Source: Candidatus Hydrogenedentes bacterium ADurb.Bin170 (GTDB lineage: Bacteria; Hydrogenedentota; Hydrogenedentia; Hydrogenedentales; CAITNO01). From it: a stretch of 64,000 bases of DNA. The stretch lies in assembly GCA_002070275.1 (NCBI GenBank), contig MWCY01000011.1:19847-83846 (forward strand). Reading direction: 5' to 3'. Within the stretch, counting starts at the first letter, position 1; each line of letters opens with the position of its first letter. The notes under the pieces are model-generated. The model saw only the letters and a program-made list of their open reading frames with translations, did not search any database and was not told the DNA's origin. This document shows, in pieces, positions 1 to 64,000 of the stretch. The translations under genes and the position numbers were made by a program.

Positions 1-208
1 TCCGCAGCCCGATGAGCGAGCTTTTTCTTTCGGATTCAGAGCCCATGAGGCTTACATAAACATTGGCATAGCGCAGGTCCTTCGACATGCGTACCCCCAT
101 AACGGAAACGAATCCGATACGCGGGTCTTTGATCCCCCGGGAAATCAGCCGTGCCACTTCTTCCTGGATCAATGCGCCGACACGGGCGATCCTGCCTTTA
201 CCATTCAT
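1..208 (-). CDS. rbfA: ribosome-binding factor A (partial, runs off window start)
   Basis: Manual rc translation: MNGKGRIARVGALIQEEVARLISRGIKDPRIGFVSVMGVRMSKDLRYANVYVSLMG... matches the RbfA signature. The ATG overlaps the DUF503 stop (ATGA). Confidence 0.8.
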   Translation of the reverse strand, partial: MNGKGRIARVGALIQEEVARLISRGIKDPRIGFVSVMGVRMSKDLRYANVYVSLMGSESERKSSLIGLR

Positions 209-486
209 AACATCTCTATCCTGTAATCCGTCAGCACAGCCCGATGATCCTGACCGGCAAAAGCGGCAACACTGCTCAGCTGGCTGTTAACATGGCGGAC
301 ATCATTTCCGATAATGCATACTGCCAGCATGGCGCTTTGCCACAAGTCCGGATCGCCCAACTCCACAACAGAAGCATTAAAACGGTTCTGTATTCTTTCT
401 TTCAGACTCTTTACTGCACGCCGCCGGTCTTTGAGTGAACGCGATTCCGGCAAGGCGAGATCAAGATAAAGCACGCCTATGGTCAC
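205..486 (-). CDS. DUF503 (YlxP-like) protein
   Basis: The 93-aa [47 protein letters not shown] matches the DUF503/ylxP family, which sits between infB and rbfA in Firmicutes-like operons. Confidence 0.75.
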   Translation of the reverse strand: MTIGVLYLDLALPESRSLKDRRRAVKSLKERIQNRFNASVVELGDPDLWQSAMLAVCIIGNDVRHVNSQLSSVAAFAGQDHRAVLTDYRIEML

Positions 487-3440
487 AGGGCATCGGTGTC
501 CAGTGTTTTGGCGATCTGCTCGATCTTGTATGTTTCGATGATGTCGCCTTCCTGAATATCCTCATAGTGTTCCAGTTTGATACCGCATTCGAAACCGGCG
601 GTAATCGCTTTCACGTCATCTTTATGACGCCGCAAAGACGCGATTTTACCCTGATACTTGATCACGCCGTCACGGACAAGCCGCGCCAGGGCATTGCGGG
701 TCGTTTCACCGTCGGTCTGGTAACAGCCGGCGATCTTGCCTAATGCGGAAGAGGTGAAGACGTTCCGCACTTCTGCATGACCGACCACCACTTCTTTGCT
801 TTCCGGTGTGAGCATCCCTTCCACAGCGCTGCGGACTTCGTTCAGGGCATCGTAAATCACCCTGTACTGCCGGATATCCACGCCGGTCTGTTCCGCAATC
901 TTTTTCACCTTGGCATTGGCGGTAACATTGAAGCCGATAATGATGGACTGGCTGGAGATGGCAAGATCCACATCGGACTCGGTCACGCCGCCGACCCCGG
1001 CATGCACGATATGGATGGACACTTCTGCCGTACGGAGATCAGCGGAGAACATGTTCTGCAGCGCATCCACAGAGCCCTGCACATCGGCCTTGATAATAAG
1101 ATTAAGTACTTTCTGTTCCTGCCCTTCCATGCGTGCATGAAAATCTTCGAGCGACATCTGGCGCACGGCGGGTCCCCGCTTGCTCCGGGCAAGATGCAGC
1201 CGTTTTTCCGCCACGTCCCGGGCAATGCGTTCGTCCGGAGTGACAATAAACACTTCACCCGCATCGGCAGGCATGTTGAAACCGGTAACGACAACGGGTG
1301 TGGACGGTCCCGCTTCCTGCACTTCCACGCCTCTGCAGTCAATCATGGAACGCACACGCCCATGGGCTGTTCCGGCGAGGAAGGCATCGCCGATCCGCAA
1401 GGTTCCTTCCTGCACGAGCACCCACGCCACAGGCCCCAGTCCCATGGACAATTCAGATTCGATAATGGTGCCTTTGGCGCGCTTCTTGGGATTGGCCCTC
1501 AGTTCCAGCATTTCCGCCTGAAGCACAAGCATTTCCATGAGCTCATCCACGCCCTGGTTCATCTTGGCGCTGATATTTTTCATAATCGTCTTGCCGCCCC
1601 AGGCTTCGTCCAGAAGCTCATACTGGGTAAGCTCCTGGCGGATGCGGTCGGGCTGCGCCGATTCTACATCGCACTTGTTGATGGCTACCACAATGGGCAC
1701 ATCCGCCGCTTTGGCATGATGGATCGCCTCGACCGTCTGGGGCTTCACGCCGTCATTCGCTGCCACGACCAGAACGACCACATCGGTGACGTGTGCGCCG
1801 CGGGCGCGCATTTGCGCAAAAGCCTGGTGTCCGGGCGTGTCCAGAAATGTGACTTTGTTATCCTGTACTTTGATGTCGTAGGCAGCAATGTGCTGGGTAA
1901 TTCCTCCAGCTTCTCCTTCCACCACTTTGGTCGACCGGATTGTATCCAATAGGGATGTCTTTCCATGATCGACGTGTCCCATCACCGTAACTACAGGCGG
2001 ACGCGGGATCAGATCGGCAGGATCGTCTTCCTCTTCTTTGAAAATCGCTTCCTCTTCGGGAATTGCCACTTCGACTTCAAAATTAAATTTCGACGCAATG
2101 TGGCGAACCATTTCAATATCGAGACTCTGGTTTTTCGTCAGAAGGACATTGTCTTCCATCAGCGCCAGAATAACTTCGTTAACAGGCAGATTCATGAGAC
2201 CGGCAAGGGCTTCGACAGTTACTTCTGTTTCGACTTCGATGGTGCCGCCGATTGAAGATTCGGGTGTGCTGATGGCTTGTTCCTCACGTTTTCTTTTACG
2301 TTTTTTCCGTGATCCGCTAAATCCGGTACCGCTCCGGAACTCCCGGATTGCCGCTTCTGTTTCACGACGCATACCATCTTCACGAAGTCGCGTACGGTCT
2401 ACTTTCTTCACCTTTTTACGACGATCTTTGTCGCCCTCCGCTGAAACCTCTTTCAACGGTGCCTGGGCAATCAAATTCGCTTTTGCCGTTTCCGGCTCAG
2501 CGGCTTTTCCGGCATCAGTGACCCGTCTGCCGCCACGGGGCGCGGGCGGTTCGGAAGCACGACGTTTACGCTCTGCATCACGTTCAAGAACAGCACGCAG
2601 CACTTCGGGATCGGCCTGAATGGTTGAGAGGACGGGACCTTGGGGCTCCGGAGGCTGCTGCAGTCTCCGTGCCTGCCTGCGCTGCTCCTCTTCGTGGCGT
2701 TTTTCCGCCTGAGCAAGCACCCCTGTGCCTTGAGTCTCTTCAAGTGACTGAATCCGGCTCTCCCGGCGTTCCAGATCGGCGAGGCGCTCTTCTTCGGATT
2801 CCTCTATGATTTCAGCGACCACTTTGGCAGGGTGCGCGTGTTCCTCTTCCGGTTCCGGCGCGGAGGGCTCCGGTGTTTCGTCAGCAGGTGCTTCTTCAGC
2901 TTCAGCAGCAGGCGTTTCCACCACTTCTGCCACTTCCGGTTCGGGTACCGCCAGAATTTCCGCTTCGTCTGCTTGCGGGGCAGGTGTCACTTCTTCATCA
3001 ATGATTTCAGCAACAGCACTTTCTGCCGCTTCTTCCTCTACTATTGCGTCCGCTTTTGCTTTGGGTTTGGCTTTGGATTTTGCCTTGGCTGGCGCTTTTG
3101 CCTTTGTTTCTTCTTTTGCTTTGGGCTTCGCCTTAGGCTTGGCTTTGGCGGCGGCTTTAGTCTTCGCTTCCGCTTTCTTTTTAGCAGCCTCTGCCTTTTT
3201 CTTTGCCGCCTCCTTCTCTTTCTTTCGTTCTGCCTCTTCTTCTTCTTTCTCCTGCGCCTTTATTTTTTTCAGCATTTTGTCAAAAATAGAGGGATCGTCG
3301 TCTATATCAAAAAGCAGATCCACAATATTGCCCGGAATAGAGGCATCGATGCTCTCAACTTCTATCTTCAGTTGGCGGAGCATCTCTAAAGCCTTTTCAG
3401 GCTTCCAGCTCAATCCCTGTAAACTTGCAAGGGTATGCAT
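483..3440 (-). CDS. infB: translation initiation factor IF-2 (the ORF track extends to 3629 and overlaps nusA; likely start MHTLASLQ at 3440)
   Basis: GTPase G-domain ([26 protein letters not shown]). Long low-complexity KAKPK/EEA N-terminal region. The order nusA-infB-rbfA is conserved. Confidence 0.95.
2980..3260 (-). repeat. low-complexity coding repeats (Lys/Ala/Pro/Glu-rich) in the infB N-terminal region
   Basis: Repetitive gcttt(g/t)gc(c/t)tt(g/t)g DNA encoding [11 protein letters not shown] / [10 protein letters not shown]. Confidence 0.7.
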
Positions 3441-3522
3441 TCTTTTTCTATCTCCTGATCTGCCTTTGCGCCCTTTTTGACTTACGGCAGCTGATACGCC
3501 ACTTTGACAACAGGCGAAAAAA

Positions 3523-4683
3523 CTATTCTGTATCCGTGTCAGAAACTGTTTCGCTGCCGCCGTCACCTTTTTCGGAAAGTTCATTCTCCGGTCCGTCTTT
3601 TTCTTTCTCTTTATGGTTTTCGGGCACATTCCCTTCCATCTGACTGAGGGATTCAGAGTCCCCTCTTATATCGATATTCCAGCCAATCAGCTGTGAAGCA
3701 AGCCGGGCATTCTGTCCTGATTTTCCTATAGCAAGAGACAGCTGTTCCTGTGGCACCTGCACATGAATGCGCTTCATGTCCTCATTCATGCGGATGTCCA
3801 GAATGTCGGCGGGGTTCAGCGCATTGATGCACAGCTGCATCGGATCGCTGTTCCAGCGGATCACATCGATTTTCTCTCCGTTAAGCTCTTCCACGACGGC
3901 ACGCACCCGGGAGCCTTTCAGCCCCACACAGGCACCTACCGCATCCACATTGGGATCATTGGATGCCACGGCGATTTTTGTGCGGTTCCCCGCATCTCTC
4001 GCAATTGCTTTGATCTTGACGGTGCCGTCCCTGATTTCCGGAACTTCGTGTTCGAACAACGCCTCAACCAGTTCAGGCGCATTGCGTGAAAGGATCACCT
4101 TGGCACCCTTGCTGGCACGGTCCACTTCCAGAATGATGGCACGGATTCTGTCTCCGACCTTATATCGTTCCCGGGGCGACTGCTCTCTGTAGCGCAGCAC
4201 CGCTTCCACCTGCCCCACGGTGATAAACAGATTCCGATGGTCGTCAATATTCTTTACGGAACCGACGACCAGATCGCCTTCATGCTGTTTGAAATCCTGA
4301 AAGATCCGTTCCCGTTCCGCTTCCCGGATTTTCTGGGCGATCATCTGGCGCGCCGCCTGAGCTGCAATACGCCCGAAATCCGCCGGGGCAGCGGGCACTT
4401 TCAGTTTGTTGCCCACCACCACGTCGGGATTCAGTTTCAATGCATCTTCGAGAGCGATTTCTGAACTGGGATCCTGGACCGTTTCCGTTACAAGCCTGAT
4501 TTCAAACACTTTAAATGACAGAGGCTGTCTTTCAACTTCCACAGACACATGAGCCACTTTTTTATGCATGGCTCTACCCGCTGCCGTTTCAATGGCCCCA
4601 CGAATGGCTTCAATCAGCGTGTCCATATCCAGGCTTTTCTCGGCTTCAAGCTGTTGCAGGATCATTTTCATGTTTTCTGTCAA
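3523..4683 (-). CDS. nusA: transcription termination/antitermination factor NusA
   Basis: 386 aa with S1 and KH domains (GACVGLKGSRVRAVVEEL, IDVIRW, LAIGKSGQNARLASQL) and an acidic tail. Confidence 0.9.
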   Translation of the reverse strand: MTENMKMILQQLEAEKSLDMDTLIEAIRGAIETAAGRAMHKKVAHVSVEVERQPLSFKVFEIRLVTETVQDPSSEIALEDALKLNPDVVVGNKLKVPAAPADFGRIAAQAARQMIAQKIREAERERIFQDFKQHEGDLVVGSVKNIDDHRNLFITVGQVEAVLRYREQSPRERYKVGDRIRAIILEVDRASKGAKVILSRNAPELVEALFEHEVPEIRDGTVKIKAIARDAGNRTKIAVASNDPNVDAVGACVGLKGSRVRAVVEELNGEKIDVIRWNSDPMQLCINALNPADILDIRMNEDMKRIHVQVPQEQLSLAIGKSGQNARLASQLIGWNIDIRGDSESLSQMEGNVPENHKEKEKDGPENELSEKGDGGSETVSDTDTE

Positions 4684-4707
4684 GACAATCTCCTCAGGCG
4701 GGGCAGA

Positions 4708-5166
4708 TCAGAGATCCAGCCGTGCCTTCTTGATATTTTCCAGATGCAGAGCCACTTCAGCATTGCCCATCTGTATCCGGATAAGATCGCCATCCAATGC
4801 ACGCAGAACGCCTCGAAACCGGGAGCGGCCGTCAACCGGCGCCCGGGTTTCCACCCGGACAGGCTGCCCGCAGTAGCGTTCAAAATGAGACGCTTTGCGC
4901 AGGGGCCGGCTGATACCGGGCGATGACACTTCAAGCATATAGCGACCATCCAGAAAATCGGCACTGTCCAGCAGCGGGTCCATCATCTGGGATGCACGTG
5001 TGCATTCGTCCATCGTGATACCCGAGCCTTCTTTATCTATAAAAACCCGCAGCAGCGGCGCACCGCCCTGCCGGGACATTTCCACTTCCACCAGCTCGAA
5101 ACCGAGTTGCTGCAAGTCTCCTTCCAGCAACTGCCACAGCTGACGCACCAGGGCATCTGTTTCCAC
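4708..5166 (-). CDS. rimP: ribosome maturation factor RimP (probable GTG start at 5166; the ORF track extends to 5271)
   Basis: LGFELVEVEM...LRVFIDKEGGITMDEC...LEVSSPGISRPL matches RimP. An AGGAAAGG RBS precedes the GTG. Confidence 0.7.
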   Translation of the reverse strand: METDALVRQLWQLLEGDLQQLGFELVEVEMSRQGGAPLLRVFIDKEGSGITMDECTRASQMMDPLLDSADFLDGRYMLEVSSPGISRPLRKASHFERYCGQPVRVETRAPVDGRSRFRGVLRALDGDLIRIQMGNAEVALHLENIKKARLDL

Positions 5167-5361
5167 GGAACATGCCTTTCCTGCCCTGAAACACAAAAAA
5201 CACAAACAAAAAAAGTGGGCCAAGACCCACTTGTCACGGTCGCTATCTGTTACCAGTACAATAACATACATACCGGTAAAAGTGCAACCGATTTCTGCTT
5301 ACGCCTCCGTAAAATCAGGGCAGATTTACGAAGTTTCAGCAGATCCTTATTGTGCTTGGGG

Positions 5362-6036
5362 TTATACCATCATTACTACAAGATTCCGGTTGGATGTTTT
5401 GTCGGTTCGATAACTGAAAAACACACCGCCGCACACAGTACAGTGGGGCACAATATGAATATTGTGCCTGAAAACGCCCGCTTTTTCAAGTTGCGCACTG
5501 TTTGTGCCGGGGATATCGAGAAAGCGGTCCCGGCAGGCATACCCCGCCCTATGCCACTGCGCCGCCAACTCCGGAGAGACTTCGTAGCAGCAGCCATGGG
5601 CGCAGGGTCCGATCAGCGCCACAAGAGAAGAAGGCTGCGACCCGAAACGGTGCGTCAGAAGTGCCACTCCCGTCCCGGCAATATTACGGAAACTTCCCTC
5701 CCTACCGGCATGAAGAAGGCAGCCTGCCCGTACTAAGGGATCAAAAAGCAGCACAGGCGCACAATCCGCCACACTGACCCCTGCTGCGATCCCGGCTTTG
5801 CCCAGGAGTATTCCATCCGCTTCCAAAGAAGCGCCGCGCGCCTCTTCGGCACATACTACGGCAATGCCGTGTACCTGCCGCACCCGGACGGGACGTACGC
5901 CGGGTGCACCGGCCAATGTCATAAACGCTTCTGTATTGGGCACCGCCTCATCACGGCTGCCGCAGTCTCCGTCGCTTTTGTCGGACATTGCGGCAACAGA
6001 CAGCCCCGCCTCCTGCATGAGCGAAAAGTGTATCAT
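5362..6036 (-). CDS. pgeF: YfiH/PgeF family purine nucleoside phosphorylase/laccase-domain protein (DUF152)
   Basis: Motifs QVHG..V, ADG, ADCAPVLL, HAGREG. The track's M at 6054 is a TTG; an internal ATG lies at 6036. Confidence 0.75.
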   Translation of the reverse strand: MIHFSLMQEAGLSVAAMSDKSDGDCGSRDEAVPNTEAFMTLAGAPGVRPVRVRQVHGIAVVCAEEARGASLEADGILLGKAGIAAGVSVADCAPVLLFDPLVRAGCLLHAGREGSFRNIAGTGVALLTHRFGSQPSSLVALIGPCAHGCCYEVSPELAAQWHRAGYACRDRFLDIPGTNSAQLEKAGVFRHNIHIVPHCTVCGGVFFSYRTDKTSNRNLVVMMV

Positions 6037-6050
6037 GGCGCATTTTCGCC

Positions 6051-7439
6051 TCAAAGCACATATTGACTCAAATCGCGTTTTTCCGCGATTTCGGAAATCC
6101 TGCTTTCCACGAACTCCGCCGTGATCAAAACCTGCGTCCCTTTGCGGTTGGATGCATCAAAAGAGATGTCTTCCAGCACATACTCTAAAATCGTATGAAG
6201 CCGCCTTGCGCCGATATCTTCGGTTTCACTGTTCACGCGCTCACAGATTTCCGCAATTTTTACCAGAGCCTCCGGTTCAAAATGCAGGGTGACTTCTTCC
6301 GCTTCAAGCATGGCCTGATATTGTTTGATCAGCGAATACTCCGTCTCGGTGAGAATACGCAAAAAATCATCCCGGCTCAGGCTGTCGAGCTCCACACGTA
6401 TGGGAAAGCGTCCCTGAAGTTCCGGGATCAGATCGGACACCTGGGTCATGTGAAAAGCGCCGGCTGCAATGAAAAGAATGTGATCGGTTCGGACTGAACC
6501 GTATTTCGTCAGTACCGTGCTGCCTTCCACGATGGGGAGGATATCGCGCTGGACACCCTCGCGGGACACGTCGGGACCATGTCCCCGATGCCCACGTCCT
6601 GCTATCTTGTCTATTTCATCCAGAAAAACAATACCGCTGTTTTCTGCATTCTCAACACCGCGCCGCGCGGCAAGGTCCATGTCAATCAGCTCATTGAACG
6701 CTTCCTGCAGAAGCACTTCCCGCGCTTCCGCCACGGTGACCTTTTTCGCTTTCCGCCGTTTCGGCGTCATGTGCCCGAAGACATCCTGCAGATTCATGCC
6801 CATTTCTTCCATGCCGCTGGAAGCAAATATCTGGAGCATGGCGTTGTCCTTGGACTCGGTAACGGTCAGTTCCACTTCCTTGTCTTCCAGATCCCCTGCC
6901 GCCAGTTTGGTTCGGATCAGGTTTCTTGCTTTCTCCTGAGCGGCAGCCCCCCGTTCAACAGGCGGCTCATCTCCGGCATCCGGGTCGGCAGGATTGTATC
7001 CTCCTCTTTCAGCATGCCGCATGGTCGGGGGCAGCAGAAGATCCAGAAGACGCTGCTCCGCCTTTTCCTTTGCCCGGGCTTCACATTCCCCACGCAGCTC
7101 CTCCCGCGCCATTTTCACCGCCACTTCCGTAAGTTCCCGGATCATGGACTCGCAATCCCGTCCCACATAACCCACTTCTGTAAATTTGCTCGCTTCCACT
7201 TTAACAAAGGGCGCTTGTGCAAGTTTGGACAGGCGGCGTGCAATTTCCGTTTTACCGACACCGGTGGTTCCTATCATAATGATATTTTTAGGAACTACTT
7301 CTTCCTGAAGTGCTTCAGGCAGCTGAAGGCGGCGCCAGCGGTTTCGCAGCGCAATCGCAACTTTTCGTTTCGCCTGGGTTTGACCGACAATATATTTGTC
7401 CAGTTCCTGAACAATTTCCTGAGGGGTTAATGACTGCAT
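6051..7439 (-). CDS. hslU: ATP-dependent protease ATPase subunit HslU
   Basis: The N-terminus TPQEIVQELDKYIVGQTQAKRKVAIALRNRWRR, the Walker A motif GTTGVGKTEIARRLSKL and a C-terminal AAA+ lid. Confidence 0.95.
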   Translation of the reverse strand: MQSLTPQEIVQELDKYIVGQTQAKRKVAIALRNRWRRLQLPEALQEEVVPKNIIMIGTTGVGKTEIARRLSKLAQAPFVKVEASKFTEVGYVGRDCESMIRELTEVAVKMAREELRGECEARAKEKAEQRLLDLLLPPTMRHAERGGYNPADPDAGDEPPVERGAAAQEKARNLIRTKLAAGDLEDKEVELTVTESKDNAMLQIFASSGMEEMGMNLQDVFGHMTPKRRKAKKVTVAEAREVLLQEAFNELIDMDLAARRGVENAENSGIVFLDEIDKIAGRGHRGHGPDVSREGVQRDILPIVEGSTVLTKYGSVRTDHILFIAAGAFHMTQVSDLIPELQGRFPIRVELDSLSRDDFLRILTETEYSLIKQYQAMLEAEEVTLHFEPEALVKIAEICERVNSETEDIGARRLHTILEYVLEDISFDASNRKGTQVLITAEFVESRISEIAEKRDLSQYVL

Positions 7440-7487
7440 CGAATTGTCCTCTTCACGGGCATTTTGGAAAGATGATGTAAGCGGGTA

Positions 7488-8603
7488 TTATAACCAGTGC
7501 CTGCGCCGGAAAAAAACCAGCATTCCGCCTGCTATGCACAGGCAAAGCAGGAGCACCAGCGGGTATGCCCAGGGTACATCCAATTCCGGCATATGCCGGA
7601 AATTCATACCGTAAATTCCGGCTATAAACGACATGGGTATAAAAATTGTCGAGATGATGGCGAGGATTTTCATCACTTCGCTCATGCGATTGTTGATGCT
7701 GCTGAGATAGACATCCAGAAGCCCCGATGCCATGTCTCTGAATAATTCCACCGTATCGATGATTTGGACGGTATGGTCGTACAAATCACGGAAATAGGCA
7801 TCTGTATCACGTTTAATCAGCGGATGCCCGTCACGAAGCAGCGCGTTGACTGCCTCACGAAGGGGCCAAAGCGCTTTTCGAAGGAAAAGAAGCTCCCGTT
7901 TCATTTTCTGCAGTTCAGGCACCAGTGCCTGATCGGGCCGATCCAGGGCGCGGCTTTCCAGCCCTTCTATTTCTTCACCCAACAGTTCCAGACACAGAAA
8001 ATACTGATCCACAACAATATCCAGTATCGCATGAAAAAGATAATCCGCACCAAACTCACGAATACGGCCTGCTGCCGTTTCTATGCGATGGATCAGCGGA
8101 TGCAGTATTTTATTGGGCTTCTCCTGAAAACTGATCACCCGTCCGGGCTGCAATATCAGGCTAAGCTGATGCATCACAAGCCCTCTTCCCGACGGATGCG
8201 GCTCCGCCACTTTCAGCACACAAAAAACATACTGCTCGAAAAACTCCGCCTTGGGCCGCTGGTGGGTATTCAGAATATCCTCCAGTGTCAGCGGAAAGAT
8301 TGAAAAACGCTCGCCCGCTTCCTTCAGCAGTGAAACATCATGCAGACCGGTTATATCCAGCCAAACCACTTCCGCCCGGGTATCCGGCTTTGCTGCTTCC
8401 TCGAGAGATATGCCCTTGCGGATGGCATGGTGTTCAGGCCCGAAACAAATCAGCGTAATTTCAGGCACCGCTGTATGAGCGGTGCCGACATGCACCAGTG
8501 AACCGGGCGGCTGCGATCCTTTACTTCCGTAAGGACAGGTTAATTGATGTGACACACCATTTCCCTTTACTCCAGTGGAGACCTGTTTCAAGTAGTATAC
8601 CAC
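7488..8603 (-). CDS. corA: magnesium/cobalt transporter CorA
   Basis: C-terminal two transmembrane helices with the YGMNF motif; 371 aa. Confidence 0.85.
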   Translation of the reverse strand: MVYYLKQVSTGVKGNGVSHQLTCPYGSKGSQPPGSLVHVGTAHTAVPEITLICFGPEHHAIRKGISLEEAAKPDTRAEVVWLDITGLHDVSLLKEAGERFSIFPLTLEDILNTHQRPKAEFFEQYVFCVLKVAEPHPSGRGLVMHQLSLILQPGRVISFQEKPNKILHPLIHRIETAAGRIREFGADYLFHAILDIVVDQYFLCLELLGEEIEGLESRALDRPDQALVPELQKMKRELLFLRKALWPLREAVNALLRDGHPLIKRDTDAYFRDLYDHTVQIIDTVELFRDMASGLLDVYLSSINNRMSEVMKILAIISTIFIPMSFIAGIYGMNFRHMPELDVPWAYPLVLLLCLCIAGGMLVFFRRRHWL

Positions 8604-8651
8604 CTTTATGCGGGCACCGGTGCAGCGAAGGCATCCGGCAGCACCGTCAGA

Positions 8652-9767
8652 TCACCGTTTAGGATCGCCTATCGGATGATCCTGAAGCGGCTGCAGCAGC
8701 GCACCGACGCCTGCACTGAGCTCTTTCGCTTCCGGCTGCCGAAGGACTTCCGCCGTCGATTCCGAAAGATCCCGCATCGGCAGGAGGGCGGAACCGACTG
8801 CGGCGCTGCTTTGGAACGACGAGCTGCCCGGCTTTTCCCCGGAGATCCCGGTTCCGAGCGGGCGGGGCCTTCCTGCGTCTTCCGCATCCAAATGCGCAAG
8901 CTGCGCTTTGATTTCAGTCTGCTGGGGAAAACGCTGCAAAAAGCAAAACATCCCGTTTCTCAACAGGGGCAGATCCTTTTCGTCTGTAAAAGCAGCCGCC
9001 ATCTGCTCCAGAAGCGCCCGGGCTTCGTCGGGGCGTTCCGCATACGTGACCAGACGGTCAAACCAGTGGCTTGCTTCCGTATATCGTTTCTGGCAGATCA
9101 GATTGGCGGTAATCCGGGAAAGGACGGCAGGATTGCCCGGATAAATGTGGACAAGAACAAAATACTCTTTCAGAGCGCCTTCCCAGTCCCCCTGTTTTTC
9201 AAGCTGTGCAGCGTGCTCCAGCTGGGGCGCAGTGGAAATGCCGGGATGATCCGGAAGGATCAGTTCCACCAGAATACGGGACAGCAGCGACACCACCAGA
9301 TGACCGTAAAGCGCCATGCCCGCCACCAGAAGCCCCAGCAGCGTAAAGATAAACAAGGCTATATCATCCTGAATCAACTGCTGCACCGTAATGATTTCGT
9401 AACCGAAAAAGAGAAGCACCATCCCGAGAACAACAAGCTGCCGGCGCACACTCCATTCCTGCTGCAGGTGAAAGCGGACATGGAGGGACCAGATGCCGAC
9501 TCCGAGAAAAAGAGCCAGAATCACCCCTCCGGTGACATAAAAGAAAGGTTGGGTGCTGTCCTGCAGCACATTCATGGAAAAAACATGGATCACTGCATCA
9601 CTTTCTGCGGGCTTCTCCGCCTTGCTATGACAGTAGCGTACTGCAAACACGGGGTAAACAGTCAACCCGGCACGGCTTTCCGTCGCTTTTGTGCCTGCAC
9701 CCGGAAAAATATCGATCCGCCCGGCACATCCCCGGGCTGTGATACCGATCAAAATTGAGCGCATATC
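8652..9767 (-). CDS. hypothetical polytopic membrane protein with TPR-like cytoplasmic region
   Basis: Several hydrophobic helices followed by TPR-like EGALKEYFVLVHIYPGNPAVL. Start chosen at MRSILIGI. Confidence 0.45.
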   Translation of the reverse strand, partial: DMRSILIGITARGCAGRIDIFPGAGTKATESRAGLTVYPVFAVRYCHSKAEKPAESDAVIHVFSMNVLQDSTQPFFYVTGGVILALFLGVGIWSLHVRFHLQQEWSVRRQLVVLGMVLLFFGYEIITVQQLIQDDIALFIFTLLGLLVAGMALYGHLVVSLLSRILVELILPDHPGISTAPQLEHAAQLEKQGDWEGALKEYFVLVHIYPGNPAVLSRITANLICQKRYTEASHWFDRLVTYAERPDEARALLEQMAAAFTDEKDLPLLRNGMFCFLQRFPQQTEIKAQLAHLDAEDAGRPRPLGTGISGEKPGSSSFQSSAAVGSALLPMRDLSESTAEVLRQPEAKELSAGVGALLQPLQDHPIGDPKR

Positions 9768-9877
9768 CCGTGAATTTGCTGTCGCAACGGGGTGCTTTAC
9801 TTGCATAAAAAAGAGAATAACGGTATTATTATTACAGAGATGAAGTCTGAAACCGAGATAGCTAAGGAGCAGCAACC

Positions 9878-10108
9878 ATGAAAAATAGTTCTTTTCTTAA
9901 GTTAGTATTACTGTGCTGCCTGCTGACGGCTGTCCTGTGGGTCAGCACCATGGATGAGGCGCAAGCGCAAACAGCCGATCAGAAACTGGCGCAGCAGAGC
10001 GGACTGGGTTCCAAAAAAATCGATGCAGACAAACTTCCGGGGAAATTGGAATATACCATTGCCATCGGCTCCGTAGTCGCCATGATAGCCGTCGTGAAGT
10101 TTGCCTGA
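9878..10108 (+). CDS. small (76 aa) protein with an N-terminal signal/TM and a C-terminal TM
   Basis: AAGGAG RBS 8 nt upstream. MKNSSFLKLVLLCCLLTAVLWVS ... IAIGSVVAMIAVVKFA. Confidence 0.45.
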   Translation: MKNSSFLKLVLLCCLLTAVLWVSTMDEAQAQTADQKLAQQSGLGSKKIDADKLPGKLEYTIAIGSVVAMIAVVKFA

Positions 10109-10247
10109 AGGGTTGGGATAGCCGCAAAGTGTATCGCAATTCGGTTGCGCAGGCAGATCGGAAACTCCGGTCATCGATGCCGGATCACTTTCAGTTTGGG
10201 AGTTCTGTTGATCAATAAGAGCAGCCGGGTCGCAGGGCCGCCCCGGA

Positions 10248-11573
10248 ATGAAACGAGGAATTCCTGTGTCCGAACGTATTTTGTGGCTGAATAGCAGCAC
10301 AGCATCCCATGAAAAGACAATACAGTGCCTGCATGCAGCATCATTTGAGCTGGACATAGCCAAAAGCCATGCTGAAGCGCTGATGCGTTTGCAGGAAGCC
10401 TCCTATCAGGTCTTTATCGCCCAGCAGCACTGTAACGGTCAGGATTGCCTTCCGCTCCTTCGGGAGGTCAGTGTACGGCGCCCAGAAACAGTATGCATAC
10501 TGTTGGGAGCTGCAGCCACTGAAGCGGACAACTGCCCGGGCTCCTTTGTCTTTCTATCCGGTGCCGGAGAGCCCGAACAGCTCCTCGCCGATGTACAGCA
10601 CGCCCTGAAGCAGGCGGGACTGACCCGATGTACCACGCTGGCAGAAGAAGTTGAAAAAACACGAAACGAGCTGCTGCGCACCAGGGAGCGGCTGAATAAT
10701 CTGCTGGACAGCACCATGGATGCTGTTTTCACACTGGGCACCACGCTGGAAATCACTTATGCCAACCGGGGCGCAGTACGCATGCTCGGCTACAACTTTA
10801 ATGAATTTGAAGGGATGGACTTTGAATTACTGCTCCGGGGCGCCGAAGATGAGTCTTCACTGCTCCTGACGCAGCTGGACGACGGCCCTATACAAAATTA
10901 CGAGACAGAGCTCCGCCATCAGGGCGGCCGCTGGGTACCCGTCAGTATTTCCCTGTCCAAAGCGTATGATCATCTGGGGAAGTTCGTATCCCTTCTTGCG
11001 ATCTGCAAAAACATTACACAGCAGAAACAGCTGGAACAGAAGCTGAAGGAAAAAATTGTCACCGACAGCCTCACCGGGCTGTATAACCAGCGTTATTTTT
11101 ATGAGCGTCTGGCGGCGGAAATAGAACGTGCACGGCGGCAGAATCACCCCCTGTCCCTGCTTCTTCTGGACGTGGACGCCTTCAAACAGTATAATGACAG
11201 TCGCGGGCATCTTGAAGGGGACCGGGTTCTCAAGGCAATCGGCGAGGTGATCCGCCAGTGCACCCGTGACTATGTGGACGTGGGCTGCCGTTACGGAGGC
11301 GATGAATTCACGGTGATCCTCCCGGAAACGGATCTGGTTCATGCGAAGAACATTGCCGAGCGCATACGGGTTTCCTTTGAAGCACGGGCTTTTGATCAAT
11401 GTACGCTCAGTATCGGACTGATGACGAACAATAAAACGGCGCCCGACAAAGGGGCGAGTGCGGAATCCTACATCCGTTTTGCGGATGAGATGATGTACGA
11501 AGCGAAGCGGTCGGGCGGAAACCGGGTTTGCATTTACGACGGCAGCCCAAACGTTGCAGGCCCTGATGCATGA
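10248..11573 (+). CDS. diguanylate cyclase with degenerate receiver-like N-domain and PAS domain (REC-PAS-GGDEF)
   Basis: RYGGDEF active site, an LTGLYNQRYF I-site region, and a PAS-like LLDSTMDAVFTL. Confidence 0.85.
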   Translation: MKRGIPVSERILWLNSSTASHEKTIQCLHAASFELDIAKSHAEALMRLQEASYQVFIAQQHCNGQDCLPLLREVSVRRPETVCILLGAAATEADNCPGSFVFLSGAGEPEQLLADVQHALKQAGLTRCTTLAEEVEKTRNELLRTRERLNNLLDSTMDAVFTLGTTLEITYANRGAVRMLGYNFNEFEGMDFELLLRGAEDESSLLLTQLDDGPIQNYETELRHQGGRWVPVSISLSKAYDHLGKFVSLLAICKNITQQKQLEQKLKEKIVTDSLTGLYNQRYFYERLAAEIERARRQNHPLSLLLLDVDAFKQYNDSRGHLEGDRVLKAIGEVIRQCTRDYVDVGCRYGGDEFTVILPETDLVHAKNIAERIRVSFEARAFDQCTLSIGLMTNNKTAPDKGASAESYIRFADEMMYEAKRSGGNRVCIYDGSPNVAGPDA

Positions 11574-11617
11574 CAGTGCCGGCAGAGCCGCAGCGCTTCC
11601 CTAAACATACCGGAGGT

Positions 11618-12433
11618 TTTATGAAATTCGGAATTTGCAACGAAATATTTAAAGAGTGGAACGATCTGGCGCGCACCATCAATTTTGTGAAGGAAACAGG
11701 GTACGACGGTCTCGAAATCGCTCCCTTCACACTGGCGCCCTATGTCACCGACATCCCCGCATCGACGCGGTCGGAAATTGTACGGCTGGCAGCGGCCGCC
11801 GATCTTGATATTCTGGGGATTCATTGGGTTTTTGTCGGCCCGGAGGGTGTTTTTCTCACCCATCCCGACGCTGAAGTCCGCCGTTTTACCACACAGTATC
11901 TCATTGATCTGGTCAATTTCTGCGGAGATGTGGGCGGAAAAGTGCTGATTTTCGGCTCACCCAAGCAGCGCAATGTAGGCCGGGATGTTACTTACAACCA
12001 GGCCTTCGATTACGCCCGCGAAATTTTCGAAGCTGCCATGCCCGCCTGTGAAGCGCGTGACGTTACAATCTGCATGGAACAGCTGACCCACTGGGAAACC
12101 AATTTCTGCCACACGCCCGAGCAGACGGTAGAGCTCATCGATGCGGTGAATCATCCCCATTTTCAGCTGCTTCTGGACACCAAAGCCATGTCCTATCTGG
12201 AAGAGGATCGGGCGACACTGATCCGGAAATACGGGAAATACCTGCGTCATTACCATGCGAACGACACAAATTTCCACGGGCCGGGCTGGGGCGAGGTCGA
12301 CTTCGCTCCTATCTTCGATGCGCTCAGAGACATTAATTACGACCGTTATGTGTCTGTGGAAGTATTTCGTTTTGAGGCGGGGCCGGAAGCGATCGCCCAA
12401 AAGAGTCTGGAATATATGAAGCAGTTTGTCTGA
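11618..12433 (+). CDS. sugar phosphate isomerase/epimerase (xylose isomerase-like TIM barrel)
   Basis: GGAGG RBS. MKFGICNEIFKEW...GYDGLEIAPF...GIHWV is the family signature. Confidence 0.75.
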   Translation, partial: FMKFGICNEIFKEWNDLARTINFVKETGYDGLEIAPFTLAPYVTDIPASTRSEIVRLAAAADLDILGIHWVFVGPEGVFLTHPDAEVRRFTTQYLIDLVNFCGDVGGKVLIFGSPKQRNVGRDVTYNQAFDYAREIFEAAMPACEARDVTICMEQLTHWETNFCHTPEQTVELIDAVNHPHFQLLLDTKAMSYLEEDRATLIRKYGKYLRHYHANDTNFHGPGWGEVDFAPIFDALRDINYDRYVSVEVFRFEAGPEAIAQKSLEYMKQFV

Positions 12434-12576
12434 TCCCCCTTCAGGTGATACACTGCTGCAATCTTCGGGAGTGCGTGGATATAAACCGGGACACTCTTCT
12501 GCCAAGGCAGAAACGGCTCTCCCGTAAATCAACTCATTTTTCAGCGGGCAACTTTTTCCCGCTGCAGGAGCATTTC

Positions 12577-13623
12577 ATGAAAAACAAACTTGTTATCGGT
12601 ATGCCTGCCGGATCGCTGGCAGATGTCAATCGGGGCGGTAATCTTGTTACTCTGCTTAAAGCGGCCGGCTTTCCCACGCAAGGATACGAAAAAGGCGGGC
12701 CTACCACCTTCCCGCTCCATTCCATGCTTTTCGGCTGGGACGGACGCCCTCAGGAATTCGGCGCGCAGCTGGCGCTGCATGAAGTCGACATTGCCATCGG
12801 CGGCGATGACTGGATTGCCGAACGGCTTCTGGAATACAAGCACGAATACGGGAAAAACATCACGCTTTCCAAAGCACTGTCGCTGGGCCGGGGCAAAGTA
12901 CGGCTTGTCATTATCAACGCTCCCCGTCCGGAAGGGCAGAGTTTTGATGCCTGGCTGACACAACTGCTGACAGAGCAGAAGATAATCCGTGCCGTTTCGG
13001 AAATGCCCTATCTCTTCATTCAATGGTTTCAGAAGAAACGCGCGGCACTGGGCTTTGGTGAGGAATGGGACTGCTACTCCATTCAAAAATACAATACGCC
13101 TCCGAAGATCGAAAAGGGGCTGGTCGTTTATGAATCGTGGGGAAAGACCGAGGCGAAAGTACTCCACGGCAGTGTTGATTTCGGGCTGGAAATCACCCAG
13201 ACCGGCAGCGCCATCCGGAATTACGGGCTGGAAATCAGTGAAGAAATCATGCAGTCCGAAGCAGGCGTCTGGGCGGCGGAAGGGTTGAAAAATGATCCGG
13301 AAAAATATGAACTTGCACGTATGTTTCTGCTGAATCTTTACGGCGCTGTTTTTGCCGAAAACAAAGTGCTGGTTTTGTTCAATGCCCGCAAAGATCAGGT
13401 GCCCGCCATCATTGACTATCTGGATAAACACCGCCTTTTCGGCGATGAGCCCACGATGAACGAAGGCATTAATTTTACTGAATTCAACATTCAGGTGCGT
13501 ACCGCTGATCCCGCACTGCCTCTTGCACAGGTGCGTTATGACCTTGCCCGGCTCGGCGCGACCCATATTGAGACCCTTCCGCTGGATTCCTGTATTCCGG
13601 AGCTCAGCGTCATCGATTTTTAA
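12577..13623 (+). CDS. HisG-like ATP phosphoribosyltransferase family protein (long, with insertions)
   Basis: LVIGMPAGSLADV...LLKAAGF and DFGLEITQTGSAIRNYGLEI resemble HisG (DLVSTGATLEANGL). Not in a his operon. Confidence 0.45.
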   Translation: MKNKLVIGMPAGSLADVNRGGNLVTLLKAAGFPTQGYEKGGPTTFPLHSMLFGWDGRPQEFGAQLALHEVDIAIGGDDWIAERLLEYKHEYGKNITLSKALSLGRGKVRLVIINAPRPEGQSFDAWLTQLLTEQKIIRAVSEMPYLFIQWFQKKRAALGFGEEWDCYSIQKYNTPPKIEKGLVVYESWGKTEAKVLHGSVDFGLEITQTGSAIRNYGLEISEEIMQSEAGVWAAEGLKNDPEKYELARMFLLNLYGAVFAENKVLVLFNARKDQVPAIIDYLDKHRLFGDEPTMNEGINFTEFNIQVRTADPALPLAQVRYDLARLGATHIETLPLDSCIPELSVIDF

Positions 13624-13706
13624 AGGACAGCTTTTTACAGCATCAGCAGGCTGTCCGCCTACAACCCTGCAGCACCGCTGCATGGATGAGCCGACAGGAG
13701 TGTGCC

Positions 13707-15896
13707 ATGAAAACGCGTCTCTTTGCCACAGCGCTCTTTCTCTGCCTGCTGCTGCTTCCGTTGCAGCTTTTCGCCGACGACACGCTGGAATGTATTTCCG
13801 GCGACCTTGCCCTTACCTTTCATCAGGGCTCCGGCGGCATCCGGATTACCCGTCTGCAGGACCTGGGCAAGGACAGAAATCTTCTGGCGGCATTGTGCCG
13901 GCCCCTCTTTGTGCTTGTTGTCTGCGATCAGGACGGAAAAGAGACACATGTCCCCTCCACAGACGGATGGGAACGGGTCGGCATGGAAGCGACGGATGGA
14001 GGCGCCCTGCTCCGGTGGGAGGGCTATCCCGGTGCGAATCTCAGCACCTTTACTGTGGAAGTGCGGCTCTATGCCCGCCCCGAAGAAAGCGCCTGGGAAT
14101 GGCACATTGCCACAGCCGGGGCACTCAATACAACACGGCTGGAAGATGTCGTTTTTCCGCAGATAACCCTCCACGAATCCATCTGTGACGGGGGCATCCT
14201 CTATCCGGACGGGCCCGGTGCGCTGATTCAATATCATTGGGATGCGGACATGCAGAAATGGCAGCGCTACGGCGGCGGCTGGGGCAGCATGCAGTTTATG
14301 AGCACCTTTTCCAGGTGGTCGCCCGAACAGAACCAGTCCGGTTTCTATTTTGCCATGCATGATCCACAGGGATCGGCAAAAGAAATCGTTGCCCAGTCGA
14401 AAGCGAAAGAGCGGACAGTCAGCCTCTTTTTCGAACATCCCATACCCGATACAACCCGAACCAATAATTACAGCCTTCCGGGCAAAGCCGTGTGGCGGCT
14501 CTTCCGGGGCGACTGGTTCGATGCGGCGCAGTATTACAAAAACTGGGTGCAAAAGAATGCGCTGTGGATGCCCCGGCTCGGCAGAGAAGGGCGGGAAGAT
14601 ACGCCTCTTTGGATGCGTGAGCTCTGCGTATGGGCACAGACGGGAGGCACACCGGAAGAAGTGACGGAGCGCGTCAAGTCTTTTGCCGACTACCTCGATG
14701 TGCCCGTAGGCTTTCACTGGTACAACTGGCATGAAATCCCCTTCGACAATGATTATCCTCATTATTTCCCTGCCAAAGAGGGATTTGCCGAGGCGGTGCA
14801 GGCCCTGCAGGCAGCCAATGTATACGTTATGCCCTACATCAACGGACGGCTCTGGGATACGCACGACTGCGGTGCGGAAGACTGCTCCTTCACTTCGCTT
14901 GCTCTGCCCGCTGTGACCAAAGAAGAAGATGGCGCGCCTTATATCGAAAAATACGGCAGCCGGGAAAGCGACGGATCCGAAGTTGCGCTGGGGGTCATGT
15001 GCCCCGCCACACCGCTGTGGCAGAATAAAGTGAAGGAAATCGTGCTGCGCCTGCAGAAAGAGTGCGGCGTGAAGGGCGTGTATATTGATCAGATTGCCGC
15101 AGCGACGCCTGCCCTGTGCATGGATCCGTCCCACGGCCATCCTCTTGCGGGTGGCTCCTGGTGGAACCTGAGTTACTGGAACATGCTGGATCGGATCCGC
15201 CGGGAAATGCCGGAAGGGCATGTGATCACTACGGAGTGCAACGGCGAACCCTATATCAACCGCTTCGACGGATATCTCAGCTGGCACTGGCAGACCGATG
15301 GGCAGCTACCCGTTTTTCCGGCGATCTACGGCGGTACGATTCAATGCTTCGGCAGGTCCTATGGCGGCGGTGAGACGGCAAGTCTCGCCCTCCGAATGAA
15401 GGCGGCGCAGCAGCTGGTCTTCGGCGAACAGATCGGATGGATCAATCCTGATCTGGCAATAGCGGAAGAAAACGCCGCCTTTTTCAAACAGATCGTGCAG
15501 CTGCGCTGGCTGCTGCGCCGGTATTTTTATGCAGGCGAAATGCTGCGGCCGCCCGTGACCGGCGGCACTATACCGCAGGTGCGCGCCGACTGGCAGTGGC
15601 ATGGAGAGCATCCGGTCATTACCGATGCGCTGCTTACGGGCGCCTGGCAGATAGCCGGAGAAACGAGGACGGCACTGCTCTTTGCCAATGTGTCCGATGA
15701 ACCGATAGAAGCGCCCATCGTACTCAGAAACACCGGTACAGACGGCGCATCCCTTGCCCGGACAGTGCTCACAGATAAAAGCACGGCACCCGTTCCGGAC
15801 TGCATCACTTCAGGAGAGCCGGTCATGATCACGCTGCCGCCCCGAAAGGCTCTCGCCTGGGAGTTTGGCGAAGCGATCCGTTACAGCCCCCATTAA
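13707..15896 (+). CDS. secreted hypothetical protein, possibly glycoside-hydrolase-like
   Basis: Signal peptide MKTRLFATALFLCLLLLPLQLFA. ~730 aa, rich in W/Y/D/E. No family recognised with confidence. Confidence 0.65.
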   Translation: MKTRLFATALFLCLLLLPLQLFADDTLECISGDLALTFHQGSGGIRITRLQDLGKDRNLLAALCRPLFVLVVCDQDGKETHVPSTDGWERVGMEATDGGALLRWEGYPGANLSTFTVEVRLYARPEESAWEWHIATAGALNTTRLEDVVFPQITLHESICDGGILYPDGPGALIQYHWDADMQKWQRYGGGWGSMQFMSTFSRWSPEQNQSGFYFAMHDPQGSAKEIVAQSKAKERTVSLFFEHPIPDTTRTNNYSLPGKAVWRLFRGDWFDAAQYYKNWVQKNALWMPRLGREGREDTPLWMRELCVWAQTGGTPEEVTERVKSFADYLDVPVGFHWYNWHEIPFDNDYPHYFPAKEGFAEAVQALQAANVYVMPYINGRLWDTHDCGAEDCSFTSLALPAVTKEEDGAPYIEKYGSRESDGSEVALGVMCPATPLWQNKVKEIVLRLQKECGVKGVYIDQIAAATPALCMDPSHGHPLAGGSWWNLSYWNMLDRIRREMPEGHVITTECNGEPYINRFDGYLSWHWQTDGQLPVFPAIYGGTIQCFGRSYGGGETASLALRMKAAQQLVFGEQIGWINPDLAIAEENAAFFKQIVQLRWLLRRYFYAGEMLRPPVTGGTIPQVRADWQWHGEHPVITDALLTGAWQIAGETRTALLFANVSDEPIEAPIVLRNTGTDGASLARTVLTDKSTAPVPDCITSGEPVMITLPPRKALAWEFGEAIRYSPH

Positions 15897-15932
15897 AATA
15901 AAAAAGCGCCTCCCGGAAACTCCGGGAGACGC
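15894..15932 (-). terminator. rho-independent terminator for the H-X9-DG gene (hairpin ctcccggaaactccgggag plus U-run on the minus strand)
   Basis: A GC-rich inverted repeat directly flanked by A11 on the plus strand. Confidence 0.7.
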
Positions 15933-15961
15933 CGCTTGTCCGCAGAGAGAAAAAAACTGGC

Positions 15962-16957
<996 letters not shown>

Positions 16958-17205
16958 AAGACATTACTCCTTGGGTTTGGTTAAAAGGAACACACAAAAA
17001 TAAGACATCTTTTGTGATTATAAAGGTTCTCTGGAACAAAAGCAAATTTTTTCGAGCTAAGAAAAGTGCCTGTACAGGACAGACCTTATTTGCACTTTAA
17101 CCGGGTATAAAAAAAATCTAGACAGACCTGTTTCCGCCTTATGAGATGTTCTATAAAGTCCCTTTTATACACTGTTTGTGCGCATTTTCGGGATCATTTG
17201 CCAGC

Positions 17206-17243
17206 AGAAACAAAAAGCGCCCCTCCGCACGGGGAGAGGCGCC
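17206..17243 (-). terminator. rho-independent terminator (gcgcccctccgcacggggagaggcgc plus U-run on the minus strand)
   Basis: Perfect 10-bp stem with a 5-nt loop, followed by TTTTTG on the minus strand. Confidence 0.65.
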
Positions 17244-17272
17244 GGACAAAACGGAATAACAGATTCTGCTTA

Positions 17273-17395
17273 CAGACCGGTCAGAAGCCCTACCAGTATA
17301 GCCATGAGGCTGTTGACGGGACCGTCACCTTTTTCTTCATAGCGCTGGAAGGCAACGTGGCCATCCATGTAGAGCACATTGGAACCGCCGGGCAC
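17273..17395 (-). pseudogene. C-terminal remnant (~41 codons) of a second H-X9-DG/DUF1559 paralog
   Basis: [41 protein letters not shown] aligns with the C-terminus of the 15962..16957 protein. No N-terminal pilin-like part lies upstream. Confidence 0.6.
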
Positions 17396-18329
17396 GGAGC
17401 TGGATCTTACGCAGAGTCCTGCAGAGCGTTTTGCGCCTTTGTTCACGATCACCTTTTTTGAAAAAGACACCTCAGTCACTCCGCCTATGCCCGGAAATGT
17501 TGTCGCAGAGATGGACGTGTCGGTTAATAAGGTAAACACGGGGTTATTATATCTGAGCCCGATCACTTATCAGTTTGAAATACCCATGTACCGTTATTCT
17601 TATACCCTTCCCACGCCCCTGAACTTGCCGGAAGGCTATATTCGTATCCGTGGCAAGCTGGCAGGGAGCGTGGATCCCTCCGATCCCACCAACCCGAATA
17701 AGGCACGTGCCTTTGTGCAGGTTTCCTCGCCCGACGGCAACCAGGACCTTCGCGAATATAACGGACAAGATATGCCCTATAAAGAAAGAATTGACCCTGC
17801 AAAACAATATGACGTAGCCATGTGCCTGCTTCCCGCTCTTGAAGAAGTGCCGGACATTACCGGTCTTGATTTTGCCGCTGCTGAAGCCGCTCTTCAGGCA
17901 GCGGGCTTTGTAGTAGGTACCGTCACCTATGATTACAGCGGTGCGGCTCCAGCAGGTCAGATAATCAATCAGGATCCTGCCGCCGGATTGGAACTGCCTG
18001 CCGGCAGCACAATCAATCTGGTGGTTGCAGCGGAGCCCTCAATCGTTCCCAATGTTGTCGGCAAGACTGAGGCAGAAGCCGCCGACCTCCTCGCAGCCGC
18101 CGGGCTGGTTGTCGGCAGTGTTTCTCAGGTGTACAGCGATACGGCCCCTGCAGGTCAGGTGCTTCAGCAGAGCGTAGCCCCGGGCTCTTCTGTTGCCCCC
18201 GGTACTGCCGTGAATCTGGTTCTTTCACGGGGTAAAGAAACTACCGTTCCTGCAGCCGGTGCGGTCGCCCTGGTTGCTCTGTCTGCCGCTCTGGCGGGCA
18301 TCGGTCTGGCACGGTCACGCCGCAAATAA
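17379..18329 (+). CDS. PASTA-domain repeat protein with C-terminal hydrophobic anchor + basic tail (start uncertain; TTG at 17379 or ATG at 17487)
   Basis: Two PASTA-like units (VPDITGLDFAAAEAALQAAGFVVGTVTY...; VPNVVGKTEAEAADLLAAAGLVVGSVSQ...). C-terminal tail AAGAVALVALSAALAGIGLARSRRK. Confidence 0.55.
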   Translation: MEPPGTELDLTQSPAERFAPLFTITFFEKDTSVTPPMPGNVVAEMDVSVNKVNTGLLYLSPITYQFEIPMYRYSYTLPTPLNLPEGYIRIRGKLAGSVDPSDPTNPNKARAFVQVSSPDGNQDLREYNGQDMPYKERIDPAKQYDVAMCLLPALEEVPDITGLDFAAAEAALQAAGFVVGTVTYDYSGAAPAGQIINQDPAAGLELPAGSTINLVVAAEPSIVPNVVGKTEAEAADLLAAAGLVVGSVSQVYSDTAPAGQVLQQSVAPGSSVAPGTAVNLVLSRGKETTVPAAGAVALVALSAALAGIGLARSRRK

Positions 18330-18439
18330 AAGACATTTACGATAGAGTCAGCAGACCTGTCTTTCTTTGATCGAGAACAGCCCGGATCAGGGTGAAGCGA
18401 AAACACTTCGCCCGGATCCGGTGCTTCGAAAAATGAGCT

Positions 18440-18493
18440 CCGGCATGTATAGGTGCGCACGTGACACCATATGCCTGCCGGGGCCTTTTTTTC
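18440..18493 (+). terminator. possible intrinsic terminator downstream of the PASTA gene
   Basis: Imperfect hairpin ccggcatgtat...atgcctgccgg followed by ggccTTTTTTT. Confidence 0.35.
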
Positions 18494-18703
18494 AGATGTA
18501 CCCGAGGCACCGGGATGCACCGGGGCTTCGTATAAAAAGAACGGCATGGAACCGTTTGTGGGGCGCACACTCCTGCTCCGGGAAATAAAAGAGCCTTCGC
18601 CGGCGTTTTCCGGCATAACTGCACTGAATGCGTGTTTATCCGGTCTGTTCTTCGAACGGGAGGCAGACCGCAACCCTCATCTCAAAAAATAAGGAGTATC
18701 TCC

Positions 18704-19297
18704 ATGGCATTGGAAGTCACCAAAACAGCACCTGATTTTACGGCAACAGCAGTCATGCCCGACAACACCTTCAATGAGAAGTTTCGGCTCGCCAATTACC
18801 TTGGCAAGTATGTGGTTCTTTTCTTCTATCCGCTGGACTTTACCTTTGTATGTCCCTCTGAAATCATCGCTTTTGATAAAAAGCTGAAGGAATTCAAAGA
18901 GCGGAACTGTGAAGTGATCGGCGTTTCCGTAGACTCCCATTACTCTCACTGGGCGTGGAAAAACACCCCGGTGGACAAAGGCGGTATCGGCAATATCCAG
19001 TATCCGCTGGTCTCCGATCTGACCAAGCAGATTGCCCGCGACTACGGCGTGCTCTTCGATGAGTCAGTAGCACTGCGCGGACTGTTCCTCATTGATAAAG
19101 AGGGCATCGTCCGGCACGCCCTGATCAACGACCTGCCTCTGGGCCGCAGCGTGGACGAAGCGATCCGGGTGCTGGATGCGCTGCAGTTCCATGAAGAAAA
19201 CGGCGAGGTCTGCCCCGCCAACTGGCGCAAAGGGGAAGAAGGCATGAAAGCCACGGCCGATGGCGTCGCCAGCTATCTCGGAAAGCACGCCAAATAA
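18704..19297 (+). CDS. 2-Cys peroxiredoxin (AhpC/Tsa family)
   Basis: AAGGAG RBS. Peroxidatic Cys motif FTFVCPSEI and resolving Cys GEVCPANW. Confidence 0.9.
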   Translation: MALEVTKTAPDFTATAVMPDNTFNEKFRLANYLGKYVVLFFYPLDFTFVCPSEIIAFDKKLKEFKERNCEVIGVSVDSHYSHWAWKNTPVDKGGIGNIQYPLVSDLTKQIARDYGVLFDESVALRGLFLIDKEGIVRHALINDLPLGRSVDEAIRVLDALQFHEENGEVCPANWRKGEEGMKATADGVASYLGKHAK

Positions 19298-19320
19298 AAA
19301 CGACACCTCCGGTTTTTCAA

Positions 19321-19350
19321 CGCCCGCTGTATCAATGGCGGGCGTTTTTT
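19321..19350. terminator. bidirectional rho-independent terminator between the convergent prx and activase genes
   Basis: cgcccgctgtatcaatggcgggcg plus TTTTTT; an A-run lies on the other side. Confidence 0.7.
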
Positions 19351-20152
19351 ATTGCCCGCCGGAGGAAAGCACGCTGTCTTTTGCAAAAAGAGCGGCACCG
19401 AGGGCACCTGCCAGCTGTGGCTGCCCGGGAAGGAGCAGCGGCTCACCCAGCAGTTCCTCCAGCGCATGCACAACACCGGGGTTCCGGGCAACACCGCCCG
19501 TCATAATGGTGGGCCCTGTCATGCGGACACGGGAAGCAAGCCCGAAAACGCGCGAAGCAATGGAGCGGCACAGCCCGGCAGCAATATTATTCACAGGCTG
19601 GTTCTGCGCCAGCCAGGAAATCACTTCGCTCTCGGCAAAAACAGTGCAGGTAGAGGAAATGGCAACAGGCGCATCCGCCGCCAGTGCACGGCCTCCGAAT
19701 TGATCCAGTTCTATTTCGAGGAGCCGTGCCATGACTTCCAGAAATCGGCCTGTACCGGCGGCGCATTTGTCGTTCATTTCAAAACGGAGCACCCTCCCGC
19801 CCTCATCCAGTGCAATGGCTTTCGAGTCCTGCCCGCCGATATCAATTACCGAGCGCGCCTCAGGGTAAAAGAAGCGGGCACCCCGGGCATGGCATGTAAT
19901 TTCCGTTACCGACCGTATGCGCCCTTCCACACGATCCCGCCCGTACCCGGTTGCAATGAGTCCGCGGCAGTATTGGGCGTGCAAACCGGCACTGTCCACC
20001 GCCTGATCCAGCGCACGGCGGAAAGAATCGGCCAGCACGCCGCTGGTCGGCAGTACCGCCTGAGACAGGATCTGATCTGCTTCGTCAAGAAGCACCACCT
20101 TGACAGCGGCACTGCCCACATCGACCCCGGCAAAAAAAGTATGTGTATTCAT
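19349..20152 (-). CDS. BadF/BadG/BcrA/BcrD-type ATPase (CoA-substrate-specific enzyme activase / HgdC-like)
   Basis: FAGVDVGSAAVKVV and IDIGGQDSKAIAL (ASKHA fold), with a Cys pair for a bridging [4Fe-4S]. Confidence 0.8.
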   Translation of the reverse strand: MNTHTFFAGVDVGSAAVKVVLLDEADQILSQAVLPTSGVLADSFRRALDQAVDSAGLHAQYCRGLIATGYGRDRVEGRIRSVTEITCHARGARFFYPEARSVIDIGGQDSKAIALDEGGRVLRFEMNDKCAAGTGRFLEVMARLLEIELDQFGGRALAADAPVAISSTCTVFAESEVISWLAQNQPVNNIAAGLCRSIASRVFGLASRVRMTGPTIMTGGVARNPGVVHALEELLGEPLLLPGQPQLAGALGAALFAKDSVLSSGGQ

Positions 20153-20153
20153 G

Positions 20154-21296
20154 TCATGCGGATCCCTGCAGCATTTCTGAAAATGCACTCACCCGGGTGC
20201 GCAGCTGCTCTGACGGTTCCTGATTTTGTTCCACGGAAAGCGTAATCGCGGGAATCCCCGCCTCTTCCAGGGCTTTCATCATGGGCACATAATCAAAAGC
20301 CATAGGGTCGCAGAACTGTGTCAGCAGAAAGATCACACCATCCGCACCTGCTGCACGCACCCGCGCCAACAGCGCATGCCCCGGATGCCAGCCCGTTCGG
20401 TGAAAAGCAGGGCAGGGATCACGGTGCAGGCTGCGCCGGGTAAGCACCTCCAGCGTACTGCCGTCTTCCGCATCGGCACTGTAAAAAGCGCGATGACTCA
20501 CACACAGATCATCGCCGACAATGTGGCAGCCTGCCTCTTCAATAAGATCGATGAAGGCGGGCGGACTGCACATGCTGCCCGCAACAAACACCTTCGGAAG
20601 GGCGGCGCTATCGTCTGAAGCCGCCTCCTCTGCGGATTCCACGGCGGAAAGAAGGGCGTGAAGCGCTGCCAGATGCGCTTCCCTGTCCATCAGCTGCGCC
20701 GCAAGAGCAATCTGCATAACCCGGGCTCCGGTGAGTACCTTCGGGTAACGTGCGCGGAGTGCGTACAGCTGCTCCATGGCATTGCGCTGCTGCTGAAAAA
20801 GTGCGAGCGCTTCTTCAATACGCGCCTCCGCAATGGGACCTGTTTTTTCTTCGAGCAGACGCCGCACACGGGCAAGCTCAGCACCGTAGTACTTTTCTGC
20901 GAGAGCCCCGTCCGTCTGCGTCGGCACCGACACAATCAGCACCTCCGCATCGCCCCGATGTGCGCGCCACAGATCTGCCACGTTCTGCATGGTATCGCAG
21001 GTGTGGGAAAACAGGACAATATCGAGAAAGGGCCATTCTTTTTTCAGAGCACGGTCAAGCACACTGCGGGCATAACTGCATGAGAAGGTCTGCAACAGCT
21101 CATCCGCGTGGTGTGTGTCGCCTATACGGCTGAAAACACGGACAGGCAGATACCCCGCCGCATGAAGCAGTTCGAGCGGTGCATAAGAGCAGAGATACCC
21201 TGCCACCGGCTTTCCTGAAGCGGCTGCTTCCATGGCTTTGGCATAGGGTTCTTTTTCTGCAAAAGAAAAAGGAGCCATCAGAGACTGGATATCCAT
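20154..21296 (-). CDS. 2-hydroxyacyl-CoA dehydratase D-component family protein (HgdB/YjiM/double-cubane-cluster-protein-like)
   Basis: GYLCSYAPLELLHAAGYLPVRV is typical of PF06050. Multiple conserved Cys. A 1-nt gap separates it from the activase start. Confidence 0.75.
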   Translation of the reverse strand: MDIQSLMAPFSFAEKEPYAKAMEAAASGKPVAGYLCSYAPLELLHAAGYLPVRVFSRIGDTHHADELLQTFSCSYARSVLDRALKKEWPFLDIVLFSHTCDTMQNVADLWRAHRGDAEVLIVSVPTQTDGALAEKYYGAELARVRRLLEEKTGPIAEARIEEALALFQQQRNAMEQLYALRARYPKVLTGARVMQIALAAQLMDREAHLAALHALLSAVESAEEAASDDSAALPKVFVAGSMCSPPAFIDLIEEAGCHIVGDDLCVSHRAFYSADAEDGSTLEVLTRRSLHRDPCPAFHRTGWHPGHALLARVRAAGADGVIFLLTQFCDPMAFDYVPMMKALEEAGIPAITLSVEQNQEPSEQLRTRVSAFSEMLQGSA

Positions 21297-21404
21297 AGAC
21301 CTGATCCCTTTCAGCGGTTTTTCCGCAGCGTGTTCCGCCTGCCTCTTTATTTTCCGGAACAGGGCGGGATATTGCAAATCGGAGGGCTTCGGAAGCGGGA
21401 AGGC

Positions 21405-22055
21405 TCAGCTCAAAAAGTGGGCAAGCAGCACTTTCATGCCGAGCGCAGCAAGCAGAAAGCCGCCGAATATCTGCACCTTCTGTCCGAAATGAAGTCCCAG
21501 CCGGCTGCCCAGCTTCATTCCTGTAAAAGTGAGGGATGCCGTAATGCAGCCGATGACAAACACGACGAAAAAGATATTCACCTGCATGACCGCCAGAGTC
21601 AGCCCCACCGCCAGAGCATCCAGACTGGTCGCTATGGACAGCCCGATCAGGCGGAGCCCCCGGGTCGGGTCGGTGGAGCAGGAAGCCAGGGGATCGGTAC
21701 CGTTTCTGTAATTGCTCCATGCCTCCCAGCTCATTTTTCCGCCCACGGCAAGCAGAATCAGAAAGATCACCCAGTGATCCCAGGGATGAATCCATTTTTC
21801 AACGGTCTGCCCGGCAAGCCATCCGATGAGAGGCATGAGCGCCTGAAACAAACCGAAATGAAAGGACAGTCTGAAAAACTGCCGCCTGTTTACCGTCACC
21901 AGAAGTGTACTGGCAACCATGGCAACAGCGAAGGCATCAATGGACAACCCCAGTCCGAGTATTCCGATTTCGAGCAATCCCAATTTAGAATAATCCCATA
22001 CCGGTGCTTCCAGGAAAAAACAGTCCTCGCCTGCTGTAAATTGAAAGTATACCAC
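21405..22055 (-). CDS. mntP: manganese efflux pump MntP (DUF204); start uncertain
   Basis: GLSIDAFAVAMVAS...LIGWLAGQ...ATSLDALAVGL, with the two conserved halves. Confidence 0.75.
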   Translation of the reverse strand: MVYFQFTAGEDCFFLEAPVWDYSKLGLLEIGILGLGLSIDAFAVAMVASTLLVTVNRRQFFRLSFHFGLFQALMPLIGWLAGQTVEKWIHPWDHWVIFLILLAVGGKMSWEAWSNYRNGTDPLASCSTDPTRGLRLIGLSIATSLDALAVGLTLAVMQVNIFFVVFVIGCITASLTFTGMKLGSRLGLHFGQKVQIFGGFLLAALGMKVLLAHFLS

Positions 22056-22130
22056 ACTTTTTGTTAAAATAGCATATTAACCCGTATGTCGCGGGGAGTT
22101 CCACCCACCTTTTAGGAGTCTTGTAGTTTC

Positions 22131-24062
22131 ATGAAAAATCTGGTGTCCCAACTGGCCCGGGGCGGCGCAGACCTTATGCCTGCCGACCTGGAGGCCGATC
22201 TGAACGAGCAAATCAGTCAGGAAAGCATGTCGCAGCTGATGGAGGAAGCGCCTCAGAATTTCAAAGAAGGCGAAGTCGTCCGCGGCCGCATTGTCGGCAT
22301 CAACGATAACCGCGTTTCCGTGGATATCGGCTACAAAAGCGAAGGCGTAGTTGACCTGGGAGAATTTGCAGAAGGCGAAAGCACCGCCATCGGTACCGCA
22401 TACGATTTTTATATCGAAACTCCGGAAAATGATCACGGCGCCCCCAATCTCTCCAAGATTAAAGCGGACCGGATCAAAAACTGGGAGCATGTGCAGGCCG
22501 TATACGACAACGACGGTATTATTGAAGGCGTCATCACCCGCCGTGTCAAGGGCGGTCTCAAAGTGGATGTCGGTGTGGATGCCTTCATGCCCGCCAGCCA
22601 GCTGACCTTCCGGCCCACGGGCGATCTTGATCGCTACATCGGCGAAAAGATGGAAGTCAAGATTGTGAAGCTGACCCGCCGTCGCCGCAATGTGGTTGTC
22701 AGCCGCAGAAGACTGCTCGAAGAGCAGCGTGAAATTGAAAAACAGCACCTTCTTAAACGCATCGAAGTCAACGGGCTTATCGAAGGTGAAGTTAAAAATA
22801 TTACCGACTTCGGCGCCTTTGTGGACGTCGGGGGCATCGATGGTCTGCTGCATGTGACCGACATGAGCTGGGGCAGAGTCAAGCATCCCACGCAGATGGT
22901 GCAGGTCGGTGATAAGATTCAGGTTATTGTGCTGAGCTTTGACCCCGTGAGCGAGCGGATCAGCCTCGGACTCAAACAGCGCACGGAAAATCCGTGGAAA
23001 ACGGTTCTCGACCGGTACCCTGTGGGCGCCATCATGCGCGGACGCGTTGTCAGCATGACCGAATACGGCGCCTTTGTCCAGCTGGAAGAAGGCGTGGAAG
23101 GCATGGTTCATGTCAGCGAAATGAGCTGGACACGCCGTGTCCGTTATCCAAACGAAGTGCTTAGCATCGGCGACGAAGTGGACGTGATGGTGCTGAGCGT
23201 TGACGCTGAAGAAGAAAAGATTGCTCTGGGCATCAAACAGACCCAGCCCAATCCCTGGAAACAGCTGAGCGACCGGTATCCCATCGGCTCCGCCATCAAG
23301 GGTGTTGTGCGCAACCTGACCGAATACGGTGCCTTTGTCCAGATTGAAGACGGTATCGACGCCCTGCTGCATGTGAGCGATCTGTCCTGGACCAAGAAAA
23401 TCACCAACCCCGGTGAAGTGCTTCAAAAGGGTCAGGAAGTTGAAGTGCAGGTGCTGAGCATTGATCCCGAAGCGGAAAAAATCAGCGTCGGTCTCAAGCA
23501 GCTCCAGTCCGATCCCTGGTTGTCTGTCGTGGAAAAACTGCCCATCGGCGCTCATGTCGAAGTGGAAATTGTCAAACTGGTTGCTTTCGGTGCCTTCGGG
23601 CGTCTGGACAACAGCGTTGAAGGACTGATCCATGTGAGCGAGCTTTCTCAGGAACGTGTGAATAAGCCCGAAGATGTTCTGAAAGTCGGCGACACGGTCT
23701 GGGCAAAAGTCATCAGCATCAACGCAGCGGAACGCCGTATCGGTCTGAGCATGCGCGAATATCAGCGCGATCAGGAACGGCTCGAAGCAGGCGAAGAAAT
23801 CCCTGCAGGAGAGTCCGTGGACGTCAGTGCGGCGCTGGGCGGCAGTCTGCCGCAAGGCATGTATCAGGCAGGCAGAAGTCTCGCCGATGTGGCGCACGAT
23901 CTGTACGCAGCGGTGAGCCGCAGCCAGAATGCTGCCGCACAGGAACAGGCGGAAGCACAGGCGGCATCCGCAGAAGACGCACCGGCAGAGGAGCCCCCCC
24001 TGTCAGGTGTACCGGAGGCGACCGTTGAAGAGGCGGCGCCGGAACCGGAACAAGAAGGCTAA
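22131..24062 (+). CDS. rpsA: 30S ribosomal protein S1
   Basis: Six S1 repeats ([29 protein letters not shown] type). 643 aa with a C-terminal acidic/Ala-rich tail. Confidence 0.95.
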   Translation: [643 protein letters not shown]

Positions 24063-24090
24063 TCTTATTCACTTAAGCTGAATTGAACCG

Positions 24091-24127
24091 CGAGCGTCAA
24101 ATCTTATTTGGCGCTCGCCTTTTTATA
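24091..24127 (+). terminator. rho-independent terminator after rpsA
   Basis: gcgagcg-N15-cgctcgc followed by CTTTTTAT. Confidence 0.7.
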
Positions 24128-24242
24128 CACAAGCACACAGGCTCCTCCGGTTCTGATGAGGAAGAAAACAGGAAGAGCCGTTGTTACCCAAGCAACCCAC
24201 CCACCCCCCGCGTCCGGACGACGCTTCGCAGGAGATAATAAA

Positions 24243-26063
24243 ATGGTTGGACTGAAAGCTAAAAAGTCAATCGCACACGGCCAGATCATGAGCGGTGCGG
24301 AAATGACGCTGCAGGTGCTTGCCGAAGAAGGTGTGGACACCATCTTCGGTTACAGCGGCGGCGCCATTCTCCCCACTTATGATGCCGTCTTTCAATACAA
24401 TAAAAATAACCCGGAAAAGCAGATAAACCTGATTGTGCCTGCCAATGAGCAGGGCGCCGGATTCATGGCGGCAGGGTATGCCCGCGCCAGCGGCAATGTG
24501 GGCGTGGCACTGGTTACCTCCGGGCCCGGCGCCACGAATACTGTGACGCCTGTCCGGGACTGCATGGCAGATTCCGTGCCCATCATTGTTATTTGCGGGC
24601 AGGTGGCACGCAACGCCATCGGAACGGATGCCTTTCAGGAAGCGCCGGTGTACAGCATCATGAGCGCCTGTGCCAAGCATGTTTTTCTGGTTAAAGATCC
24701 CAAGCAGCTTGCAGCCACCGTGCGTACGGCTTTTCAGATTGCACGGAGCGGCAGGCCCGGTCCGGTGGTCATCGATCTGCCCAAAGACGTGCAGAACTGG
24801 CAGGGCGCCTATGACAGCGAGTCGGTGCTTCAGCTGCACGGCTATCAGGAACGCACCAATTCCGTTTCGGCACGGCGCATGCCCGAGAAGAAAATGGAGA
24901 GCTTTTTCAAAATGCTGAAGCAGGCGAAAAAGCCGCTGCTGTATGTGGGCGGCGGTGCCGTCATTTCCGGCGCTTCAGCAGTACTGCAGTGCTTTATGAA
25001 GCAGTACCAGATTCCGGCGGTGACAACGCTCATGGGTATAGGCGCTCTGGATACGACCGATGCGCTGTGCCTCCACATGCTCGGCATGCACGGTGCCGCT
25101 TATGCCAATTACGCCGTGGACGATTGCGATCTGCTCATTGCATTGGGCGCACGCTTTGATGACCGCGTTGCCGGCATCCCGCATAAATTCGCTGCCAATG
25201 CCCGTATCGCCCAGATCGATATTGATGCTGCCGAGATCGGTAAAGTGAAAGCTGTGGACTGGTCTTTTGCCGGCGATATCAAAACGGCACTGTCCGATCT
25301 GCTGGAATACGGGAAAGAATTTTCCCTGGATCACAGCGAATGGGTCGCCGCCGTTCAGAAGATGAAAGAAACACATGCTTTCAACTTTAATCGGGAAAGC
25401 GATATCGTGCAGCCGCAGGAAGTGCTGCAGGAACTCAATAAGATTACCGAAGGCAACGCCATTATCGCCACCGGCGTGGGCCAGCATCAGATGTTCGCCG
25501 CCCAGTACTTCGACTTCAAGAAGCCGAGAACGCTGCTTACATCGGGCAGCATGGGTACCATGGGCTTCGGTCTGCCCGCCGCCATCGGAGCACAGGCTGC
25601 CTTTCCCGATGCGCTGGTGATCGACGTGGACGGAGATGGCAGCATCCGGATGAATATCGGCGAAATGGAAACCTGCACCACCTACAATCTGCCCGTGAAG
25701 ATTCTGCTGCTGAACAATCACGGCGACGGAATGGTGGTTCAATGGCAGTCCCTTTACTTTGACAACCGCTTCTCGGGCACCGACAAAACGCTGCACAGCA
25801 AAGATTTTGTGAAAGCGGCGGAGGCGGACGGCTTCGGATTTGCCCGCCGTGTGACAAAGCGCAGCGAACTGGAAGAAGCACTGAAAGCCTTTGTCTCTTT
25901 CGACGGCCCTGCTTTTCTCGAAGTGTTCGTCGATAAAAATTCTTTCGTCTTCCCCATGGTCGGCCCCGGAATGGCGTACAAAGATATGATGACCGGCCCC
26001 TACATCAAGAGCCGCAGTGCCGGACCTACAGACGGCACGCTGGACACTTCCGACAGCTTTTAA
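24243..26063 (+). CDS. ilvB: acetolactate synthase large (catalytic) subunit, ThDP-dependent
   Basis: GYSGGAILP, ThDP motif GVGQHQM...DGDGS...NN. GGAG RBS before the ATG at 24243. Confidence 0.9.
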   Translation: MVGLKAKKSIAHGQIMSGAEMTLQVLAEEGVDTIFGYSGGAILPTYDAVFQYNKNNPEKQINLIVPANEQGAGFMAAGYARASGNVGVALVTSGPGATNTVTPVRDCMADSVPIIVICGQVARNAIGTDAFQEAPVYSIMSACAKHVFLVKDPKQLAATVRTAFQIARSGRPGPVVIDLPKDVQNWQGAYDSESVLQLHGYQERTNSVSARRMPEKKMESFFKMLKQAKKPLLYVGGGAVISGASAVLQCFMKQYQIPAVTTLMGIGALDTTDALCLHMLGMHGAAYANYAVDDCDLLIALGARFDDRVAGIPHKFAANARIAQIDIDAAEIGKVKAVDWSFAGDIKTALSDLLEYGKEFSLDHSEWVAAVQKMKETHAFNFNRESDIVQPQEVLQELNKITEGNAIIATGVGQHQMFAAQYFDFKKPRTLLTSGSMGTMGFGLPAAIGAQAAFPDALVIDVDGDGSIRMNIGEMETCTTYNLPVKILLLNNHGDGMVVQWQSLYFDNRFSGTDKTLHSKDFVKAAEADGFGFARRVTKRSELEEALKAFVSFDGPAFLEVFVDKNSFVFPMVGPGMAYKDMMTGPYIKSRSAGPTDGTLDTSDSF

Positions 26064-26086
26064 ATAACATGTCCTGTCTGTTTCAA

Positions 26087-26116
26087 GCCTCCGGTTTTCG
26101 CCGGAGGCTTTTTTTA
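26087..26116 (+). terminator. rho-independent terminator after ilvB
   Basis: gcctccgg-tttt-cgccggaggc plus TTTTTTT. Confidence 0.75.
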
Positions 26117-26223
26117 AGTCTGATGAGATCTCCGCTCTGTATTTCAGAGACACCACTTATTTATACTACTGATGCAGCCGCACACTTTTTCATAAACTGA
26201 AGACGAAGCGTAAAAGAACTGTT

Positions 26224-27069
26224 ATGGGTTTTATCAGCACCAGACTGGCACGGCTCCACGACAAAAAACAACGCCGCCATCCGGATTCAGGCATTCTGTC
26301 AGGGGCGGAGCCGCGTCACCTCGGTGCGCAGGATGCAGAGCGGGCGGTGCTGTTCATCCACGGCTTTATAGCCACGCCCAACAGTTTTGCCGACCTTCCG
26401 GACTATGTGGCGGCACGGGGCTGGCATGTCCGCGCCATGCTGCTGCCCGGGCATGGCACTTCCCCCTTCGACTTTCAGAAGGTCACCGGGCAGGAACTGG
26501 AAGATGCCGTGCTGCAGGAAGTGGAGCAATTGAAGCGGCGATATGCAACGGTTGTGTTTGTCGGCCATTCCATGGGGGGCGCTCTCGCAACCATTGCGGC
26601 GGCACAAAGCAGCCCGAAAGGACTGATTCTTGTTGCACCTTATTATTCAGTCACCCATCGGTGGTATTACATGATGCGGCCGGAGACCTGGGCACGCCTG
26701 GCTTCATCCGTCACGCCCTTTATCTGTGCGCCGGGCACGCGGCAGCCGATCCGGCAAACAACTGACAAAGGCAAGATCATTCTGTACAAATGGATCCCCC
26801 TGAAAAGCGTGCCCGTTGCCATGGCTCTGGCCGAAAAAGCACGGCATGAAGATACCTTGCGCAAAATAAACATGCCGACGCTGCTGATCCATTCAGTAAA
26901 TGACACTGTCACCGATCCGGCAGCATCGAAAAAGGTGTACGACGTCATCCCGTCCCCGGACAAAACCGCAGAATGGCTTACCCGCTCCAATCACGTCGTT
27001 TTCTGGGATTACGACCGGGATCAGGTGAAAGAATCGGTCAGCCGTTTTCTGTCCAGATGGGAATCATGA
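26224..27069 (+). CDS. alpha/beta hydrolase (lysophospholipase/S33-like), paralog 1
   Basis: GHSMGG nucleophile elbow. LFIHGF oxyanion region. An Asp/His pair later. Confidence 0.8.
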   Translation: MGFISTRLARLHDKKQRRHPDSGILSGAEPRHLGAQDAERAVLFIHGFIATPNSFADLPDYVAARGWHVRAMLLPGHGTSPFDFQKVTGQELEDAVLQEVEQLKRRYATVVFVGHSMGGALATIAAAQSSPKGLILVAPYYSVTHRWYYMMRPETWARLASSVTPFICAPGTRQPIRQTTDKGKIILYKWIPLKSVPVAMALAEKARHEDTLRKINMPTLLIHSVNDTVTDPAASKKVYDVIPSPDKTAEWLTRSNHVVFWDYDRDQVKESVSRFLSRWES

Positions 27070-27083
27070 AACAGGAGGTAAAA

Positions 27084-27992
27084 ATGGCCTTATTTCGCAT
27101 CGCCGTTATCCTTTTTATCCCCTTTCTTCTGATCGGCGCTCTTCTGTTCTGGAATAATTACGCTCCGAAAGAAGCGGAACGCTATGACCGCACCCTGCCC
27201 AGGAATCCCGACACCGGCATTCTTTCCGGCGCCGAAGCGCGCACCTGCGGCCCTGATGACACCCGGAAAGCCATTCTTTTTGTGCATGGCTTTATCGCAA
27301 CACCCGACTGCTTTTCCGATCTTCCGGAGTATGTGGCAGAACGGGGCTGGCATGTCCGCGCCATGCTCCTGCCCGGCCACGGCACCTCTCCCTTCGATTT
27401 TCAGAAGACAAGCCCCGCAGCGCTGGAGGAAGCGGTGCTGAAAGAACTCGATGCGCTGCAGCAGCGCTACGATACCGTCGTCATCCTCGGGCATTCCATG
27501 GGCGCCGCCCTTGCAACCATTGCCGCTGCACAGAAGCAGCCGGACGGGCTGATCCTGACAGCGCCCTACTATGCTGTTACGAAACAATGGTATTATATAT
27601 TGCGTCCGGAGACCTGGGCAGGACTTGTCTCTCCGATACTGCACTGGGTATACAGACCGCAAAACATGCAGCCTGTAAACCGTGCAGAGGCACGGGGCGA
27701 AATCCTTTCCTATAACTGGATCCCTTCGAAAGGAGCGCTCACTGCCATGGCAGTAGCGGGCAAAGCACGGGACGACACGATTTTGCAGAAGATCGCCATG
27801 CCGACCCTTCTGATTCATTCAAAAAATGACACCGTCGCGGATCCGGCCTATGCCGAAGCCGTATATAACCGTATTCCATCGAAAGATAAAACGCTCCACT
27901 GGCTGCTCCTTTCCGATCATATCCTGTTTTATGATTACGACAGGGAAACAGTCAAAATACAGATTGCCGCCTTTTTAAAAAAATGGGATTGA
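27084..27992 (+). CDS. alpha/beta hydrolase, paralog 2 with N-terminal TM anchor
   Basis: GHSMGA. It shares the block HGFIATP..DLP.YVA.RGWHVRAMLLPGHGTSPFDFQK with paralog 1. GGAGG RBS. Confidence 0.8.
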   Translation: MALFRIAVILFIPFLLIGALLFWNNYAPKEAERYDRTLPRNPDTGILSGAEARTCGPDDTRKAILFVHGFIATPDCFSDLPEYVAERGWHVRAMLLPGHGTSPFDFQKTSPAALEEAVLKELDALQQRYDTVVILGHSMGAALATIAAAQKQPDGLILTAPYYAVTKQWYYILRPETWAGLVSPILHWVYRPQNMQPVNRAEARGEILSYNWIPSKGALTAMAVAGKARDDTILQKIAMPTLLIHSKNDTVADPAYAEAVYNRIPSKDKTLHWLLLSDHILFYDYDRETVKIQIAAFLKKWD

Positions 27993-28010
27993 CTGTCCCG
28001 GGAACTTTTC

Positions 28011-28673
28011 ATGAAACCCATCTTCTGTTTCTCCATGCTCCTTTGCTCTCTTTTCTTTTTCGGTACCGCACTGGCAGACGAAGCGCCGGACAATGATCTT
28101 GACCGGATGCTGCACGGTGTCCGATTGAATATGTCTTTTGAAGAATGCCTCAAGCGCCTGCCCGATGCCGTCTACAGCGACGCCGCCTCGCGCAATACCA
28201 CTCCCGGCCCCCAGAAACCGGATGCACTGCTGATCGCATATGGCGCCGACCCTTTTCTGGGCGTGCATGCCTTCGCCAATATCGGATTTCAGGATGCCAG
28301 AATCTATGAACTGGTGGCGGTATGGTCCGATGATGCAAAAGACATTGAAGCCCGATGCCGCCGCTTCTTCAAGGCACTCGATGAACGGCACGGTACCGCA
28401 TACGAGAAAAAAAGCCTCTTTGTTTTCCCCGGTTCCGACCAGCAGCAGGCCGTTGCAGTCCGGGTCTGGCAGGAAGCAGACACCGTCACCCTGGCATTTT
28501 ATACACCCCCTGGTGAAAACGCCCCTTCGCAAAAAGCATCGCTCAGTTTTGCCCAGTTCAAAACCGGCGCTTCTTTTCTGGATGATGTTTTTGTGAACAA
28601 TCCCGTGCCCGAAGAACAGGCGACAGAAGCCTGGGAAAAAATGGAAAAGCCGAACGCAACGCCTCTCCCCTGA
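28011..28673 (+). CDS. secreted hypothetical protein
   Basis: Signal peptide MKPIFCFSMLLCSLFFFGTALA. Confidence 0.55.
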   Translation: MKPIFCFSMLLCSLFFFGTALADEAPDNDLDRMLHGVRLNMSFEECLKRLPDAVYSDAASRNTTPGPQKPDALLIAYGADPFLGVHAFANIGFQDARIYELVAVWSDDAKDIEARCRRFFKALDERHGTAYEKKSLFVFPGSDQQQAVAVRVWQEADTVTLAFYTPPGENAPSQKASLSFAQFKTGASFLDDVFVNNPVPEEQATEAWEKMEKPNATPLP

Positions 28674-28749
28674 AACGCTTTTATATGGTACCATTTATCC
28701 GGCAACGCATCAGTCCGCCGAAAAAAACAGGTAGTGAAAACAAAGCACC

Positions 28750-29190
28750 ATGAATTCAGAATCCGCAAAACAACGATTTCAGGAAGCCAACAGGCTGTTT
28801 AAAAACAGGCAGTATGAAAAAGCGCTGGAACTGCTTCAGCAGCTGAACAGAGAATTTCCCAATACGGAAAACATCATGTATGCAGCCGCTTTATCGCTGG
28901 AAAAACTGGGCAGCATCGATGAAGCCAAATATCTCTGCCACAGCATGATCAGGAACTTCGAATCAGTCAGAGCGCAGGAACTGCTCAATCATCTGGAAGT
29001 GGCACCACGGGTTGCCGCTCCTCAGGGCGATATCCCGGATGCAGCCGTGGAAGTCCTGCCGAAGCATGCGCGGCTTGAAGATATCGGCAACCCGTCTGTC
29101 AAACGGCGCAACAGGATGCTTGTCGTTGCCGTTGTTGTACTGGCAGCCCTCGTACTGGCGCTGCCTTTTCTGCTGAAGATGCTCAGATAA
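28750..29190 (+). CDS. TPR-like small protein with C-terminal TM anchor
   Basis: A YEKALELLQQL TPR-like helix pair. C-terminal MLVVAVVVLAALVLALPFLL. Confidence 0.5.
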   Translation: MNSESAKQRFQEANRLFKNRQYEKALELLQQLNREFPNTENIMYAAALSLEKLGSIDEAKYLCHSMIRNFESVRAQELLNHLEVAPRVAAPQGDIPDAAVEVLPKHARLEDIGNPSVKRRNRMLVVAVVVLAALVLALPFLLKMLR

Positions 29191-29213
29191 CAGGGCCGTA
29201 AAAGCAGTACGCT

Positions 29214-29555
29214 TTAATGATCGCAGACATTCTCTCCTGATTCCAGAGTGCCCTCCAGGTAGCGCTGCACCAGGGCTTCCACCGGATCGGCCGGTGCGCC
29301 GATAACCACTTCGATATTGTTCTCGGCAAAAAGCGCCTGGGCACGTGCCCCCATGCCGCCGGCAATAATCACCTGGGCATTGCGCTCAGCAAGCCAGCGC
29401 GGCAGCAGCCCGGGCTGATGCTCCGGCGCATCGACCACATCCACTTTCAGAATGCTTTTCTGCTCCGGATCCGTATCCACGAGCGCAAACTGGGCACAGT
29501 GCCCGAAATGAAGGGCAAGATGCCCCTGAACTACCGGTATAGCAACACGCATCAT
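29214..29555 (-). CDS. NifX/NafY/NifB-C-terminal family (dinitrogenase FeMo-cofactor-binding-like, PF02579) protein
   Basis: MRVAIPV...HFGHCAQFALVD...VIIAGGMGARAQALFAENNIEVV is the canonical PF02579 pattern. Confidence 0.85.
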   Translation of the reverse strand: MMRVAIPVVQGHLALHFGHCAQFALVDTDPEQKSILKVDVVDAPEHQPGLLPRWLAERNAQVIIAGGMGARAQALFAENNIEVVIGAPADPVEALVQRYLEGTLESGENVCDH

Positions 29556-29613
29556 TTTCTCTCCTGTTGTTTTTCAGAGTCGGGCGACACATCCGGTGCA
29601 ACCTCGACCTTCC

Positions 29614-30012
29614 TTATGCTTCTGTTTTCATCTGCTTTACTGATGCCGATGCCTGATAATTTTCCAGCGCAGCACGCAGTGTATTCGATGCCAGCAGTGC
29701 ACAGTGCCGGTGCGCTTCCGGCATACCGCCCAGCGCATTCAGAATATCCTGCTGTGAGATTTCTTTTGCTTCCGCAACGGGCCTGCCTTCTGCAAGTTCT
29801 GTCGCCATGCTTCCGCAGGCGCGGGAAGGACCGCAGCCTGTCGTGGTAAACGAAGCGGCACTCACAATACCTTCATCGACCTGCACCCAGAACTCCATCG
29901 TGTCTCCGCAGGGACCGGTTATTCTGGCGTAGCCGTCCGGCTCCTGCAGTTCATCATAATTTCTTGGATTTCTGAAACGTTCCAATGCCTTGGCGCTGTA
30001 GTTTTCTTCCAT
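29614..30012 (-). CDS. IscU/NifU N-terminal-domain-like Fe-S cluster scaffold
   Basis: NPRNYDEL...ITGPCGDTMEF...TTGCGPSRACGSMATE...HCALLASN, with the three scaffold Cys and the His. Confidence 0.85.
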   Translation of the reverse strand: MEENYSAKALERFRNPRNYDELQEPDGYARITGPCGDTMEFWVQVDEGIVSAASFTTTGCGPSRACGSMATELAEGRPVAEAKEISQQDILNALGGMPEAHRHCALLASNTLRAALENYQASASVKQMKTEA

Positions 30013-30041
30013 CTGACTTGTTGTCCCGTATCTAAAAAAGA

Positions 30042-30980
30042 TCAGCCGCCGTTTCCGCTTTCTGCATCTCCGGCATCAGGCGCTGTACCGTCAAGCATTG
30101 AAGCCACCCGGCACCAGATTTCACGGATCGCCTCAGCTGCGGCACCGCCATAATCAAGAACAGTTTTCCCCGCAACCTGCGCCTCCGTCATCCGGCGGTC
30201 ATAACCGATCCGTCCGACCGGACGGGCGCCCATTGAAAGAGCGACCGCTTCAATGCTTTCCGTCAATTCAGAATTGATATCCCACTTGTTGACACACACC
30301 GCCACGGGCACATTAAAATGCTTCGCCAGCCGGGCAACCCGCTCCAGATCGTGCTGTCCGCTTAACGTCGGTTCCGTGATGATCAATGCGAGCGATGTGC
30401 CTGTAATGGAAGCGATCACCGGACAGCCGATTCCGGGAGGACCGTCGATAATCAGTTTTGCAATCCCCTCCTTTTCCGCTCTGTCTCTTGCGGCACGGCG
30501 CACCGTCGACACCAGCTTGCCCGAGTTTTCCGCGGCAATACCCAGCTTCGCATGAACCATGGGCCCGCAGGGTGTCGAAGAAACATACCACTCCCCTGCC
30601 GTACATTCAGGAAAATCAATGGCGGCGGCAGGGCACCAGTCAACACAGACGCCACAGCCCTCACAGGACAGCGGATCCACTGTATACCGGACATCCGCTC
30701 CCGTATCCTCCCGCCGGATACCCTCAAAGCGGCACCGTTCATAACAGTCTCCGCATCGGGTGCAGTCCTCCTGCCTGATTACCGCCTGATGCCCGCTCCT
30801 GAATTCATAATGCTCTTCCGGCTCCGGGTGCAGCAGCAAATGCAGGTCGGCCGCATCCACGTCACAGTCTGCCAGCACCGCCCTCCCGGCAAGAGACGCA
30901 AAGGCGGCCGTAAGGCTTGTCTTGCCCGTTCCGCCTTTTCCGCTGATGATGACCAGCTCCCGGATATCATGCCTGCTCAT
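30042..30980 (-). CDS. MinD-superfamily P-loop ATPase with inserted 2x[4Fe-4S] ferredoxin domain (COG1149-like), copy 1
   Basis: Deviant Walker A ISGKGGTGKTS. CTRCGDCYERC and CEGCGVCVDWCP ferredoxin motifs. Confidence 0.85.
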   Translation of the reverse strand: MSRHDIRELVIISGKGGTGKTSLTAAFASLAGRAVLADCDVDAADLHLLLHPEPEEHYEFRSGHQAVIRQEDCTRCGDCYERCRFEGIRREDTGADVRYTVDPLSCEGCGVCVDWCPAAAIDFPECTAGEWYVSSTPCGPMVHAKLGIAAENSGKLVSTVRRAARDRAEKEGIAKLIIDGPPGIGCPVIASITGTSLALIITEPTLSGQHDLERVARLAKHFNVPVAVCVNKWDINSELTESIEAVALSMGARPVGRIGYDRRMTEAQVAGKTVLDYGGAAAEAIREIWCRVASMLDGTAPDAGDAESGNGG

Positions 30981-31920
30981 AGCGTTCCCCTATACCGAAA
31001 AACAGCTTGTTTTCCCGTTCCATAACACACAGCCTCCCCTCTTTTACCAGCCTGTCCAACAGCTTCGCCGTTTCAAGCCGATGAAAACCCAGCCCTTCCG
31101 CAATCTCCTCCAGGGGACAGGGACGCCGCCTCAGCATTTCCAGCACAGGTGCCTCCTGAGGCAGCAGCACGCCGCCGCTGTCCGGAATGTAACGGGGCGA
31201 AATAATTTCCGCCTCAGGTTCAAAAAAAGAAACATAGCGCTCCATCACGGAAAAAGAAACCGCTTTTACACGGCTCATGGCGGGCGGACGCTCCACCGTA
31301 TTGATCTGCACTTTATCCGGCCGGATCAGCCGCACCTGTGCCGCAATTTCGCGCACGCTGTCTTCATCATCATTGATACCGTCCATTAGAAAGACTTCGA
31401 GCCACAGGGCACCGGAAAACTCATTTCGGAAAGCAATCAGCCCTTCCAGCATTTTTGCAAAAGAAAGTCCCGCGACAGGCCGGTCTATTTTCTGAAAAAG
31501 ACGCTCATTTCCCGCATCCAGCGAGGGTAAAACAACATCCGCATGAAGGAGCGCATCCCGCACTTCCTGCTGCCAGAAGAGCGCACCGTTGGTAATGACT
31601 GCAACAGGAACAGACGTCAGTGATTTTATTTTCTGAATCAGCTCTCCGAGTCCCGTATGCAGGGCAGGCTCCCCGGCGCCCGAAATCGTTATGTAATCCG
31701 GCGCCGGATGTGTGGCAAGAAAAGCAGCCACTTCCTCCAGAACGGCTTCCACGTCCACATAGGCATCGCGCTGCATGGTGTGGCAGGTGGTGCGCCCCTG
31801 CTCGCAGTAGATGCAGTCATAGGGGCAGGTTTTCGCCGGAATCAGATCCACGCCCAGCGATCTGCCAAGGCGGCGTGATACTACAGGACCAAAGATGAAG
31901 GAATGTTTACGGGAAGTCAT
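30967..31920 (-). CDS. radical SAM protein (COG0731-like) with C-terminal winged-helix domain
   Basis: FGPVVSRRLGRSLGVDL...CPYDCIYC (CxxxCxxC). A C-terminal LEEIAEGLGFHRLETAKLLDRLVKEGRL wHTH. Overlaps its neighbours by 14 and 4 bp. Confidence 0.85.
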   Translation of the reverse strand: MTSRKHSFIFGPVVSRRLGRSLGVDLIPAKTCPYDCIYCEQGRTTCHTMQRDAYVDVEAVLEEVAAFLATHPAPDYITISGAGEPALHTGLGELIQKIKSLTSVPVAVITNGALFWQQEVRDALLHADVVLPSLDAGNERLFQKIDRPVAGLSFAKMLEGLIAFRNEFSGALWLEVFLMDGINDDEDSVREIAAQVRLIRPDKVQINTVERPPAMSRVKAVSFSVMERYVSFFEPEAEIISPRYIPDSGGVLLPQEAPVLEMLRRRPCPLEEIAEGLGFHRLETAKLLDRLVKEGRLCVMERENKLFFGIGERYEQA

Positions 31921-32786
31921 GAACGCACCGCCTTTCCTTTCTCACGCTGCCCCGCACCGTCCCGAATTTTTCCGAGCAATTCCATAAAGGATGCTCTGTA
32001 TTCAGGCAACGCATCAACGATCAGGGCACCTCCGGAGTAGGCAGCTGCAATACGGCGATCCTCGGGAAGTGTCAGCAATACCGGAATATCTTCTGCATCA
32101 CAATAATCCCGCACCCTGGCATCGCCCACGTCCGCACGGTTAATCACTACACCGAAAGGAAGCCCGAGGGTGCGAACCGTCTCCACAGCAAGCTGCAGAT
32201 CATTGAGACAGAATGGAGTCGGTTCGGTAACCAGCACAACGTAATCCATGCCCTTCAGGGTCGTGATCACAGGACAGGAGGTCCCCGGCGGCGCATCATA
32301 AATAATCACTGCCGCATCGGGCGCTTTCGCTTTTACCGCTCGGATCAAAGGCGGCGACATAGCAGCGCCCACGCGCAGCGTCCCCTGCACAAAATGTAAA
32401 TCGCCCGCCATTCCACGGCTGACCGTACCGATCGCATGGGAAGATTCAGTCAAGGCTTTTTCAGGGCAGGCAGGCACACAGCCGCCGCAACCGTGACATA
32501 GCTCCGCAAAAACAATCAGCTTTCCCGCCACACAGGCAAGCGCATTGAAACGACAGACTTCCACGCATTTGCCGCAGCCGGTACATAACGCCGGATCCAC
32601 CTGCGGCACAGGAATTCCCGCAGTTTCAGAAAATGAAAGCTCCGGCTTCAGAAAAAGATGACCGTTTGGCGCCTCCACATCGCAATCCACATAAACAGTT
32701 TCGTCACCCTCCGTAAGGGCAGCCAGATTGGCGGCAACGGTCGTTTTGCCTGTTCCGCCTTTTCCTGATGCGATGGCTATGTGCAT
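31917..32786 (-). CDS. MinD-superfamily P-loop ATPase with inserted 2x[4Fe-4S] ferredoxin domain, copy 2 (start MHIAIASGKGGTGKT; the track ORF is over-extended)
   Basis: IASGKGGTGKTT Walker A, plus CTGCGKCVEVC and CHGCGGCVPACP. Confidence 0.8.
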   Translation of the reverse strand: MHIAIASGKGGTGKTTVAANLAALTEGDETVYVDCDVEAPNGHLFLKPELSFSETAGIPVPQVDPALCTGCGKCVEVCRFNALACVAGKLIVFAELCHGCGGCVPACPEKALTESSHAIGTVSRGMAGDLHFVQGTLRVGAAMSPPLIRAVKAKAPDAAVIIYDAPPGTSCPVITTLKGMDYVVLVTEPTPFCLNDLQLAVETVRTLGLPFGVVINRADVGDARVRDYCDAEDIPVLLTLPEDRRIAAAYSGGALIVDALPEYRASFMELLGKIRDGAGQREKGKAVRS

Positions 32787-33006
32787 GAAAGAAAAAATAT
32801 CCTGATGGTTCTGCCTGAATGGAAGTTTCCGTTTTTCAGGACACTGTCCCGGCAATTCCGAAACCTGTCGGGGCCGTCGGGAGCGACTCCGGTTCCGGAA
32901 TTGCCGATTGAACGGACAGTGCGTCAGTAAGGAGAAAAGAGAAACTCTATAATTAACATGCCTGTCGGGGGTCAGACAAAGGGTCTGAGCAGGAGCAGTT
33001 GCCTGC

Positions 33007-33375
33007 TCAAACCCAATGGCCATCCACAGCGGCAGCATGCATTTCCGCGAGGGCATCACGGCGCCACGCCTGCAGCGCCTCCGAAATCGGTACTTCATCC
33101 GAATGATAAACCCGTATGGATGATGCAGCAAATACAGTAAAGGCTTTGGGGCCGCAATGCCCTGTAACGAGAGCACTTGCTCCCGCTTTCACTACGGCCT
33201 GCGCTGCCTGTATGCCTGCTCCCTGAGGCGCGTTGACATTCTGCTGATTCTCCACCACCGTGTACTCGTCTGTGTCGGTGTCATAAATTAGAAAGCCATC
33301 GGCACGCCCGAAACGGGAACATACAAGCGCATTCAGATCTTTTCCTGATGTCGAAAATGCAATTTTCATAATCAT
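33007..33375 (-). CDS. NifX/NafY-like (PF02579) protein
   Basis: MKIAFSTSGKDL...FGRADGFLIYD...ALVTGHCGPKAF. Confidence 0.75.
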   Translation of the reverse strand: MIMKIAFSTSGKDLNALVCSRFGRADGFLIYDTDTDEYTVVENQQNVNAPQGAGIQAAQAVVKAGASALVTGHCGPKAFTVFAASSIRVYHSDEVPISEALQAWRRDALAEMHAAAVDGHWV

Positions 33376-33418
33376 TTCTTTTCCGGCAGCCGTGCAGGGC
33401 ACTGCTGCTTCCGCTGCG

Positions 33419-33703
33419 TCAGCGGTCAGATGACTTTTCAAGAGAAGCCAGACGGTCCTGTACTTCTTCCAGTGCGCCCTGAAGCCGGGCGGCCTGTTCG
33501 CGCAGGGACTGTGACTCTGTTTCGGAACTTAAACCGAAACCACGACCGAAACCACGACCGAAACCCATACCGCCGCGCATACCGCGGCCTGAACCCGCAC
33601 CACGGCGCGCAGCCATACCACGACCGTCACGCAGGCACCCGCCTGCACCACGCCCCGTCAGGGCGCCTTTTCCGCAAGGTCCTGTTCCATCTCTTCCAGG
33701 CAT
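33419..33703 (-). CDS. DUF5320-like Gly/Arg-rich protein with C-terminal coiled coil
   Basis: MPGRDGTGPCGKGALTGRGAGGC... Gly/Arg-rich N-terminus. LREQAARLQGALEEVQDRLASLEK coiled coil. This family is usually found beside PF02579 genes. Confidence 0.65.
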   Translation of the reverse strand: MPGRDGTGPCGKGALTGRGAGGCLRDGRGMAARRGAGSGRGMRGGMGFGRGFGRGFGLSSETESQSLREQAARLQGALEEVQDRLASLEKSSDR

Positions 33704-33706
33704 AAT

Positions 33707-34393
33707 CTAGTTCCTTTCTTCTTTGTCCAGACTGCCTCTGTTCAGCAGCCATTCTTTCACATCCATCGGAGACATCTGCTTCTGCTGCGACAGCGCCCGG
33801 AACGTCGATCCGGGATCCGCCGTGAAACCCGCTTCCTGCAGGCGACTCAGTGTGTCTTCCAGAAGAAGCCCGGCATCGTCACAAAATTCCTGCACGGTCA
33901 TGCGACCGACACCTGTACCATGACCTGATGCAGGATGCACCGCCTCTGCAGAGAGCGCACCGGCACAGCTTCCAGCTTTCTCCTCTTCGGTCAATGCTGT
34001 AAGGAAGCTGAACGGCGGCACTTCAAAAATGGCACCTGCCGACAGCAGCAGAAAAAGAAGGAGTGCCGTGACCGCTTCTTTTTTCAAATGAAGCCGCTGT
34101 TTTAAAAACAGATAGCGCAACAGAATGCGCCAGTTGAAGTACACATGAATCAACCCGGCAACAACAAAAGTGCAGGCCATAATGATGTGCAGGGCATTCC
34201 ACTGATCTTTCGACAGCAGCAAAACACGCCAGCCTGTTTCCCGGGCAATGCGACAGGACGGAGCAAGGTAAAGCACGAGACCGGACACCGCCAGTGTCAG
34301 AAAAACCAGGCTGATCAGAAAACTGGTAAGCCCTCTGCCGTGCCAGGGCGTTTTCTGTTTGTCTGTTGCCTCTTGTGTGCTCACTGTCATCAT
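33707..34393 (-). CDS. small integral membrane protein (4 TM, conserved His in helices; DUF4405-like?) with soluble C-terminal domain
   Basis: Hydrophobic helices LTSFLISLVFLTLAVSGLVLYL, LHIIMACTFVVAGLIHVYF, ALLLFLLLSAGAIF. Confidence 0.65.
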   Translation of the reverse strand: MMTVSTQEATDKQKTPWHGRGLTSFLISLVFLTLAVSGLVLYLAPSCRIARETGWRVLLLSKDQWNALHIIMACTFVVAGLIHVYFNWRILLRYLFLKQRLHLKKEAVTALLLFLLLSAGAIFEVPPFSFLTALTEEEKAGSCAGALSAEAVHPASGHGTGVGRMTVQEFCDDAGLLLEDTLSRLQEAGFTADPGSTFRALSQQKQMSPMDVKEWLLNRGSLDKEERN

Positions 34394-34399
34394 GCTACC

Positions 34400-34906
34400 T
34401 CACTCATGCCCGAAGGGGCGGTTGCAGCCGGGACATACGGCTGATTCCGGATGCCTCCGGCAGTTGGGAAGACGGCAGCCGCACTCAGGACATACGGAAT
34501 GCCCTCCAGAAAACCCGGGTTTGCCTCTGCCGTATCCCTGTCCTTTTCCGGCGCCGCACCGGCGCCCGCCGGAACCGCAGCCCGGCATGGCAAAAGCGCC
34601 GCTGCAGACAGTGCCTGCGAGCACTGCTGCCAGTATTTCTTCAACATCACCGGAGATAAACGGGATCAGCTGAATGCCGGCGGCAGAAAGCCAGTCGGCA
34701 AAACGCCGGGATACAGCGCCGCACACCAGCTGCCTTACGCCCAGTGCTTCAAGCTGTGAAAGCAGATTCTGTACGGTGCCTCCGGCAATTTCTTTTTCCT
34801 GACGGGACACCACAACCCCTTGCTGCAGCTCAACGACAAGAAACGTCCGGGCTGTATCCAGCACCGGAGAAATGCGTTGTTCCCTTACTGTCAGTGCAAT
34901 CTTCAT
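34400..34906 (-). CDS. NifX/NafY-like domain fused to Cys/Gly-rich zinc-ribbon-like tail
   Basis: An N-terminal PF02579-like MKIALTV...LVCGAVSRRF...LIPFISG. The tail GCGSGGRRCGAGKGQGYGRGKPGFSGGHSVCPECGCRLPNCRRHPESAVCPGC. Confidence 0.8.
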   Translation of the reverse strand: MKIALTVREQRISPVLDTARTFLVVELQQGVVVSRQEKEIAGGTVQNLLSQLEALGVRQLVCGAVSRRFADWLSAAGIQLIPFISGDVEEILAAVLAGTVCSGAFAMPGCGSGGRRCGAGKGQGYGRGKPGFSGGHSVCPECGCRLPNCRRHPESAVCPGCNRPFGHE

Positions 34907-34931
34907 CAGCAGTTCCTTGTATACCTTCTTA

Positions 34932-34947
34932 GAGCATACACCGTGCC
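34932..34947 (-). promoter_or_regulatory. candidate sigma-54 (-24/-12) promoter TGGCAC-GGTGT-ATGCT for the NifX/MinD/radical-SAM operon
   Basis: The minus strand reads TGGCACGgtgtATGCT with correct N5 spacing. GG and GC are conserved and the -12 reads ATGC instead of TTGC. It lies ~25 nt upstream of the ATG at 34906. Confidence 0.5.
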
Positions 34948-35020
34948 AATGATCAAAATATTTTTAACATACTGATATTAAATGAATTACAGGAGAGCGG
35001 GATCGCATTTTCGGCGAGAT

Positions 35021-35088
35021 AAGTCGCATTAATGCGACTATTAGAGATGCAACAGTCGCAATAGTGCGACTTATTTGCGACGCGTCGC
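35021..35088. promoter_or_regulatory. three dyad-symmetric GTCGCA/TGCGAC sites (candidate enhancer/UAS for the adjacent sigma-54 activator)
   Basis: AGTCGCAttaaTGCGACT (35021-35038), AGTCGCAatagTGCGACT (35053-35070), TGCGACgcGTCGCA (35075-35088). Centres are ~32 bp apart, at about -108 and -140 from the -12 element. Confidence 0.5.
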
Positions 35089-36450
35089 AGGAGGGAGCGT
35101 CAGGCCCAGAGCACGAACCTTGCGGAACAGCGTGCTCTTATGCATGCCCAGCAGATCAGCCGCTTTCTGCCTGTTTCCATCGCACGCTTTCAGGGCATCG
35201 AGAATGGCACGGGCCTCCGCTTCCTGAACCGCATTGTTCAGCGACGGAGCAGTCCCAGCGCCGGAGCGGCGGTAAAAAGCCTGCATCGCTTCAGGCAGAC
35301 ATCCGACATCAATGAGCGGCCTGTCACACAGCACGAAGGCATGTTCAATGCTGTTCTCCAGTTCACGGATATTACCCGGATAGTCGTAGGACATCAGCAG
35401 GCGCATTGCCTCCGCAGTGACCCCTTCTACCGTTTTATTCTGCCGGAGATGATTGTTACGACGGATAAACCGGTCCACGAGCAGGGGAATATCTTCCCGG
35501 CGCTCCCGGAGCGGCGGCAGTTCCAGCCTGATCACATTGATTCTGTAATAAAGATCCTGCCTGAAAAGTCCTTCCTGAACCAGTGCGCCGAGCGATTTGT
35601 TGGTGGCGGCAATGATGCGCACATCTGTGTGAAATGCGCGGGTTGCGCCCAGCGGCTCATACTGCTTTTCCTGGAGCACCCGCAGCAGCCGAACCTGCAT
35701 GGCAGGGCTGATATCCCCTATTTCATCCAGAAAAAGGCTCCCTTTTTCCGCCAGAGCAAAGCGGCCGGGCTTGTCTTTGTCCGCTCCGGTAAAAGCACCT
35801 GCCTGATACCCGAAGAGCTCGGACTCCAGCAGCGTATCAGGCAATGCGCCGCAGTTGATGCCAAGAAAAGGTCCTTTGTGCCGGCCGCTCAGATCATGAA
35901 TTGCCCGTGCCAGCAGCTCCTTGCCGGTACCTGTTTCTCCTTCTATGACAACAGGCACCTCGCTGGCTGCCACCTGCGGCAGCATCTGAAAGAGTTTTTC
36001 CATGGCGGCACTTCTGCTGACCATGTCGCCCAAGTCATAGCGATGTTCAATTTCACGCCGCAGCTCTTCCACAAGACTCAGATCACGAAAGGTTTCCACA
36101 CCTCCCACAACATTTCCCCTTTCATCCTTCAGCAGTGCAGTTGAAAGACTGATGGGGATGCGCTCTCCTGCCGCATCGACGATATAGACAGATTTGTTAA
36201 TGATGGGTTCCCCCGAATCCAGCGTGTGACGCAGGGCGCATTCCTCTTCGCAGGTGCTGGCGCGAAAAACTTCGCAGCAGCGCCTGCCCAGTGCTTCTTC
36301 CCGGGGAATACCGGTGATCTCTTCGGCGGCGCGGTTGAAGGAGGTAATACGCCATCCATGATCTACCGTGAATACTCCGTCGGAAATACTTTCCAGAATA
36401 ATCTCCGTGCTCTCCGGCGGCAGCATATCTTTGGAAAAAGGCTGATCCAT
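35071..36450 (-). CDS. sigma-54-dependent transcriptional activator (PAS - AAA+ - Fis-type HTH), PAS domain with Cys4 cluster
   Basis: GAFTGA motif, ESELFGY, Walker A GETGTGKE, and a C-terminal HTH. The PAS has CC-x6-C-x3-C (RRCCEVFRASTCEEEC). Confidence 0.9.
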   Translation of the reverse strand: MDQPFSKDMLPPESTEIILESISDGVFTVDHGWRITSFNRAAEEITGIPREEALGRRCCEVFRASTCEEECALRHTLDSGEPIINKSVYIVDAAGERIPISLSTALLKDERGNVVGGVETFRDLSLVEELRREIEHRYDLGDMVSRSAAMEKLFQMLPQVAASEVPVVIEGETGTGKELLARAIHDLSGRHKGPFLGINCGALPDTLLESELFGYQAGAFTGADKDKPGRFALAEKGSLFLDEIGDISPAMQVRLLRVLQEKQYEPLGATRAFHTDVRIIAATNKSLGALVQEGLFRQDLYYRINVIRLELPPLRERREDIPLLVDRFIRRNNHLRQNKTVEGVTAEAMRLLMSYDYPGNIRELENSIEHAFVLCDRPLIDVGCLPEAMQAFYRRSGAGTAPSLNNAVQEAEARAILDALKACDGNRQKAADLLGMHKSTLFRKVRALGLTLPPATRRK

Positions 36451-36532
36451 GGCACCTCATGTTTTCAGAAAAAAGCGCAGCATTGCACAGCCTCAGTGTA
36501 GACCCTTGACCGGCAGCGCTTCAACCTGCACA

Positions 36533-36578
36533 ATAAAAAAACCTGAAAAGGAGCGACGTTCCCGTTCTCCTTTTCAGG
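36533..36578 (-). terminator. rho-independent terminator downstream of the sugar-binding protein gene
   Basis: cctgaaaaggag...ctccttttcagg hairpin followed by T9 on the minus strand. Confidence 0.7.
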
Positions 36579-36604
36579 CATTGCGTCAAAGAAATTTCAA
36601 AGGG

Positions 36605-37582
36605 CTATTTGCCCGTATTCAGCAGCTTCTGCACTTCCGGACTTTCCAGATTTTCCAGCGTCACCACCGTGACTCCCGTGTCAATGATCGGCGGCACCTC
36701 TTCCCCTTTGAGCGATGCCACAGCCGCTTTCACGCCTTCATAGCCCATCTTGAAAGGATCCTGCACAATCAGTGCCTGAATCACTCCTTCTTTCAGCGCA
36801 TTGATCTCTTCTTCGGTCGCATCAAAGCCGACCAGTTTGACCTTTCCGGCTTTTCCTGCCGCCCGGAGTGCCTGAGCTGCACCGATGGCGCCGGGTTCGT
36901 TGGTTGCGAAAATACCGCCCAGATCGGGATGTGCCGTCAGCATATCGGAGGTCACATTCATTCCTGTACTGACATCACTCTGGGTATAGTTCGTGGCAAC
37001 AATTTTCATGCCCGGGAATTCAGTCACCCCTTCCTTGAAACCGCGCTCACGGATTTCAGACGTTGCAGCGCCGGAAATGAAGGGAAGCAGCCCCAGTTCG
37101 CCCTGTCCTCCCATGAGATCCGCCAGCACGCGTGCCGCCATTTTGGCGCCTTCGAGATTATCCGTGGCAACGAGACTTTTCGGAATATCCGACTTCACAC
37201 CCGAATCAACCATGACGACAGGAATGCCCGCCCTGTCCGCCTGTGCGATGACGGCACCCAGCGCATTTTCATCGCACGCCGCCATGACAATGGCACTCAC
37301 GCCCCGAGTAATCATGTCCTGCACAATATTGATTTGCTGGGCGATCTCGGTTTCCTTGGGAGGACCCTGCCAGACCACAGAGGCACCGCACTCGGCTGCA
37401 GCCGCTTCCGCTCCCGCCTTCACACCCAGCCAGAACTGATGAGACAAACCTTTGGGGATCACAGCAATTTCCAGAGCACCGCTCTTCGCCCCGCCGGAAC
37501 CGGAACTGCCGCTTCCACTGCCGCCGCAGCCGGCAAGACAAATCAGCGACAACAGAACTGCGCCTGTCGTTATGTATCTCAT
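36605..37582 (-). CDS. ABC transporter periplasmic sugar-binding lipoprotein (RbsB/monosaccharide-binding family)
   Basis: Lipobox LAGC plus a Gly/Ser linker. A PBP type I fold (VIPKGLSHQFW...VDSG...VGFD). Confidence 0.85.
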   Translation of the reverse strand: MRYITTGAVLLSLICLAGCGGSGSGSSGSGGAKSGALEIAVIPKGLSHQFWLGVKAGAEAAAAECGASVVWQGPPKETEIAQQINIVQDMITRGVSAIVMAACDENALGAVIAQADRAGIPVVMVDSGVKSDIPKSLVATDNLEGAKMAARVLADLMGGQGELGLLPFISGAATSEIRERGFKEGVTEFPGMKIVATNYTQSDVSTGMNVTSDMLTAHPDLGGIFATNEPGAIGAAQALRAAGKAGKVKLVGFDATEEEINALKEGVIQALIVQDPFKMGYEGVKAAVASLKGEEVPPIIDTGVTVVTLENLESPEVQKLLNTGK

Positions 37583-37609
37583 CGAAAATTCTCCTTGTAA
37601 TTGCGAATC

Positions 37610-38755
37610 CTAGCGTGGGATCCGGAATTGTTTGTTGCTGCCTTCCACTTCTATCTCGATGCCGATGCCGGAGGAGGCAACACCGATAAGGCGCGCCCGT
37701 GTACCCGGAATGGTTTCACCGACATATACTTTCTTCAGATTGATAATTGCAAGCGCATCAGGCTGATCTTTATCAGCAGGACGCAGCACATTCACGCGCA
37801 GCCCGTCCAGACCGAAGCGCGCACGCTCCTGGGAAGACAGACGCGGGAGATTGTCCACACTTACCGCACCGCCGGACGAACGCGCCGACGGAACACGCGG
37901 CACTGTCCCGGCAGAGGCGGAGGGGTATTCTGACGGCGTCTGGGCAATCACACTTCGCTCAGCAGGCGCAGAAACAGGCGCAGGAACAGGTGCAGGAACG
38001 GGAACAACCACGGGCTCCTGGACGGGTACAGGTGCCGGAGGTGGCGCTGGAGCAACAGGTTCAGGCGCAGGCACGGACGCAGGAGGCGGCACCGGGGCAA
38101 CAGGCTCAGGCACTGGCACTGGTGCAGGCTCCGAGACGGGTGCAGGCGCAGGAGGCGGCACCGGGGCAACAGGCTCAGGTACAGGTGCAGGCTCAGGAAC
38201 GGGCGGCGGCAAATCCGCCACTTTGACCACAGGCGGAGGCGCCGATGTTTCCTGTGGAAAGCGATCGGGCAGCGGGATGGATTCCGGCAGCGGGGGCCGG
38301 GTCGTTTCTTTTTTTTCCGGCACTGCCGCCGGGGCAGATTTTGGGGGTGCAGGCGGAGGTGTCGGCGGCGTTTCTCCGGCAGGTTCTGCTTTCGAAGCAG
38401 CCTTTTTCTCTTCCGGTACAGGTGCAGCCACAGGCGGAGGCGCCGTCACAGGCATCTGATAGCTGTGCGTATCAGCTGCCGGTGCGCCAGCGACCTGTTC
38501 GGGCGGTGTTGCCCCGCCTTTGACGGCAAGAAAATACCCTACAGGAACCAACGCCAGTACAAAACCGCCGCACAGCGCCAGCACAACAGGCAACCAGACC
38601 GGCATCCGCTTTTCACGTTCAGGCACAGAGGATTCGCCAAGGAGGACAGATGCCGCCTCTTCAGGGGAGAGGGTCGGCTCATAATCGCCGGGCTGCGACT
38701 GCTTCGCCGCTTTTTCCTGCTCCAGTTTATTCAGGGCATCCAGAATGGAACTCAT
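37610..38755 (-). CDS. GspB/ExeB-like protein with a long Pro-rich repeat region (partner of ExeA)
   Basis: MSSILDALNKLEQEK N-terminus, a single TM, then PVPEPVAPVPPPAPAP repeats. It sits immediately downstream of the ExeA-like gene. Confidence 0.6.
   Translation of the reverse strand: MSSILDALNKLEQEKAAKQSQPGDYEPTLSPEEAASVLLGESSVPEREKRMPVWLPVVLALCGGFVLALVPVGYFLAVKGGATPPEQVAGAPAADTHSYQMPVTAPPPVAAPVPEEKKAASKAEPAGETPPTPPPAPPKSAPAAVPEKKETTRPPLPESIPLPDRFPQETSAPPPVVKVADLPPPVPEPAPVPEPVAPVPPPAPAPVSEPAPVPVPEPVAPVPPPASVPAPEPVAPAPPPAPVPVQEPVVVPVPAPVPAPVSAPAERSVIAQTPSEYPSASAGTVPRVPSARSSGGAVSVDNLPRLSSQERARFGLDGLRVNVLRPADKDQPDALAIINLKKVYVGETIPGTRARLIGVASSGIGIEIEVEGSNKQFRIPR
37960..38230 (-). repeat. in-frame tandem DNA repeats encoding the Pro/Val/Ala/Glu-rich linker
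   Basis: gcaggaggcggcaccggggcaacaggctcagg recurs at about 38080 and 38147, along with similar GC-rich units. Confidence 0.7.
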
Positions 38756-38795
38756 GCACTGGTGCCTTTCACATTCCTGAAGTCGCTGCAGCTGA

Positions 38796-41108
38796 TCATT
38801 GATATGCACTTTCCCGGGCGGCGGGCACCAGTGGCGAACTGCCCGTTACAGGCATCGTGGCAGAGGAGGGCAAACCCTCCGGGGCATATCCGGGTGCGAT
38901 AAAAGGAACACCCGGTTCAGGCAATTCGCGTTCCTCTATCAGTTTTTCTCCGCCGACTGACAGCACAGAAGGGGCCGAGACTTTTTCCTCCTCTTCCCGC
39001 ACGCCGTCCGCAGGCGCACCCAATAGGCGCAGCAGACTGCTTTCCTGGCCCGGCGCTGCAGCATCACGCTCTTCGCTCAGGGATGAGTCCGTGTTGCTTT
39101 CAGATGCAGCAGAAGGTTCAGCAGCGGTAAAAATAATTTCTTTTTCGGCTGCAGGCGCCGCCGTTTTCTGTGCAGGAGTTTCCCCGGAAGGCTTCCGGAC
39201 AGGTGCCGTTTTTTCAGCGACGACGGCTTTTTTCAAGGGATCCTGTTTTGCAGGTGCCGGGACTTTGCTGACCGTTTCCGCCGCCGTAATGGCTGCCGCA
39301 TCTGCCGGAGCACCGCCTTCGCTTTCGGCCGCATTTCCCGCCGCCGGGCGTTCCTGCAGGGTCGGCACATCAGCGCTGAAACTTGCCAGAGCAAGCCGCA
39401 CCTGACGCCCCGCTTTTCCGTCCGCCTTCAAGCCCGCCAGCTCCTGAATGCGCATCACCGCTTTTTCAGTGGCTTTATCGAAAGTGTCGCCTGTATTGCC
39501 TGCATCCAGCAGGCCCGCCCGACGCAGTTTTTCCTTCAATGCTTCAATCTGTGGGCCCTTCTGACCCAGCACCAGGACGGGTCCCGAGAAACCGGCATCA
39601 TTCCAGGAGAACACTGCCTCTTTGGCGTAATAGAGGGAAAACTCTTTTAAAGGAACGATAATACGCTTATTCACTGCCGGAAGGAGTGTCACCGTTTCCT
39701 GATCCATCCGCACCAGCCCCAGCCAGCAGGTGATCTCTCCGGCATGAAGCCGTACAAGGCCGGGCAGATTGATGGCGGCCAGATGCTCCGCCGACGGGCG
39801 GATATGCTCGCTGGCAAGACCCTGGGCTTCCAAAAAGCGAACCAGTGTGTCCGCATCACCTTTTGCCGGATACTCTGACGGCGACGGCCGGTTCCACAGA
39901 GACAGGAGCGTTTCCAGCCCGCCCTGAAGGGCTTTTTCCGCATCCAGCTCCGCAAGCACAGGCGCCAGCTGCTGTGCATTTTTGCCGGCTCCTGCCGCAT
40001 TCAGCCGGTTCAGCACCTGGCGCAGCGGCTCTTCCGTCGCTGGCTGCACAGGCACCGCCGGGGAAGTCGCATCGCTCGCCGCTTCTGCCGCTGTCCGCGC
40101 TGCCCCGCTTTCGGGCGTGCCCGGCACCGCTTCGGTGCTACCCGTTAAGATCCGGTTGAAGTGGTTGAGCTCCTGCGCAAAACGATCGAGGGGCGACACA
40201 AGATAATGTATCAGCACGATCGCAACAGCCAGAATCAGCAGCAGGGCAGGCGAAGGGATCAGCCGCCTCCACCGGGTGCGGGGTTCTTTGGGTGCCGTAA
40301 TTTTTTCACCCCGGATTTCTTTCTCCGCCTGCTTCACCAGTTTTGCGGAAATAACATGCTGCTCTTTCGTGTAGCCGATGAGCAGCGTCCGGTCGCATAA
40401 GGCGTTAATCATGCGCGGCACGCCACCAGCAAGTTTGTAGACCTGGGTCACCGCCGCCTTGGTAAAATTGATGCGTTTGCGCCCGCCTGCAACATGAATT
40501 CTGTAGGCGATATACTGGAGCGTTTCGCTGGCGCTCAGCGATTTCAGATGATAGCGTGCCGTAATCCGTTGATTCAGCTGGCGCAGTTCACGCAGTGCCA
40601 GTTTTTCCGCCAGCTCCGGCTGACCGATCAGAATGATCTGAAGGAGTTTTTCCGTATCCGTTTCAAGATTCGAGAGAAGGCGGATCTGTTCGAGCACCTG
40701 AGGCGAAAGGTTTTGTGCTTCATCAATGACGAGCACGCAGTCTTTTCCCATGGCACTGGAATGGAGCAGATGCACATTCAGCTCTTCGGTCAGCTCCAGC
40801 ACTGTATCCGCATCCGATTCAATTCCGAATTCCTGATTGATCTTTTTCATCAGCTCGATGGCACTCAGGAAAGGATTGAAAATAAAGGCGACTTCCGTAT
40901 TGGAATCAAGCTGGTTGAGCAGGTTGCGGCACAGCGTAGTCTTCCCCGTTCCGATTTCGCCGGTGATCATCACGAATCCGCTACGGTTCTTGATGCCGTA
41001 GAGCAAATGAGCGAAAGCCTCTTTGTGCTTTTCGCTCAGATAGAGAAATTTGGGATCGGGCGTCAGATTGAAAGGACGCTCACGAAGCCCGTAAAAGGAT
41101 TCATACAT
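38796..41108 (-). CDS. ExeA/GspA-like AAA+ ATPase with C-terminal peptidoglycan-binding domain
   Basis: ITGEIGTGKTTLCRNLL Walker A. A mid-protein TM. A C-terminal PG_binding_1-like TFDKATEKAVMRIQELAGLKADGKAG. Confidence 0.85.
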   Translation of the reverse strand: MYESFYGLRERPFNLTPDPKFLYLSEKHKEAFAHLLYGIKNRSGFVMITGEIGTGKTTLCRNLLNQLDSNTEVAFIFNPFLSAIELMKKINQEFGIESDADTVLELTEELNVHLLHSSAMGKDCVLVIDEAQNLSPQVLEQIRLLSNLETDTEKLLQIILIGQPELAEKLALRELRQLNQRITARYHLKSLSASETLQYIAYRIHVAGGRKRINFTKAAVTQVYKLAGGVPRMINALCDRTLLIGYTKEQHVISAKLVKQAEKEIRGEKITAPKEPRTRWRRLIPSPALLLILAVAIVLIHYLVSPLDRFAQELNHFNRILTGSTEAVPGTPESGAARTAAEAASDATSPAVPVQPATEEPLRQVLNRLNAAGAGKNAQQLAPVLAELDAEKALQGGLETLLSLWNRPSPSEYPAKGDADTLVRFLEAQGLASEHIRPSAEHLAAINLPGLVRLHAGEITCWLGLVRMDQETVTLLPAVNKRIIVPLKEFSLYYAKEAVFSWNDAGFSGPVLVLGQKGPQIEALKEKLRRAGLLDAGNTGDTFDKATEKAVMRIQELAGLKADGKAGRQVRLALASFSADVPTLQERPAAGNAAESEGGAPADAAAITAAETVSKVPAPAKQDPLKKAVVAEKTAPVRKPSGETPAQKTAAPAAEKEIIFTAAEPSAASESNTDSSLSEERDAAAPGQESSLLRLLGAPADGVREEEEKVSAPSVLSVGGEKLIEERELPEPGVPFIAPGYAPEGLPSSATMPVTGSSPLVPAARESAYQ

Positions 41109-41291
41109 GGGAGATCATCCGGCCGCTGTTATTTTTCCGGGACTGCGGCGCTGCAGCCGCCGTAAAAGCCACCAAAGACACTTTTTAATAGACTACCAAA
41201 TATTACCTGTAATATCAAGATTTATTTGTCCTGTCAACAGTTTAATCTTCCTTTTTGATCCTCTTTTCCGAAACGCTTCCGTCCTATTTCT

Positions 41292-41361
41292 TTGCGGGGA
41301 TATGCCGGGAATGGTATACTATGAATCTTCTATGACACTTTTACCTGTCACCTGAGGTGAC
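41292..41361 (+). promoter_or_regulatory. sigma-70-like promoter (TTGCGG-17-TATACT) followed by a perfect palindrome GTCACCtgaGGTGAC upstream of yebC-ruvC
   Basis: -35 at 41292-41297 and -10 at 41315-41320. The 15-bp dyad at 41347-41361 lies in the leader, ~35 nt before the ATG. Confidence 0.4.
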
Positions 41362-41394
41362 GCCAGTACCTACAAGTACGGAGGAGAATTCCAA

Positions 41395-42147
41395 ATGTCC
41401 GGTCATTCCAAGTGGAGTACAATCAAACGTAAAAAAGGTGCAGCAGATGCCAAGCGCGGGAAAATCTTCTCCAAGCTGGCGAAAGAAATCACCGTTGCCG
41501 CCCGTCTGGGCGGTGGCGATCCGGCTGCTAACCCTCGATTACGTTCCGTGCTTCTGGCTGCCCGTACACAGAACATGCCCGGCGATAATGTGGATCGCGC
41601 CATCAAAAAAGGCACCGGCGAACTTCCCGGCGTCACCTATGATGAAGTCCGGTATGAAGCCTATGCACCGGGCGGCGTGGCACTGATCATCGACGTGCTT
41701 ACAGACAACAAAAACCGTACCGTGTCAGAGATTCGCCATCTGGTCAGCAAGTTGGGCGGCAATATGGCGGAAGCCGGAGCCGTTGCCTGGAACTTTGAGC
41801 CCCAGGGTCTCCTGACCATTCCCAAGGAAGGCATTTCCGAAGAAGAAATGTTCGATAAGGCGATTGAGGCGGGTGCCGAAGATGTCAGCGGCGACGGGGA
41901 TGCCTATGAAATCCGGACCGCTCCCACGCAGCTGCATGCGGTCGCCGGAGCGCTTGAAGCGGCAGGAACCAAAGCAGAAGAAGTCAAACTGACCATGATG
42001 CCCAAGACCACCATGGAGCTGACAGGCAAACAACTGCTCTCATGCCTGCGGATGATCGAAGAACTCGAAGATCATGATGACGTGCAGGACGTTTTTTCCA
42101 ATCTGAACATTACCGACGAGGCTATGGCTGAAGTCATGGACGAATAA
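41395..42147 (+). CDS. yebC: YebC/PmpR family DNA-binding regulatory protein
   Basis: MSGHSKWSTIKRKKGAADAKRGKIFSKL is the canonical N-terminus. GGAGG RBS. Confidence 0.95.
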   Translation: MSGHSKWSTIKRKKGAADAKRGKIFSKLAKEITVAARLGGGDPAANPRLRSVLLAARTQNMPGDNVDRAIKKGTGELPGVTYDEVRYEAYAPGGVALIIDVLTDNKNRTVSEIRHLVSKLGGNMAEAGAVAWNFEPQGLLTIPKEGISEEEMFDKAIEAGAEDVSGDGDAYEIRTAPTQLHAVAGALEAAGTKAEEVKLTMMPKTTMELTGKQLLSCLRMIEELEDHDDVQDVFSNLNITDEAMAEVMDE

Positions 42148-42645
42148 ATGCTGGTGATCGGCTTTGATCCGGGCAGCGCCCTTACCGGTTTCGGTGTGGT
42201 CAGCAGGCAGGGCAACCGCCTGCACCACCGTGAACACGGCACTATCCGGACTCCGGCAAAACAGCACAGCGCACAACGGCTGCAGACTCTGTTTCAGGAA
42301 GCGGAGGCACTCATAGCCCGCATTCAGCCCGATGCCGTTGCCATTGAACGCCTGTTCTTCAAGCAGAATGTGACCACAGGCATTCAGGTGGCGCAGGCAC
42401 GCGGTGTGCTGCTCCTTGCCGCCGCACAGGCAGGCTGTCCCATAGGCGAGTTCAGTCCCACGGAAATGAAGATCGCCGTGACCGGCTACGGCAGAGCAGA
42501 CAAAAAGCAGCTGCAGGAAATGGTGCGGCGGCTGCTGAATCTGCCCGAAGTGCCACGGCCCGACGATGCCGCCGATGCGCTGGCGCTGGCAATCTGCCAG
42601 ATTCAGTTCGGCGCAACACAGGAACGTCTGCAGGCGGAGCCGTGA
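42148..42645 (+). CDS. ruvC: crossover junction endodeoxyribonuclease RuvC
   Basis: MLVIGFDPGSALTGFGVV and a catalytic Asp/Glu pattern. It starts immediately after the yebC stop. Confidence 0.9.
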   Translation: MLVIGFDPGSALTGFGVVSRQGNRLHHREHGTIRTPAKQHSAQRLQTLFQEAEALIARIQPDAVAIERLFFKQNVTTGIQVAQARGVLLLAAAQAGCPIGEFSPTEMKIAVTGYGRADKKQLQEMVRRLLNLPEVPRPDDAADALALAICQIQFGATQERLQAEP

Positions 42646-42732
42646 CGGCTGGCGTTTGCTGCACATAATAATCCGGTTTAATCAGTGCCCGGGCAGAAAG
42701 TCCGGGCAAAAACATACAGGGAGACTGTAGTT

Positions 42733-43632
42733 ATGACAATGAAAATCAAAATCAGAGGCATCATGGCTGCCATGGTTACGCCTTTTACAAAGGGCGGCGA
42801 AAATGTGGACTACGACAAGATCGGTCCGCTGGCAAACCGCCTGCTCAGTCAGGGAGCTCATGGGCTGTTTCCCTGCGGCACCACGAGCGAAGGCATGCTC
42901 ATGTCTGCCGAAGAACGTAAGGAAACACTGGAAGAAGTGCTCCGTACGGCGCCGAAAAAGACACCCGTCATTGCGCATACCGGCTGTCTGGACTATGCCA
43001 CCACGCTGGAACTGACACGCCATGCCCGTGATGCGGGCGCCACAGCGGCCTCCATTGTCGCACCAGGCTATTACGCCTATGACGATGCCGGACTCTTTCA
43101 GTATTACAGAAATCTTGCCCGTGCCGTGGACGGCTTCCCCATTCTGCTCTATAACATTCCCGCCTGCGCCCGGAACGTACTCAGCCCTGAACTTGTGCTG
43201 AAACTGGCGGAATCGGAAGAAAATATTGTAGGCATCAAAGACAGTTCCGGTGTTATGACCGCACTCACCCGCATGATCGGCAATGCGCCCGACGGCTTTC
43301 ATGTTATCTGCGGCACTGATGATTACGGTTTCCAGGCCATTCTCGCCGGCTGCCCCGCTCTGGTATCCGGGCTCTCCAATGTGGTCTGCGAAATCTATGC
43401 GGCGGTCTACGAGAATATCCAGAAGAAAAACCTGAAAAAAGCCTGGCAGGAGCAGATCCGGCTTGAGCGGGCAGCCCGCATTTTCAAGTACGGTCAGAAC
43501 CTCGCCTCTTTCAAAGAAGGGCTACGGCTCCGCGGCTTCGATGCGGGGTATGTGCGTCCGCCGCAGCGTGACCTCACCGCTGCAGAGAAAAAACAGCTGG
43601 AAAAAGACATGCAGGAACTCGGCGTGATCTGA
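42733..43632 (+). CDS. DapA/N-acetylneuraminate-lyase family class I aldolase (4-hydroxy-tetrahydrodipicolinate synthase-like)
   Basis: AMVTPF, GLFPCGTTSEG, and the Schiff-base Lys region IVGIKDSSG. Confidence 0.75.
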   Translation: MTMKIKIRGIMAAMVTPFTKGGENVDYDKIGPLANRLLSQGAHGLFPCGTTSEGMLMSAEERKETLEEVLRTAPKKTPVIAHTGCLDYATTLELTRHARDAGATAASIVAPGYYAYDDAGLFQYYRNLARAVDGFPILLYNIPACARNVLSPELVLKLAESEENIVGIKDSSGVMTALTRMIGNAPDGFHVICGTDDYGFQAILAGCPALVSGLSNVVCEIYAAVYENIQKKNLKKAWQEQIRLERAARIFKYGQNLASFKEGLRLRGFDAGYVRPPQRDLTAAEKKQLEKDMQELGVI

Positions 43633-43685
43633 GGCTGACACAGCCACTCCGTCCGCAACTCCCTGCGCTGCAGAAAGAAACAGGC

Positions 43686-44975
43686 GTGGAAGTTACAATC
43701 CGACCTTCAACACTTCGGGGCAGGATACAAATCCCTGCCTCGAAGTCCCATACCATCCGGGCTGTAGTGATTGCCGCACTGGCACCGGGGGAAAGCTGCA
43801 TCCTTAATCCTCTGGAATCGGAGGATGCCCGATCCGCCCGCAACGTCTACAATGCCTTCGGCGCACAGATCACCGAAGAACCGGAGATGTGGCGCATCGT
43901 CGGCACAAACGGAAGGCCGCAGGCGCCCGACAATATCGTAGACACAGGCAACTCCGGCACCACCATGCGCATGGCGCTCGGCAGCGCAGCGCTGATTCCG
44001 AAAGGACTGACCGTACTCACCGGCGATGATCAGGTGCGAAGGCGGCCGGGCGGCCCGCTGGCGCAGGCGTTGAATGCTCTGGGCGCACAGGTGCAGTCCA
44101 CCCGCGGCAACGGATGCCCGCCCTGGGTCGTCGGCGGCATGCTCCGCGGCGGCGAAACGGAAATGGAAGCCGTCACCAGCCAGTATGTCAGCTCACTGCT
44201 GCTCAATGCACCGCTGGCGGAAGGCGATACACGGCTGCATGTACCTCTGCTCAACGAAAAGCCTTATGTTGTCATGACCCTTGACTGGCTGAAAAATCAG
44301 GGGATTGCCGTGCAGTACAGCGATGACCTGAGCGAATATCATATACCCGGAGGGCAGCAGTACCTGCCTGTCAACCGGCCCATTCCCGGTGATTTCAGTT
44401 CCGCCACCTTCTTTCTCGCTGCCGGTGCGCTCCCCGGCAACCGCGTCGCCTGCGCCGGACTGGATATGAACGACAGCCAGGGCGACAAGGCGGTTGTCGG
44501 TTTCATCAAAGAAATGGGTGCAGTACTTCGCTGTGAAAAAGACGAAGTGACCGTAGCGGCCAAAAAGCTGCGGGGCTGTGAATTCGATCTCAACGCCACG
44601 CCCGATGCACTGCCCATGATGGCAGCCCTCGCCTGTCTGGCGGAAGGCACCACACGTCTGGTCAATGTGCCGCAGGCACGACTTAAAGAAACAGACCGTA
44701 TCCGGGTCATGCGGATGGAGCTGGAAAAACTCGGCGCCGCCATCGAGGAACTGGAAGACGGAATGATTATTCAGGGCGGCGTGTTGCATGAAGGAGTGGT
44801 GGACGGACACGGCGACCACCGTATTATCATGGCACTGGCAACAGCCGCCACAGCGGCAACGGGACCGGTGACCATCCGGGGCACAGAAGCTGTTACAGTA
44901 ACCTACCCCGAATTTTTCCGGCACCTGCAGGCTCTCGGAGGCAGTCTCTCTGGATCCGGCATCGAAGCGTCGTGA
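43686..44975 (+). CDS. aroA: 3-phosphoshikimate 1-carboxyvinyltransferase (EPSP synthase)
   Basis: IPASKSHTIRAV, NSGTTMR, RPGGPL and GDHRIIMA motifs. Confidence 0.9.
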   Translation: MEVTIRPSTLRGRIQIPASKSHTIRAVVIAALAPGESCILNPLESEDARSARNVYNAFGAQITEEPEMWRIVGTNGRPQAPDNIVDTGNSGTTMRMALGSAALIPKGLTVLTGDDQVRRRPGGPLAQALNALGAQVQSTRGNGCPPWVVGGMLRGGETEMEAVTSQYVSSLLLNAPLAEGDTRLHVPLLNEKPYVVMTLDWLKNQGIAVQYSDDLSEYHIPGGQQYLPVNRPIPGDFSSATFFLAAGALPGNRVACAGLDMNDSQGDKAVVGFIKEMGAVLRCEKDEVTVAAKKLRGCEFDLNATPDALPMMAALACLAEGTTRLVNVPQARLKETDRIRVMRMELEKLGAAIEELEDGMIIQGGVLHEGVVDGHGDHRIIMALATAATAATGPVTIRGTEAVTVTYPEFFRHLQALGGSLSGSGIEAS

Positions 44976-44982
44976 CAAAGGA

Positions 44983-46605
44983 TTGCGCATGAACATCGTC
45001 ATTATGGGCGCCAAAGGCGCCGGCAAAACCACGCTGGGAACAAAACTCGCAAAGCAGCTGGGACTCCCCTGGGTGGATACGGACAGAACCATTGAAGCAC
45101 TGGACGGACAGAACCGCAGCTGCCGTGAAATCTTTACTGCAGAAGGCGAAGCGCGCTTCAGGGAACTGGAATTGCAGGCAGCGGCGGAAGTGGCAAAGCA
45201 TGATTATCATGTCATCATCACCGGCGGCGGCATGATGATGTCCCCCGATGCACGAAGACTGCTGCGACCGGGTAATATCCTTGTCCTTTTCTGCGCCGAG
45301 CCGGAAATCCTCTGGGAACGGGCAACGCGTCGCGGCATACCGCCCGCCTTTGCCGGAGATGACGGCTTCGAACGATTCGCCGAACAATGCCGTTTCCGCC
45401 GTGAAGTACTGACCCCCTTTGCAGACATCCTTTTCGATACCACCGATACCGATCCGGATAAAAAAGCCGCCGCCCTCGCCAACGATATCGAATCCGAACT
45501 GGCGCTGCGCCGCCATCTCGCCAACACCTATGGCGAAGTGATTCGTGCCACAACCTTCGGCGAAAGCCATGGCAGAGCCATCGGCGTGGTGCTCGACGGC
45601 GTGCGCCCCGGCATCCCCTTTGACGAGGAAGACATCCAGAAAGAACTCGACCGGCGCAGACCCGGGCAGAGCAAAGTCGTAACGCAACGCCGCGAAGCCG
45701 ATACCGTCGAAATACTCTCCGGCGTTTTTGAAGGGCAGACCACCGGGGCGCCGCTGGCAATGGTTATCCGCAACGAAGACCAACGCTCAAAAAGCTATGA
45801 TAACCTCAAAGATCTGTTCCGGCCCGGACACGGCGATTTCACCTTCTATAAAAAATACGGAGTCCGTGATCATCGCGGCGGCGGCCGCCAATCAGGGCGT
45901 GAAACAGCGTGCCGTGTTGCGGCAGGCGCCTTTGCCCGATCCGTCCTCGAATCCATGAACATCCGCATCGTTGCCCATTCCATCGAAATCGGCGGCATCC
46001 AGGCTTCCAAATGCGACCTTTCGATCATTGAAACCAACCCCGTCCGCTGCGCCGATCCCGATGCCGCACCGCTCATGGAAGAAGCAATTCTGAAAGCGCG
46101 GAGCGAAAAAGACTCCCTCGGCGGCATCATCCAGCTTGAAGTACATAACCTGCCGCCCGGCCTCGGCGATCCCGTCTTCGGGAAACTGGATGCGCGCCTC
46201 TGCAGTGCCATCATGACCATCGGTGCCATCAAAGGCGTGGAAGTGGGCGATGGTTTCGCCATCACCCGGCTGCGCGGTTCGCAGGCGAACGATCCCATGG
46301 GCGAGCAGGGATTTCTCAGCAACCATCATGGCGGTATTCTGGGCGGCATCTCCAGCGGTGCGCCCCTGATTATGCGCATCGCCGTCAAGCCGACCGCTTC
46401 CATTGCATCACGCCAGCGTTCGATACGCATCTCCGGTGAACCCTGCGATGTGGAAGTCAAAGGGCGCCATGATCCCTGCATCGTCGTCCGTGCCGTGCCT
46501 GTCGTCGAAAACATGGCGGCGTGGGTGCTGCTCGATGCTTTCGAAGTGCAGGCACGCATCAATCCGGAATGGGCGGAAAAATATTATCCCCCTGCCGCAC
46601 CCTGA
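44983..46605 (+). CDS. bifunctional shikimate kinase / chorismate synthase fusion (AroK-AroC)
   Basis: An N-terminal ~170 aa with Walker A GAKGAGKTTLG (AroK). The C-terminal ~360 aa, TTFGESHG...RPGHGDF...GGGRQSGRET, is AroC. One continuous frame. Confidence 0.85.
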   Translation: MRMNIVIMGAKGAGKTTLGTKLAKQLGLPWVDTDRTIEALDGQNRSCREIFTAEGEARFRELELQAAAEVAKHDYHVIITGGGMMMSPDARRLLRPGNILVLFCAEPEILWERATRRGIPPAFAGDDGFERFAEQCRFRREVLTPFADILFDTTDTDPDKKAAALANDIESELALRRHLANTYGEVIRATTFGESHGRAIGVVLDGVRPGIPFDEEDIQKELDRRRPGQSKVVTQRREADTVEILSGVFEGQTTGAPLAMVIRNEDQRSKSYDNLKDLFRPGHGDFTFYKKYGVRDHRGGGRQSGRETACRVAAGAFARSVLESMNIRIVAHSIEIGGIQASKCDLSIIETNPVRCADPDAAPLMEEAILKARSEKDSLGGIIQLEVHNLPPGLGDPVFGKLDARLCSAIMTIGAIKGVEVGDGFAITRLRGSQANDPMGEQGFLSNHHGGILGGISSGAPLIMRIAVKPTASIASRQRSIRISGEPCDVEVKGRHDPCIVVRAVPVVENMAAWVLLDAFEVQARINPEWAEKYYPPAAP

Positions 46606-46615
46606 ACCAGAAGAA

Positions 46616-47299
46616 TCAGCGGCGCCACGCCCGAAGCAGCACACGGTAAATGCGGAAAGAATCGCGGATCTTCCGGAAATGGCTGCTCCGGTTACCGGGC
46701 TCGTACACGGTGGCGACCGGCGCCGATGCGAGAACACAGCCCTCACGCAGGGCAAAGAGGATCATCTCCATTTCCGTCTCGTAGCGACCGCCACGGCTCT
46801 GCGCAAGAAATGACTCCGCAAAGGCACGGGACAGCACTCTGAAACCGCATTGCGTATCGGACAGCGGGCAGCGGAAAACATGGGCGCTGATCCAGGCGGT
46901 CAGTACATTGCCGAACCGGCTGCGCAGCGGCATCAGCCTGCGGTCGATCTGACGGGCACCCACCACCAATGCCGCCCCCGTCGACCTGCTCGCTGAAAGC
47001 AGAGCATCCACTTCGCCCGGATCGTGCTGACCGTCCGCATCCATCAGAACAATGCGCTGCACAGCTTCATGCTGAAGCGCCTCGCGAATCCCTGCAAGAA
47101 GCGCATGACCCTTGCCGCGGTTCTCCGGAAAACGAAGTGCCTGCACAGTCCTCTCCGACAGGCAGTCCGTCCCCCCGTCCGTGGAACCATCATCCACAAC
47201 AATCACCGGGCCCTCAAAGGAAGTCAGCCCGTTCAGTACCGATTCAAGACGGTTTCCCGCATTGTAACAGGGAATGACAATAGCTGTATTCTGGGGCAT
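46616..47299 (-). CDS. family 2 glycosyltransferase (polyprenol-phosphate sugar synthase, DPM1-like)
   Basis: IVIPCYNAG, VVDDGSTDG, LMDADGQHDP (DxD-type motifs). Confidence 0.8.
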   Translation of the reverse strand: MPQNTAIVIPCYNAGNRLESVLNGLTSFEGPVIVVDDGSTDGGTDCLSERTVQALRFPENRGKGHALLAGIREALQHEAVQRIVLMDADGQHDPGEVDALLSASRSTGAALVVGARQIDRRLMPLRSRFGNVLTAWISAHVFRCPLSDTQCGFRVLSRAFAESFLAQSRGGRYETEMEMILFALREGCVLASAPVATVYEPGNRSSHFRKIRDSFRIYRVLLRAWRR

Positions 47300-47621
47300 T
47301 CAGAGATCCCGTCGGTCTTAACATAAAAAAGATCATTTCAAAACGCCCTCTATCTTATCACGGCGTAAAGAAAGAAACACAGCCCCGGAGAAAGGGTGCG
47401 GGTTCTCTTATGAAACGCAGGAATTCGGGATAAAAAAGAGACAGCGTCTTCGACGCCATATACATCTGCATTATTAATATTCTGGAAAAGCCCGTACGCG
47501 CTCCCGGGGTGTACTGATGCCGCATTTTTTCACATCTGCCCCGGATTGTGAATACTTTCCCGGTAAATGGTATTATATATGTGTACTGATGCTTCTTTTT
47601 TGAGCATGAAGGAGTATATCC

Positions 47622-47816
47622 ATGCCTGTGTATGAGTATCATGCGATTCGCGCCGAAGGAGACGAAGAGAAATCCTTTATCGGCGGGATCGTCGTGGCAA
47701 AGGATCGGCGCGAAGCAAAAGGCAAGCTGCGGGAACACGGTCTGAAAGCGACGCAGCTGAAGCGCGCCCGGGGCATTATGGCTGTAATTAAATGGCTGGA
47801 TGCCGATATTCGCTGA
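47622..47816 (+). CDS. standalone 64-aa protein resembling the N-terminal cytoplasmic domain of GspF/PilC
   Basis: Strong AAGGAGT RBS. MPVYEYHAIRAEGDEEKSFIGGIVVAKDRREAKGKLREHGLKATQL fits the GspF N-domain pattern (F/YxYxA...G...G...A...LRxxGL). Confidence 0.5.
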   Translation: MPVYEYHAIRAEGDEEKSFIGGIVVAKDRREAKGKLREHGLKATQLKRARGIMAVIKWLDADIR

Positions 47817-47957
47817 GTTCGGCGCCGTCTTCACAGCGCATCTTTTGTCGTCTGAAGCATAAACTGGCTTCCCGTCTGTTTTTTTTCTGCCCGACAAGGG
47901 CTTCTATCCAACTGAAATCTCTCAACCAACCCTTTACCTGCAGGAGGTTTTTATCCT

Positions 47958-49415
47958 ATGTCTTCAGTGCTTGCCGCCATTCCCGAACTGACCGACACGC
48001 TTCCCTTTAAAGTTGCCGATATGGGCCTTGCCGAATGGGGACGCAAAGAAATAGAAATTGCGGAACAGGAAATGCCCGGTCTCATGGCGGTTCGCCGCCA
48101 GTATGCGGAGGCGCAGCCGCTCAAGGGCGCACGTATCATGGGCTCACTGCACATGACGATTCAGACGGCAGTGCTCATTGAAACGCTTGTGGCGCTGGGT
48201 GCCGAAGTGCGCTGGGCAAGCTGCAATATTTTTTCGACGCAGGATCATGCCGCCGCCGCCATTGCGGCAACGGGCGTACCTGTTTTCGCCTGGAAAGGGG
48301 AAACGCTGGAAGAGTACTGGTGGTGCACCTGGCAGGCGATGAATTATCCTGACGGCAAGACGCTGAACATGATTGTGGATGACGGCGGCGATGCCACGCT
48401 GCTGATTCACCGGGGCTGCGACTTTGAAAAAAGTTTCGAGGAAACCGGTGCGCTGCCGCCTGTCTGCCGGGACAACAAAGAAATCGAAGTGGTCGATTCG
48501 CTGCTCTACAAAGTGCACGAAATGGATCCGGGCTACTGGCGCCGCATCGCGAAAAACTGGATCGGCGTTTCCGAGGAGACGACGACAGGTGTGCACCGTC
48601 TGTATCACATGATGCGGGAAGGAACACTGCTCACCCGCGCCATGAACGTGAACGACAGTGTAACCAAATCCAAATTTGACAATCTCTACGGCTGCCGTGA
48701 ATCCCTCGCCGACGGCATCAAACGTGCCACCGATGTCATGGTGGCGGGCAAAGTGGTTGTCGTGGCGGGCTACGGCGACGTGGGCAAAGGCTGCGCTGAC
48801 GCCATGCGCGGACTCGGTGCCCGGGTGATCATTACGGAAATCGATCCGATCTGTGCGCTGCAGGCCGCCATGGAAGGCTATCAGGTGCTTACCATGGACG
48901 AAGCGGCACCGCTGGGCGACATCTTTGTTACCGCCACGGGCTGCTGCGATGTGATCGCCGGGCGACATATGGAGCAGATGAAGGATCAGGCGATTATCTG
49001 CAATATCGGTCACTTTGATTCGGAAATTGAAGTATCCTGGCTCGAATCGAATCCTTCCATCTCCGAAGAGAATATCAAGCCGCAGGTGGACAAATTCATT
49101 TTCCCCGACGGGCGTGCGATTTTCCTGCTTGCCCGAGGCAGGCTCGTGAATCTCGGCTGCGCCACCGGTCACCCGTCCTTTGTCATGTCCAATTCCTTCA
49201 CCAACCAGACGCTGGCGCAGATTGCCTTTTTCACCGAGCCTGACAAATACGAAGCGGGCAAAGTGTATACGCTGCCAAAGAAACTGGACGAGGAAGTGGC
49301 ACGCCTGCATCTGGGCAAGCTCGGCGTGAAGCTGGAAGTACTGACAGCGCGCCAGGCGTCCTATCTGGGCGTTCCTGTGGACGGTCCCTACAAACCGGAC
49401 ACGTACCGGTACTAA
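47958..49415 (+). CDS. ahcY: adenosylhomocysteinase
   Basis: 485 aa with a NAD-binding [10 protein letters not shown] and the C-terminal insertion typical of the long form. Confidence 0.95.
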
Positions 49416-49524
49416 GGACTGCCGCCTCTTTTAGTTTATATTTCGAGCCTGCGCTGCACGCCGTCACGCTGTCCGGACAGCTCCGGACTGCGGTTCTTCT
49501 TTCTTTTAAACAAGGGTTCTGTTC

Positions 49525-52323
49525 ATGAGCAAAAAATATGTAATCCATGTGATTTCCAACACGCACTGGGATCGGGAATGGCTGAATAATTTTCAGGAAA
49601 CCCGAATGATGCTGGTCGAGTTTTTCGACCTGCTGCTGGAAGTGATGGAAGGCGACGATTCCTATACTTCCTATGTGCTCGACTCGCAAACCGTACCGCT
49701 GGAAGACTATCTGGAATTCCGACCGGAAAACAGGGAACGTCTCGCAGCGCTGATTGAGGCGGAGCGGCTTCTGGTCGGCCCCTGGTACACCTGCCCTGAA
49801 GGCTTTGAAGTCAACGGCGAATCACTCGTCCGCAACCTGCTCATGGGTCATCGTGTTGCTTCCGGGTTCGGTCATGTCATGAAAGTGGGGCACACCCCTT
49901 TTTCCTACGGGCAGAATTCACAGATGCCTCAGATCTATTCCGGGTTCGGCATTGACACCATGCTCTTCTACCACGGCGTCAGCCATCAGGAAGTTTCCAA
50001 CGAATGGATTTTTGAAGGCGCCGACGGCACCCGCATCCTCGGGTCGCAGATGAGCAGCGGCGCACGCTACAACTTCTATCACGGCGTATACCGTCCCGCC
50101 GTCATCGGCAGAACCGTTGCGGAAAGAGAACACGAGTGGAAAGAGGGCGGTATGCCTTTCCACAGAGCATCACCGGAACTTTCACTGACGCACCATCTGC
50201 TCCTGCAGCCCCGGCGCACGATTGACAAAACACGGCTGGAGCAAGCTGTGCGCGCCCTGAAAGAGGCGGAGACCGGTGTGTCCGTTACCCGGCATCTCTG
50301 CTTCATGATGGGCCACGACAGCAGTGTGCCCGACCCGCTGGAGCCGGAACTGATCCGGCTGACCCGGGAAGCACTGCCTGATGATGAAGTGGTGCACAGC
50401 AATTATGAAAGCATGCTCCGTGCCGTTCGTGAAGAAATCGACTGGAACAAGCTCACTGTTCTGAAAGGCGAGCGGCGGGTACCCAAGCCCATGCCCATTA
50501 TTCTGCATCTCTACAGTGACGTACTTTCGAGCCGCACCAGAATGAAAAAACGCAGCTCCCGCGCCGAATATAAACTGCAGCGCACGGTCGAGCCTTTCCT
50601 GATGGCTGCGGCGCTGATGGGAGCGCCCTGGCCTGCCGCCATGCTCGAGTACGCCTGGAAGACCATGCTGCGCTGTCATGCCCACGACAGCATCAGCGGC
50701 AGCGGTGTTGATGCCATTGAAGAAGATATGATGAATCGTCTCCGGCAGGTGCTCGATCTCAGTGACAGCCTCGGCTCCCGGGCGCTTGCCCATATGCAGG
50801 AACAGATCGACACCTCTGCGCTTCCGTCGGATGCGGTCGTGCTGACGGTGTACAATCCCGCACCGAGAGAGCGGAGTGAAGTGGTTACGGCTGTTGTCGA
50901 TCTGCCGTGGCAGGGACCACGTCCCCGGGGTCAGTTTACCTTGCGCGATGCGGAAAGCGGCAAAGCCATTCCCGTGCAGTGTGCGGCGCGCAAGCCCCAC
51001 TGGGCAGTCATGAATCATGCCTTTGACGCACCAAACCTTATGAAGAGCGAGCGGTTCACCATTCATTTTGAAGCGACACAGCTGCCCGGCCTCGGCTATG
51101 CGACTTTTGTCGCCGACCTCTCCGGCAGCTTCGATACAGGCACACTGGTCACCGCCGCCAACACGCTGGAAAACGAGCATCTCCGTGCCGAAATCCGGCC
51201 GGACGGCACGATTACGCTCCTCGACAAACATACCGGCGTTTCCTATCCCGATCTGCATTACTTTGTGGATGACGGGGAAGGCGGCCATGCCTGGATGCAC
51301 GTGCGGCCCGCCTATGACCGACCTGTCGACAGCCGGGGTTTTCCTGTCGTGATTTCCCTTGAAGAAGACGGACCGCTCCTCGCACGGTACCGTATTGAAT
51401 ACCGCATGTCTGTTCCTTCGGGCATTGACGACAACGGCGGCGATCCCTGGCAGCGGCTGGACGGTGTGGGCAATCATGCATCGCGCGGCACAATGGAAGA
51501 AGAAATGACCATTGTTTCCCGCATCACGCTGCGCAGAAACAGCCGGAGCCTCGAAGTGCAGACTTCTTTCGACAACCGGGCACAATGCCACCGGCTCCGG
51601 GTCATGCTGCCCACGCACCGCAAAGGAAAATACTGCCATGCAGAAAGTGCTTTCGATGTAGTGGAGCGGGAAACGGCCTTCGATGAAAACAGCGTCTGGC
51701 ATGGCGCCAAAGGTGTCACCTTCCCCATGCAACGTTTTGCGGACGTGAGCGACGGCACCGCCGGCATTGCTTTTATCAGCGAAAGCCTCCGGGAATATGA
51801 AGTTACCGACACGGAAGACCGTGCGATTGCGGTGACGCTGCTCCGTGCCTATGAAATCAATCTTGCCACCGTAAGCTGCCGCTGGGAAACGCATCCTGAA
51901 ATGATTCTTTCCCAGAGTCCGGGGCATCATGAATTCACTTACCGGATTCATCCCCATGCGGGAAATTATGCGGAGGGTGCCGTACTCGAGGAAGCGGATG
52001 ATCTGGTGGCGCCTCTTGAACCGGTGCAGGCAGGCGTATGCAAAGGCCGTGAGCCCCTGCGCCAGGGATTCCTTACCGTATCCCCTGCCTCGCTGCTTCT
52101 TTCCGCTGTCAAGCAGGCGGAAGACGGTGCAGGCTGGGTCATACGGCTTTTTAACCCGACTGAAAGAACAATCGAAGGAAGTGTCACGCCGCCGCCTTCC
52201 GTTACCGGTGCCGCTCTCCTGACACTGGAAGAAAAACGGCAGGAGACCCTTTCGCTTGAGGCAGGACAACTGCACCTGTCGGTGGCGCCTAAAAAAATCG
52301 TGACACTGCTGCTGGAAAACTGA
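49525..52323 (+). CDS. glycoside hydrolase family 38 alpha-mannosidase / mannosylglycerate hydrolase-like (cytoplasmic)
   Basis: N-terminal HVISNTHWDREW (the GH38 metal-binding motif). ~930 aa with no signal peptide. Confidence 0.85.
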   Translation: MSKKYVIHVISNTHWDREWLNNFQETRMMLVEFFDLLLEVMEGDDSYTSYVLDSQTVPLEDYLEFRPENRERLAALIEAERLLVGPWYTCPEGFEVNGESLVRNLLMGHRVASGFGHVMKVGHTPFSYGQNSQMPQIYSGFGIDTMLFYHGVSHQEVSNEWIFEGADGTRILGSQMSSGARYNFYHGVYRPAVIGRTVAEREHEWKEGGMPFHRASPELSLTHHLLLQPRRTIDKTRLEQAVRALKEAETGVSVTRHLCFMMGHDSSVPDPLEPELIRLTREALPDDEVVHSNYESMLRAVREEIDWNKLTVLKGERRVPKPMPIILHLYSDVLSSRTRMKKRSSRAEYKLQRTVEPFLMAAALMGAPWPAAMLEYAWKTMLRCHAHDSISGSGVDAIEEDMMNRLRQVLDLSDSLGSRALAHMQEQIDTSALPSDAVVLTVYNPAPRERSEVVTAVVDLPWQGPRPRGQFTLRDAESGKAIPVQCAARKPHWAVMNHAFDAPNLMKSERFTIHFEATQLPGLGYATFVADLSGSFDTGTLVTAANTLENEHLRAEIRPDGTITLLDKHTGVSYPDLHYFVDDGEGGHAWMHVRPAYDRPVDSRGFPVVISLEEDGPLLARYRIEYRMSVPSGIDDNGGDPWQRLDGVGNHASRGTMEEEMTIVSRITLRRNSRSLEVQTSFDNRAQCHRLRVMLPTHRKGKYCHAESAFDVVERETAFDENSVWHGAKGVTFPMQRFADVSDGTAGIAFISESLREYEVTDTEDRAIAVTLLRAYEINLATVSCRWETHPEMILSQSPGHHEFTYRIHPHAGNYAEGAVLEEADDLVAPLEPVQAGVCKGREPLRQGFLTVSPASLLLSAVKQAEDGAGWVIRLFNPTERTIEGSVTPPPSVTGAALLTLEEKRQETLSLEAGQLHLSVAPKKIVTLLLEN

Positions 52324-52487
52324 GCAGAAGAAACAATGAAATAAGCCTCTCCGGGAATCTGTTCCTGATCATGATATAATTTCCGGGCGGCATGCTGCTT
52401 TGTTTGTGGACGGGCTGCTGCCAACTGTCCCCACTGACCTGTCAGCTGTGCCGCCTGCTGAATAGAACGCTTTGCACTGAGAGGATT

Positions 52488-55427
52488 ATGCAGACCATGA
52501 AAACTTCCGTTCTGAAAATAACAGGCCTTCTTTTTGTATGCGTGCTTGCCGCAGCCGCAGCAGACAGTAACGAAAACGCAGGGAAAGGATTTGAATCTAT
52601 GGGGGGACCCTATCCCGACGATCCCAGGCATGTGCATCATTACCGACTTGATAACGGGCTGGAAGTCTTTCTTTCCGCCTGTGTCGATGAACCCCGTTTC
52701 TATGCGGAGATTGCAGTGCGTGCAGGCAGCAAAAACGATCCGCCCGACGCCACCGGTCTCGCCCATTATATGGAGCATCTTCTGTTCAAAGGCTCTGAAA
52801 AGCTGGGCACCCTGGATTATGAGAAAGAAAAGCCCCATCTGGAGCGTGTTTCCGAATTATACGAACAGCATTTCAACGCCACCGATCCGGCGGAACGGAA
52901 AGCCATCTATCAGCAGATCACAGAAGAATCTACCCGTGCAGCTGCCTATTCCGTTCCTAACGAACTTGACCGCACCTACTCCGCTCTCGGCGCCCGGAAC
53001 CTCAATGCTCATACCTGGGTGGAGGAAGTTGTATATAAAGTCGATCTTCCGAAAAATTGTCTGGAACAGTGGGCAATGATCGAGTCAGACCGTTTCCTTC
53101 ATCCTGTTTTCCGCCTGTTCCAGACGGAACTGGAAACGGTGTATGAAGAAATGAACAGGGCGCAGGACAACAAAAACCGTATCATTTCGGAAGCAGTCGC
53201 CGCCTGTGCATTCAAAAATCATCCTTACGGGCAGCAGACCACACTGGGCAAAGTGGAGCATCTGAAATCACCGTCCATCCGCAAGCTCGAAGAATTCTAC
53301 CGGACCTGGTACGTGCCCAATAACATGGCCATTTTCATAGCCGGTGACATCGATCCGGACGAGACGATGGAAATTATAAACCGCTATTTTTCCTCCTGGG
53401 AACCCCGCCCCATTCCCGAACAGAAACAGTGGCAGGAAGATCCGCTTCGCGGAAGAGAACAGGTGACCGTTTCCTATGAAGGAGAGGAATTTGTGCTCCT
53501 CGGCTTCCGGACGGTTCCTTTCCTGCATCCCGACAGGCTGCCTCTGCTTATGCTCGATATGATGCTTGACAACTCCGAAGCGGGGTTGATCAATCTCAAT
53601 CTGAACAAAAACCAGCGCGTGCAGAGTGCAGGCGCCTACCCGATGATCTTCAATGACTACGGCATGCAGTATCTCTACGGCACACCCAAAGAAGGGCAGA
53701 GCAAAGAAGAAGTGGAGGCACTGCTCCTCGAACAACTGCGCATCATCAGGGCTGGCGAATTCGATGACTGGCTCATTCCTGCCATCAACAATTATTTTCA
53801 GAAATCAGAAAAAGCAAAACTGGAAAAATACAGTTCCTGTGTTCCTCTGATGCGCGATGCCTGGCTCGCTTACGAGCCCTGGGAGGATGCTTACCGTTTT
53901 CTTGACCAAATGGCAGCGGTGACCCGGGAGGATGTGATCCGCGTCGCCAATGAATATTTCGGTGAGAACTATGTGGCGGGCTACCGTGAAGATGGGTCAC
54001 ACAACCCGCCACTGGTGGAAAAACCGCCTCTGCCGGATATTAATATAGATGCCGCTGCCCAATCTGATCTTGCAAAAGCCGTACTGGCACTGCCTCAGCC
54101 CGATGTCGCACCGGTCTTTCTTCAGGAAAACCGTGACTACAGGAAGCTGCAGGACGAACGCGGCATCACGCTTTACCATACGCCGAATCCCTATAACGAC
54201 CTCTTTTCATTAACCTTTAGCTTTCCTCTCGGTACCCGGCAGGATAAACGTCTGGCGGCAGCGACAAATCTTTTCTCAAAAACAGGTACAGAAACAAAAA
54301 GCCCCGACGAACTGCAGATTGAGTGGTTCAAGCGGGGTTCTTCTTTCAATATCTCCGCCTCTGCCAACGATGTGGTTCTGATAATTCTCGGGCTGGATGA
54401 CCAGCTGCCGGCAACCTTGGCACTGCTGCAGGAAATGCTTGAGCATCCGGCAGTAACGGAAGAAAGCCTGGAGACTATGAAAGCCGTAACCCTGAAGATT
54501 CAGGCGGATCTTCGCAAAGACCCCGGCGGACTGATGACGGCGCTTTCCAGCTACATGGCTTATGGCGAAGAATCCGCTGCCCGCCAGTGGCTTCCTGCCG
54601 ACCAGCTGAAAGCACTGACTGCCGCCGAGCTGCAGGAACTGCTGCGAAGTCTTTTTACTTACAAATATCATGTGTTGTATTCCGGCACGATGACACCCGA
54701 AGAGGCACTGCGTCTTACCGGGTCGCTGTGCAGAAGTGATGCGCCCCTGACGGATCGACTGCCTTATTATCAGCCCACCATGCGCACGCCCGAAAAAAAT
54801 GAGATCTTCTTCACTCAGCGCGAAATGGGGCAGGCACACATTGCCATACGGTATCCCGGCGTAAACTATGATCCCGAGCTCATGGCACAGGTCAATCTCT
54901 TCAATGAGTATTTTTCAGGGGGCATGTCCGGTCTTGTTTTTCAGGAGCTGCGGGAAGTGCGAGCCCTTGCGTACGCCGCCTATGCCGCCTATCAGCCGGG
55001 AGCACGCCGAACGGAGCAGAACACCATGGAGGGCATGATTCAGACCCAGGCGGATAAAGCGCCTGAAGCCATTAACGCCTTTATCGATCTGCTCGACAAC
55101 ATGCCACTTTCAGCGGAACGCTTCAAACAGGCAAGAGAAACCCTTCTCAAGGATTTTGCGTTCACCCGAACTTCGTTCCGGGAAATTCCGGCACTGGCGC
55201 TCTCCTGGGAGCGCAAGCAGATCGAACCGGACCCCAGAGAAAAGGTGTATCAGAAGATTCAGCAGATGACCAGTATCGACATCCTCGCAACATTTCATAA
55301 AGAACATATTGCCGGAAAAGCAAAACTTATTTCTGTGCTGGGCGATACAGCACGCCTCGATTTCAATGCTCTCGGCGGTATCGCCGAAGTGCGGACGCTG
55401 ACGCCGGACGAACTGTTTATCAACTGA
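52488..55427 (+). CDS. secreted M16 family zinc metallopeptidase (pitrilysin-like, two-half architecture)
   Basis: Signal peptide. Inverted zinc motif HYMEHLLFKGS (HxxEH). Confidence 0.85.
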   Translation: MQTMKTSVLKITGLLFVCVLAAAAADSNENAGKGFESMGGPYPDDPRHVHHYRLDNGLEVFLSACVDEPRFYAEIAVRAGSKNDPPDATGLAHYMEHLLFKGSEKLGTLDYEKEKPHLERVSELYEQHFNATDPAERKAIYQQITEESTRAAAYSVPNELDRTYSALGARNLNAHTWVEEVVYKVDLPKNCLEQWAMIESDRFLHPVFRLFQTELETVYEEMNRAQDNKNRIISEAVAACAFKNHPYGQQTTLGKVEHLKSPSIRKLEEFYRTWYVPNNMAIFIAGDIDPDETMEIINRYFSSWEPRPIPEQKQWQEDPLRGREQVTVSYEGEEFVLLGFRTVPFLHPDRLPLLMLDMMLDNSEAGLINLNLNKNQRVQSAGAYPMIFNDYGMQYLYGTPKEGQSKEEVEALLLEQLRIIRAGEFDDWLIPAINNYFQKSEKAKLEKYSSCVPLMRDAWLAYEPWEDAYRFLDQMAAVTREDVIRVANEYFGENYVAGYREDGSHNPPLVEKPPLPDINIDAAAQSDLAKAVLALPQPDVAPVFLQENRDYRKLQDERGITLYHTPNPYNDLFSLTFSFPLGTRQDKRLAAATNLFSKTGTETKSPDELQIEWFKRGSSFNISASANDVVLIILGLDDQLPATLALLQEMLEHPAVTEESLETMKAVTLKIQADLRKDPGGLMTALSSYMAYGEESAARQWLPADQLKALTAAELQELLRSLFTYKYHVLYSGTMTPEEALRLTGSLCRSDAPLTDRLPYYQPTMRTPEKNEIFFTQREMGQAHIAIRYPGVNYDPELMAQVNLFNEYFSGGMSGLVFQELREVRALAYAAYAAYQPGARRTEQNTMEGMIQTQADKAPEAINAFIDLLDNMPLSAERFKQARETLLKDFAFTRTSFREIPALALSWERKQIEPDPREKVYQKIQQMTSIDILATFHKEHIAGKAKLISVLGDTARLDFNALGGIAEVRTLTPDELFIN

Positions 55428-55481
55428 TGCCTGCCGGCAGGAGGGTTAAGTGTCCGGAGCAATCCGGTCCGGGAGAAGCCT

Positions 55482-55712
55482 GTGTCTGAAAAAAGCAGCG
55501 ACGACATGAAGACACCTCAGGCCGCTACATTGCAGGAGCGCCCCGCTTTCCTCCCGCCACTGGAAAGAATGCGTCGGGAGCGACGGCTGACACTGCTCTT
55601 TTTCACCGGATTTATGCTCCTTGCCGCCCTCTTTCATCTGCTTGCTTCAGAGCATTCCCCTGCCGAAGCACCGGCTGTGCCCCACGCTGTAACGGAGGAA
55701 CATCTTCCGTGA
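55482..55712 (+). CDS. small membrane protein, translationally coupled to the downstream gene
   Basis: One TM (LTLLFFTGFMLLAALFHLLA). Its stop overlaps the downstream GTG start (ccGTGA). Confidence 0.4.
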   Translation: MSEKSSDDMKTPQAATLQERPAFLPPLERMRRERRLTLLFFTGFMLLAALFHLLASEHSPAEAPAVPHAVTEEHLP

Positions 55713-57604
55713 AAAGGGACCAGAGACAGCAGAAGCACGACGAAGTCTTTTCAGAACACACCACTTTTTTCCCGGAGGATGCCACAGAAACAGGTCTGTG
55801 CCTGCTGGCACTCACACTGCCTCTGGGTATCGGCGCACGTGTCGCCGGTCCTCTTTATCTGCATCATCCGGCGCTGCTCCTTCTCCTCTTCCTCCTCGGC
55901 AGAGATTGGCAGCGCATCAAAAGGCTGACCGTTCCTTTCGAACTGATCTTCCCTGCGACGCTGCTGTGTCTCCTGTCACTGCTCCTGATCCCTGGAGGCT
56001 CCGCCGCTGTAGCCGGAAAAATAATTGCCTTTTCTCTTTTCTTTCTGCTTATTTATCACAGCACCCGAAGGAGTGCTGTGGTCTGGCGGGCGCTTCAACT
56101 CTCTCTGTGGTCGAGCAGTCTGGTGATCCTGCTCAGTCTGCCGGCACAGCACGGGCTTCTCTTCCCCACTGCATTTCAGCCCGGAAACTCCTTTGTCTGG
56201 CTGGGACCTTCCAATTTCCGCTCCGGTCCCTTTCACCTCATCGCTGTGCTGCTGCTTCCTTTTCTGCTGCTGACTGCACGGATGACAGGTATGCACCGTT
56301 CCAGGCATTCTGTTGCTCTGCTGGAAACACTGCCGGTGCTGCTGCCGGGTATTGTTCTGTATCAGTCAGGCACTTTTCCCGCTTCCGGGACCGATTCCGG
56401 AACCGCTTTTCTTTTCCCCGCATTACCGCTGACCCTGACGGCACTCTGGCTCGCCGCACGCACCGCCGCAAAACTGCAGGTCGCACGGAGCCACATGCCT
56501 CAGGCGCTTGCTGCACTCCTTGCTCTTTCTGTATTGACAGGAACGGTATTTTTTCTCCTGACCGACAATATGCCCGACGGCTACGCTGTTTTTCTCTTTG
56601 CGCTTCTTGCCGCCTGCGCCAAACCCCGCCTGAAATGGAATGAGGCCGCACCGAACGGCACTGTGCTTCTGATACTGCCTGCCGCACTCCTGCTTATTTT
56701 TAATCTGACTTTCATCCGCAGCGGTGATCCCCGCCATTACGGACATACGGCGGAACAGGCGCTCCACAGCCGGGATTATGCCGCACTTCAGGCACAGCTG
56801 GACTTTGTGCAGAACCGGTGTCCCGGCGAAAGATATGCCGATTTCTGCGAAGCGAGACTTCATCTGGCACTGGGCAATCTGGATACTGCCCGTCACTGCT
56901 TTGCACAGTCGCTCCTGCCCGGCAGAAACAGGCTCCTGCCGCCGCCGGGAACACAGGAAATTACCCGCTTTCTCGATGACATGCGAGATGCCAGTTCCGC
57001 TCTCCCTGAATCGCTCCGCGGTATCGCCTATGAACAGGCACTGCTGGCGGCAGGGCGGGAACGGCATGCCCTTTCGCTGCTCGAAATTCGCAATCCTGTC
57101 GAGACGCACACAACACTGAATCCCCTCCCCGCGGCTGCCGCACTGGCGCAGCTTCTCGAAAGGCCGGAGCTCGAAGAGAAATTCCGCCGATGGGACGGAG
57201 CGTTGCTCGCAGCGATTCTGAAATCGGCGCATCCCCTCAACGAACTCAGAGTAGCGCCGCCGGGCTTTCCCGAAAACAGGCTGCCGCTGATCGCCTGTGC
57301 CCGCATTGAGGGGAATCGGGTGGAACTGTCCCTTTTCTCTCCTGCCAGGGAGGAAGGCGCGTCTTATATCAACCCGGCAGCAACAGAGATCTTTTCTCCG
57401 GAGCATTCTTTTCCTGATTTCTGGGGAGAGCTGTATCAGAACGGATCCGGCGCATGGCGGCTGCCTTTTTCCGTTTCCGCGGAGCTGGCGCCCCTCGACG
57501 AAGCGCCTTTCTCTTTCTATCCTGATGCCATGCCATCCGATCCGGAAACCGAAGGTATCACACAACTGGTCATTTATATACCCGGCAGCGGAGAAACGCC
57601 ATGA
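55709..57604 (+). CDS. polytopic membrane protein with C-terminal TPR-like soluble domain
   Basis: Roughly 10 predicted TM helices in the first ~330 aa, followed by helical repeats. Confidence 0.6.
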   Translation: MKRDQRQQKHDEVFSEHTTFFPEDATETGLCLLALTLPLGIGARVAGPLYLHHPALLLLLFLLGRDWQRIKRLTVPFELIFPATLLCLLSLLLIPGGSAAVAGKIIAFSLFFLLIYHSTRRSAVVWRALQLSLWSSSLVILLSLPAQHGLLFPTAFQPGNSFVWLGPSNFRSGPFHLIAVLLLPFLLLTARMTGMHRSRHSVALLETLPVLLPGIVLYQSGTFPASGTDSGTAFLFPALPLTLTALWLAARTAAKLQVARSHMPQALAALLALSVLTGTVFFLLTDNMPDGYAVFLFALLAACAKPRLKWNEAAPNGTVLLILPAALLLIFNLTFIRSGDPRHYGHTAEQALHSRDYAALQAQLDFVQNRCPGERYADFCEARLHLALGNLDTARHCFAQSLLPGRNRLLPPPGTQEITRFLDDMRDASSALPESLRGIAYEQALLAAGRERHALSLLEIRNPVETHTTLNPLPAAAALAQLLERPELEEKFRRWDGALLAAILKSAHPLNELRVAPPGFPENRLPLIACARIEGNRVELSLFSPAREEGASYINPAATEIFSPEHSFPDFWGELYQNGSGAWRLPFSVSAELAPLDEAPFSFYPDAMPSDPETEGITQLVIYIPGSGETP

Positions 57605-59058
57605 CCCTTAGCTCCATCGAATCAAAACTGATGACATCAATACGTGCGGTGCTGGCGGAGGCAGGCGCTTTATCAAAAAATCGCCTCATCCTCGCCGCTG
57701 TGTCAGGCGGACAGGACTCCATGGTACTGCTTCATCTCTTGAACCGCCTCGGCGTGCCTCTTATCGCCGCCCACTTTGATCACGGCACCCGTTCAGGGGA
57801 AAGTGCGCTGGACGCAAAGCTGGTCGAAGATTTTTGCGTAGAAAAAGGGATCCCTTTCCGCTCCGCCCGGGAAAGCCTGGAAGAAGATGCCCGCCGTACA
57901 GGCGAGAACTTTGAGGCACTGGCACGGCGGAAACGCTATGCCTATCTTACGGACACGGCGCACCGGGAAGGTTGCGAAGTCATCGCTACAGGCCATCATC
58001 TCAATGACCAGGTGGAAACGATTTTAATGGGATCGCTGGGTCTGGCGAGCAGTTTCGGCGGAAGCGGCATGGAGCCTGTATGCAGAAAAAACGGGTTCCT
58101 TCTGGTCAGGCCCATGCTCCACATCCGCAAAGAGGATATTGACGCCTGTGCCCGGAGTGCAGGCGTGCCCTGGCGTGAAGACAGCAGCAATCCCGATCAG
58201 CGCTATGCACGAAATCGTATCCGCAGCATCCTTCTGCCGGTCATCGACTCGCTGGGCAGCCACTGCAAAGCTCAGCTGGCGGAACGGGCGGCACTTCAAC
58301 GGGAAGCATTGCACTACCTCGATGAAGAAGGCGGAAGGGTACTGAAACAATGCGGCCGGGCCGGGCATCAGCGGAACATCCTTCTTTATCTCGAATATGA
58401 AAAATTGTGCAGCTATCCGCCCCTGCTTGTCCGTCATGCCTTGCGTGTCCTTGCCCGGCTTCTCAAAGTTGTCTTCAGCCGGGCGGATATCAACCGGATC
58501 CATCGTCTTCTCATGGACAGCAAACCCGGAAAAGAATATGATCTCGTGGAGGGACTGATCCTTTACAAGCGCGGCAAGGAATGCATGATCTTTCGGAATC
58601 TCCCTGCTTTAGAAGACGAGTGGCCTACCGTGCCCACACCCGGCGAAATCATTTACAGCCATTTTTCTGTGCAGACTTCATTTCCCGAACCGCTGCATGT
58701 TATGCATCTCATTGAGTATGCCGCTTCACAAGGCATCTTTTATTTCTATGAGTGGCAAGTTGAGTACCCTCTTTATATCCGTACGTGGGACGGCATAGGA
58801 TGGATGGTCCCTTTTGGCTCTTCCAAAGCAAAGCCCATTAATAAAATACTGCGAGAAAGAGGAATCCCTCCCACACTGCGAAGACTGGAATGTATCATTT
58901 GTGATGAACTGCAGAGAGATCTGCTTTTCTCTTCAGGTCATAGAACCGATATGGCTGTTCTCTCAGAGCACCATTCGAATTCCATTCTGGCAATTAAAAT
59001 TACGCCCCTTGACACTTCCGACCCGGATATAGTTGCATACTTTGACAGCAGCGACTAG
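57601..59058 (+). CDS. tilS: tRNA(Ile)-lysidine synthetase
   Basis: PP-loop SGGQDS and GHHLNDQVETILM. The ATGA overlaps the upstream stop. Confidence 0.85.
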   Translation: MTLSSIESKLMTSIRAVLAEAGALSKNRLILAAVSGGQDSMVLLHLLNRLGVPLIAAHFDHGTRSGESALDAKLVEDFCVEKGIPFRSARESLEEDARRTGENFEALARRKRYAYLTDTAHREGCEVIATGHHLNDQVETILMGSLGLASSFGGSGMEPVCRKNGFLLVRPMLHIRKEDIDACARSAGVPWREDSSNPDQRYARNRIRSILLPVIDSLGSHCKAQLAERAALQREALHYLDEEGGRVLKQCGRAGHQRNILLYLEYEKLCSYPPLLVRHALRVLARLLKVVFSRADINRIHRLLMDSKPGKEYDLVEGLILYKRGKECMIFRNLPALEDEWPTVPTPGEIIYSHFSVQTSFPEPLHVMHLIEYAASQGIFYFYEWQVEYPLYIRTWDGIGWMVPFGSSKAKPINKILRERGIPPTLRRLECIICDELQRDLLFSSGHRTDMAVLSEHHSNSILAIKITPLDTSDPDIVAYFDSSD

Positions 59059-59121
59059 AATAGCTGTGCAAGCGATGGTCGCTCCCGCAGGATTCAATTT
59101 TCTTCTGGTATAAAGGATTTT

Positions 59122-61284
59122 ATGATGACCTTTGTCCGCTGTTCTTTGGCTCTTCTGCTCTTTGCACTTCTGTTCGGTCTGGCCGCTGAGGCGGAAGGTC
59201 CCGACCGCACCTGCTTTCAGGAAGCCGGGCACTGGCAGCCTGCCATTGACCTCGGTGCCGATATGGCGATTGTTTACGGCGTTAACGACAGCTTCGCCGA
59301 CCGGGTTCGGCAGTGGCGTGAAAAGGGCTATTCCATCGGCATGATGACGGGCATCGCCTGGGGCGGCTATGATGATTATTACCGCACGGCGGACGGCTTC
59401 AAAAAAGATGAAGTGCAGACCCGTAAATCAGGAAAATTGTATATGCACGGCGACAGCACCACCGTCGGCTATAACGTGCCTACCGATGCCTACATCGACT
59501 ATATCAAGCAGGTGGTGAATCCTGCCGTGGATCTCGGTGCACAGGCAATTTTTCTGGAAGAACCCGAATACTGGGCGGAAGCCGGTTGGAGCGAAGCCTT
59601 CAAAGAAGAATGGCTGCGCTTCTACGGAGAGCCGTGGCAGGAGCCCGATTCAAGCCCCGATGCGCAATACCGTGCCTCCAAACTTAAATATGAACTCTAT
59701 TTCAAAGCGCTTCGCGAAGTTTTCCGCCATATCAAAGAACGGGCGGCAGCACAGGGCAGAGAAGTGGAATGCCATGTGCCCACCCACAGCCTCAACAGTT
59801 ATGCGCAGTGGCGGATTGTAAGCCCCATGTCACACCTCATGGATCTCGAGGAAATGGACGGGTATATCGCCCAGGTCTGGACAGGCACTGCCCGTACGCC
59901 CAATCTGTACCGGGGCGTGCAGAAAGAACGTACTTTCGAATCGGGCTTCCTCGAATACAGCCAGATGGTCGCCATGGTCCGGCCCACAGGAAGAAAACTC
60001 TGGTTCCTCGCCGACCCCATCGAAGACAACCCGAATTACAGCTGGCGCAACTACAAGGAGAATTATGAATGCACCGTCATCTCCTCGCTGCTCTGGCCGG
60101 AAAACTACCGATACGAAATCATGCCCTGGCCGACACGCATCTTCAAGGGGAGCTATCCCAAAGTGGATCTTGACACAAAATCGGATGACCGCGAAGGGAT
60201 CCCGGCAGACTACGCCGCCGAACTCATGGCCGTCACCAATGCCCTCAACCATATGGATCAGGATAAAGTCGAATACGATACAGGAACACAGGGGATCGGC
60301 GTGCTCGTTTCGGATACTCTCATGTTTCAGCGGGCTGCACCCCGGGGCAGCGATGCCCTGCTCAGCAATCTCTACGGCATTGCCATGCCCCTCGTCAAAC
60401 ACGGTATCCCCGCCCGCTTCGTCCAGATGGAAACCCTCACACAACCGGGCGCCCTCGACGGCATCCATCTGCTGCTCATGACCTATGACGGACAGAAACC
60501 GCTCAAACCCGATTATCATGAAGTGCTGGATCAGTGGGTACGCGGAGGCGGTGCGCTCCTCTTTGTCGATGACGGTTCCGATCCCTACAACCGGGTGCGT
60601 GAATGGTGGAATGATGAAGGCAAAAACGATGCCCTCCCGCAGGATGACCTTTTCAGACGGCTCGGCATCAGCTCTGAACAGGCGGACACGCCTGTGGCGG
60701 TGGACGGGGGCCGGGTCTATGTCATGAACATCTCGCCGACCCGCCTCGCTAAACAGACAGAAGGCGCCGAACGGCTCATGCAAGCGGTGGCGCTTATGCT
60801 GCAGCAGAAAGGGATCACCCTGCAGACCCGGAACTATATGAAACTGCGGCGCGGTCCGTTCCTGATTGCTTCGGTGATGGATGAATCGATTTCTGAACAG
60901 CCGCTGTCGCTGCAGGGTTCCTTTATCGATCTGCTGGATGCCGCCTTGCCTGTCGTGAAAGAAAAAACGCTGGAGCCCGGTCAGCGCTGCCTCCTCTTTG
61001 ATCTTGACTGGGCGGCAGCACATCATGCCACGGCTGAAGTGGCAGCCGCCTCCTGCCGTGTCCGCGAAGAAAGCATGAACGGAAGCATCTTCTCCTTTGT
61101 AACCAGAGGCCCCGAAAATGTCCGGGCGCGCATGCGCATACGCCTGCCGAAAGCACCGGAAACAATCACCGTCGCCCCCGATGATACCGAGTTCCTCTCG
61201 GCATGGGACAGTAGCAGCGGCACACTTATGCTCGAATGCGACAATCAGGCAAAGGACATCCGTTTCTCCTTGCAGCTGCAATAA
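59122..61284 (+). CDS. secreted hypothetical protein (~720 aa), possibly carbohydrate-active
   Basis: Signal peptide MMTFVRCSLALLLFALLFGLAAEA. No family confidently recognised. Confidence 0.6.
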   Translation: MMTFVRCSLALLLFALLFGLAAEAEGPDRTCFQEAGHWQPAIDLGADMAIVYGVNDSFADRVRQWREKGYSIGMMTGIAWGGYDDYYRTADGFKKDEVQTRKSGKLYMHGDSTTVGYNVPTDAYIDYIKQVVNPAVDLGAQAIFLEEPEYWAEAGWSEAFKEEWLRFYGEPWQEPDSSPDAQYRASKLKYELYFKALREVFRHIKERAAAQGREVECHVPTHSLNSYAQWRIVSPMSHLMDLEEMDGYIAQVWTGTARTPNLYRGVQKERTFESGFLEYSQMVAMVRPTGRKLWFLADPIEDNPNYSWRNYKENYECTVISSLLWPENYRYEIMPWPTRIFKGSYPKVDLDTKSDDREGIPADYAAELMAVTNALNHMDQDKVEYDTGTQGIGVLVSDTLMFQRAAPRGSDALLSNLYGIAMPLVKHGIPARFVQMETLTQPGALDGIHLLLMTYDGQKPLKPDYHEVLDQWVRGGGALLFVDDGSDPYNRVREWWNDEGKNDALPQDDLFRRLGISSEQADTPVAVDGGRVYVMNISPTRLAKQTEGAERLMQAVALMLQQKGITLQTRNYMKLRRGPFLIASVMDESISEQPLSLQGSFIDLLDAALPVVKEKTLEPGQRCLLFDLDWAAAHHATAEVAAASCRVREESMNGSIFSFVTRGPENVRARMRIRLPKAPETITVAPDDTEFLSAWDSSSGTLMLECDNQAKDIRFSLQLQ

Positions 61285-61355
61285 AAACAGTTTTGACTTT
61301 GCCCTCCTGTCTCGCCATACTTTTTATATAGAACAACTGCTTAAAGGAGACGGTT

Positions 61356-63353
61356 ATGCGTTTTTTCAGCGTGATTTTTTGTCTTTCTCTGGCGTTAACT
61401 GCCACAGCTGCCGATTTCAGCGTACTGCCTGCCAATCCGGATGGCACGCCGCATGCCGCCATGATGTACAAATACCTCCTGCATGAGGCAGAAGGGTGTC
61501 TCAACGCGCGCATGGAAGCCTATGAAGCACTGAAGACGGAAGCAGACATTCTCGCCTGGCAGGAGAACTTGCGCAGCCGTTTTACTGAGAGTCTTGGCGG
61601 TTTTCCGGAACGCTGTCCCCTGAATGCACGTATTACCGGACAGGGCGAAAAAGAGCACTTCCGTTATGAGAAAGTCATTTTTGAAAGTCAGCCAGGATTG
61701 CTGGTGACCGCTATTCTATATCTCCCCAAAGGACAGGGACCCTGGCCGGGCGTCATTGTTCCCTGCGGGCATGCAGCCGAGGGAAAAGGTATGGATGCCT
61801 ATCAGCGTGCTTCCATGCTTCTGGCTGCCAACGGCATGGCGGCGCTCTGCTACGATCCCATCGGTCAGGGTGAACGCTGCACATTTCTCAAAGAAGACGG
61901 TTCGGTCGAACTGGGCTCTGTTATTGACCATACCCTTGTGGGTGCCAAGGCGATTCTGACCGGCATGAACACCGCTTCCTTCCGTGTCTGGGACGGCATG
62001 CGCGCCATCGATTATCTTCAGAGCCGAGACGACATCATTGCTGACAAAATCGGCTGCACCGGGAACTCAGGCGGCGGCACGCTAACCAGTTATCTCATGG
62101 CACTGGATCCGCGTATTGTCTGCGCTGCCCCTTCCTGCTATCTGACCAGCTTCGACCGGCTGCTCAACACCATCGGGCCCCAGGACGCCGAGCAGAATGT
62201 TTTCGGGCAGATCAGCTACGGGTTTGACCATGCCGACTATCTGCATCTGCATATGCCGAACCCCGTCCTTATGTGCGTGGCAACCAGAGACTTCTTCGAC
62301 ATTAACGGCACCTGGTCCACTTTCCGGCAGGCGAAAAGACTCTATACCCGTCTGGGTGTGGCAGAACGGATTGATCTTATCGAAAACGACGAAGAACACG
62401 GATTTCACAAAGCACAGCGGGAAGGGATGGTCCGCTGGATGAGCCGCTGGCTGCTGCAGCAGGATCGCTTTATTACCGAGCCGGATTTTGATATTTTTAC
62501 GGAGAAAGAATTCCTGTGCACTGACAGGGGTCAAGTCATTTACGAAGCAGGCGCCCGATCCGTCCTCGACCTGCTTTCAGAACGAGAAAAGATGCTGGCA
62601 CAGAAACGCACCGCCTTCAACCGTTCTGCTGACCCCTCTGCTATCCGGGAGAAAATAAAAGAGCTGATCGCATTGCGCACGAGTGATACAGCTGCGCCCG
62701 AAGCGCTTGTGCTGAAAGAAGACACTTATAAGGGAATCCCCCTCCAGTATCTGGCTCTGAACCCTGAGCCCGGTATTGTACTCCCGGCATTGCTTGCCAT
62801 GCCCGAGGCTTTTACCGGAAGCTGGATACTCATCTGTGCGGCAGAAGGCAAAGCATCTCTTTTTGATAACCCGGAAAGAATGCAGGCCCTTCTGAAAGAA
62901 GGCAACGCTGTCCTCGCTCTTGATCTGCGCGGTCTTGGCGAAAGCGCCAATCATGAGGGCGGACTCGGCTGGCACAAAACCGTAGGTCCTGACTGGCAGG
63001 ACTTTTTCCTGGCTTTTCTGCTCGGGCGCAGCTATGTCGGCATGCGCACCGAAGACATACTCACCGCCGCGCATTGGCTGAAAGCCAGAGAAGACAAGGC
63101 GATCCGGCTGGTAGCGACAGGCGAGGCAACCGTTCCGGCGCGGCACGCCGCAGCTCTGGAACCGGATCTGTTCGAAACGCTTCGTCTGGAGGGCGGCATC
63201 CCCTCCTGGGCGGAGGTGGTACATACGACCCGGGCAAAGCATCAGCTGATCAATACCGTTCACAATGCCCTTGCCTGGTATGACCTGCCTGACCTTACAG
63301 CGCTGACTCAGGCGCAGGTGGAAGAAATCAGCAGCACTGTGCCGGAATTCTAG
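61356..63353 (+). CDS. secreted alpha/beta hydrolase (acetyl-xylan-esterase / dienelactone-hydrolase-like)
   Basis: Signal peptide. Nucleophile elbow GCTGNSGGG. A Asp/His later (EEHGFH). Confidence 0.7.
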   Translation: MRFFSVIFCLSLALTATAADFSVLPANPDGTPHAAMMYKYLLHEAEGCLNARMEAYEALKTEADILAWQENLRSRFTESLGGFPERCPLNARITGQGEKEHFRYEKVIFESQPGLLVTAILYLPKGQGPWPGVIVPCGHAAEGKGMDAYQRASMLLAANGMAALCYDPIGQGERCTFLKEDGSVELGSVIDHTLVGAKAILTGMNTASFRVWDGMRAIDYLQSRDDIIADKIGCTGNSGGGTLTSYLMALDPRIVCAAPSCYLTSFDRLLNTIGPQDAEQNVFGQISYGFDHADYLHLHMPNPVLMCVATRDFFDINGTWSTFRQAKRLYTRLGVAERIDLIENDEEHGFHKAQREGMVRWMSRWLLQQDRFITEPDFDIFTEKEFLCTDRGQVIYEAGARSVLDLLSEREKMLAQKRTAFNRSADPSAIREKIKELIALRTSDTAAPEALVLKEDTYKGIPLQYLALNPEPGIVLPALLAMPEAFTGSWILICAAEGKASLFDNPERMQALLKEGNAVLALDLRGLGESANHEGGLGWHKTVGPDWQDFFLAFLLGRSYVGMRTEDILTAAHWLKAREDKAIRLVATGEATVPARHAAALEPDLFETLRLEGGIPSWAEVVHTTRAKHQLINTVHNALAWYDLPDLTALTQAQVEEISSTVPEF

Positions 63354-63424
63354 ACCGCAGCGGCTTTTATTTTTCTTTATGCAGCGATCCGGCTGAAAGC
63401 GGGAACGCGCGACCTCTACCGGTT

Positions 63425-64000
63425 TCAGTGCAATGCCGGAGCTGTCATTTCTTTCCACTGGTCTTTATAGACGAAAAAGTTCACACCGTCCGCACCGGCT
63501 GCACGGACACCCGCGGCTGTTTCCGCCATGAGCGGATCGTCAATATAAATAATGGGAGCCAGTTCTTTTTCGTCGCCGATAAGTGCACGGGCACGACGGG
63601 TCTCCAGTGCCACCGCTTGCGGAGGCAGCGCTTTTTTGACTGCTTCGACAGAGGGCGCATCCATAAGTCCGGCAAAACCTGTCAGGTTCAGAACAGCTTC
63701 CATCACCGCCTTTTCACCCGCCGTTCCGGAAACACCGAGCACATCAGGCAGCTCGGCGAGTTCCCAGTTCAGACAGGCAGGGCCGGGATGATCCGGATAG
63801 TTTCTGTAGATCATGGGCGCAAAAACATCCACAAAAGATTTCAGATCTTCGTAGGATTGTCCCACCAGCGGTGCGAGGCAGGGTGTAAAAATGTACACAC
63901 CCATACGAAGCCCGGCGCCATGGATAATCTCCGACAGCGCACGAAAATGCGCAGTCGTGCAGACACGCCGGAACCGCAGCCATTCAAGAAGTCCCGGCAG
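63425..64000 (-). CDS. hypothetical protein, C-terminal part (the gene continues beyond the window end)
   Basis: The frame stays open upstream of the annotated Met (…HFRALSEIIHGAGLRMGVYIFTPC…). Confidence 0.5.
   Translation of the reverse strand: MPGLLEWLRFRRVCTTAHFRALSEIIHGAGLRMGVYIFTPCLAPLVGQSYEDLKSFVDVFAPMIYRNYPDHPGPACLNWELAELPDVLGVSGTAGEKAVMEAVLNLTGFAGLMDAPSVEAVKKALPPQAVALETRRARALIGDEKELAPIIYIDDPLMAETAAGVRAAGADGVNFFVYKDQWKEMTAPALH

What the first reader, a model, noticed from the sequence alone, without database searches (positions are those of the whole stretch)
33419..34906. DUF5320-type Gly/Arg/Cys-rich module appears both standalone and fused to a NifX-like domain
The standalone 94-aa protein begins MPGRDGTGPCGKGALTGRGAGGC… and ends in a coiled coil. 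The NifX-like protein at 34400–34906 ends with a strikingly similar segment (MPGCGSGGRRCGAGKGQGYGRGKPGFSGG…) followed by CPEC…CPGC zinc-ribbon-like pairs. Having the same low-complexity Cys-containing motif as a free protein and as a C-terminal fusion to a cofactor-binding domain suggests a shared metal-binding or interaction module specific to this system. The fusion is a 'Rosetta-stone' link between DUF5320 and PF02579.
Basis: seen in the sequence. Interest (0 to 1): 0.6.

Follow-up and report, generated by a model that had tools for sequence, protein, structure and literature searches.

The report
NifX-like protein with fused zinc-ribbon tail
The Cys/Gly/Arg-rich tail on this NifX-like protein is not a copy of the neighbouring DUF5320 protein; it is the subfamily's own "MPGC" motif joined to a small Gly/Arg-linker-plus-zinc-ribbon gene that stands alone in related genomes, although true NifX–DUF5320 fusions are common in other bacteria.

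Summary
Both ORFs exist exactly as described. The 94-aa protein (33419-33703, minus strand) is a canonical DUF5320. The 168-aa protein (34400-34906, minus strand) is a PF02579 domain with a Cys/Gly/Arg tail and CPxC pairs.

The claimed similarity fails every profile test:
- Pfam finds no DUF5320 in the tail.
- My own DUF5320 HMM gives E=2.3.
- hhalign gives 0.4-2% probability, against 95.9% for a positive control.

The tail has two parts:
- Residues 107-121 carry the F-x-MPGC…C motif, present in 166 of 195 members of this NifX subfamily.
- Residues 122-166 are a diverged copy of a Gly/Arg linker plus Cys6His zinc ribbon (hhalign 94.6%, E 6.6e-8).

In relatives this linker-plus-ribbon is a separate small gene directly downstream (TAATG overlap in L005). 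That family has at least 2,269 clusters at 50% identity and no dedicated Pfam or NCBIfam model. In 53 of the top 120 members it begins with the DUF5320 N-motif.

The Rosetta-stone idea holds at family level. Of 84 species-level homologues, 17-30 carry a real DUF5320 N-module, and 11 loci encode orange-protein-like NifX proteins fused to a Gly/Arg segment plus coiled coil.

The context is a σ54/OrpR-type orange-protein (ORP) operon. The mechanism is inferred by analogy with IssA: cationic tails handling anionic metal-sulfide species.

The parts
35071..36450 (-). σ54 enhancer-binding protein, OrpR-like. It has a PAS domain with a C57-x8-C66-x3-C70 triad, a σ54 interaction domain and a Fis-type HTH.
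   Evidence: Pfam Sigma54_activat E=2e-67, PAS and HTH_8. The Cys spacing matches DvH OrpR C52/C61/C65, which bind a [4Fe-4S] cluster (PMC8359166). An EBP lies directly upstream of the NifX-subfamily gene in 62 of 84 loci.
35023..35089 (.). Three perfect palindromes (GTCGCA-N4-TGCGAC twice, TGCGAC-N2-GTCGCA once). They are candidate EBP binding sites.
   Evidence: (G)TCGCA-N4-TGCGA(C) is found upstream of the homologous gene in 14 of 84 loci from several phyla. Function is inferred.
34933..34948 (-). σ54 -24/-12 promoter, TGGCAC-GGTGT-ATGCT, starting 42 nt upstream of the ATG.
   Evidence: The same pattern lies 32-191 nt (mostly 40-60 nt) upstream of the homologous gene in 43 of 84 loci, against 2 of 84 random control segments.
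34589..34906 (-). PF02579 (NifX/NifB-like) domain, residues 1-106, of a distinct subfamily with RISPVLD and LVCGAVS motifs.
   Evidence: Pfam 35.4 bits against a cut-off of 26.3. AF2 pLDDT >90 for residues 1-100. Foldseek hits PH0822, TM1816, MJ0327, MTH1175, NifX, ORP and NafY with TM up to 0.82. Subfamily alignment A2 has invariant R11, I12, P14, D17, C62, S66 and G109.
34544..34588 (-). Subfamily-specific tail motif F-A-MPGC-x6-C (residues 107-121; C110, C117). It is Arg/Gly-rich.
   Evidence: Cys follows MPG in 166 of 195 homologues, and 125 of 195 have at least 2 Cys in the next 22 residues. That stretch averages 29% R+K, 4% D+E and 20% Gly. No relation to DUF5320 or to the linker-ribbon family by hhalign (Prob 2.1% and 0.15%).
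34400..34543 (-). Fused Gly/Arg linker plus diverged Cys-rich zinc ribbon (residues 122-168, with the stop codon at 34400-34402; Cys at C139, C142, C144, C149, C158, C161).
   Evidence: hhalign of the tail alone against the 60-sequence small-protein family A4: Prob 94.6%, E 6.6e-8, 45 columns. Ribbon HMM: 10.2 bits, reached by 1 of 2000 shuffles. In L010 and L005 this module is a separate gene directly downstream. AF2 pLDDT is 48-71 here.
33707..34393 (-). DUF4405 (cytochrome-b-like) membrane protein with a C-terminal soluble part.
   Evidence: Pfam DUF4405 E=2e-14. Among 84 loci a homologue occurs only in L010, in the same position.
33419..33703 (-). Canonical DUF5320 protein. N-motif at residues 1-23 (single invariant Cys23), GRG/GFG repeats at 24-58 (pI 12 over residues 1-58, 40% Gly), and about 3.5 heptads of coiled coil at 64-90.
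   Evidence: Pfam E=1.3e-13. Family alignment A1 has invariant M1, G8, P9, G13, T16, G17, G21 and C23. Composition, heptads. A coiled-coil-type DUF5320 gene lies downstream of the NifX-subfamily gene in 53 of 84 loci.
33007..33372 (-). Orange-protein (ORP/Orp8) homologue, a second PF02579 protein.
   Evidence: Pfam E=7e-24. The best solved structure is 2WFB, D. gigas ORP, E=4e-17.
31917..32786 (-). Orp3-like MinD/CbiA P-loop ATPase with a 2x[4Fe-4S] ferredoxin insert.
   Evidence: Pfam CbiA and Fer4 (two stretches). Orp3 and Orp4 are described in PMC6345978.
30967..31920 (-). Radical SAM protein.
   Evidence: Pfam Radical_SAM E=5e-16. A homologue is present downstream in 22 of 84 loci.
30042..30980 (-). 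Orp4-like second MinD/CbiA ATPase with a ferredoxin insert.
   Evidence: Pfam CbiA and Fer4.
29614..30012 (-). NifU_N/IscU-type Fe-S scaffold.
   Evidence: Pfam NifU_N E=4e-29.
29214..29555 (-). Third PF02579 protein of the operon.
   Evidence: Pfam Nitro_FeMo-Co E=2e-20.

Best explanation
Shown:
- The 168-aa ORF is the first gene of a σ54/OrpR-type orange-protein (ORP) operon.
- Its N-terminal 106 residues are a PF02579 domain of a distinct subfamily (here called NifXM). The subfamily's hallmark is a C-terminal F-x-MPGC-(C/G)-x5-15-C, Arg-rich tail.
- Residues 122-166 are homologous to a small-protein family built as Gly/Arg linker plus Cys6His zinc ribbon.
- In related genomes that module is encoded by a separate small gene directly downstream.
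- The neighbouring 94-aa protein is a canonical DUF5320 (N-motif, GRG repeats, coiled coil).
- At family level there is one modular set of small proteins: an optional MPxGDGTGP..TGRG..C motif, then a GRG linker, then either a coiled coil or a zinc ribbon. Its members are habitual neighbours and repeated fusion partners of PF02579 domains.
- In this window the free protein and the tail share only the GRG-type linker, not the DUF5320 motif.

Inferred:
- In this lineage the downstream small gene was fused in frame onto the NifXM gene.
- By analogy with IssA and with the orange protein itself, the disordered cationic GRG segments (pI 10-12) and their few thiolates hold or pass on anionic metal-sulfide species bound by the PF02579 domains. 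IssA is a PF02579 domain plus a cationic Gly/Arg/aromatic tail that binds anionic thioferrate. The orange protein binds [S2MoS2CuS2MoS2]3- non-covalently.
- The coiled coil or the zinc ribbon supplies oligomerisation, or docking to the Orp3/Orp4-type Fe-S ATPases.
For: Identity and negative test:
- ORFs and Pfam.
- The tail is not DUF5320. The positive control (18 fused N-modules against DUF5320) gives Prob 95.9%, E 5e-9.
- MPGC is a subfamily trait.

Tail = linker plus ribbon family:
- hhalign 94.6%, E 6.6e-8; 1 of 2000 shuffles reaches the ribbon HMM score.
- Standalone genes directly downstream of NifXM in L005, L010, L071 and L079.
- TAATG stop/start overlap in L005.
- L010 gene order NifXM | ribbon gene | DUF4405 | DUF5320 matches the window, unfused.
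- The fused relatives P0044, P0061 and L006 retain the 'MFG...' start of the downstream gene.

Family size and link to DUF5320:
- At least 3945 clusters at 90% identity and 2269 at 50% identity.
- 53 of the top 120 start with MPRGDGTGP-like motifs.
- Pfam DUF5320 scores 31 bits (above the cut-off of 27) on one such 80-aa protein.
- No dedicated Pfam or NCBIfam model covers the ribbon.

Fusions and context:
- NifXM~DUF5320N in 17-30 of 84 loci.
- ORP-like NifX~GRG~coiled coil in 11 loci.
- Ribbon fused to ferredoxin, an RnfB-like Fe-S domain, DUF134-like and NifX domains.
- ORP context: 2WFB E 4e-17, OrpR-like Cys triad, σ54 promoter, Orp3/4-like ATPases.
- IssA analogy: PMC5524996. Charge and composition. 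Disorder.
Against: - No experiment bears on DUF5320 or on the ribbon family. The mechanism rests on analogy only.
- The window's ribbon is degenerate. It is not recovered in a search of 8519 ORFs at E<=10. It lacks the first Cys, the His and the P-C of the consensus. Its closest relatives, P0002-P0004, keep only remnants. It may be decaying rather than functional.
- The protein fails the published IssA-clade criteria: pI 8.8, 10 Cys, 15% Gly in the last 40 residues.
- The mutual exclusion of the fused module and a separate ribbon gene (0 of 21 against 12 of 63) rests on small numbers and on loci truncated at contig ends.
Confidence: 0.7

Rival explanations
1. One reading: the tail is a DUF5320-type module, the same Cys/Gly/Arg metal-binding or interaction motif as in the free 94-aa protein.
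For: - Both segments start MPG and are Gly/Arg/Cys-rich.
- The Smith-Waterman score is modestly above composition (58 of 5000 shuffles reach it).
- Real DUF5320 N-modules are fused to this NifX subfamily in many relatives.
Against: - No Pfam hit at E<=10.
- HMM E=2.3; the N-module HMM gives no hit.
- hhalign Prob 2.1% and 0.4%, against 95.9% for the positive control.
- The best local alignment does not pair the MPG starts.
- MPGC is also present in relatives that carry a separate, genuine MPxGDGTGP module 20-40 residues later, so the two motifs are distinct elements.
Confidence: 0.08
2. The tail is a decaying remnant. The fusion happened, but the linker and ribbon no longer function, and the similarity to anything is low-complexity noise.
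For: - The ribbon lacks three of the seven consensus Cys/His in register.
- It is not recovered at E<=10 in the ORF-wide search.
- The nearest relatives, P0002-P0004, retain only one CPxC.
- pLDDT is 48-71.
Against: - Six Cys are retained in 23 residues, with the CPxC spacing nearly preserved (19 against 20 residues).
- hhalign Prob 94.6% also covers the linker.
- The identical sequence is on 56 contigs.
Confidence: 0.12
3. The GRG (RGG-like) segments plus zinc ribbon or coiled coil bind nucleic acid or drive condensates. They would act in regulation or in cell-division positioning, a role proposed for the ORP complex, rather than in metal-cluster handling.
For: - RGG/GRG repeats and zinc ribbons are classic nucleic-acid binders (general knowledge).
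- The ribbon family is fused to proteins whose N-termini I recognised by eye as DUF134-like, a domain predicted to bind DNA. No Pfam scan was run on them.
- The ORP complex has been linked to cell morphology and division, and MrpORP is polar (PMC8359166, PMC6345978).
Against: - Most fusion partners are metal-cluster domains: PF02579, ferredoxin and an RnfB-like Fe-S domain.
- The genes sit inside operons with an IscU-like scaffold, radical SAM and Fe-S ATPases.
- The conserved single Cys in the N-motif and the Cys6His set point to metal ligation.
Confidence: 0.12
4. The Cys6His 'ribbon' is a rubredoxin-like Fe or small Fe-S site acting in electron transfer, not a structural Zn site. It would resemble Orp5/Dde_3197, the small Cys-rich ORP-operon protein reported to bind [2Fe-2S]. 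This is compatible with the best explanation's architecture and differs only in the role given to the ribbon.
For: - The family consensus has six invariant Cys plus one His, more than a Zn ribbon needs.
- The weak structural neighbours include rubredoxin and rubrerythrin knuckles.
- Orp5 is described as homologous to a [2Fe-2S] protein (PMC6345978).
Against: - No significant match to any rubredoxin or Fe-S family.
- The identity of Orp5 relative to this family could not be checked.
- The FmdB-type Zn_ribbon_8 genes seen in L001 and L002 are a different ribbon.
Confidence: 0.2

Closest known systems
Orange protein (ORP) gene cluster of Desulfovibrio vulgaris Hildenborough (orp1/orp2 operons, OrpR/DVU2106; Fievet 2011 as cited in PMC6345978 and PMC8359166)
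   Same: - σ54 EBP with a PAS-domain Cys triad (C-x8-C-x3-C).
- σ54 -24/-12 promoter.
- An ORP homologue (2WFB, E 4e-17).
- Two MinD-like ATPases with 2x[4Fe-4S] motifs (Orp3/Orp4-like).
- Several PF02579 proteins.
   Different: - One co-directional operon instead of two divergent ones.
- The candidate EBP site is a GTCGCA-N4-TGCGAC palindrome, not GGGCGYRTTTTGCGCCC.
- GAFTGA instead of GAFTDA in the EBP.
- No MrpORP (Orp9) gene: only sub-threshold matches, 24-40 bits against a cut-off of 450.
- Extra genes: DUF5320, DUF4405, radical SAM and NifU_N.
- The published descriptions I could read do not mention DUF5320 or the linker-ribbon proteins.
IssA / 'IssX' (Pyrococcus furiosus PF2025 and relatives; PMC5524996)
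   Same: A PF02579/IPR003731 globular domain is followed by a disordered, cationic, Gly/Arg-rich tail containing cysteine. The tail is proposed to bind an anionic inorganic Fe-S polymer electrostatically.
   Different: - The published clade criteria (pI >= 9, fewer than 5 Cys, at least 20% Gly in the last 40 residues) are not met: pI 8.8, 10 Cys, 15%.
- The tail here ends in a zinc ribbon.
- Much of the cationic segment is supplied in trans by a separate protein (DUF5320).
- No thioferrate evidence exists for this system.
Pfam PF17253 (DUF5320)
   Same: The free 94-aa protein is a full-length member. Relatives of the fused protein carry the N-terminal half of the model.
   Different: - The window's tail does not match the model.
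- The model spans N-motif, GRG and coiled coil as one unit. The data here show these are separable modules, with a zinc ribbon as an alternative C-terminus.
NifX/NafY/NifB-C-terminal FeMo-co carrier domains (PF02579)
   Same: Same fold: Foldseek TM 0.5-0.8 to NifX, NafY, MTH1175 and TM1816.
   Different: - No nif genes appear in the cluster.
- The subfamily-specific motifs RISPVxD, LVCGAxS and MPGC are not the NifX equivalog. No protein of the cluster reaches TIGR02663 nifX: the only match is the ORP-like protein at 17 bits against a cut-off of 112.

Membership tests
PF17253 / DUF5320 - free 94-aa protein (33419-33703) | Pfam score above the gathering cut-off across the whole model. | tested here: met
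   52.4 bits against 27; model positions 1-99 of 99.
PF17253 / DUF5320 - free 94-aa protein (33419-33703) | N-motif M-P-x-x-D-G-T-G-P-x-G-x-G-x-x-T-G-R-G-x-G-x-C, GRG/GFG repeats, and a C-terminal amphipathic helix. | tested here: met
   All invariant columns of A1 are present. Heptads are shown.
PF17253 / DUF5320 - tail of the 168-aa protein (residues 107-168) | Pfam or HMM match to the family. | tested here: not met
   No Pfam hit at E<=10. Own HMM E=2.3; the N-module HMM gives no hit. hhalign Prob 2.1% and 0.4%.
PF17253 / DUF5320 - tail of the 168-aa protein (residues 107-168) | DGTGP / TGRG motif and coiled coil. | tested here: not met
   The sequence reads MPGCGSGGRRCGAGKG.... There is no DGTGP, no TGRG and no helix.
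PF02579 (Nitro_FeMo-Co / NifX-like) - residues 1-106 | Pfam score above the cut-off and an α/β NifX fold. | tested here: met
   35.4 bits against 26.3. AF2 pLDDT >90. Foldseek E 2e-9 to 2e-4 to ten PF02579-type structures.
'NifXM' subfamily (defined here from 197 sequences) | RISPV(F/L)D, L(V/I)CGA(V/I)S and (F/L/M)-x-MPGC motifs, and first gene after a σ54 EBP and promoter. | tested here: met
   The window has RISPVLD, LVCGAVS and FAMPGC. EBP and promoter.
Gly/Arg-linker + Cys6His zinc-ribbon small-protein family (no dedicated Pfam or NCBIfam model found) | Profile match over GRGRMGG..GPGG-C-x-CPxCG-x4-H-x2-G-x-PC-x4-CPxCG. | tested here: met
   hhalign Prob 94.6%, E 6.6e-8, 45 columns. HMM i-E 2.4e-4; 1 of 2000 shuffles reaches the score.
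Gly/Arg-linker + Cys6His zinc-ribbon small-protein family (no dedicated Pfam or NCBIfam model found) | All seven invariant Cys/His in register. | tested here: not met
   Only the two CPxC pairs (4 Cys) are in register. The first Cys is replaced by Ser, the His by Asn, and the P-C by P-E. Two extra Cys sit at shifted positions.
ORP (orange protein) system as in D. vulgaris | An ORP homologue, two MinD-like 2x[4Fe-4S] ATPases, and an OrpR-type σ54 EBP with a PAS Cys triad and a σ54 promoter. | tested here: met
ORP (orange protein) system as in D. vulgaris | MrpORP (Orp9) and Orp5 present. | tested here: inconclusive
   No protein of the cluster reaches NF041136 MrpORP (best 39.8 bits against 450).
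IssA clade (PMC5524996 criteria) | pI >= 9, fewer than 5 Cys, and at least 20% Gly in the C-terminal 40 residues. | tested here: not met
   pI 8.8, 10 Cys, 15% Gly. Criteria are from the supplement.
IssA clade (PMC5524996 criteria) | Binds thioferrate and forms nanoparticles. | not testable with these tools
   Needs anaerobic biochemistry, XAS and TEM.

The most novel reading that the evidence does not exclude
DUF5320 and the undescribed Gly/Arg-linker + Cys6His-ribbon proteins would form one widespread family (thousands of clusters across bacteria and archaea) of free-standing 'IssA-tail' equivalents. They would be short cationic disordered peptides with one thiolate, acting as counter-ion chaperones that wrap anionic metal-sulfide chains or clusters held by PF02579 domains. 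A coiled coil or a new Cys6His metal-binding ribbon would multimerise or dock them. The repeated independent fusions to NifX-like, ferredoxin and RnfB-like domains would record this partnership. The NifXM subfamily's own conserved Met-Pro-Gly-Cys tail could even be the fossil start of an older fusion of the same kind.
Probability: 0.25. Interest if true: 0.7.

Novelty: new variant of a known kind. Interest (0 to 1): 0.45.

Why it matters
- DUF5320 has no literature. The term appears only in passing in two unrelated papers among about 8 million, and 'PF17253' and 'GDGTGP' appear in none. The ORP complex itself still lacks a defined function.
- The data show that DUF5320 is modular, that a large unnamed zinc-ribbon family shares its N-motif and linker, and that both are repeatedly fused to PF02579 domains inside σ54/OrpR-controlled operons.
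- This yields a concrete, testable hypothesis: cationic tails supplied in trans or in cis for anionic metal-sulfide cargo, as in IssA. It also yields defined constructs to test it.
- It corrects an attractive but wrong homology call. The MPGC motif is a NifX-subfamily trait, not DUF5320.

Tried and rejected
- Direct homology of the tail to DUF5320 was rejected by BLASTP, Pfam, own HMMs and hhalign.
- Homology of the MPGC tail to the N-part of the linker-ribbon family was rejected (hhalign Prob 0.15%).
- The ribbon as an FmdB-type Zn_ribbon_8, like the separate small genes in L001 and L002, was rejected. Those have a different pattern (YEYxCxxCG...CPxCG) and only E 0.07-0.4 against the ribbon HMM and Pfam.
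- Any dedicated Pfam or NCBIfam family for the ribbon: only sub-threshold generic zinc-ribbon hits.
- Structural neighbours of the ribbon model: nothing with E<=0.001, only generic Zn-knuckle or rubredoxin-like hits.
- Assembly or frameshift artefact for the fusion was rejected. The identical protein is on 56 contigs from several sources.
- Fievet 2011 (PMC3133258) is not held in the library. The DvH DVU2107 and DVU2105 sequences could not be obtained, so their relation to NifXM and to the ribbon family is untested.
- The IssA supplement holds no tail sequences to compare.
Full report
**What is there.**
On the minus strand the window carries a ten-gene, co-directional cluster. In order:
- a σ54 enhancer-binding protein (35071-36450)
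- a 168-aa PF02579 protein with a Cys/Gly/Arg tail (34400-34906)
- a DUF4405 membrane protein (33707-34393)
- a 94-aa DUF5320 protein (33419-33703)
- a second PF02579 protein (33007-33372)
- a MinD/CbiA ATPase with two 4Fe-4S motifs (31917-32786)
- a radical SAM protein (30967-31920)
- a second MinD-ferredoxin ATPase (30042-30980)
- a NifU_N scaffold (29614-30012)
- a third PF02579 protein (29214-29555)

The identical 168-aa protein (P0001, named from a Candidatus Hydrogenedentes MAG) occurs on 56 contigs from five sources, so the fused reading frame is real.

**Is the similarity real?**
No, not beyond composition.
- BLASTP between the two proteins gives E=0.33 over nine residues.
- Pfam DUF5320 scores the free protein at 52 bits but does not report the tail even at E<=10.
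- I built a DUF5320 HMM from 33 homologues of the window's protein and ran it on the 120 best homologues of the fused protein. It finds a clear DUF5320 N-module in 13-18 of them (E 1e-7 to 3e-4). The window's protein scores E=2.3, and only on GxGxGRG. An HMM of the N-module alone does not report it at all.
- Profile-profile comparison gives 95.9% probability (E 5e-9) for the genuine fused modules as a positive control. It gives 2.1% for 118 aligned tails and 0.4% for the zinc-ribbon-type tails.
- A shuffle-controlled Smith-Waterman test is weakly positive (60 against 41.8±6.6; 58 of 5000 shuffles reach it). The optimal path aligns the tail to the GRG repeats at DUF5320 residues 31-55, not MPG to MPG.

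**What the tail really is.**
Alignment of homologues shows that the PF02579 domain belongs to a distinct subfamily, which I call NifXM. It has invariant RISPVxD and LVCGAxS motifs and a C-terminal F-x-MPGC-(C/G)…C segment. Cys follows MPG in 166 of 195 sequences, and the next 22 residues average 29% Arg+Lys and 4% Asp+Glu. Relatives with a true DUF5320 module have both MPGC and, 20-40 residues later, MPxGDGTGP.

Downstream of MPGC, tails fall into three classes:
- short tails (about 60-80% of sequences)
- a DUF5320 N-module plus a Gly/Gln/Arg tail
- a Gly/Arg linker plus a CxCPxCG-x4-H-x2-G-x-PC-x4-CPxCG ribbon

The window belongs to the third class but is diverged.
- The tail alone aligns to a 60-sequence profile of the small-protein family with 94.6% probability (E 6.6e-8), over 45 columns that include the linker.
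- Only 1 of 2000 shuffles reaches its score against the ribbon HMM.
- It keeps only the two CPxC pairs in register. It was not recovered in an unbiased search of 8519 ORFs.

**Origin by fusion of neighbouring genes.**
- In the nearest species-level relatives the linker-ribbon is a separate small gene directly after NifXM.
- In L005 (Hydrogenedentota) the NifXM stop and the small gene's ATG overlap as TAATG.
- In L010 (Nitrospirales) the order NifXM | ribbon gene | DUF4405 | DUF5320 reproduces the window's order in unfused form.
- The fused proteins P0044, P0061 and L006 still contain the small gene's 'MFG…' start inside the tail.

**Relation to DUF5320 after all.**
- A profile of the ribbon found at least 3945 clusters at 90% identity. 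A full HMMER scan found 2269 clusters at 50% identity.
- Members are mostly 51-115 aa, occur in bacteria and archaea, and lack any dedicated Pfam or NCBIfam model.
- Of the top 120, 53 begin with an MPRGDGTGP…TGRG motif.
- Pfam DUF5320 scores one such 80-aa protein above its cut-off, over its N-terminal half.
- DUF5320 is therefore modular. The N-motif and GRG linker occur with a coiled coil (the Pfam family), with the zinc ribbon, alone, in tandem, or fused to PF02579.
- The AF2 model of a ribbon-family member is disordered for residues 1-40 and folded (pLDDT 79-88) for the ribbon.
- The window's tail descends from the ribbon branch and lacks the N-motif. The free protein is from the coiled-coil branch. 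They share only the linker type.

**Rosetta-stone survey.**
Among 84 NifXM genes from species-representative genomes and related loci (545 genomes matched the signature):
- 17 (by HMM) to 28-30 (by motif) carry a fused DUF5320 N-module, and 4 carry the ribbon.
- 53 have a coiled-coil-type DUF5320 gene downstream.
- 58 have an ORP-like PF02579 gene downstream.
- 39 have MinD-ferredoxin genes downstream.
- 22 have the radical SAM gene downstream.
- 62 have a σ54 EBP upstream.

Fourteen of the 17 HMM-confirmed N-module fusions keep a separate coiled-coil DUF5320 gene. None of the 21 fused proteins (N-module or ribbon) has a separate ribbon gene, against 12 of the other 63. This suggests the fused module replaces the ribbon-type paralogue, but the numbers are small. 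Eleven loci encode ORP-like PF02579 proteins fused to a GMGRG segment plus coiled coil. The ribbon is also fused to ferredoxins, an RnfB-like Fe-S domain, N-termini that look DUF134-like by eye (no Pfam scan was run on them), and giant multi-NifX proteins.

**System context.**
- The second PF02579 protein's best solved relative is the Desulfovibrio gigas orange protein (2WFB, E 4e-17).
- The EBP has a PAS Cys triad spaced as in OrpR, where it binds a redox-sensing [4Fe-4S] cluster.
- A TGGCAC-N5-ATGCT promoter starts 42 nt upstream of the NifXM start. The same pattern is present in 43 of 84 loci against 2 of 84 controls.
- The two ATPases match the description of Orp3 and Orp4.
- This is therefore an ORP-type operon, extended by DUF5320, DUF4405, radical SAM and NifU_N. 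It has no MrpORP gene.

**Mechanism (inferred).**
- The PF02579 fold is confident. The tail is predicted to be disordered up to the ribbon.
- The GRG segments are strongly cationic: pI 12.0 for DUF5320 residues 1-58 and 10.3 for tail residues 107-136, with about 40% Gly.
- The one characterised protein with this design is IssA. Its PF02579 domain binds Fe and S, and its cationic Gly/Arg/aromatic tail, which has a single Cys, is proposed to wrap anionic thioferrate. An uncharacterised 'IssX' clade has similar tails.
- The orange protein itself holds an anionic Mo/Cu-sulfide cluster non-covalently.
- I therefore propose that the DUF5320-family peptides, in trans or fused, neutralise and ligate anionic metal-sulfide cargo on PF02579 domains. 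The coiled coil or ribbon would serve oligomerisation or docking to the Fe-S ATPases.
- The window protein does not meet the published IssA-clade criteria, so this claims only that it may work like IssA, not that it is a member.
- Rivals: a decaying tail, nucleic-acid binding by the RGG-like repeats, and a redox-active Fe site in the ribbon. These are listed with their tests.

**Verdict.**
The interesting product is the modular DUF5320/linker-ribbon family and its repeated fusion to PF02579 domains in ORP operons. I found no literature on this.

Noticed in passing
P0282, P0284, P0286, P0290, P0294, P0296, P0344 (proteins): Giant proteins of 600-1500 aa with an N-terminal transmembrane segment, several NifX-like domains and 3-5 copies of the Cys6His ribbon. 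This architecture has no description that I know of.
   Followed up: partly
P0318, P0323, P0342, P0391, P0413; P0334, P0340, P0357; P0299: The Gly/Arg-linker + ribbon module is also fused to N-termini that look DUF134-like by eye (not confirmed by a Pfam scan), to 4Fe-4S ferredoxins, and to an RnfB-like Fe-S domain. The last also carries a DUF5320 N-motif.
   Followed up: partly
window 35023-35089: Three perfect palindromes (GTCGCA-N4-TGCGAC twice, TGCGAC-N2-GTCGCA once) overlap the 3' end of the EBP gene, about 90-150 nt upstream of the σ54 promoter. A (G)TCGCA-N4-TGCGA(C) site recurs upstream of NifXM in 14 of 84 loci from several phyla. It differs from the published DvH OrpR site.
   Followed up: partly
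window 33707-34393 (-) and L010 8766-9614: A DUF4405 (cytochrome-b-like) membrane protein with a roughly 100-aa soluble C-terminal part sits between the NifXM and DUF5320 genes. Among 84 loci this occurs only here and in one Nitrospirales locus.
   Followed up: no
L046 9274-9783, L047 9103-9675, P0125: DUF5320 proteins with two N-motifs in tandem before the GRG region and coiled coil.
   Followed up: no
L070 1058-1888, P0117: Single polypeptides that join a NifXM domain (with its MPGC tail) to an ORP-like PF02579 domain. This is another Rosetta-stone link within the operon.
   Followed up: no
L001 10147-10386 and 13562-13849; L002 9177-9437: Separate FmdB-type Zn_ribbon_8 small genes (YEYxCxxCG…CPxCG) sit inside or next to the clusters. 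They are a different ribbon from the one fused in the window. They may correspond to Orp5, but that could not be checked.
   Followed up: partly
window 37610-38809 (-): A 399-aa ORF with long Pro/Ala/Val-rich repeats (…PVPEPAPVPEPVAPVPPPAP…), just beyond the periplasmic-binding-protein gene at 36605-37582.
   Followed up: no
window 34400-34906 (-), residue 8: The window's NifXM has Arg where at least 90% of the subfamily has Trp (W8, in the 'WxxRISPV' motif used to find relatives).
   Followed up: no

Follow-up and report, generated by a model that had tools for sequence, protein, structure and literature searches.

A probable sigma-54 control region resembling the Desulfovibrio OrpR/orp switch upstream of an orp-like operon in a Hydrogenedentes genome

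In sigma-54 systems such as NtrC at glnAp2 and NifA at its UAS (TGT-N10-ACA), an AAA+ GAFTGA activator binds dyads ~80–150 bp upstream of a -24/-12 promoter and acts through IHF-assisted looping. NorR, which carries a non-haem iron centre in its GAF domain, recognizes GT-N7-AC sites at norVW, and each of the three enhancer sites there is needed if the active oligomer is to assemble.

A related switch is known from Desulfovibrio (Nitratidesulfovibrio) vulgaris Hildenborough (DvH), where the enhancer-binding protein OrpR (DVU2106), together with sigma-54 and IHF, controls the orp1 and orp2 operons (PMC3897727, PMC8359166). Evidence from EMSA, reporter fusions and ChIP-seq established that OrpR binds palindromes upstream of the orp operons' sigma-54 promoters and that IHF is needed (PMC3897727, PMC8359166); the palindromes are bound both in vitro and in vivo (PMC8359166). 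By ChIP-seq OrpR is the sole regulator of the orp operons, and it senses redox via an Fe-S PAS domain (PMC3897727, PMC8359166) with the ligand pattern C52/[DE]54/C61/C65 (PMC8359166). The orpR gene has its own sigma-70 promoter, and the functional IHF site at orp1 was IHF2 (PMC3897727).

We analysed a 64-kb stretch of DNA from a Hydrogenedentes genome, here called the window, in which an activator gene and a metallocluster-protein operon are separated by a 164-bp spacer. We consider it very likely that an orp-like Fe-S/metallocluster-protein operon has its control region in this spacer and is subject to redox-switched sigma-54 activation of the OrpR type. The genes and the sequences upstream of the activator are as follows.

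36578–36531, minus: terminator hairpin and T-run of the preceding sugar-binding-protein gene (hairpin read from the sequence, gene from Pfam)
36524–36495, minus: weak sigma-70-like match, TTGAAG-N18-TACACT, upstream of the activator gene
35071..36450, minus: OrpR-like enhancer-binding protein, 459 aa (Pfam: PAS, Sigma54_activat, AAA_lid and HTH_8)
29214..34906, minus: target operon, about nine tightly packed genes (Pfam and NCBIfam), listed below
34400–34906, minus: NifX-like/Di-Nase, the first operon gene
33707–34393, minus: DUF4405
33419–33703, minus: DUF5320
33007–33441, minus: Di-Nase-like
within 31917–33176, minus: MinD-type ATPase with 2x[4Fe-4S]
30967–31920, minus: radical SAM
30042–30980, minus: second MinD-ferredoxin
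29614–30012, minus: IscU/NifU
29214–29555, minus: Di-Nase resembling the MrpORP C-domain

The activator is identical to OQB33570.1, which was deposited as 'ZraR'. No NCBIfam model claims it; the top match, PrdR, scores 375 bits where the cut-off is 795. On reading its sequence we found the GAFTGA loop, Walker A and Walker B all intact, and a cysteine triad in the PAS domain with the arrangement C58-x-E60-x6-C67-x3-C71. The triad and its acidic residue are kept in 76–78 of the 81 sequences aligned (the window and 80 relatives), and the triad and GAFT[GD]A in 76–80 of the same 81. The sigma-70-like match upstream of the gene is tentative, because it falls below the scanner threshold.

The operon holds three Di-Nase-type ORFs and two MinD-ferredoxin ORFs by Pfam and NCBIfam, and its products have counterparts in the DvH ORP complex among proteins of the Orp8, Orp3/Orp4 and Orp9 domain types (PMC6345978). 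The MrpORP model matches by its Di-Nase part alone, with 123 bits against a cut-off of 450, and the operon is therefore without a fused MrpORP.

Between the last codons of the activator gene and the first ATG of the operon, we found the following elements.

35089..35076: site A, inverted TGCGAC-gc-GTCGCA, TGCGACgcGTCGCA, centre 35082.5
35071..35054: dyad B (distal), aGTCGCActatTGCGACt, an exact palindrome, centre 35062.5
35039..35022: dyad C (promoter-proximal), aGTCGCAttaaTGCGACt, an exact palindrome, centre 35030.5
35007..35002, minus: seventh half-site, imperfect (TGCGAT), 22 bp downstream from dyad C's proximal half
34977..34965, minus: IHF-like site TATCAGTATGTTA, a perfect match to WATCARNNNNTTR, between the dyads and the promoter
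34948..34933, minus: candidate sigma-54 -24/-12 element TGGCACGGTGTATGCT, with GG at 34947–34946 and GC at 34935–34934
34918–34914, minus: AAGGA, a ribosome-binding site 7 nt ahead of the ATG at 34906 (read from the sequence)

A sequence-only reading of this DNA had proposed a sigma-54 promoter ~25 nt before the first operon gene, with correct GG/GC spacing and one mismatch. The element is indeed present: its last base lies 26 nt from the ATG at 34906, its GG and GC doublets are exactly 10 bp apart, and it departs from TGGCAC-N5-TTGCW at a single position. A window scan returned it as the sole such match in the 64 kb. It predicts a transcription start near 34922. A promoter scan found no sigma-70-like promoter on the minus strand of the spacer, and no RpoN box is encoded within the 64-kb window. 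Other sigma-54-like strings, at 61442 on the plus strand, 48729 on the minus strand and 55806 on the plus strand, lie inside ORFs with no activator gene close by.

The same reading had described two 18-bp dyads of the form AGTCGCA-N4-TGCGACT, followed by an inverted variant overlapping the activator gene's last codons. Both dyads are exact and fit aGTCGCA-N4-TGCGACt, and the inverted site is where it was placed, within the final five codons (A T R R K); the first A of dyad B is the last base of the gene's TAA stop codon. The proposed geometry held in part. The ~32-bp distance between centres, and with it the three helical turns, applies to the two canonical dyads (B to C, 32 bp) but not to the inverted site, which is centred 20 bp from B. 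The sites had also been put ~100–150 bp upstream; measured from the -24 GG, the centres of C, B and A lie at 84, 116 and 136 bp, or at about -108, -140 and -160 relative to the predicted start. In 64 kb one would expect ~0.005 exact GTCGCA-N4-TGCGAC sites, against the two found 32 bp apart, and the window holds no third exact copy besides B and C. The inverted arrangement of site A is likewise expected ~0.005 times per window, and 106 bp contain 6 of the window's 29 half-sites.

The centre of the IHF-like site lies 24.5 bp upstream of the -24 GG. This match is weak when taken alone, because the window contains six perfect IHF matches against three expected.

To ask which of these elements are conserved, we compared the window with a close relative (L201) whose activator is 96% identical. 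Only 1 of 68 element positions differs between the two, against 28 of 97 positions elsewhere (P=1.4e-6). The sigma-54 element (0/16) and the IHF-like site (0/13) are unchanged, as are the AAGGA ribosome-binding site and the TGCGAT half-site. In dyad C the half-sites are intact and the spacer has changed at one of four positions; in dyad B one of 14 half-site positions and three of four spacer positions have changed. Site A keeps its half-sites and shows a single change in its 2-bp spacer, in a region that is coding.

We then turned to more distant loci, using 80 with activator relatives at 44–70% identity (654 kb in all), from MAGs labelled Hydrogenedentota, Nitrospirales, Desulfobacterota, Spirochaetota, Planctomycetota and others. 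The gene order of enhancer-binding protein, NifX-like, MinD and MinD is conserved in ~45 of them. From several phyla we obtained 34 orthologous spacers, or 35 with the window included. In an unbiased hexamer ranking of the 34, GTCGCA/TGCGAC came out on top, with 60 occurrences against 3.3 expected (P ~1e-52), and TGGCAC was enriched in the same count. A -24/-12 element is present in 35/35 spacers, and in 34 of these its GC lies 13–44 nt (64 in one locus) upstream of the estimated ATG of the NifX-like gene; the exception, L077, has it 273 nt from the estimated start. The ATGCT variant of the -12 part recurs in three orthologs (L004, L006 and L077), and several others have TTGT, not TTGC. The dyads lie 85–150 bp further upstream. 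The A+T-rich tract is general among the spacers (66–73% A+T over the 60 bp upstream of the -24), and an IHF-like site with at most one mismatch occurs in 11 of the 35, which is weak conservation across the family.

Dyads with at most one mismatch number 35 in the 654 kb, against 1.5 expected, and 30 of the 35 lie 50–200 bp upstream of a sigma-54-like site, as do 5.5% of random positions. The spacing within dyad pairs clusters at 31–34 and 40–44 bp, that is, three or four helical turns. Dyad C of the window agrees with the consensus of the family. Within the clade the dyad spacer is N4 in 21/27 dyads and N3 in none of the 27. Four loci (L031, L039, L045 and L059) have extra half-sites, phased at ~10 bp, beside the distal dyad. 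Site A was absent from every ortholog more distant than the 96% relative; in the window it is a possible auxiliary activator site. In five loci (L009, L015, L019, L023 and L056), the dyad lies 0.4–3.6 kb from the regulator gene. The displaced dyads adjoin the operon's own promoter, upstream of the NifX-like gene, in four of the five; in L015 the dyad adjoins a sigma-54-like element, and a NifX-like gene was not found there. Regulator and operon can be parted by other genes, and the dyads then remain with the promoter.

The layout proposed at the outset, an activator UAS ahead of a sigma-54 promoter, thus finds support in the complete activator encoded alongside, in its conservation across phyla, in the displacement of the dyads together with the promoter, in the substitution footprint and in homology to DvH. 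Since the operators of the two systems differ, it is the co-occurrence of dyads and activator, not the DvH precedent, that suggests recognition of the dyads by the window's activator. One could instead suppose that the dyads are operators of another protein, for example an Fe-S or metal-status repressor, and that the activator binds elsewhere or non-specifically. The motif does differ from the experimentally defined OrpR site, and dyad binding in this clade is a prediction from sequence. Yet in dozens of genomes the dyads accompany the activator gene and a sigma-54 promoter at enhancer distance, and across the 34 spacers the unbiased k-mer count offered no conserved alternative candidate for the activator's site. 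The CGCA...TGCG core, the paired-dyad layout and the distances also fit OrpR sites. In addition, a switch of the half-site to ATTGCA in L050 and L051 accompanies a changed recognition helix (INKSTLWRK for the usual HKSTLFRK). This covariation is suggestive and a weak argument, being one clear switch in two related genomes. We regard a different DNA-binding protein at the dyads as improbable.

Less probable still, in our view, is that the palindromes act as RNA hairpins, terminating or stabilizing the activator mRNA at its 3' end. They do start at the stop codon, and the RNA can form 7-bp stems with folding energies of -9 to -10 kcal/mol. Neither hairpin is followed by a T-run, however, and a terminator scan makes no call. 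What is kept across phyla is the half-site sequence itself, whereas a hairpin would allow compensatory change; in the five displaced loci the dyads stand far from the regulator's stop codon, and OrpR binds the homologous palindromes of DvH in vitro as well as in vivo (PMC8359166). We rejected a terminator because there is no T-run and because a displaced operon has the dyads at its promoter. That chance palindromes and a chance GG-N10-GC fell together in an A+T-rich spacer is barely credible: elsewhere in the window loose forms of both patterns are indeed found at chance frequency, but two exact dyads 32 bp apart against 0.005 expected, the strong conservation across phyla, the hexamer enrichment, the association of dyads with promoters and the L201 footprint refute it.

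OrpR-type activation from the spacer is the reading we retain. The elements exist, exceed chance by far and are conserved along with the regulator and its operon; DNA binding and looping, the transcription start and the response to redox are what we infer. With its C-terminal HTH_8 domain the activator, in dimeric form, would bind dyads B and C, which at 32 bp apart would present themselves on the same face of the helix; inverted site A and the stray half-site TGCGAT may be used too. The bound dimers would build the AAA+ ring. The A+T-rich stretch and the IHF-type site would bend the DNA and let the ring reach the sigma-54 RNA polymerase, which would wait in a closed complex at TGGCAC-N5-ATGC. 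ATP hydrolysis would open the promoter and yield a transcript from near 34922 through the approximately nine genes. Homology with Desulfovibrio OrpR suggests that the PAS domain holds a redox-sensitive [4Fe-4S] cluster on C58, C67 and C71 (plus E60); it is the conserved ligands that point to redox switching through such a cluster. The activator would stay bound to DNA and fire at low redox potential only, so that the oxygen-sensitive Orp-type proteins would be made only under reducing conditions.

A genome-wide regulon scan had been suggested along with the original reading. In the 64-kb window, we found no further sites above chance. In a reverse scan for the exact 18-mer in metagenome contigs, 120 were sampled among the matches listed. 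At least eight orp-type loci emerged: in 8 of the 120 the 18-mer lies beside OrpR-like or NifX-like genes, and a sigma-54-like element stands 50–200 bp away in six of these eight. Among the remaining 112 sampled contigs, sigma-54-like sites were nearby in five (~4.5%), which is background (5.5%). A wider regulon is therefore unsupported, with window sites at chance and the non-orp sampled contigs at the background sigma-54 rate.

These results give a testable operator, aGTCGCA-wwww-TGCGACt, and a promoter; in databases the regulator concerned currently goes under 'ZraR' or 'PAS domain protein'. They also suggest that an OrpR-type switch and its cis-elements are conserved well beyond the δ-Proteobacteria, the regulator's supposed confines. 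About 40 natural operator variants offer material for studying the co-evolution of enhancer-binding proteins and their sites (N3 versus N4 spacers; three- versus four-turn dyad spacing). The understanding of sigma-54 regulation is unchanged, and the function of the ORP proteins is the more interesting question. We also entertain, with less than even confidence, a broader view: the OrpR-orp module of Fe-S PAS activator, operator and sigma-54 promoter may be a redox switch complete in itself that spread, probably horizontally, across at least five to six anaerobic phyla, with its operator reset in this large clade to GTCGCA-N4-TGCGAC and with site A helping to nucleate the hexamer. An operator one bp wider than the Desulfovibrio site would then imply a changed HTH dimer geometry. 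If this is true, OrpR-orp is not a δ-proteobacterial speciality, and site A arose in this Hydrogenedentes lineage.

How does the locus compare with the described systems? With NtrC and NifA it shares the general layout, and it differs in having an Fe-S PAS domain (not a receiver or GAF domain), in its motif and in its targets. As at norVW, three close sites could serve as the nucleus on which three dimers form a hexamer; unlike in NorR, the half-sites of the third site here are of inverted polarity, and the site lacks conservation. A further likeness to NorR, the inhibition of the AAA+ domain by the sensory domain, has been proposed for OrpR (PMC8359166).

The differences from DvH begin with the operator, which reads aGTCGCA-N4-TGCGACt here and GGGCGYRTTTTGCGCCC there (best read GGCGYR-N3-TRCGCC); the two have the core CGCA/TGCG in common and differ at two half-site positions and one spacer base. 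The window has one long co-directional operon, whereas DvH has two divergent sigma-54 operons. This operon carries extra genes (DUF4405, DUF5320, radical SAM and IscU) and, unlike DvH, is without the fused P-loop and Di-Nase MrpORP. The loop motif is GAFTGA here and GAFTDA in DvH, a possible third, inverted site is added, and the locus belongs to a Hydrogenedentes MAG, outside the δ-Proteobacteria to which OrpR had been described as limited.

The likenesses are as follows. The activator has the PAS-AAA+-HTH architecture with C-x-[DE]-x6-C-x3-C, and the spacing of C58/E60/C67/C71 is identical to that in DvH. Its gene stands directly upstream of the operon in the same direction, apparently with a separate promoter, for which the sigma-70-like match is a tentative candidate. 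The operon opens with small NifX-like/Di-Nase proteins and MinD-type Fe-S ATPases, behind a -24/-12 promoter near the first gene and two palindromes at about -100 to -140, and there is no sign of a regulon beyond the local operon. The dyads are 32 bp apart in the window and 31 bp at DvH orp1; they lie 84–116 and 72–104 bp from the GG, respectively, and the candidate IHF-like site here is 24.5 bp from the GG, compared with 20.5 bp for IHF1 of orp1. DVU2106 itself was absent among the best 120 of 8000 activator matches, the best 120 all being closer relatives; architecture, the Cys motif and synteny suggest orthology at the protein level. Judged by its sequence, the locus is a close Hydrogenedentes counterpart of the redox-controlled OrpR/orp switch known from Desulfovibrio.

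The minus strand between the activator gene and the NifX-like gene downstream of it was read from 35125 to 34895 and carries the following elements.

35125–34895, minus strand: stretch read, entering through the 3' end of the activator gene (...CCT GCG ACG CGT CGC AAA TAA)
35089–35076, minus strand: inverted site A, TGCGACgcGTCGCA, within the last codons of the activator gene
35071–35054, minus strand: dyad B, aGTCGCActatTGCGACt
35039–35022, minus strand: dyad C, aGTCGCAttaaTGCGACt
35007–35002, minus strand: single TGCGAT half-site
34977–34965, minus strand: IHF-like site, TATCAGTATGTTA, inside an A+T-rich tract
34948–34933, minus strand: -24/-12-like string, TGGCACGGTGTATGCT
34918–34914, minus strand: AAGGA ribosome-binding site
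34906, minus strand: ATG of the first operon gene

Dyads B and C are separated by 14 nt on the minus strand. Their 16-bp cores are exact palindromes, of which ~0.005 are expected per window, and no further exact GTCGCA-N4-TGCGAC copy was found in the window. Within the window, only TGGCACGGTGTATGCT comes within one mismatch of TGGCAC-N5-TTGCW. Our re-reading of the strand and these chance counts bear out the sequence-only reading, which had described a sigma-54 promoter and three GTCGCA/TGCGAC palindromes. Its site spacing of ~32 bp holds for B and C but not for inverted site A, which lies 20 bp from its neighbor. Three more TGGCAC-N5-NTGC strings (61442–61457, plus; 48729–48714, minus; 55806–55821, plus) fall within long ORFs, one of them antisense in an S-adenosylhomocysteine hydrolase gene; none has an activator gene nearby, and they are probably chance occurrences.

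The activator (459 aa; 35071–36450, minus strand) consists of PAS, Sigma54_activat, AAA_lid_14 and HTH_8 domains, with the GAFTGA loop and Walker motifs intact. Its sequence matches OQB33570.1 exactly, an entry deposited as 'ZraR'; database names (OQB33570.1, HNZ47522.1, HOD95195.1) are 'Transcriptional regulatory protein ZraR' or 'PAS domain S-box-containing protein'. The protein falls short of the cut-off of every NCBIfam model, which leaves the family without a curated name. The preceding gene encodes a periplasmic sugar-binding protein, and its 3' end and the region 5' of the activator gene contain two further features.

36531–36578, minus strand: strong intrinsic terminator (12-bp stem and T7) ending the sugar-binding-protein gene
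36495–36524, minus strand: weak sigma-70-like TTGAAG-N18-TACACT, 5' of the activator gene

Because the preceding gene ends in a 12-bp hairpin and T-run, followed by ~100 bp of non-coding DNA, the activator gene is predicted to form its own transcription unit. An apparent plus-strand 383-aa ORF here (36449–37600, no Pfam match) probably just shadows the Peripla_BP_4 gene on the minus strand (36605–37582). The downstream operon comprises ~9 tightly packed genes.

Gene 1: NifX-like/Di-Nase
Gene 2: DUF4405
Gene 3: DUF5320
Gene 4: second Di-Nase-like ORF
Gene 5: MinD-type ATPase with two [4Fe-4S] motifs
Gene 6: radical SAM
Gene 7: second MinD-ferredoxin
Gene 8: IscU/NifU
Gene 9: Di-Nase closely resembling the MrpORP C-domain

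Two of its minus-strand ORFs, 33007–33441 and 31917–33176, bear on where a MinD gene begins. The P-loop domain of the MinD ORF (31917–33176) starts only at residue 132 and orthologs align with that part alone, so the true start is probably ~130 codons further downstream, with an additional small Di-Nase gene in the operon.

Scanning one genome for each species, we obtained 80 related loci (activator identity 44–70%), all from MAGs, labeled Hydrogenedentota, Nitrospirales, several Desulfobacterota/Syntrophia lineages, Spirochaetota, Planctomycetota, Aminicenantes and Zixibacteria. Some 45 of the 80 preserve the arrangement activator, NifX-like, MinD, MinD. We counted hexamers in 34 activator/NifX-like spacers, excluding the window and using the remainder of the loci as background. 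GTCGCA/TGCGAC ranked first (60 observed, 3.3 expected; P ~1e-52), followed by words overlapping it, and TGGCAC was likewise significant. Every spacer examined has a -24/-12 element, almost always 13–44 nt from the estimated start codon (64 nt in locus L032, 273 nt in L077), and most have one to three dyads 85–150 bp upstream of that element. Dyads with at most one mismatch number 35 in 654 kb (1.5 expected), and 30 of these sit 50–200 bp upstream of a sigma-54-like element, as do 5.5% of random positions. Across the family the consensus is a-GTCGCA-(A/T-rich N4)-TGCGAC-t, and adjacent dyads are spaced by 31–34 or 40–44 bp, corresponding to three or four turns of the helix. Roughly one in four orthologous promoters (L001, L002, L026, L027, L032, L044, L065, L070, L072) has TTGT or TTGA at the -12 rather than TTGC, the C of the GC doublet being substituted and the -24 TGGCA[CT] kept.

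Locus L201, whose activator is 96% identical, differs from the window at 30 of 188 aligned positions. With the elements fixed beforehand (B and C half-sites, stray half-site, IHF-like site, -24/-12, ribosome-binding site), changes numbered 1/68 inside them and 28/97 elsewhere (Fisher P = 1.4e-6), 4 of the 8 dyad-spacer positions being among the latter. Such a distribution would be expected if protein contacts the half-sites and leaves the spacer between them free.

In four loci (L009, L019, L023, L056) the activator and NifX-like genes are separated by other genes, and the dyad and -24/-12 element lie 0.4–3.2 kb from the activator stop codon, immediately 5' of the NifX-like gene. L015 has a dyad and a sigma-54-like element 3.6 kb downstream of the activator, but a NifX-like gene was not found there. 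Since the displaced dyads keep to the operon promoter, the putative sites go with the promoter and not with the regulator's 3' end. In one relative (L203 2895–3055 and L204; GCA_001577815.1; activator 79% identical), the activator gene is followed not by the NifX-like gene but by a 410-aa gene that is unrelated to it and lacks a Pfam match, and both dyad positions hold only degenerate remnants, ACTCCCAtatcCGTGAT and GGTCACAagtcTCCGACT, which look like decay following loss of the target operon. Exact GTCGCA-N4-TGCGAC dyads also occur 60–150 bp upstream of the activator gene start in L011 (1423–1438) and L056 (3399–3414), and neither has a sigma-54-like element closer than 200 bp. Autoregulation may account for them, or they may be left over from a second, divergent promoter like that of orp2 in Desulfovibrio vulgaris Hildenborough (DvH). 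L037 has tandem activator gene copies (3560–4894 and 5678–6979), each followed by an identical sigma-54 element, TGGCATGTTTCCTGCT. Four ~795-aa proteins (P0006, P0018, P0045, P0048; e.g., Desulfogranum japonicum) carry additional N-terminal PAS domains and, among the matches listed, score as high as the 460-aa orthologs, pointing to a subfamily that receives additional sensory input.

Other parts of the reading are less certain. Site A lies in coding sequence; its half-sites are intact in L201, and it is absent from relatives at 73% identity and beyond. A chance origin is very unlikely, and site A may plausibly assist oligomer assembly, because additional half-sites in ~10-bp phase adjoin the distal dyad in several orthologs. 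The IHF-like site is a perfect consensus, unchanged in L201, but is matched with at most one mismatch in only 11 of 35 spacers, and the window has several such perfect matches (6 observed, 3 expected). Half-site variants appear to track the recognition helix loosely; the clearest case, thin as evidence, pairs ATTGCA with INKSTLWRK (two Sedimentisphaerales MAGs) versus GTCGCA with HKSTLFRK.

Outside the spacer, no occurrence of the motif above chance was found in the window. Searching metagenomes for the exact 18-mer gave a sample of at least 120 contigs. In 8 of the 120 listed, OrpR-like or NifX-like genes adjoin the dyad, and six of these 8 have a sigma-54-like element 50–200 bp away; the other 112 have nearby sigma-54-like sites at background rate only. 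This agrees with a regulon that stays strictly local, as it does in DvH.

Conservation across loci, the L201 substitutions and the likeness to OrpR support the earlier proposal of a sigma-54 promoter with activator sites. On sequence grounds the spacer is an OrpR-type sigma-54 control region, for which we infer activator binding, a transcription start, an rpoN gene in the genome and a redox response. In DvH, two sigma-54 operons, orp1 and orp2, flank the gene for the activator DVU2106 (OrpR), and their products form the Orange Protein complex: the Di-Nase Orp8, the MinD-like Fe-S proteins Orp3/Orp4 and the MrpORP Orp9 (PMC6345978). Each of the two promoters has palindromes upstream that OrpR binds, and the IHF sites lying between palindromes and promoters are required (PMC3897727). 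Its PAS domain holds a redox-sensitive [4Fe-4S] cluster dependent on C52, C61 and C65, with D/E54 conserved; OrpR remains DNA-bound and activates only at low redox potential (PMC8359166). C58, E60, C67 and C71 of the window protein reproduce the DvH spacing of C52, D/E54, C61 and C65 at a constant offset of six, and are conserved in 76–78 of 81 aligned sequences.

In both DvH orp1 and the window, the regulator gene lies immediately 5' of the operon in the same orientation. Measured on sequence from the 2014 supplement, the orp1 dyad centers are 31 bp apart (window, 32 bp) and 103.5 and 72.5 bp upstream of the GG (window, 116 and 84 bp), IHF-type sites lie 20.5 and 58.5 bp upstream of the GG (window, 24.5 bp), and the GC is 36 nt from the ATG (window, 28 nt). 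The operators differ: DvH has GGGCGYRTTTTGCGCCC, best read as GGCGYR-N3-TRCGCC, whereas the window's clade has GTCGCA-N4-TGCGAC, and among YGCA-Nk-TGCR dyads in orthologous spacers k=4 occurs in 21/27 and k=3 in 0/27. Where DvH has two divergent operons, the window has one long operon, with additional DUF4405, DUF5320, radical SAM and IscU genes and without a fused MrpORP. According to the 2021 paper (PMC8359166), OrpR seems to be confined to δ-Proteobacteria, whereas the present host is a Candidatus Hydrogenedentes MAG. Relative to the DvH system, the window's control region has a lineage-specific operator, and it gives OrpR-type control a phylogenetic range wider than that described.

Follow-up and report, generated by a model that had tools for sequence, protein, structure and literature searches.

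The gene at 35071–36450 (minus strand) of the window, the 64,000-nucleotide stretch of Candidatus Hydrogenedentes DNA analysed here, probably encodes a Hydrogenedentes ortholog of OrpR, a sigma-54 enhancer-binding protein (EBP). We put the probability of this reading at roughly 85%, with the OrpR of a metagenome contig of the Desulfovibrio vulgaris Hildenborough (DvH) type, L147, as a proxy comparator. OrpR (DVU2106) was described by Fievet et al. in 2011, 2014 and 2021 (PMC8359166, PMC3897727). Its PAS domain in DvH holds a redox-sensitive [4Fe-4S] cluster that needs C52, C61 and C65, with which D/E54 is conserved (Fievet et al. 2021, PMC8359166). The initial annotation had proposed that the PAS cysteines of the window protein bind an Fe-S cluster and tie the neighbouring operon to redox or O2, a mechanism already established for OrpR in 2021. 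The proposal is supported by the orthology in architecture, ligands, sequence and context. Since both properties are shown experimentally for the orthologous D. vulgaris protein, Fe-S binding and redox/O2 coupling of the adjacent operon are supported predictions for the window.

Architecture and kinship of the regulator

The translated reading frame of 459 residues includes LGRRCCEVFRASTCEEECALRH and is organized as follows:

35071..36450, minus strand: orpR-like gene (ORF call), a 459-aa sigma-54 EBP with PAS, AAA+ and HTH_8 domains
36076..36399, minus strand: PAS sensor domain, aa 18–125 (Pfam PAS_9 3.9e-14, PAS_4 4.1e-13)
36238..36279, minus strand: cysteine motif C58-C59-E60-x6-C67-x3-C71, a set of residues predicted to be the Fe-S ligands
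35524..36021, minus strand: sigma-54 interaction AAA+ ATPase domain, aa 144–309 (Sigma54_activat PF00158, 2.3e-67)
aa 315–393 of the protein: AAA_lid_14 (Pfam)
35110..35226, minus strand: Fis-type HTH_8 DNA-binding domain, aa 409–447 (PF02954, 1.1e-10)

The Pfam scan of the 459 residues returned PAS, Sigma54_activat, AAA_lid_14 and HTH_8 only and no receiver domain (Response_reg), as the initial annotation had stated. The gene upstream of orpR codes for an unrelated periplasmic binding protein. For orpR itself, a sigma-70 scan turned up no convincing promoter; upstream of the gene one can read a weak TTGAAG-N18-TACACT, which stays under the threshold of the scan.

L147 served as the stand-in for DvH. 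To obtain it, metagenome contigs were scanned with the published operator. Two published operators flank its regulator gene, the cysteines lie at exactly 52, 61 and 65, and three published DvH IHF-site sequences occur in it verbatim. The L147 regulator (5725–7101) carries the same PAS, Sigma54_activat and AAA_lid_14 families (Pfam). It shares 51% identity with the window protein over 446 aa (E 7e-158). For the PAS domain alone the identity is 56% (E 3.5e-51), compared with 35–41% for EBPs of the same set that do not have the cysteine triad. The alignment pairs the motif, position by position, with C52/R53/D54/C61/C65 of L147 (ALGRRCCEVFRASTCEEECALR vs ALGRRCRDVFHSSVCDGACVLR), so that C58, C67 and C71 correspond to C52, C61 and C65, and E60 to D54. 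Both proteins combine PAS, AAA+ and HTH modules in the absence of a receiver, and both have the C-x8-C-x3-C triad with an acidic residue at +2. They differ in their hosts, Candidatus Hydrogenedentes here and Desulfovibrio for OrpR, and in C59, which stands where OrpR has R53.

A protein identical to the window regulator (100%) is deposited in nr as OQB33570.1 (Candidatus Hydrogenedentes) under the name "Transcriptional regulatory protein ZraR". This name, and the fact that the top NCBIfam matches are other EBPs, would fit a generic PAS-bearing sigma-54 activator, for example a ZraR-like one, with incidental cysteines and some other ligand. However, the protein's score with the ZraR model NF007689 is 309 bits, below the cut-off of 760, and the match is confined to the AAA+ and HTH region; the NCBIfam scan reached no equivalog cut-off. 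ZraR identity was rejected on this score and on the missing receiver domain; the label of OQB33570.1 is a mislabel. NCBIfam contains no OrpR model, and the scan with the window regulator is neutral on the OrpR assignment. Moreover, conservation of the cysteines extends across phyla, and they go together with orp genes (see below). The generic-activator reading is effectively refuted by this conservation and synteny.

The cysteine motif of the PAS domain

The cysteines of the PAS domain are found at positions 58, 59, 67 and 71. The initial annotation was right about their number; the spacing it gave, CC-x6-C-x3-C, is corrected to CC-x7-C-x3-C, as seven residues separate C59 and C67. We aligned the window protein with its best 80 relatives from a scan of genome contigs (n = 81). 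These relatives come from several phyla; all are from MAGs, with 44–70% identity, and no Desulfovibrio protein is among them. C58, C67 and C71 are kept in 78, 76 and 78 of the 81 sequences, respectively, and position 60 is E or D in 72. The C-x8-C-x3-C pattern is present in all of the 120 nearest database homologs. The cysteines thus proved conserved in orthologs as far as the triad is concerned, and the conservation of the triad and of E/D60 across the aligned relatives argues that the cluster of cysteines in the PAS domain is not due to chance.

C59 behaves differently. It is a cysteine in only 5/81 aligned sequences but in 52/120 nearest homologs, and is almost invariant in homologs with at least about 68% identity. 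The equivalent residue is R, S, W or K in Desulfovibrio and most other lineages. On this distribution, C59 is a clade-specific extra cysteine of the closest clade. The signature of the family, as judged from the alignments, is therefore three cysteines (58, 67 and 71) and E/D60, and not the four cysteines proposed earlier.

Four neighbouring cysteines, including a vicinal CC pair, could also bind a structural Zn or form disulfides, in which case the window lineage would use a thiol/disulfide switch or a Zn site without Fe-S. The findings on the ortholog, in which the aligned residues are the same, argue against this. D. vulgaris OrpR purifies as a brown protein with bands at 410 and 320 nm and Fe-S EPR behaviour, and spectroscopy points to a [4Fe-4S]2+ cluster in it, which chemical oxidants turn to [3Fe-4S]1+ (PMC8359166). 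In addition, most of the family keeps the triad and the acidic residue but has no vicinal C59, and a common cluster site therefore fits better than a CC disulfide. We consider a disulfide or Zn site very improbable.

The predicted structure is consistent with a cofactor site. The AlphaFold2 model of the PAS domain (mean pLDDT 87.3) has the canonical PAS topology. C58 and C59 start a short helix (58–61), C67 is located in the next loop and C71 just before helix 72–79, which places the modelled cysteines in the Eα-Fα cofactor-pocket region. The best Foldseek matches are the PAS domains of DosP, LOV and NifL (E about 1e-8, TM 0.6–0.77). PAS domains of these types bind flavin or haem. A search of PDB sequences, with the PAS domain as query, gave generic PAS, LOV and phytochrome matches only (E of at least 1e-4) and no solved relative. 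In this search, C58 was aligned with the photoactive, flavin-adduct cysteine of a LOV domain, which suggests that the cofactor pocket may be used at the same place as in LOV-type PAS domains. The NifL, LOV and DosP domains nevertheless differ from the window PAS: sequence identity is 15–27%, none of them has the cysteine triad, and the LOV motif GXNCRFLQ is not kept around C58, where the window protein reads GRRCCEVFR.

The initial annotation had taken the NreB-type PAS domain as its model. NreB of Staphylococcus and Bacillus is similar in that a cysteine-bound Fe-S cluster lies in roughly the corresponding part of its cytoplasmic PAS domain (approximately residues 58–78) and the state of the cluster controls the output, as is predicted here. 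Its motif, C-x2-C-x11-C, belongs to a histidine kinase (PMC13478379), and C-x2-C-x11-C(-x2-C) is absent from the window protein. Membership in the NreB family was rejected on the cysteine motif and on the output, which is Sigma54_activat and HTH_8 with no kinase domains; NreB acts through a HisKA_3 kinase via NreC, whereas a sigma-54 AAA+ activator is found here. Beyond the PAS fold, no specific sequence relationship between the two is detectable, and NreB is an analogue only.

As an analogue, NreB does point to another possible signal. In B. licheniformis NreB, a PAS-bound [2Fe-2S] cluster is held by three cysteines, and an exchangeable sulfur ligand mediates sulfide sensing (PMC13478379). 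A three-cysteine cluster with an open or labile fourth position might likewise respond to a small ligand, for instance sulfide (HS-), and not to redox potential as such. Only three cysteines are conserved in the OrpR family, and DvH OrpR is switched off by N2 sparging alone, which the authors link to the removal of H2S (PMC8359166). Yet the motifs (C-x8-C-x3-C vs C-x2-C-x11-C) and outputs (AAA+ vs histidine kinase) differ, the oxidant-driven cluster conversion of DvH OrpR described above speaks for a redox response, and the conserved E/D60, or C59 in the closest clade, could occupy the fourth site. Sulfide sensing is therefore an unlikely reading, and we retain the redox-sensing, OrpR-like one.

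The fourth cluster ligand of the window protein would be E60 or, in the Hydrogenedentes-centred clade, possibly C59. That the vicinal C59 serves as the ligand in this clade is a tentative idea to which we give about the credence of an outside chance. If true, a cluster held by cysteines only would have another midpoint potential and another O2 or sulfide lability than the cluster with three cysteines and Asp/Glu (or an open site) of Desulfovibrio OrpR, and the clade would offer a naturally tuned variant by which the coordination question could be settled for the OrpR family.

Predicted regulatory sites and the downstream gene cluster

The region between orpR and the next gene contains a set of predicted elements for sigma-54-dependent control:

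35055..35070, no strand: distal operator (UAS) palindrome GTCGCAATAGTGCGAC, a perfect GTCGCA-N4-TGCGAC directly after the orpR stop codon
35023..35038, no strand: proximal operator (UAS) palindrome GTCGCATTAATGCGAC, GTCGCA-N4-TGCGAC, 32 bp from the distal site
34965..34977, minus strand: predicted IHF-consensus site TATCAGTATGTTA, between operators and promoter, with zero mismatches to WATCARNNNNTTR
34933..34948, minus strand: predicted sigma-54 (-24/-12) promoter TGGCACGGTGTATGCT, near-consensus with 1 mismatch

The two operators are the only perfect GTCGCA-N4-TGCGAC matches in the 64 kb, where 0.32 would be expected by chance. With up to 2 mismatches, the palindrome occurs in 27/33 orthologous intergenic regions, at 4.63/kb compared with a background of 0.083/kb (56-fold enrichment). 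The tandem operators of L147 are 31 bp apart. The predicted IHF site is one of 6 exact WATCARNNNNTTR matches in the window, and it lies where the orp promoters of DvH have their functional IHF sites (PMC3897727). TGGCACGGTGTATGCT is the sole -24/-12 match with at most 1 mismatch in the 64 kb; it ends 27 nt before the ATG at 34906, and equivalent promoters are found at the same position in most orthologous loci. The order of palindromic UAS, IHF site and -24/-12 element is the same as in DvH orp, with comparable distances (PMC3897727).

The operator sequence differs from that of DvH. The DvH operator GGGCGYRTTTTGCGCCC has no match near the locus even at 3 mismatches, and the window contains only two chance matches with 3 mismatches, far from the locus. 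The arms of the two palindromes differ, and the spacer is 4 bp here and 3 bp in DvH. We read this as a probable co-evolution of the HTH domain and its site inside the OrpR family, and see in it no ground for exclusion. The DvH operators overlap the orpR promoter region, whereas those of the window lie downstream of orpR, and DvH-style autoregulation is therefore not expected. An Rfam search of 29000–37000 gave no matches.

The initial annotation had placed the regulator directly upstream of, and co-directional with, its probable target. This holds: position 34906, on the same strand, is the start of the next gene, which lies behind the -24/-12 promoter and opens a nine-gene cluster.

34400..34906, minus strand: first target gene, FeMo-co-domain protein with Cys-rich tail, Orp7-like (Nitro_FeMo-Co 1.4e-08)
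33707..34393, minus strand: DUF4405 membrane protein, a locus-specific insertion (PF14358, 2.2e-14)
33419..33703, minus strand: DUF5320 small Gly/Arg-rich protein, Orp5-like by position (PF17253, 1.3e-13)
33007..33441, minus strand: FeMo-co-domain protein, Orp8/orange-protein-like (Nitro_FeMo-Co 9.5e-24)
31917..32786, minus strand: MinD/CbiA P-loop ATPase with inserted 2x[4Fe-4S] ferredoxin, Orp4-like (CbiA and Fer4)
30967..31920, minus strand: radical SAM enzyme (PF04055, 5.3e-16)
30042..30980, minus strand: second MinD/CbiA-ferredoxin ATPase, Orp3-like (CbiA and Fer4)
29614..30012, minus strand: NifU_N/IscU-type Fe-S scaffold (PF01592, 3.6e-29)
29214..29555, minus strand: stand-alone FeMo-co-domain protein resembling the MrpORP/Orp9 C-terminal domain, last gene of the cluster

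The products match the DvH-type Orp7, Orp8, Orp4, Orp3 and Orp9 C-terminal domain with 33–52% identity and share their Pfam families. The Orp7-like protein is 33% identical to the product of the gene after orpR in L147, which likewise has a weak Nitro_FeMo-Co match and a Cys-rich tail; a gene of this kind is conserved at the first position behind orpR in related loci. The Orp8-like protein, whose true start is probably near 33375, shares 43% identity with the L147 protein at the Orp8 position. The Orp4-like protein (47% identity to L147 7791–8696, with the same Pfam make-up) has a longest ORF up to 33176 and a homologous start at MHIAIASGKGG, and the Orp3-like protein is 51% identical to L147 8693–9484. 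The last product is 52% identical to residues 370–487 of L147 Orp9 and matches positions 265–365 of the MrpORP model NF041136 (1.2e-35). The Mrp/NBP35 ATPase domain of Orp9 is missing from the window.

Other genes are less widely shared. DUF4405 has no counterpart in any of the best 80 related loci. A DUF5320 gene occurs at the same position in several of them, but its equivalence to DvH Orp5 has no statistical support, with no tblastn match and no Pfam match for the L147 protein. The radical SAM gene is found in a subset of related loci, and its product reaches no NCBIfam equivalog cut-off. The NifU-type gene recurs downstream in many related loci; its product matches TIGR03419 below cut-off (3.5e-31). 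The cluster is interrupted by an internal 220-bp gap with strong hairpins (33014–32842), an element that is unique in the window according to a repeat search, and is followed by a convergent gene (28750–29190, plus strand). Because of the extra genes (DUF4405, radical SAM and NifU) and the hairpin gap, it is only a tentative reading that the single promoter also drives the distal genes.

As in DvH, the regulator adjoins FeMo-co-domain proteins and MinD-ferredoxin ATPases. In DvH, however, orpR lies between two divergent three-gene operons, while the window has one co-directional nine-gene cluster downstream, in which the Mrp/NBP35 part of Orp9 has no counterpart and genes for DUF4405, radical SAM and NifU are additional. 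The co-directional layout is common to most non-Desulfovibrio relatives. Among 58 triad-bearing loci with at least 3 kb downstream, orp-family genes were found in 44, and at least three families in 36. Four non-triad loci had as much downstream sequence: three were without orp families and one had a single family. A fifth, with 2,994 bp only, had no orp family. Conserved synteny of OrpR and the orp operon was observed in MAGs labelled Hydrogenedentota, Spirochaetota, Planctomycetota and Aminicenantes; in two Zixibacteria-type loci it is partial or displaced. OrpR was stated to be restricted to delta-Proteobacteria (PMC8359166). Contrary to this, the compared loci clearly indicate that OrpR with its orp operon is not confined to that group.

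Proposed mechanism and significance

We infer cluster binding, redox response, repression by the PAS domain and a role of the IHF site here from the characterized D. vulgaris ortholog. OrpR-like dimers or oligomers would stay bound to the tandem GTCGCA-N4-TGCGAC operators past their own stop codon. An IHF-type bend would bring the regulator to the sigma-54 holoenzyme waiting on the -24/-12 promoter of the nine-gene operon. At low redox potential, the PAS domain would carry a [4Fe-4S]2+ cluster on C58, C67 and C71, and in this loaded state would leave the AAA+ domain free to hydrolyse ATP and to open the promoter. A rise in redox potential or the entry of O2 would oxidise or degrade the cluster; the PAS domain would then block the AAA+ domain with the DNA still bound, turning the operon off. 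We read the operon products as oxygen-fragile Fe-S and heterometal-cluster proteins.

Negative control has been proposed for OrpR, where the sensor represses the AAA+ domain, the regulator becomes constitutively active when the sensor is deleted, and binding to DNA does not change (PMC8359166). The same logic applies to EBPs of the NorR/DmpR type, whose N-terminal sensor represses the AAA+ domain. NorR senses NO by a GAF domain with mononuclear non-haem iron, and DmpR senses aromatic compounds by a V4R/XylR-N domain.

The fundamental value of the finding is limited because the OrpR mechanism was established in 2021. Without an OrpR model in the databases, however, members of the family receive generic or wrong labels, here "ZraR", and a profile built around C-x-[DE]-x6-C-x3-C would put many annotations right. 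The GTCGCA-N4-TGCGAC operators and the single-operon layout lend themselves to comparative work on the co-evolution of the HTH domain and its site, and the natural C59 variant could help to identify the fourth cluster ligand.

Architecture of the regulator

The regulator is encoded on the minus strand and was assigned the following domains by Pfam, with no receiver domain detected in the protein:

35071-36450, minus strand: orpR ORF, 459 aa
aa 18-125: PAS domain
aa 144-309: sigma-54 interaction AAA+ domain
aa 315-393: AAA lid
aa 409-447: Fis-type HTH_8

Cys 58, 59, 67 and 71 all fall in the PAS domain, within LGRRCCEVFRASTCEEECALRH. The initial annotation had described these four cysteines and the missing receiver domain correctly, as it did the rest of the ORF, but not the spacing: seven residues separate C59 from C67, giving CC-x7-C-x3-C rather than CC-x6-C-x3-C. 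The protein is identical to nr entry OQB33570.1, named 'Transcriptional regulatory protein ZraR' even though it has no receiver domain. We rejected this label because the receiver is missing and the score falls under the cut-off. No model for OrpR exists in NCBIfam, where the window protein and the DvH-type OrpR (DvH, Desulfovibrio vulgaris Hildenborough) alike score below every equivalog cut-off.

The arrangement of PAS, AAA+ and HTH domains is shared with OrpR (DVU2106) of DvH, described by Fievet et al. in 2021 (PMC8359166). The PAS domain of that protein binds a redox-responsive [4Fe-4S] cluster; its signal perception requires C52, C61 and C65, all three fully conserved, and D/E54 is likewise conserved (PMC8359166). 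The predicted ligand residues C58, C67 and C71 of the window protein have identical spacing, and E60 is the counterpart of D/E54. We obtained a comparator, L147, by scanning metagenome contigs for the published DvH operator GGGCGYRTTTTGCGCCC. L147 carries two copies of it, 1.65 kb apart, on either side of a gene for a sigma-54 enhancer-binding protein (EBP) which, numbered from MALPRD, has cysteines at precisely positions 52, 61 and 65 and an aspartate at 54. The DvH orp-promoter IHF-site sequences CATCACAAGCTCG, AATCAGAATAAAA and AAGATGTTTGATT (PMC3897727) all occur verbatim in L147, which identifies it, as judged by sequence, as D. vulgaris Hildenborough or a strain almost identical to it. 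Over 446 aa, the window protein and the L147 EBP are 51% identical (E 7e-158); the cysteine triad aligns, and C59 lies opposite R53. The PAS domains alone share 56% identity (E 3.5e-51), compared to only 35-41% for triad-less EBPs in the comparison set.

A confident AF2 model of residues 1-140 (mean pLDDT 87.3) has PAS topology. A short helix (58-61) starts with C58/C59, C67 is located in the next loop, and C71 lies just ahead of helix 72-79, so that the cysteines are predicted to lie at the canonical cofactor pocket, on its Ealpha-Falpha side. The top solved structural matches are the PAS domains of DosP, LOV and NifL. When the sequence is aligned with that of a LOV domain, C58 falls at the flavin-adduct cysteine position. 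A PDB sequence search returned no solved structure of a close relative.

Conservation of the cysteine motif

We aligned the window protein with 80 relatives (GTDB species representatives, 44-70% identity) from MAGs labelled Hydrogenedentota, Desulfobacterota, Spirochaetota, Planctomycetota, Aminicenantes and Zixibacteria. C58, C67 and C71 are retained in 78, 76 and 78 of the 81 sequences, and E or D occupies position 60 in 72, while only five have Cys at position 59. The OrpR-family signature is therefore three cysteines plus an acidic residue, and the fourth cysteine is confined to a single clade. In a 5.8-billion-protein collection, the 120 nearest homologs all carry C-x8-C-x3-C; the CC pair is present in 52/120, clustered among the closest matches. 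The Fe-S proposal of the initial annotation thus survives a check of cysteine conservation in orthologs. EBPs of ~800 aa (the set P0006, P0008, P0048 from Desulfogranum japonicum, P0055, P0122 and P0123) were also seen to carry the Cys-triad PAS two or three times in tandem, and one 348-aa protein of this set consists of three such domains alone, indicating that the module has been duplicated and reused beyond single-PAS OrpR.

It is unlikely that the cysteines form a thiol/disulfide or Zn site, since DvH OrpR, which shares the aligned residues, has the spectroscopic features of an Fe-S protein. NreB, suggested earlier as the relevant type, differs in its motif (C-x2-C-x11-C) and its kinase output and is an analogue only. 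By analogy, the signal for OrpR-type proteins might, with low probability, be sulfide and not potential: NreB was recently described with a three-Cys cluster and a labile sulfur ligand, and N2 sparging, which strips H2S, inactivates DvH OrpR.

Promoter region and orp-like operon

The region between orpR and the next gene (34907-35070) contains the following elements:

35055-35070: operator palindrome, perfect GTCGCA-N4-TGCGAC
35023-35038: operator palindrome, perfect GTCGCA-N4-TGCGAC
34977-34965, minus strand: IHF consensus TATCAGTATGTTA, zero mismatches
34948-34933, minus strand: sigma-54 promoter TGGCACGGTGTATGCT, ending 27 nt ahead of the ATG

The two palindromes are the only perfect matches in 64 kb (chance expectation 0.32), and, with one mismatch allowed, TGGCACGGTGTATGCT is the only match to the sigma-54 consensus in the window. 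Element order and approximate distances agree with the DvH orp promoters (EBP site -131/-88, IHF -79/-43, sigma-54 ~-12; PMC3897727), and the tandem operators are 32 bp apart, compared to 31 bp in L147. The DvH operator consensus was not found at the locus; the operator here is a variant. With up to two mismatches, it occurs in 27/33 orthologous intergenic regions, at 4.63/kb versus 0.083/kb in all locus DNA, often paired 32-43 bp apart and in most cases followed by a -24/-12 element.

Upstream of orpR (36451-36604, minus strand), a periplasmic-binding-protein gene ends in a hairpin and T-run, read by eye; the minus-strand terminator scan did not list it. Only a weak sigma-70-like TTGAAG-N18-TACACT is readable between this hairpin and the orpR start. 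DvH-style autorepression is unlikely, as 36451-36604 contains no OrpR operator, and the position of the operators downstream of orpR means that DvH-type autoregulation is not expected.

As the initial annotation had indicated, orpR lies directly upstream of its probable target and is co-directional with it. This orp-like cluster comprises nine genes on the orpR strand, between 34906 and 29214:

34400-34906, minus strand: gene 1, FeMo-co-domain protein with Cys-rich tail
33707-34393, minus strand: gene 2, DUF4405 membrane protein (cytochrome-b561-like)
gene 3, minus strand: DUF5320 protein
gene 4, minus strand: second FeMo-co-domain protein
gene 5, minus strand: MinD/CbiA ATPase with inserted ferredoxin domain
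gene 6, minus strand: radical SAM enzyme
gene 7, minus strand: second MinD-ferredoxin ATPase
gene 8, minus strand: NifU_N scaffold
gene 9, minus strand: small FeMo-co-domain protein, like the C-terminal domain of MrpORP

Five of the nine match DvH-type Orp7, Orp8, Orp4, Orp3 and the Orp9 C-terminal domain (33-52% identity, same Pfam families). The order orpR, FeMo-co protein, (DUF5320), FeMo-co protein, MinD-Fer4, MinD-Fer4 is common to several phyla. In 58 triad-bearing loci, 3 kb or more of sequence is available downstream of the regulator; genes of orp families follow it in 44 of these, and at least three families are represented in 36. Four of five triad-less relatives have none, and the fifth a single family.

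The DUF4405 gene, which separates the first FeMo-co-domain gene from the DUF5320 gene, seems to have been added at this locus only, since tblastn found no counterpart in 80 related loci. The Gly-/Cys-rich tail of the first target protein (aa ~105-168, …CGSGGRRCGAG…CPECGC…CPGC…) resembles, by sequence, a zinc ribbon or metal-binding tail, and is longer than that of the DvH-type Orp7-position protein. A 220-bp gap inside the cluster (32786-33014, minus strand) contains two strong hairpins, one with a 13-bp stem (33014-32981) directly 3' of a FeMo-co-domain gene stop codon, the other a long imperfect inverted repeat (~32922-32842). The gap has an RNA fold z-score of -6.1 and neither an Rfam match nor a sigma-54 promoter, and its hairpin element is unique in the window. 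The hairpins could act as an attenuator, processing site or stabiliser dividing the cluster into two expression units.

Proposed mechanism and family range

By orthology, the window protein most likely sits constitutively on its operators. At low redox potential, with its PAS [4Fe-4S]2+ cluster intact, it would switch on the sigma-54 promoter; oxidation or loss of the cluster would lead to PAS-mediated inhibition of the AAA+ domain, and to silencing. The sequence itself shows the domain architecture, the candidate ligand residues, the homology, the synteny and the arrangement of cis-elements; from the DvH system we infer that a cluster is bound, that the protein responds to redox state and that IHF takes part. 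The earlier proposal of an Fe-S PAS sensor is sound.

While DvH, a different host from Candidatus Hydrogenedentes, has two divergent operons, the window has a single co-directional cluster with operators of different sequence, placed downstream of orpR. DUF4405, radical SAM and NifU genes are additional members of the cluster, the regulator has the extra C59, and no Mrp/NBP35 domain is found in the window. OrpR was reported to be restricted to delta-Proteobacteria (PMC8359166). This is contradicted by MAGs labelled Hydrogenedentota, Spirochaetota (Treponema, Sphaerochaeta), Planctomycetota (Sedimentisphaerales) and Aminicenantes, in which OrpR-like genes retain orp synteny (loci L001-L072, L077); individual contigs of these MAGs may be misbinned. 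In the Zixibacteria-type loci L070 and L072, the synteny is only partial or displaced. The window protein is a taxonomically outlying OrpR-family member whose operator is a variant and whose operon is organised differently. The mechanism proposed for it is one already established for the family; the one mildly new aspect is the fourth cysteine, which a single clade has.
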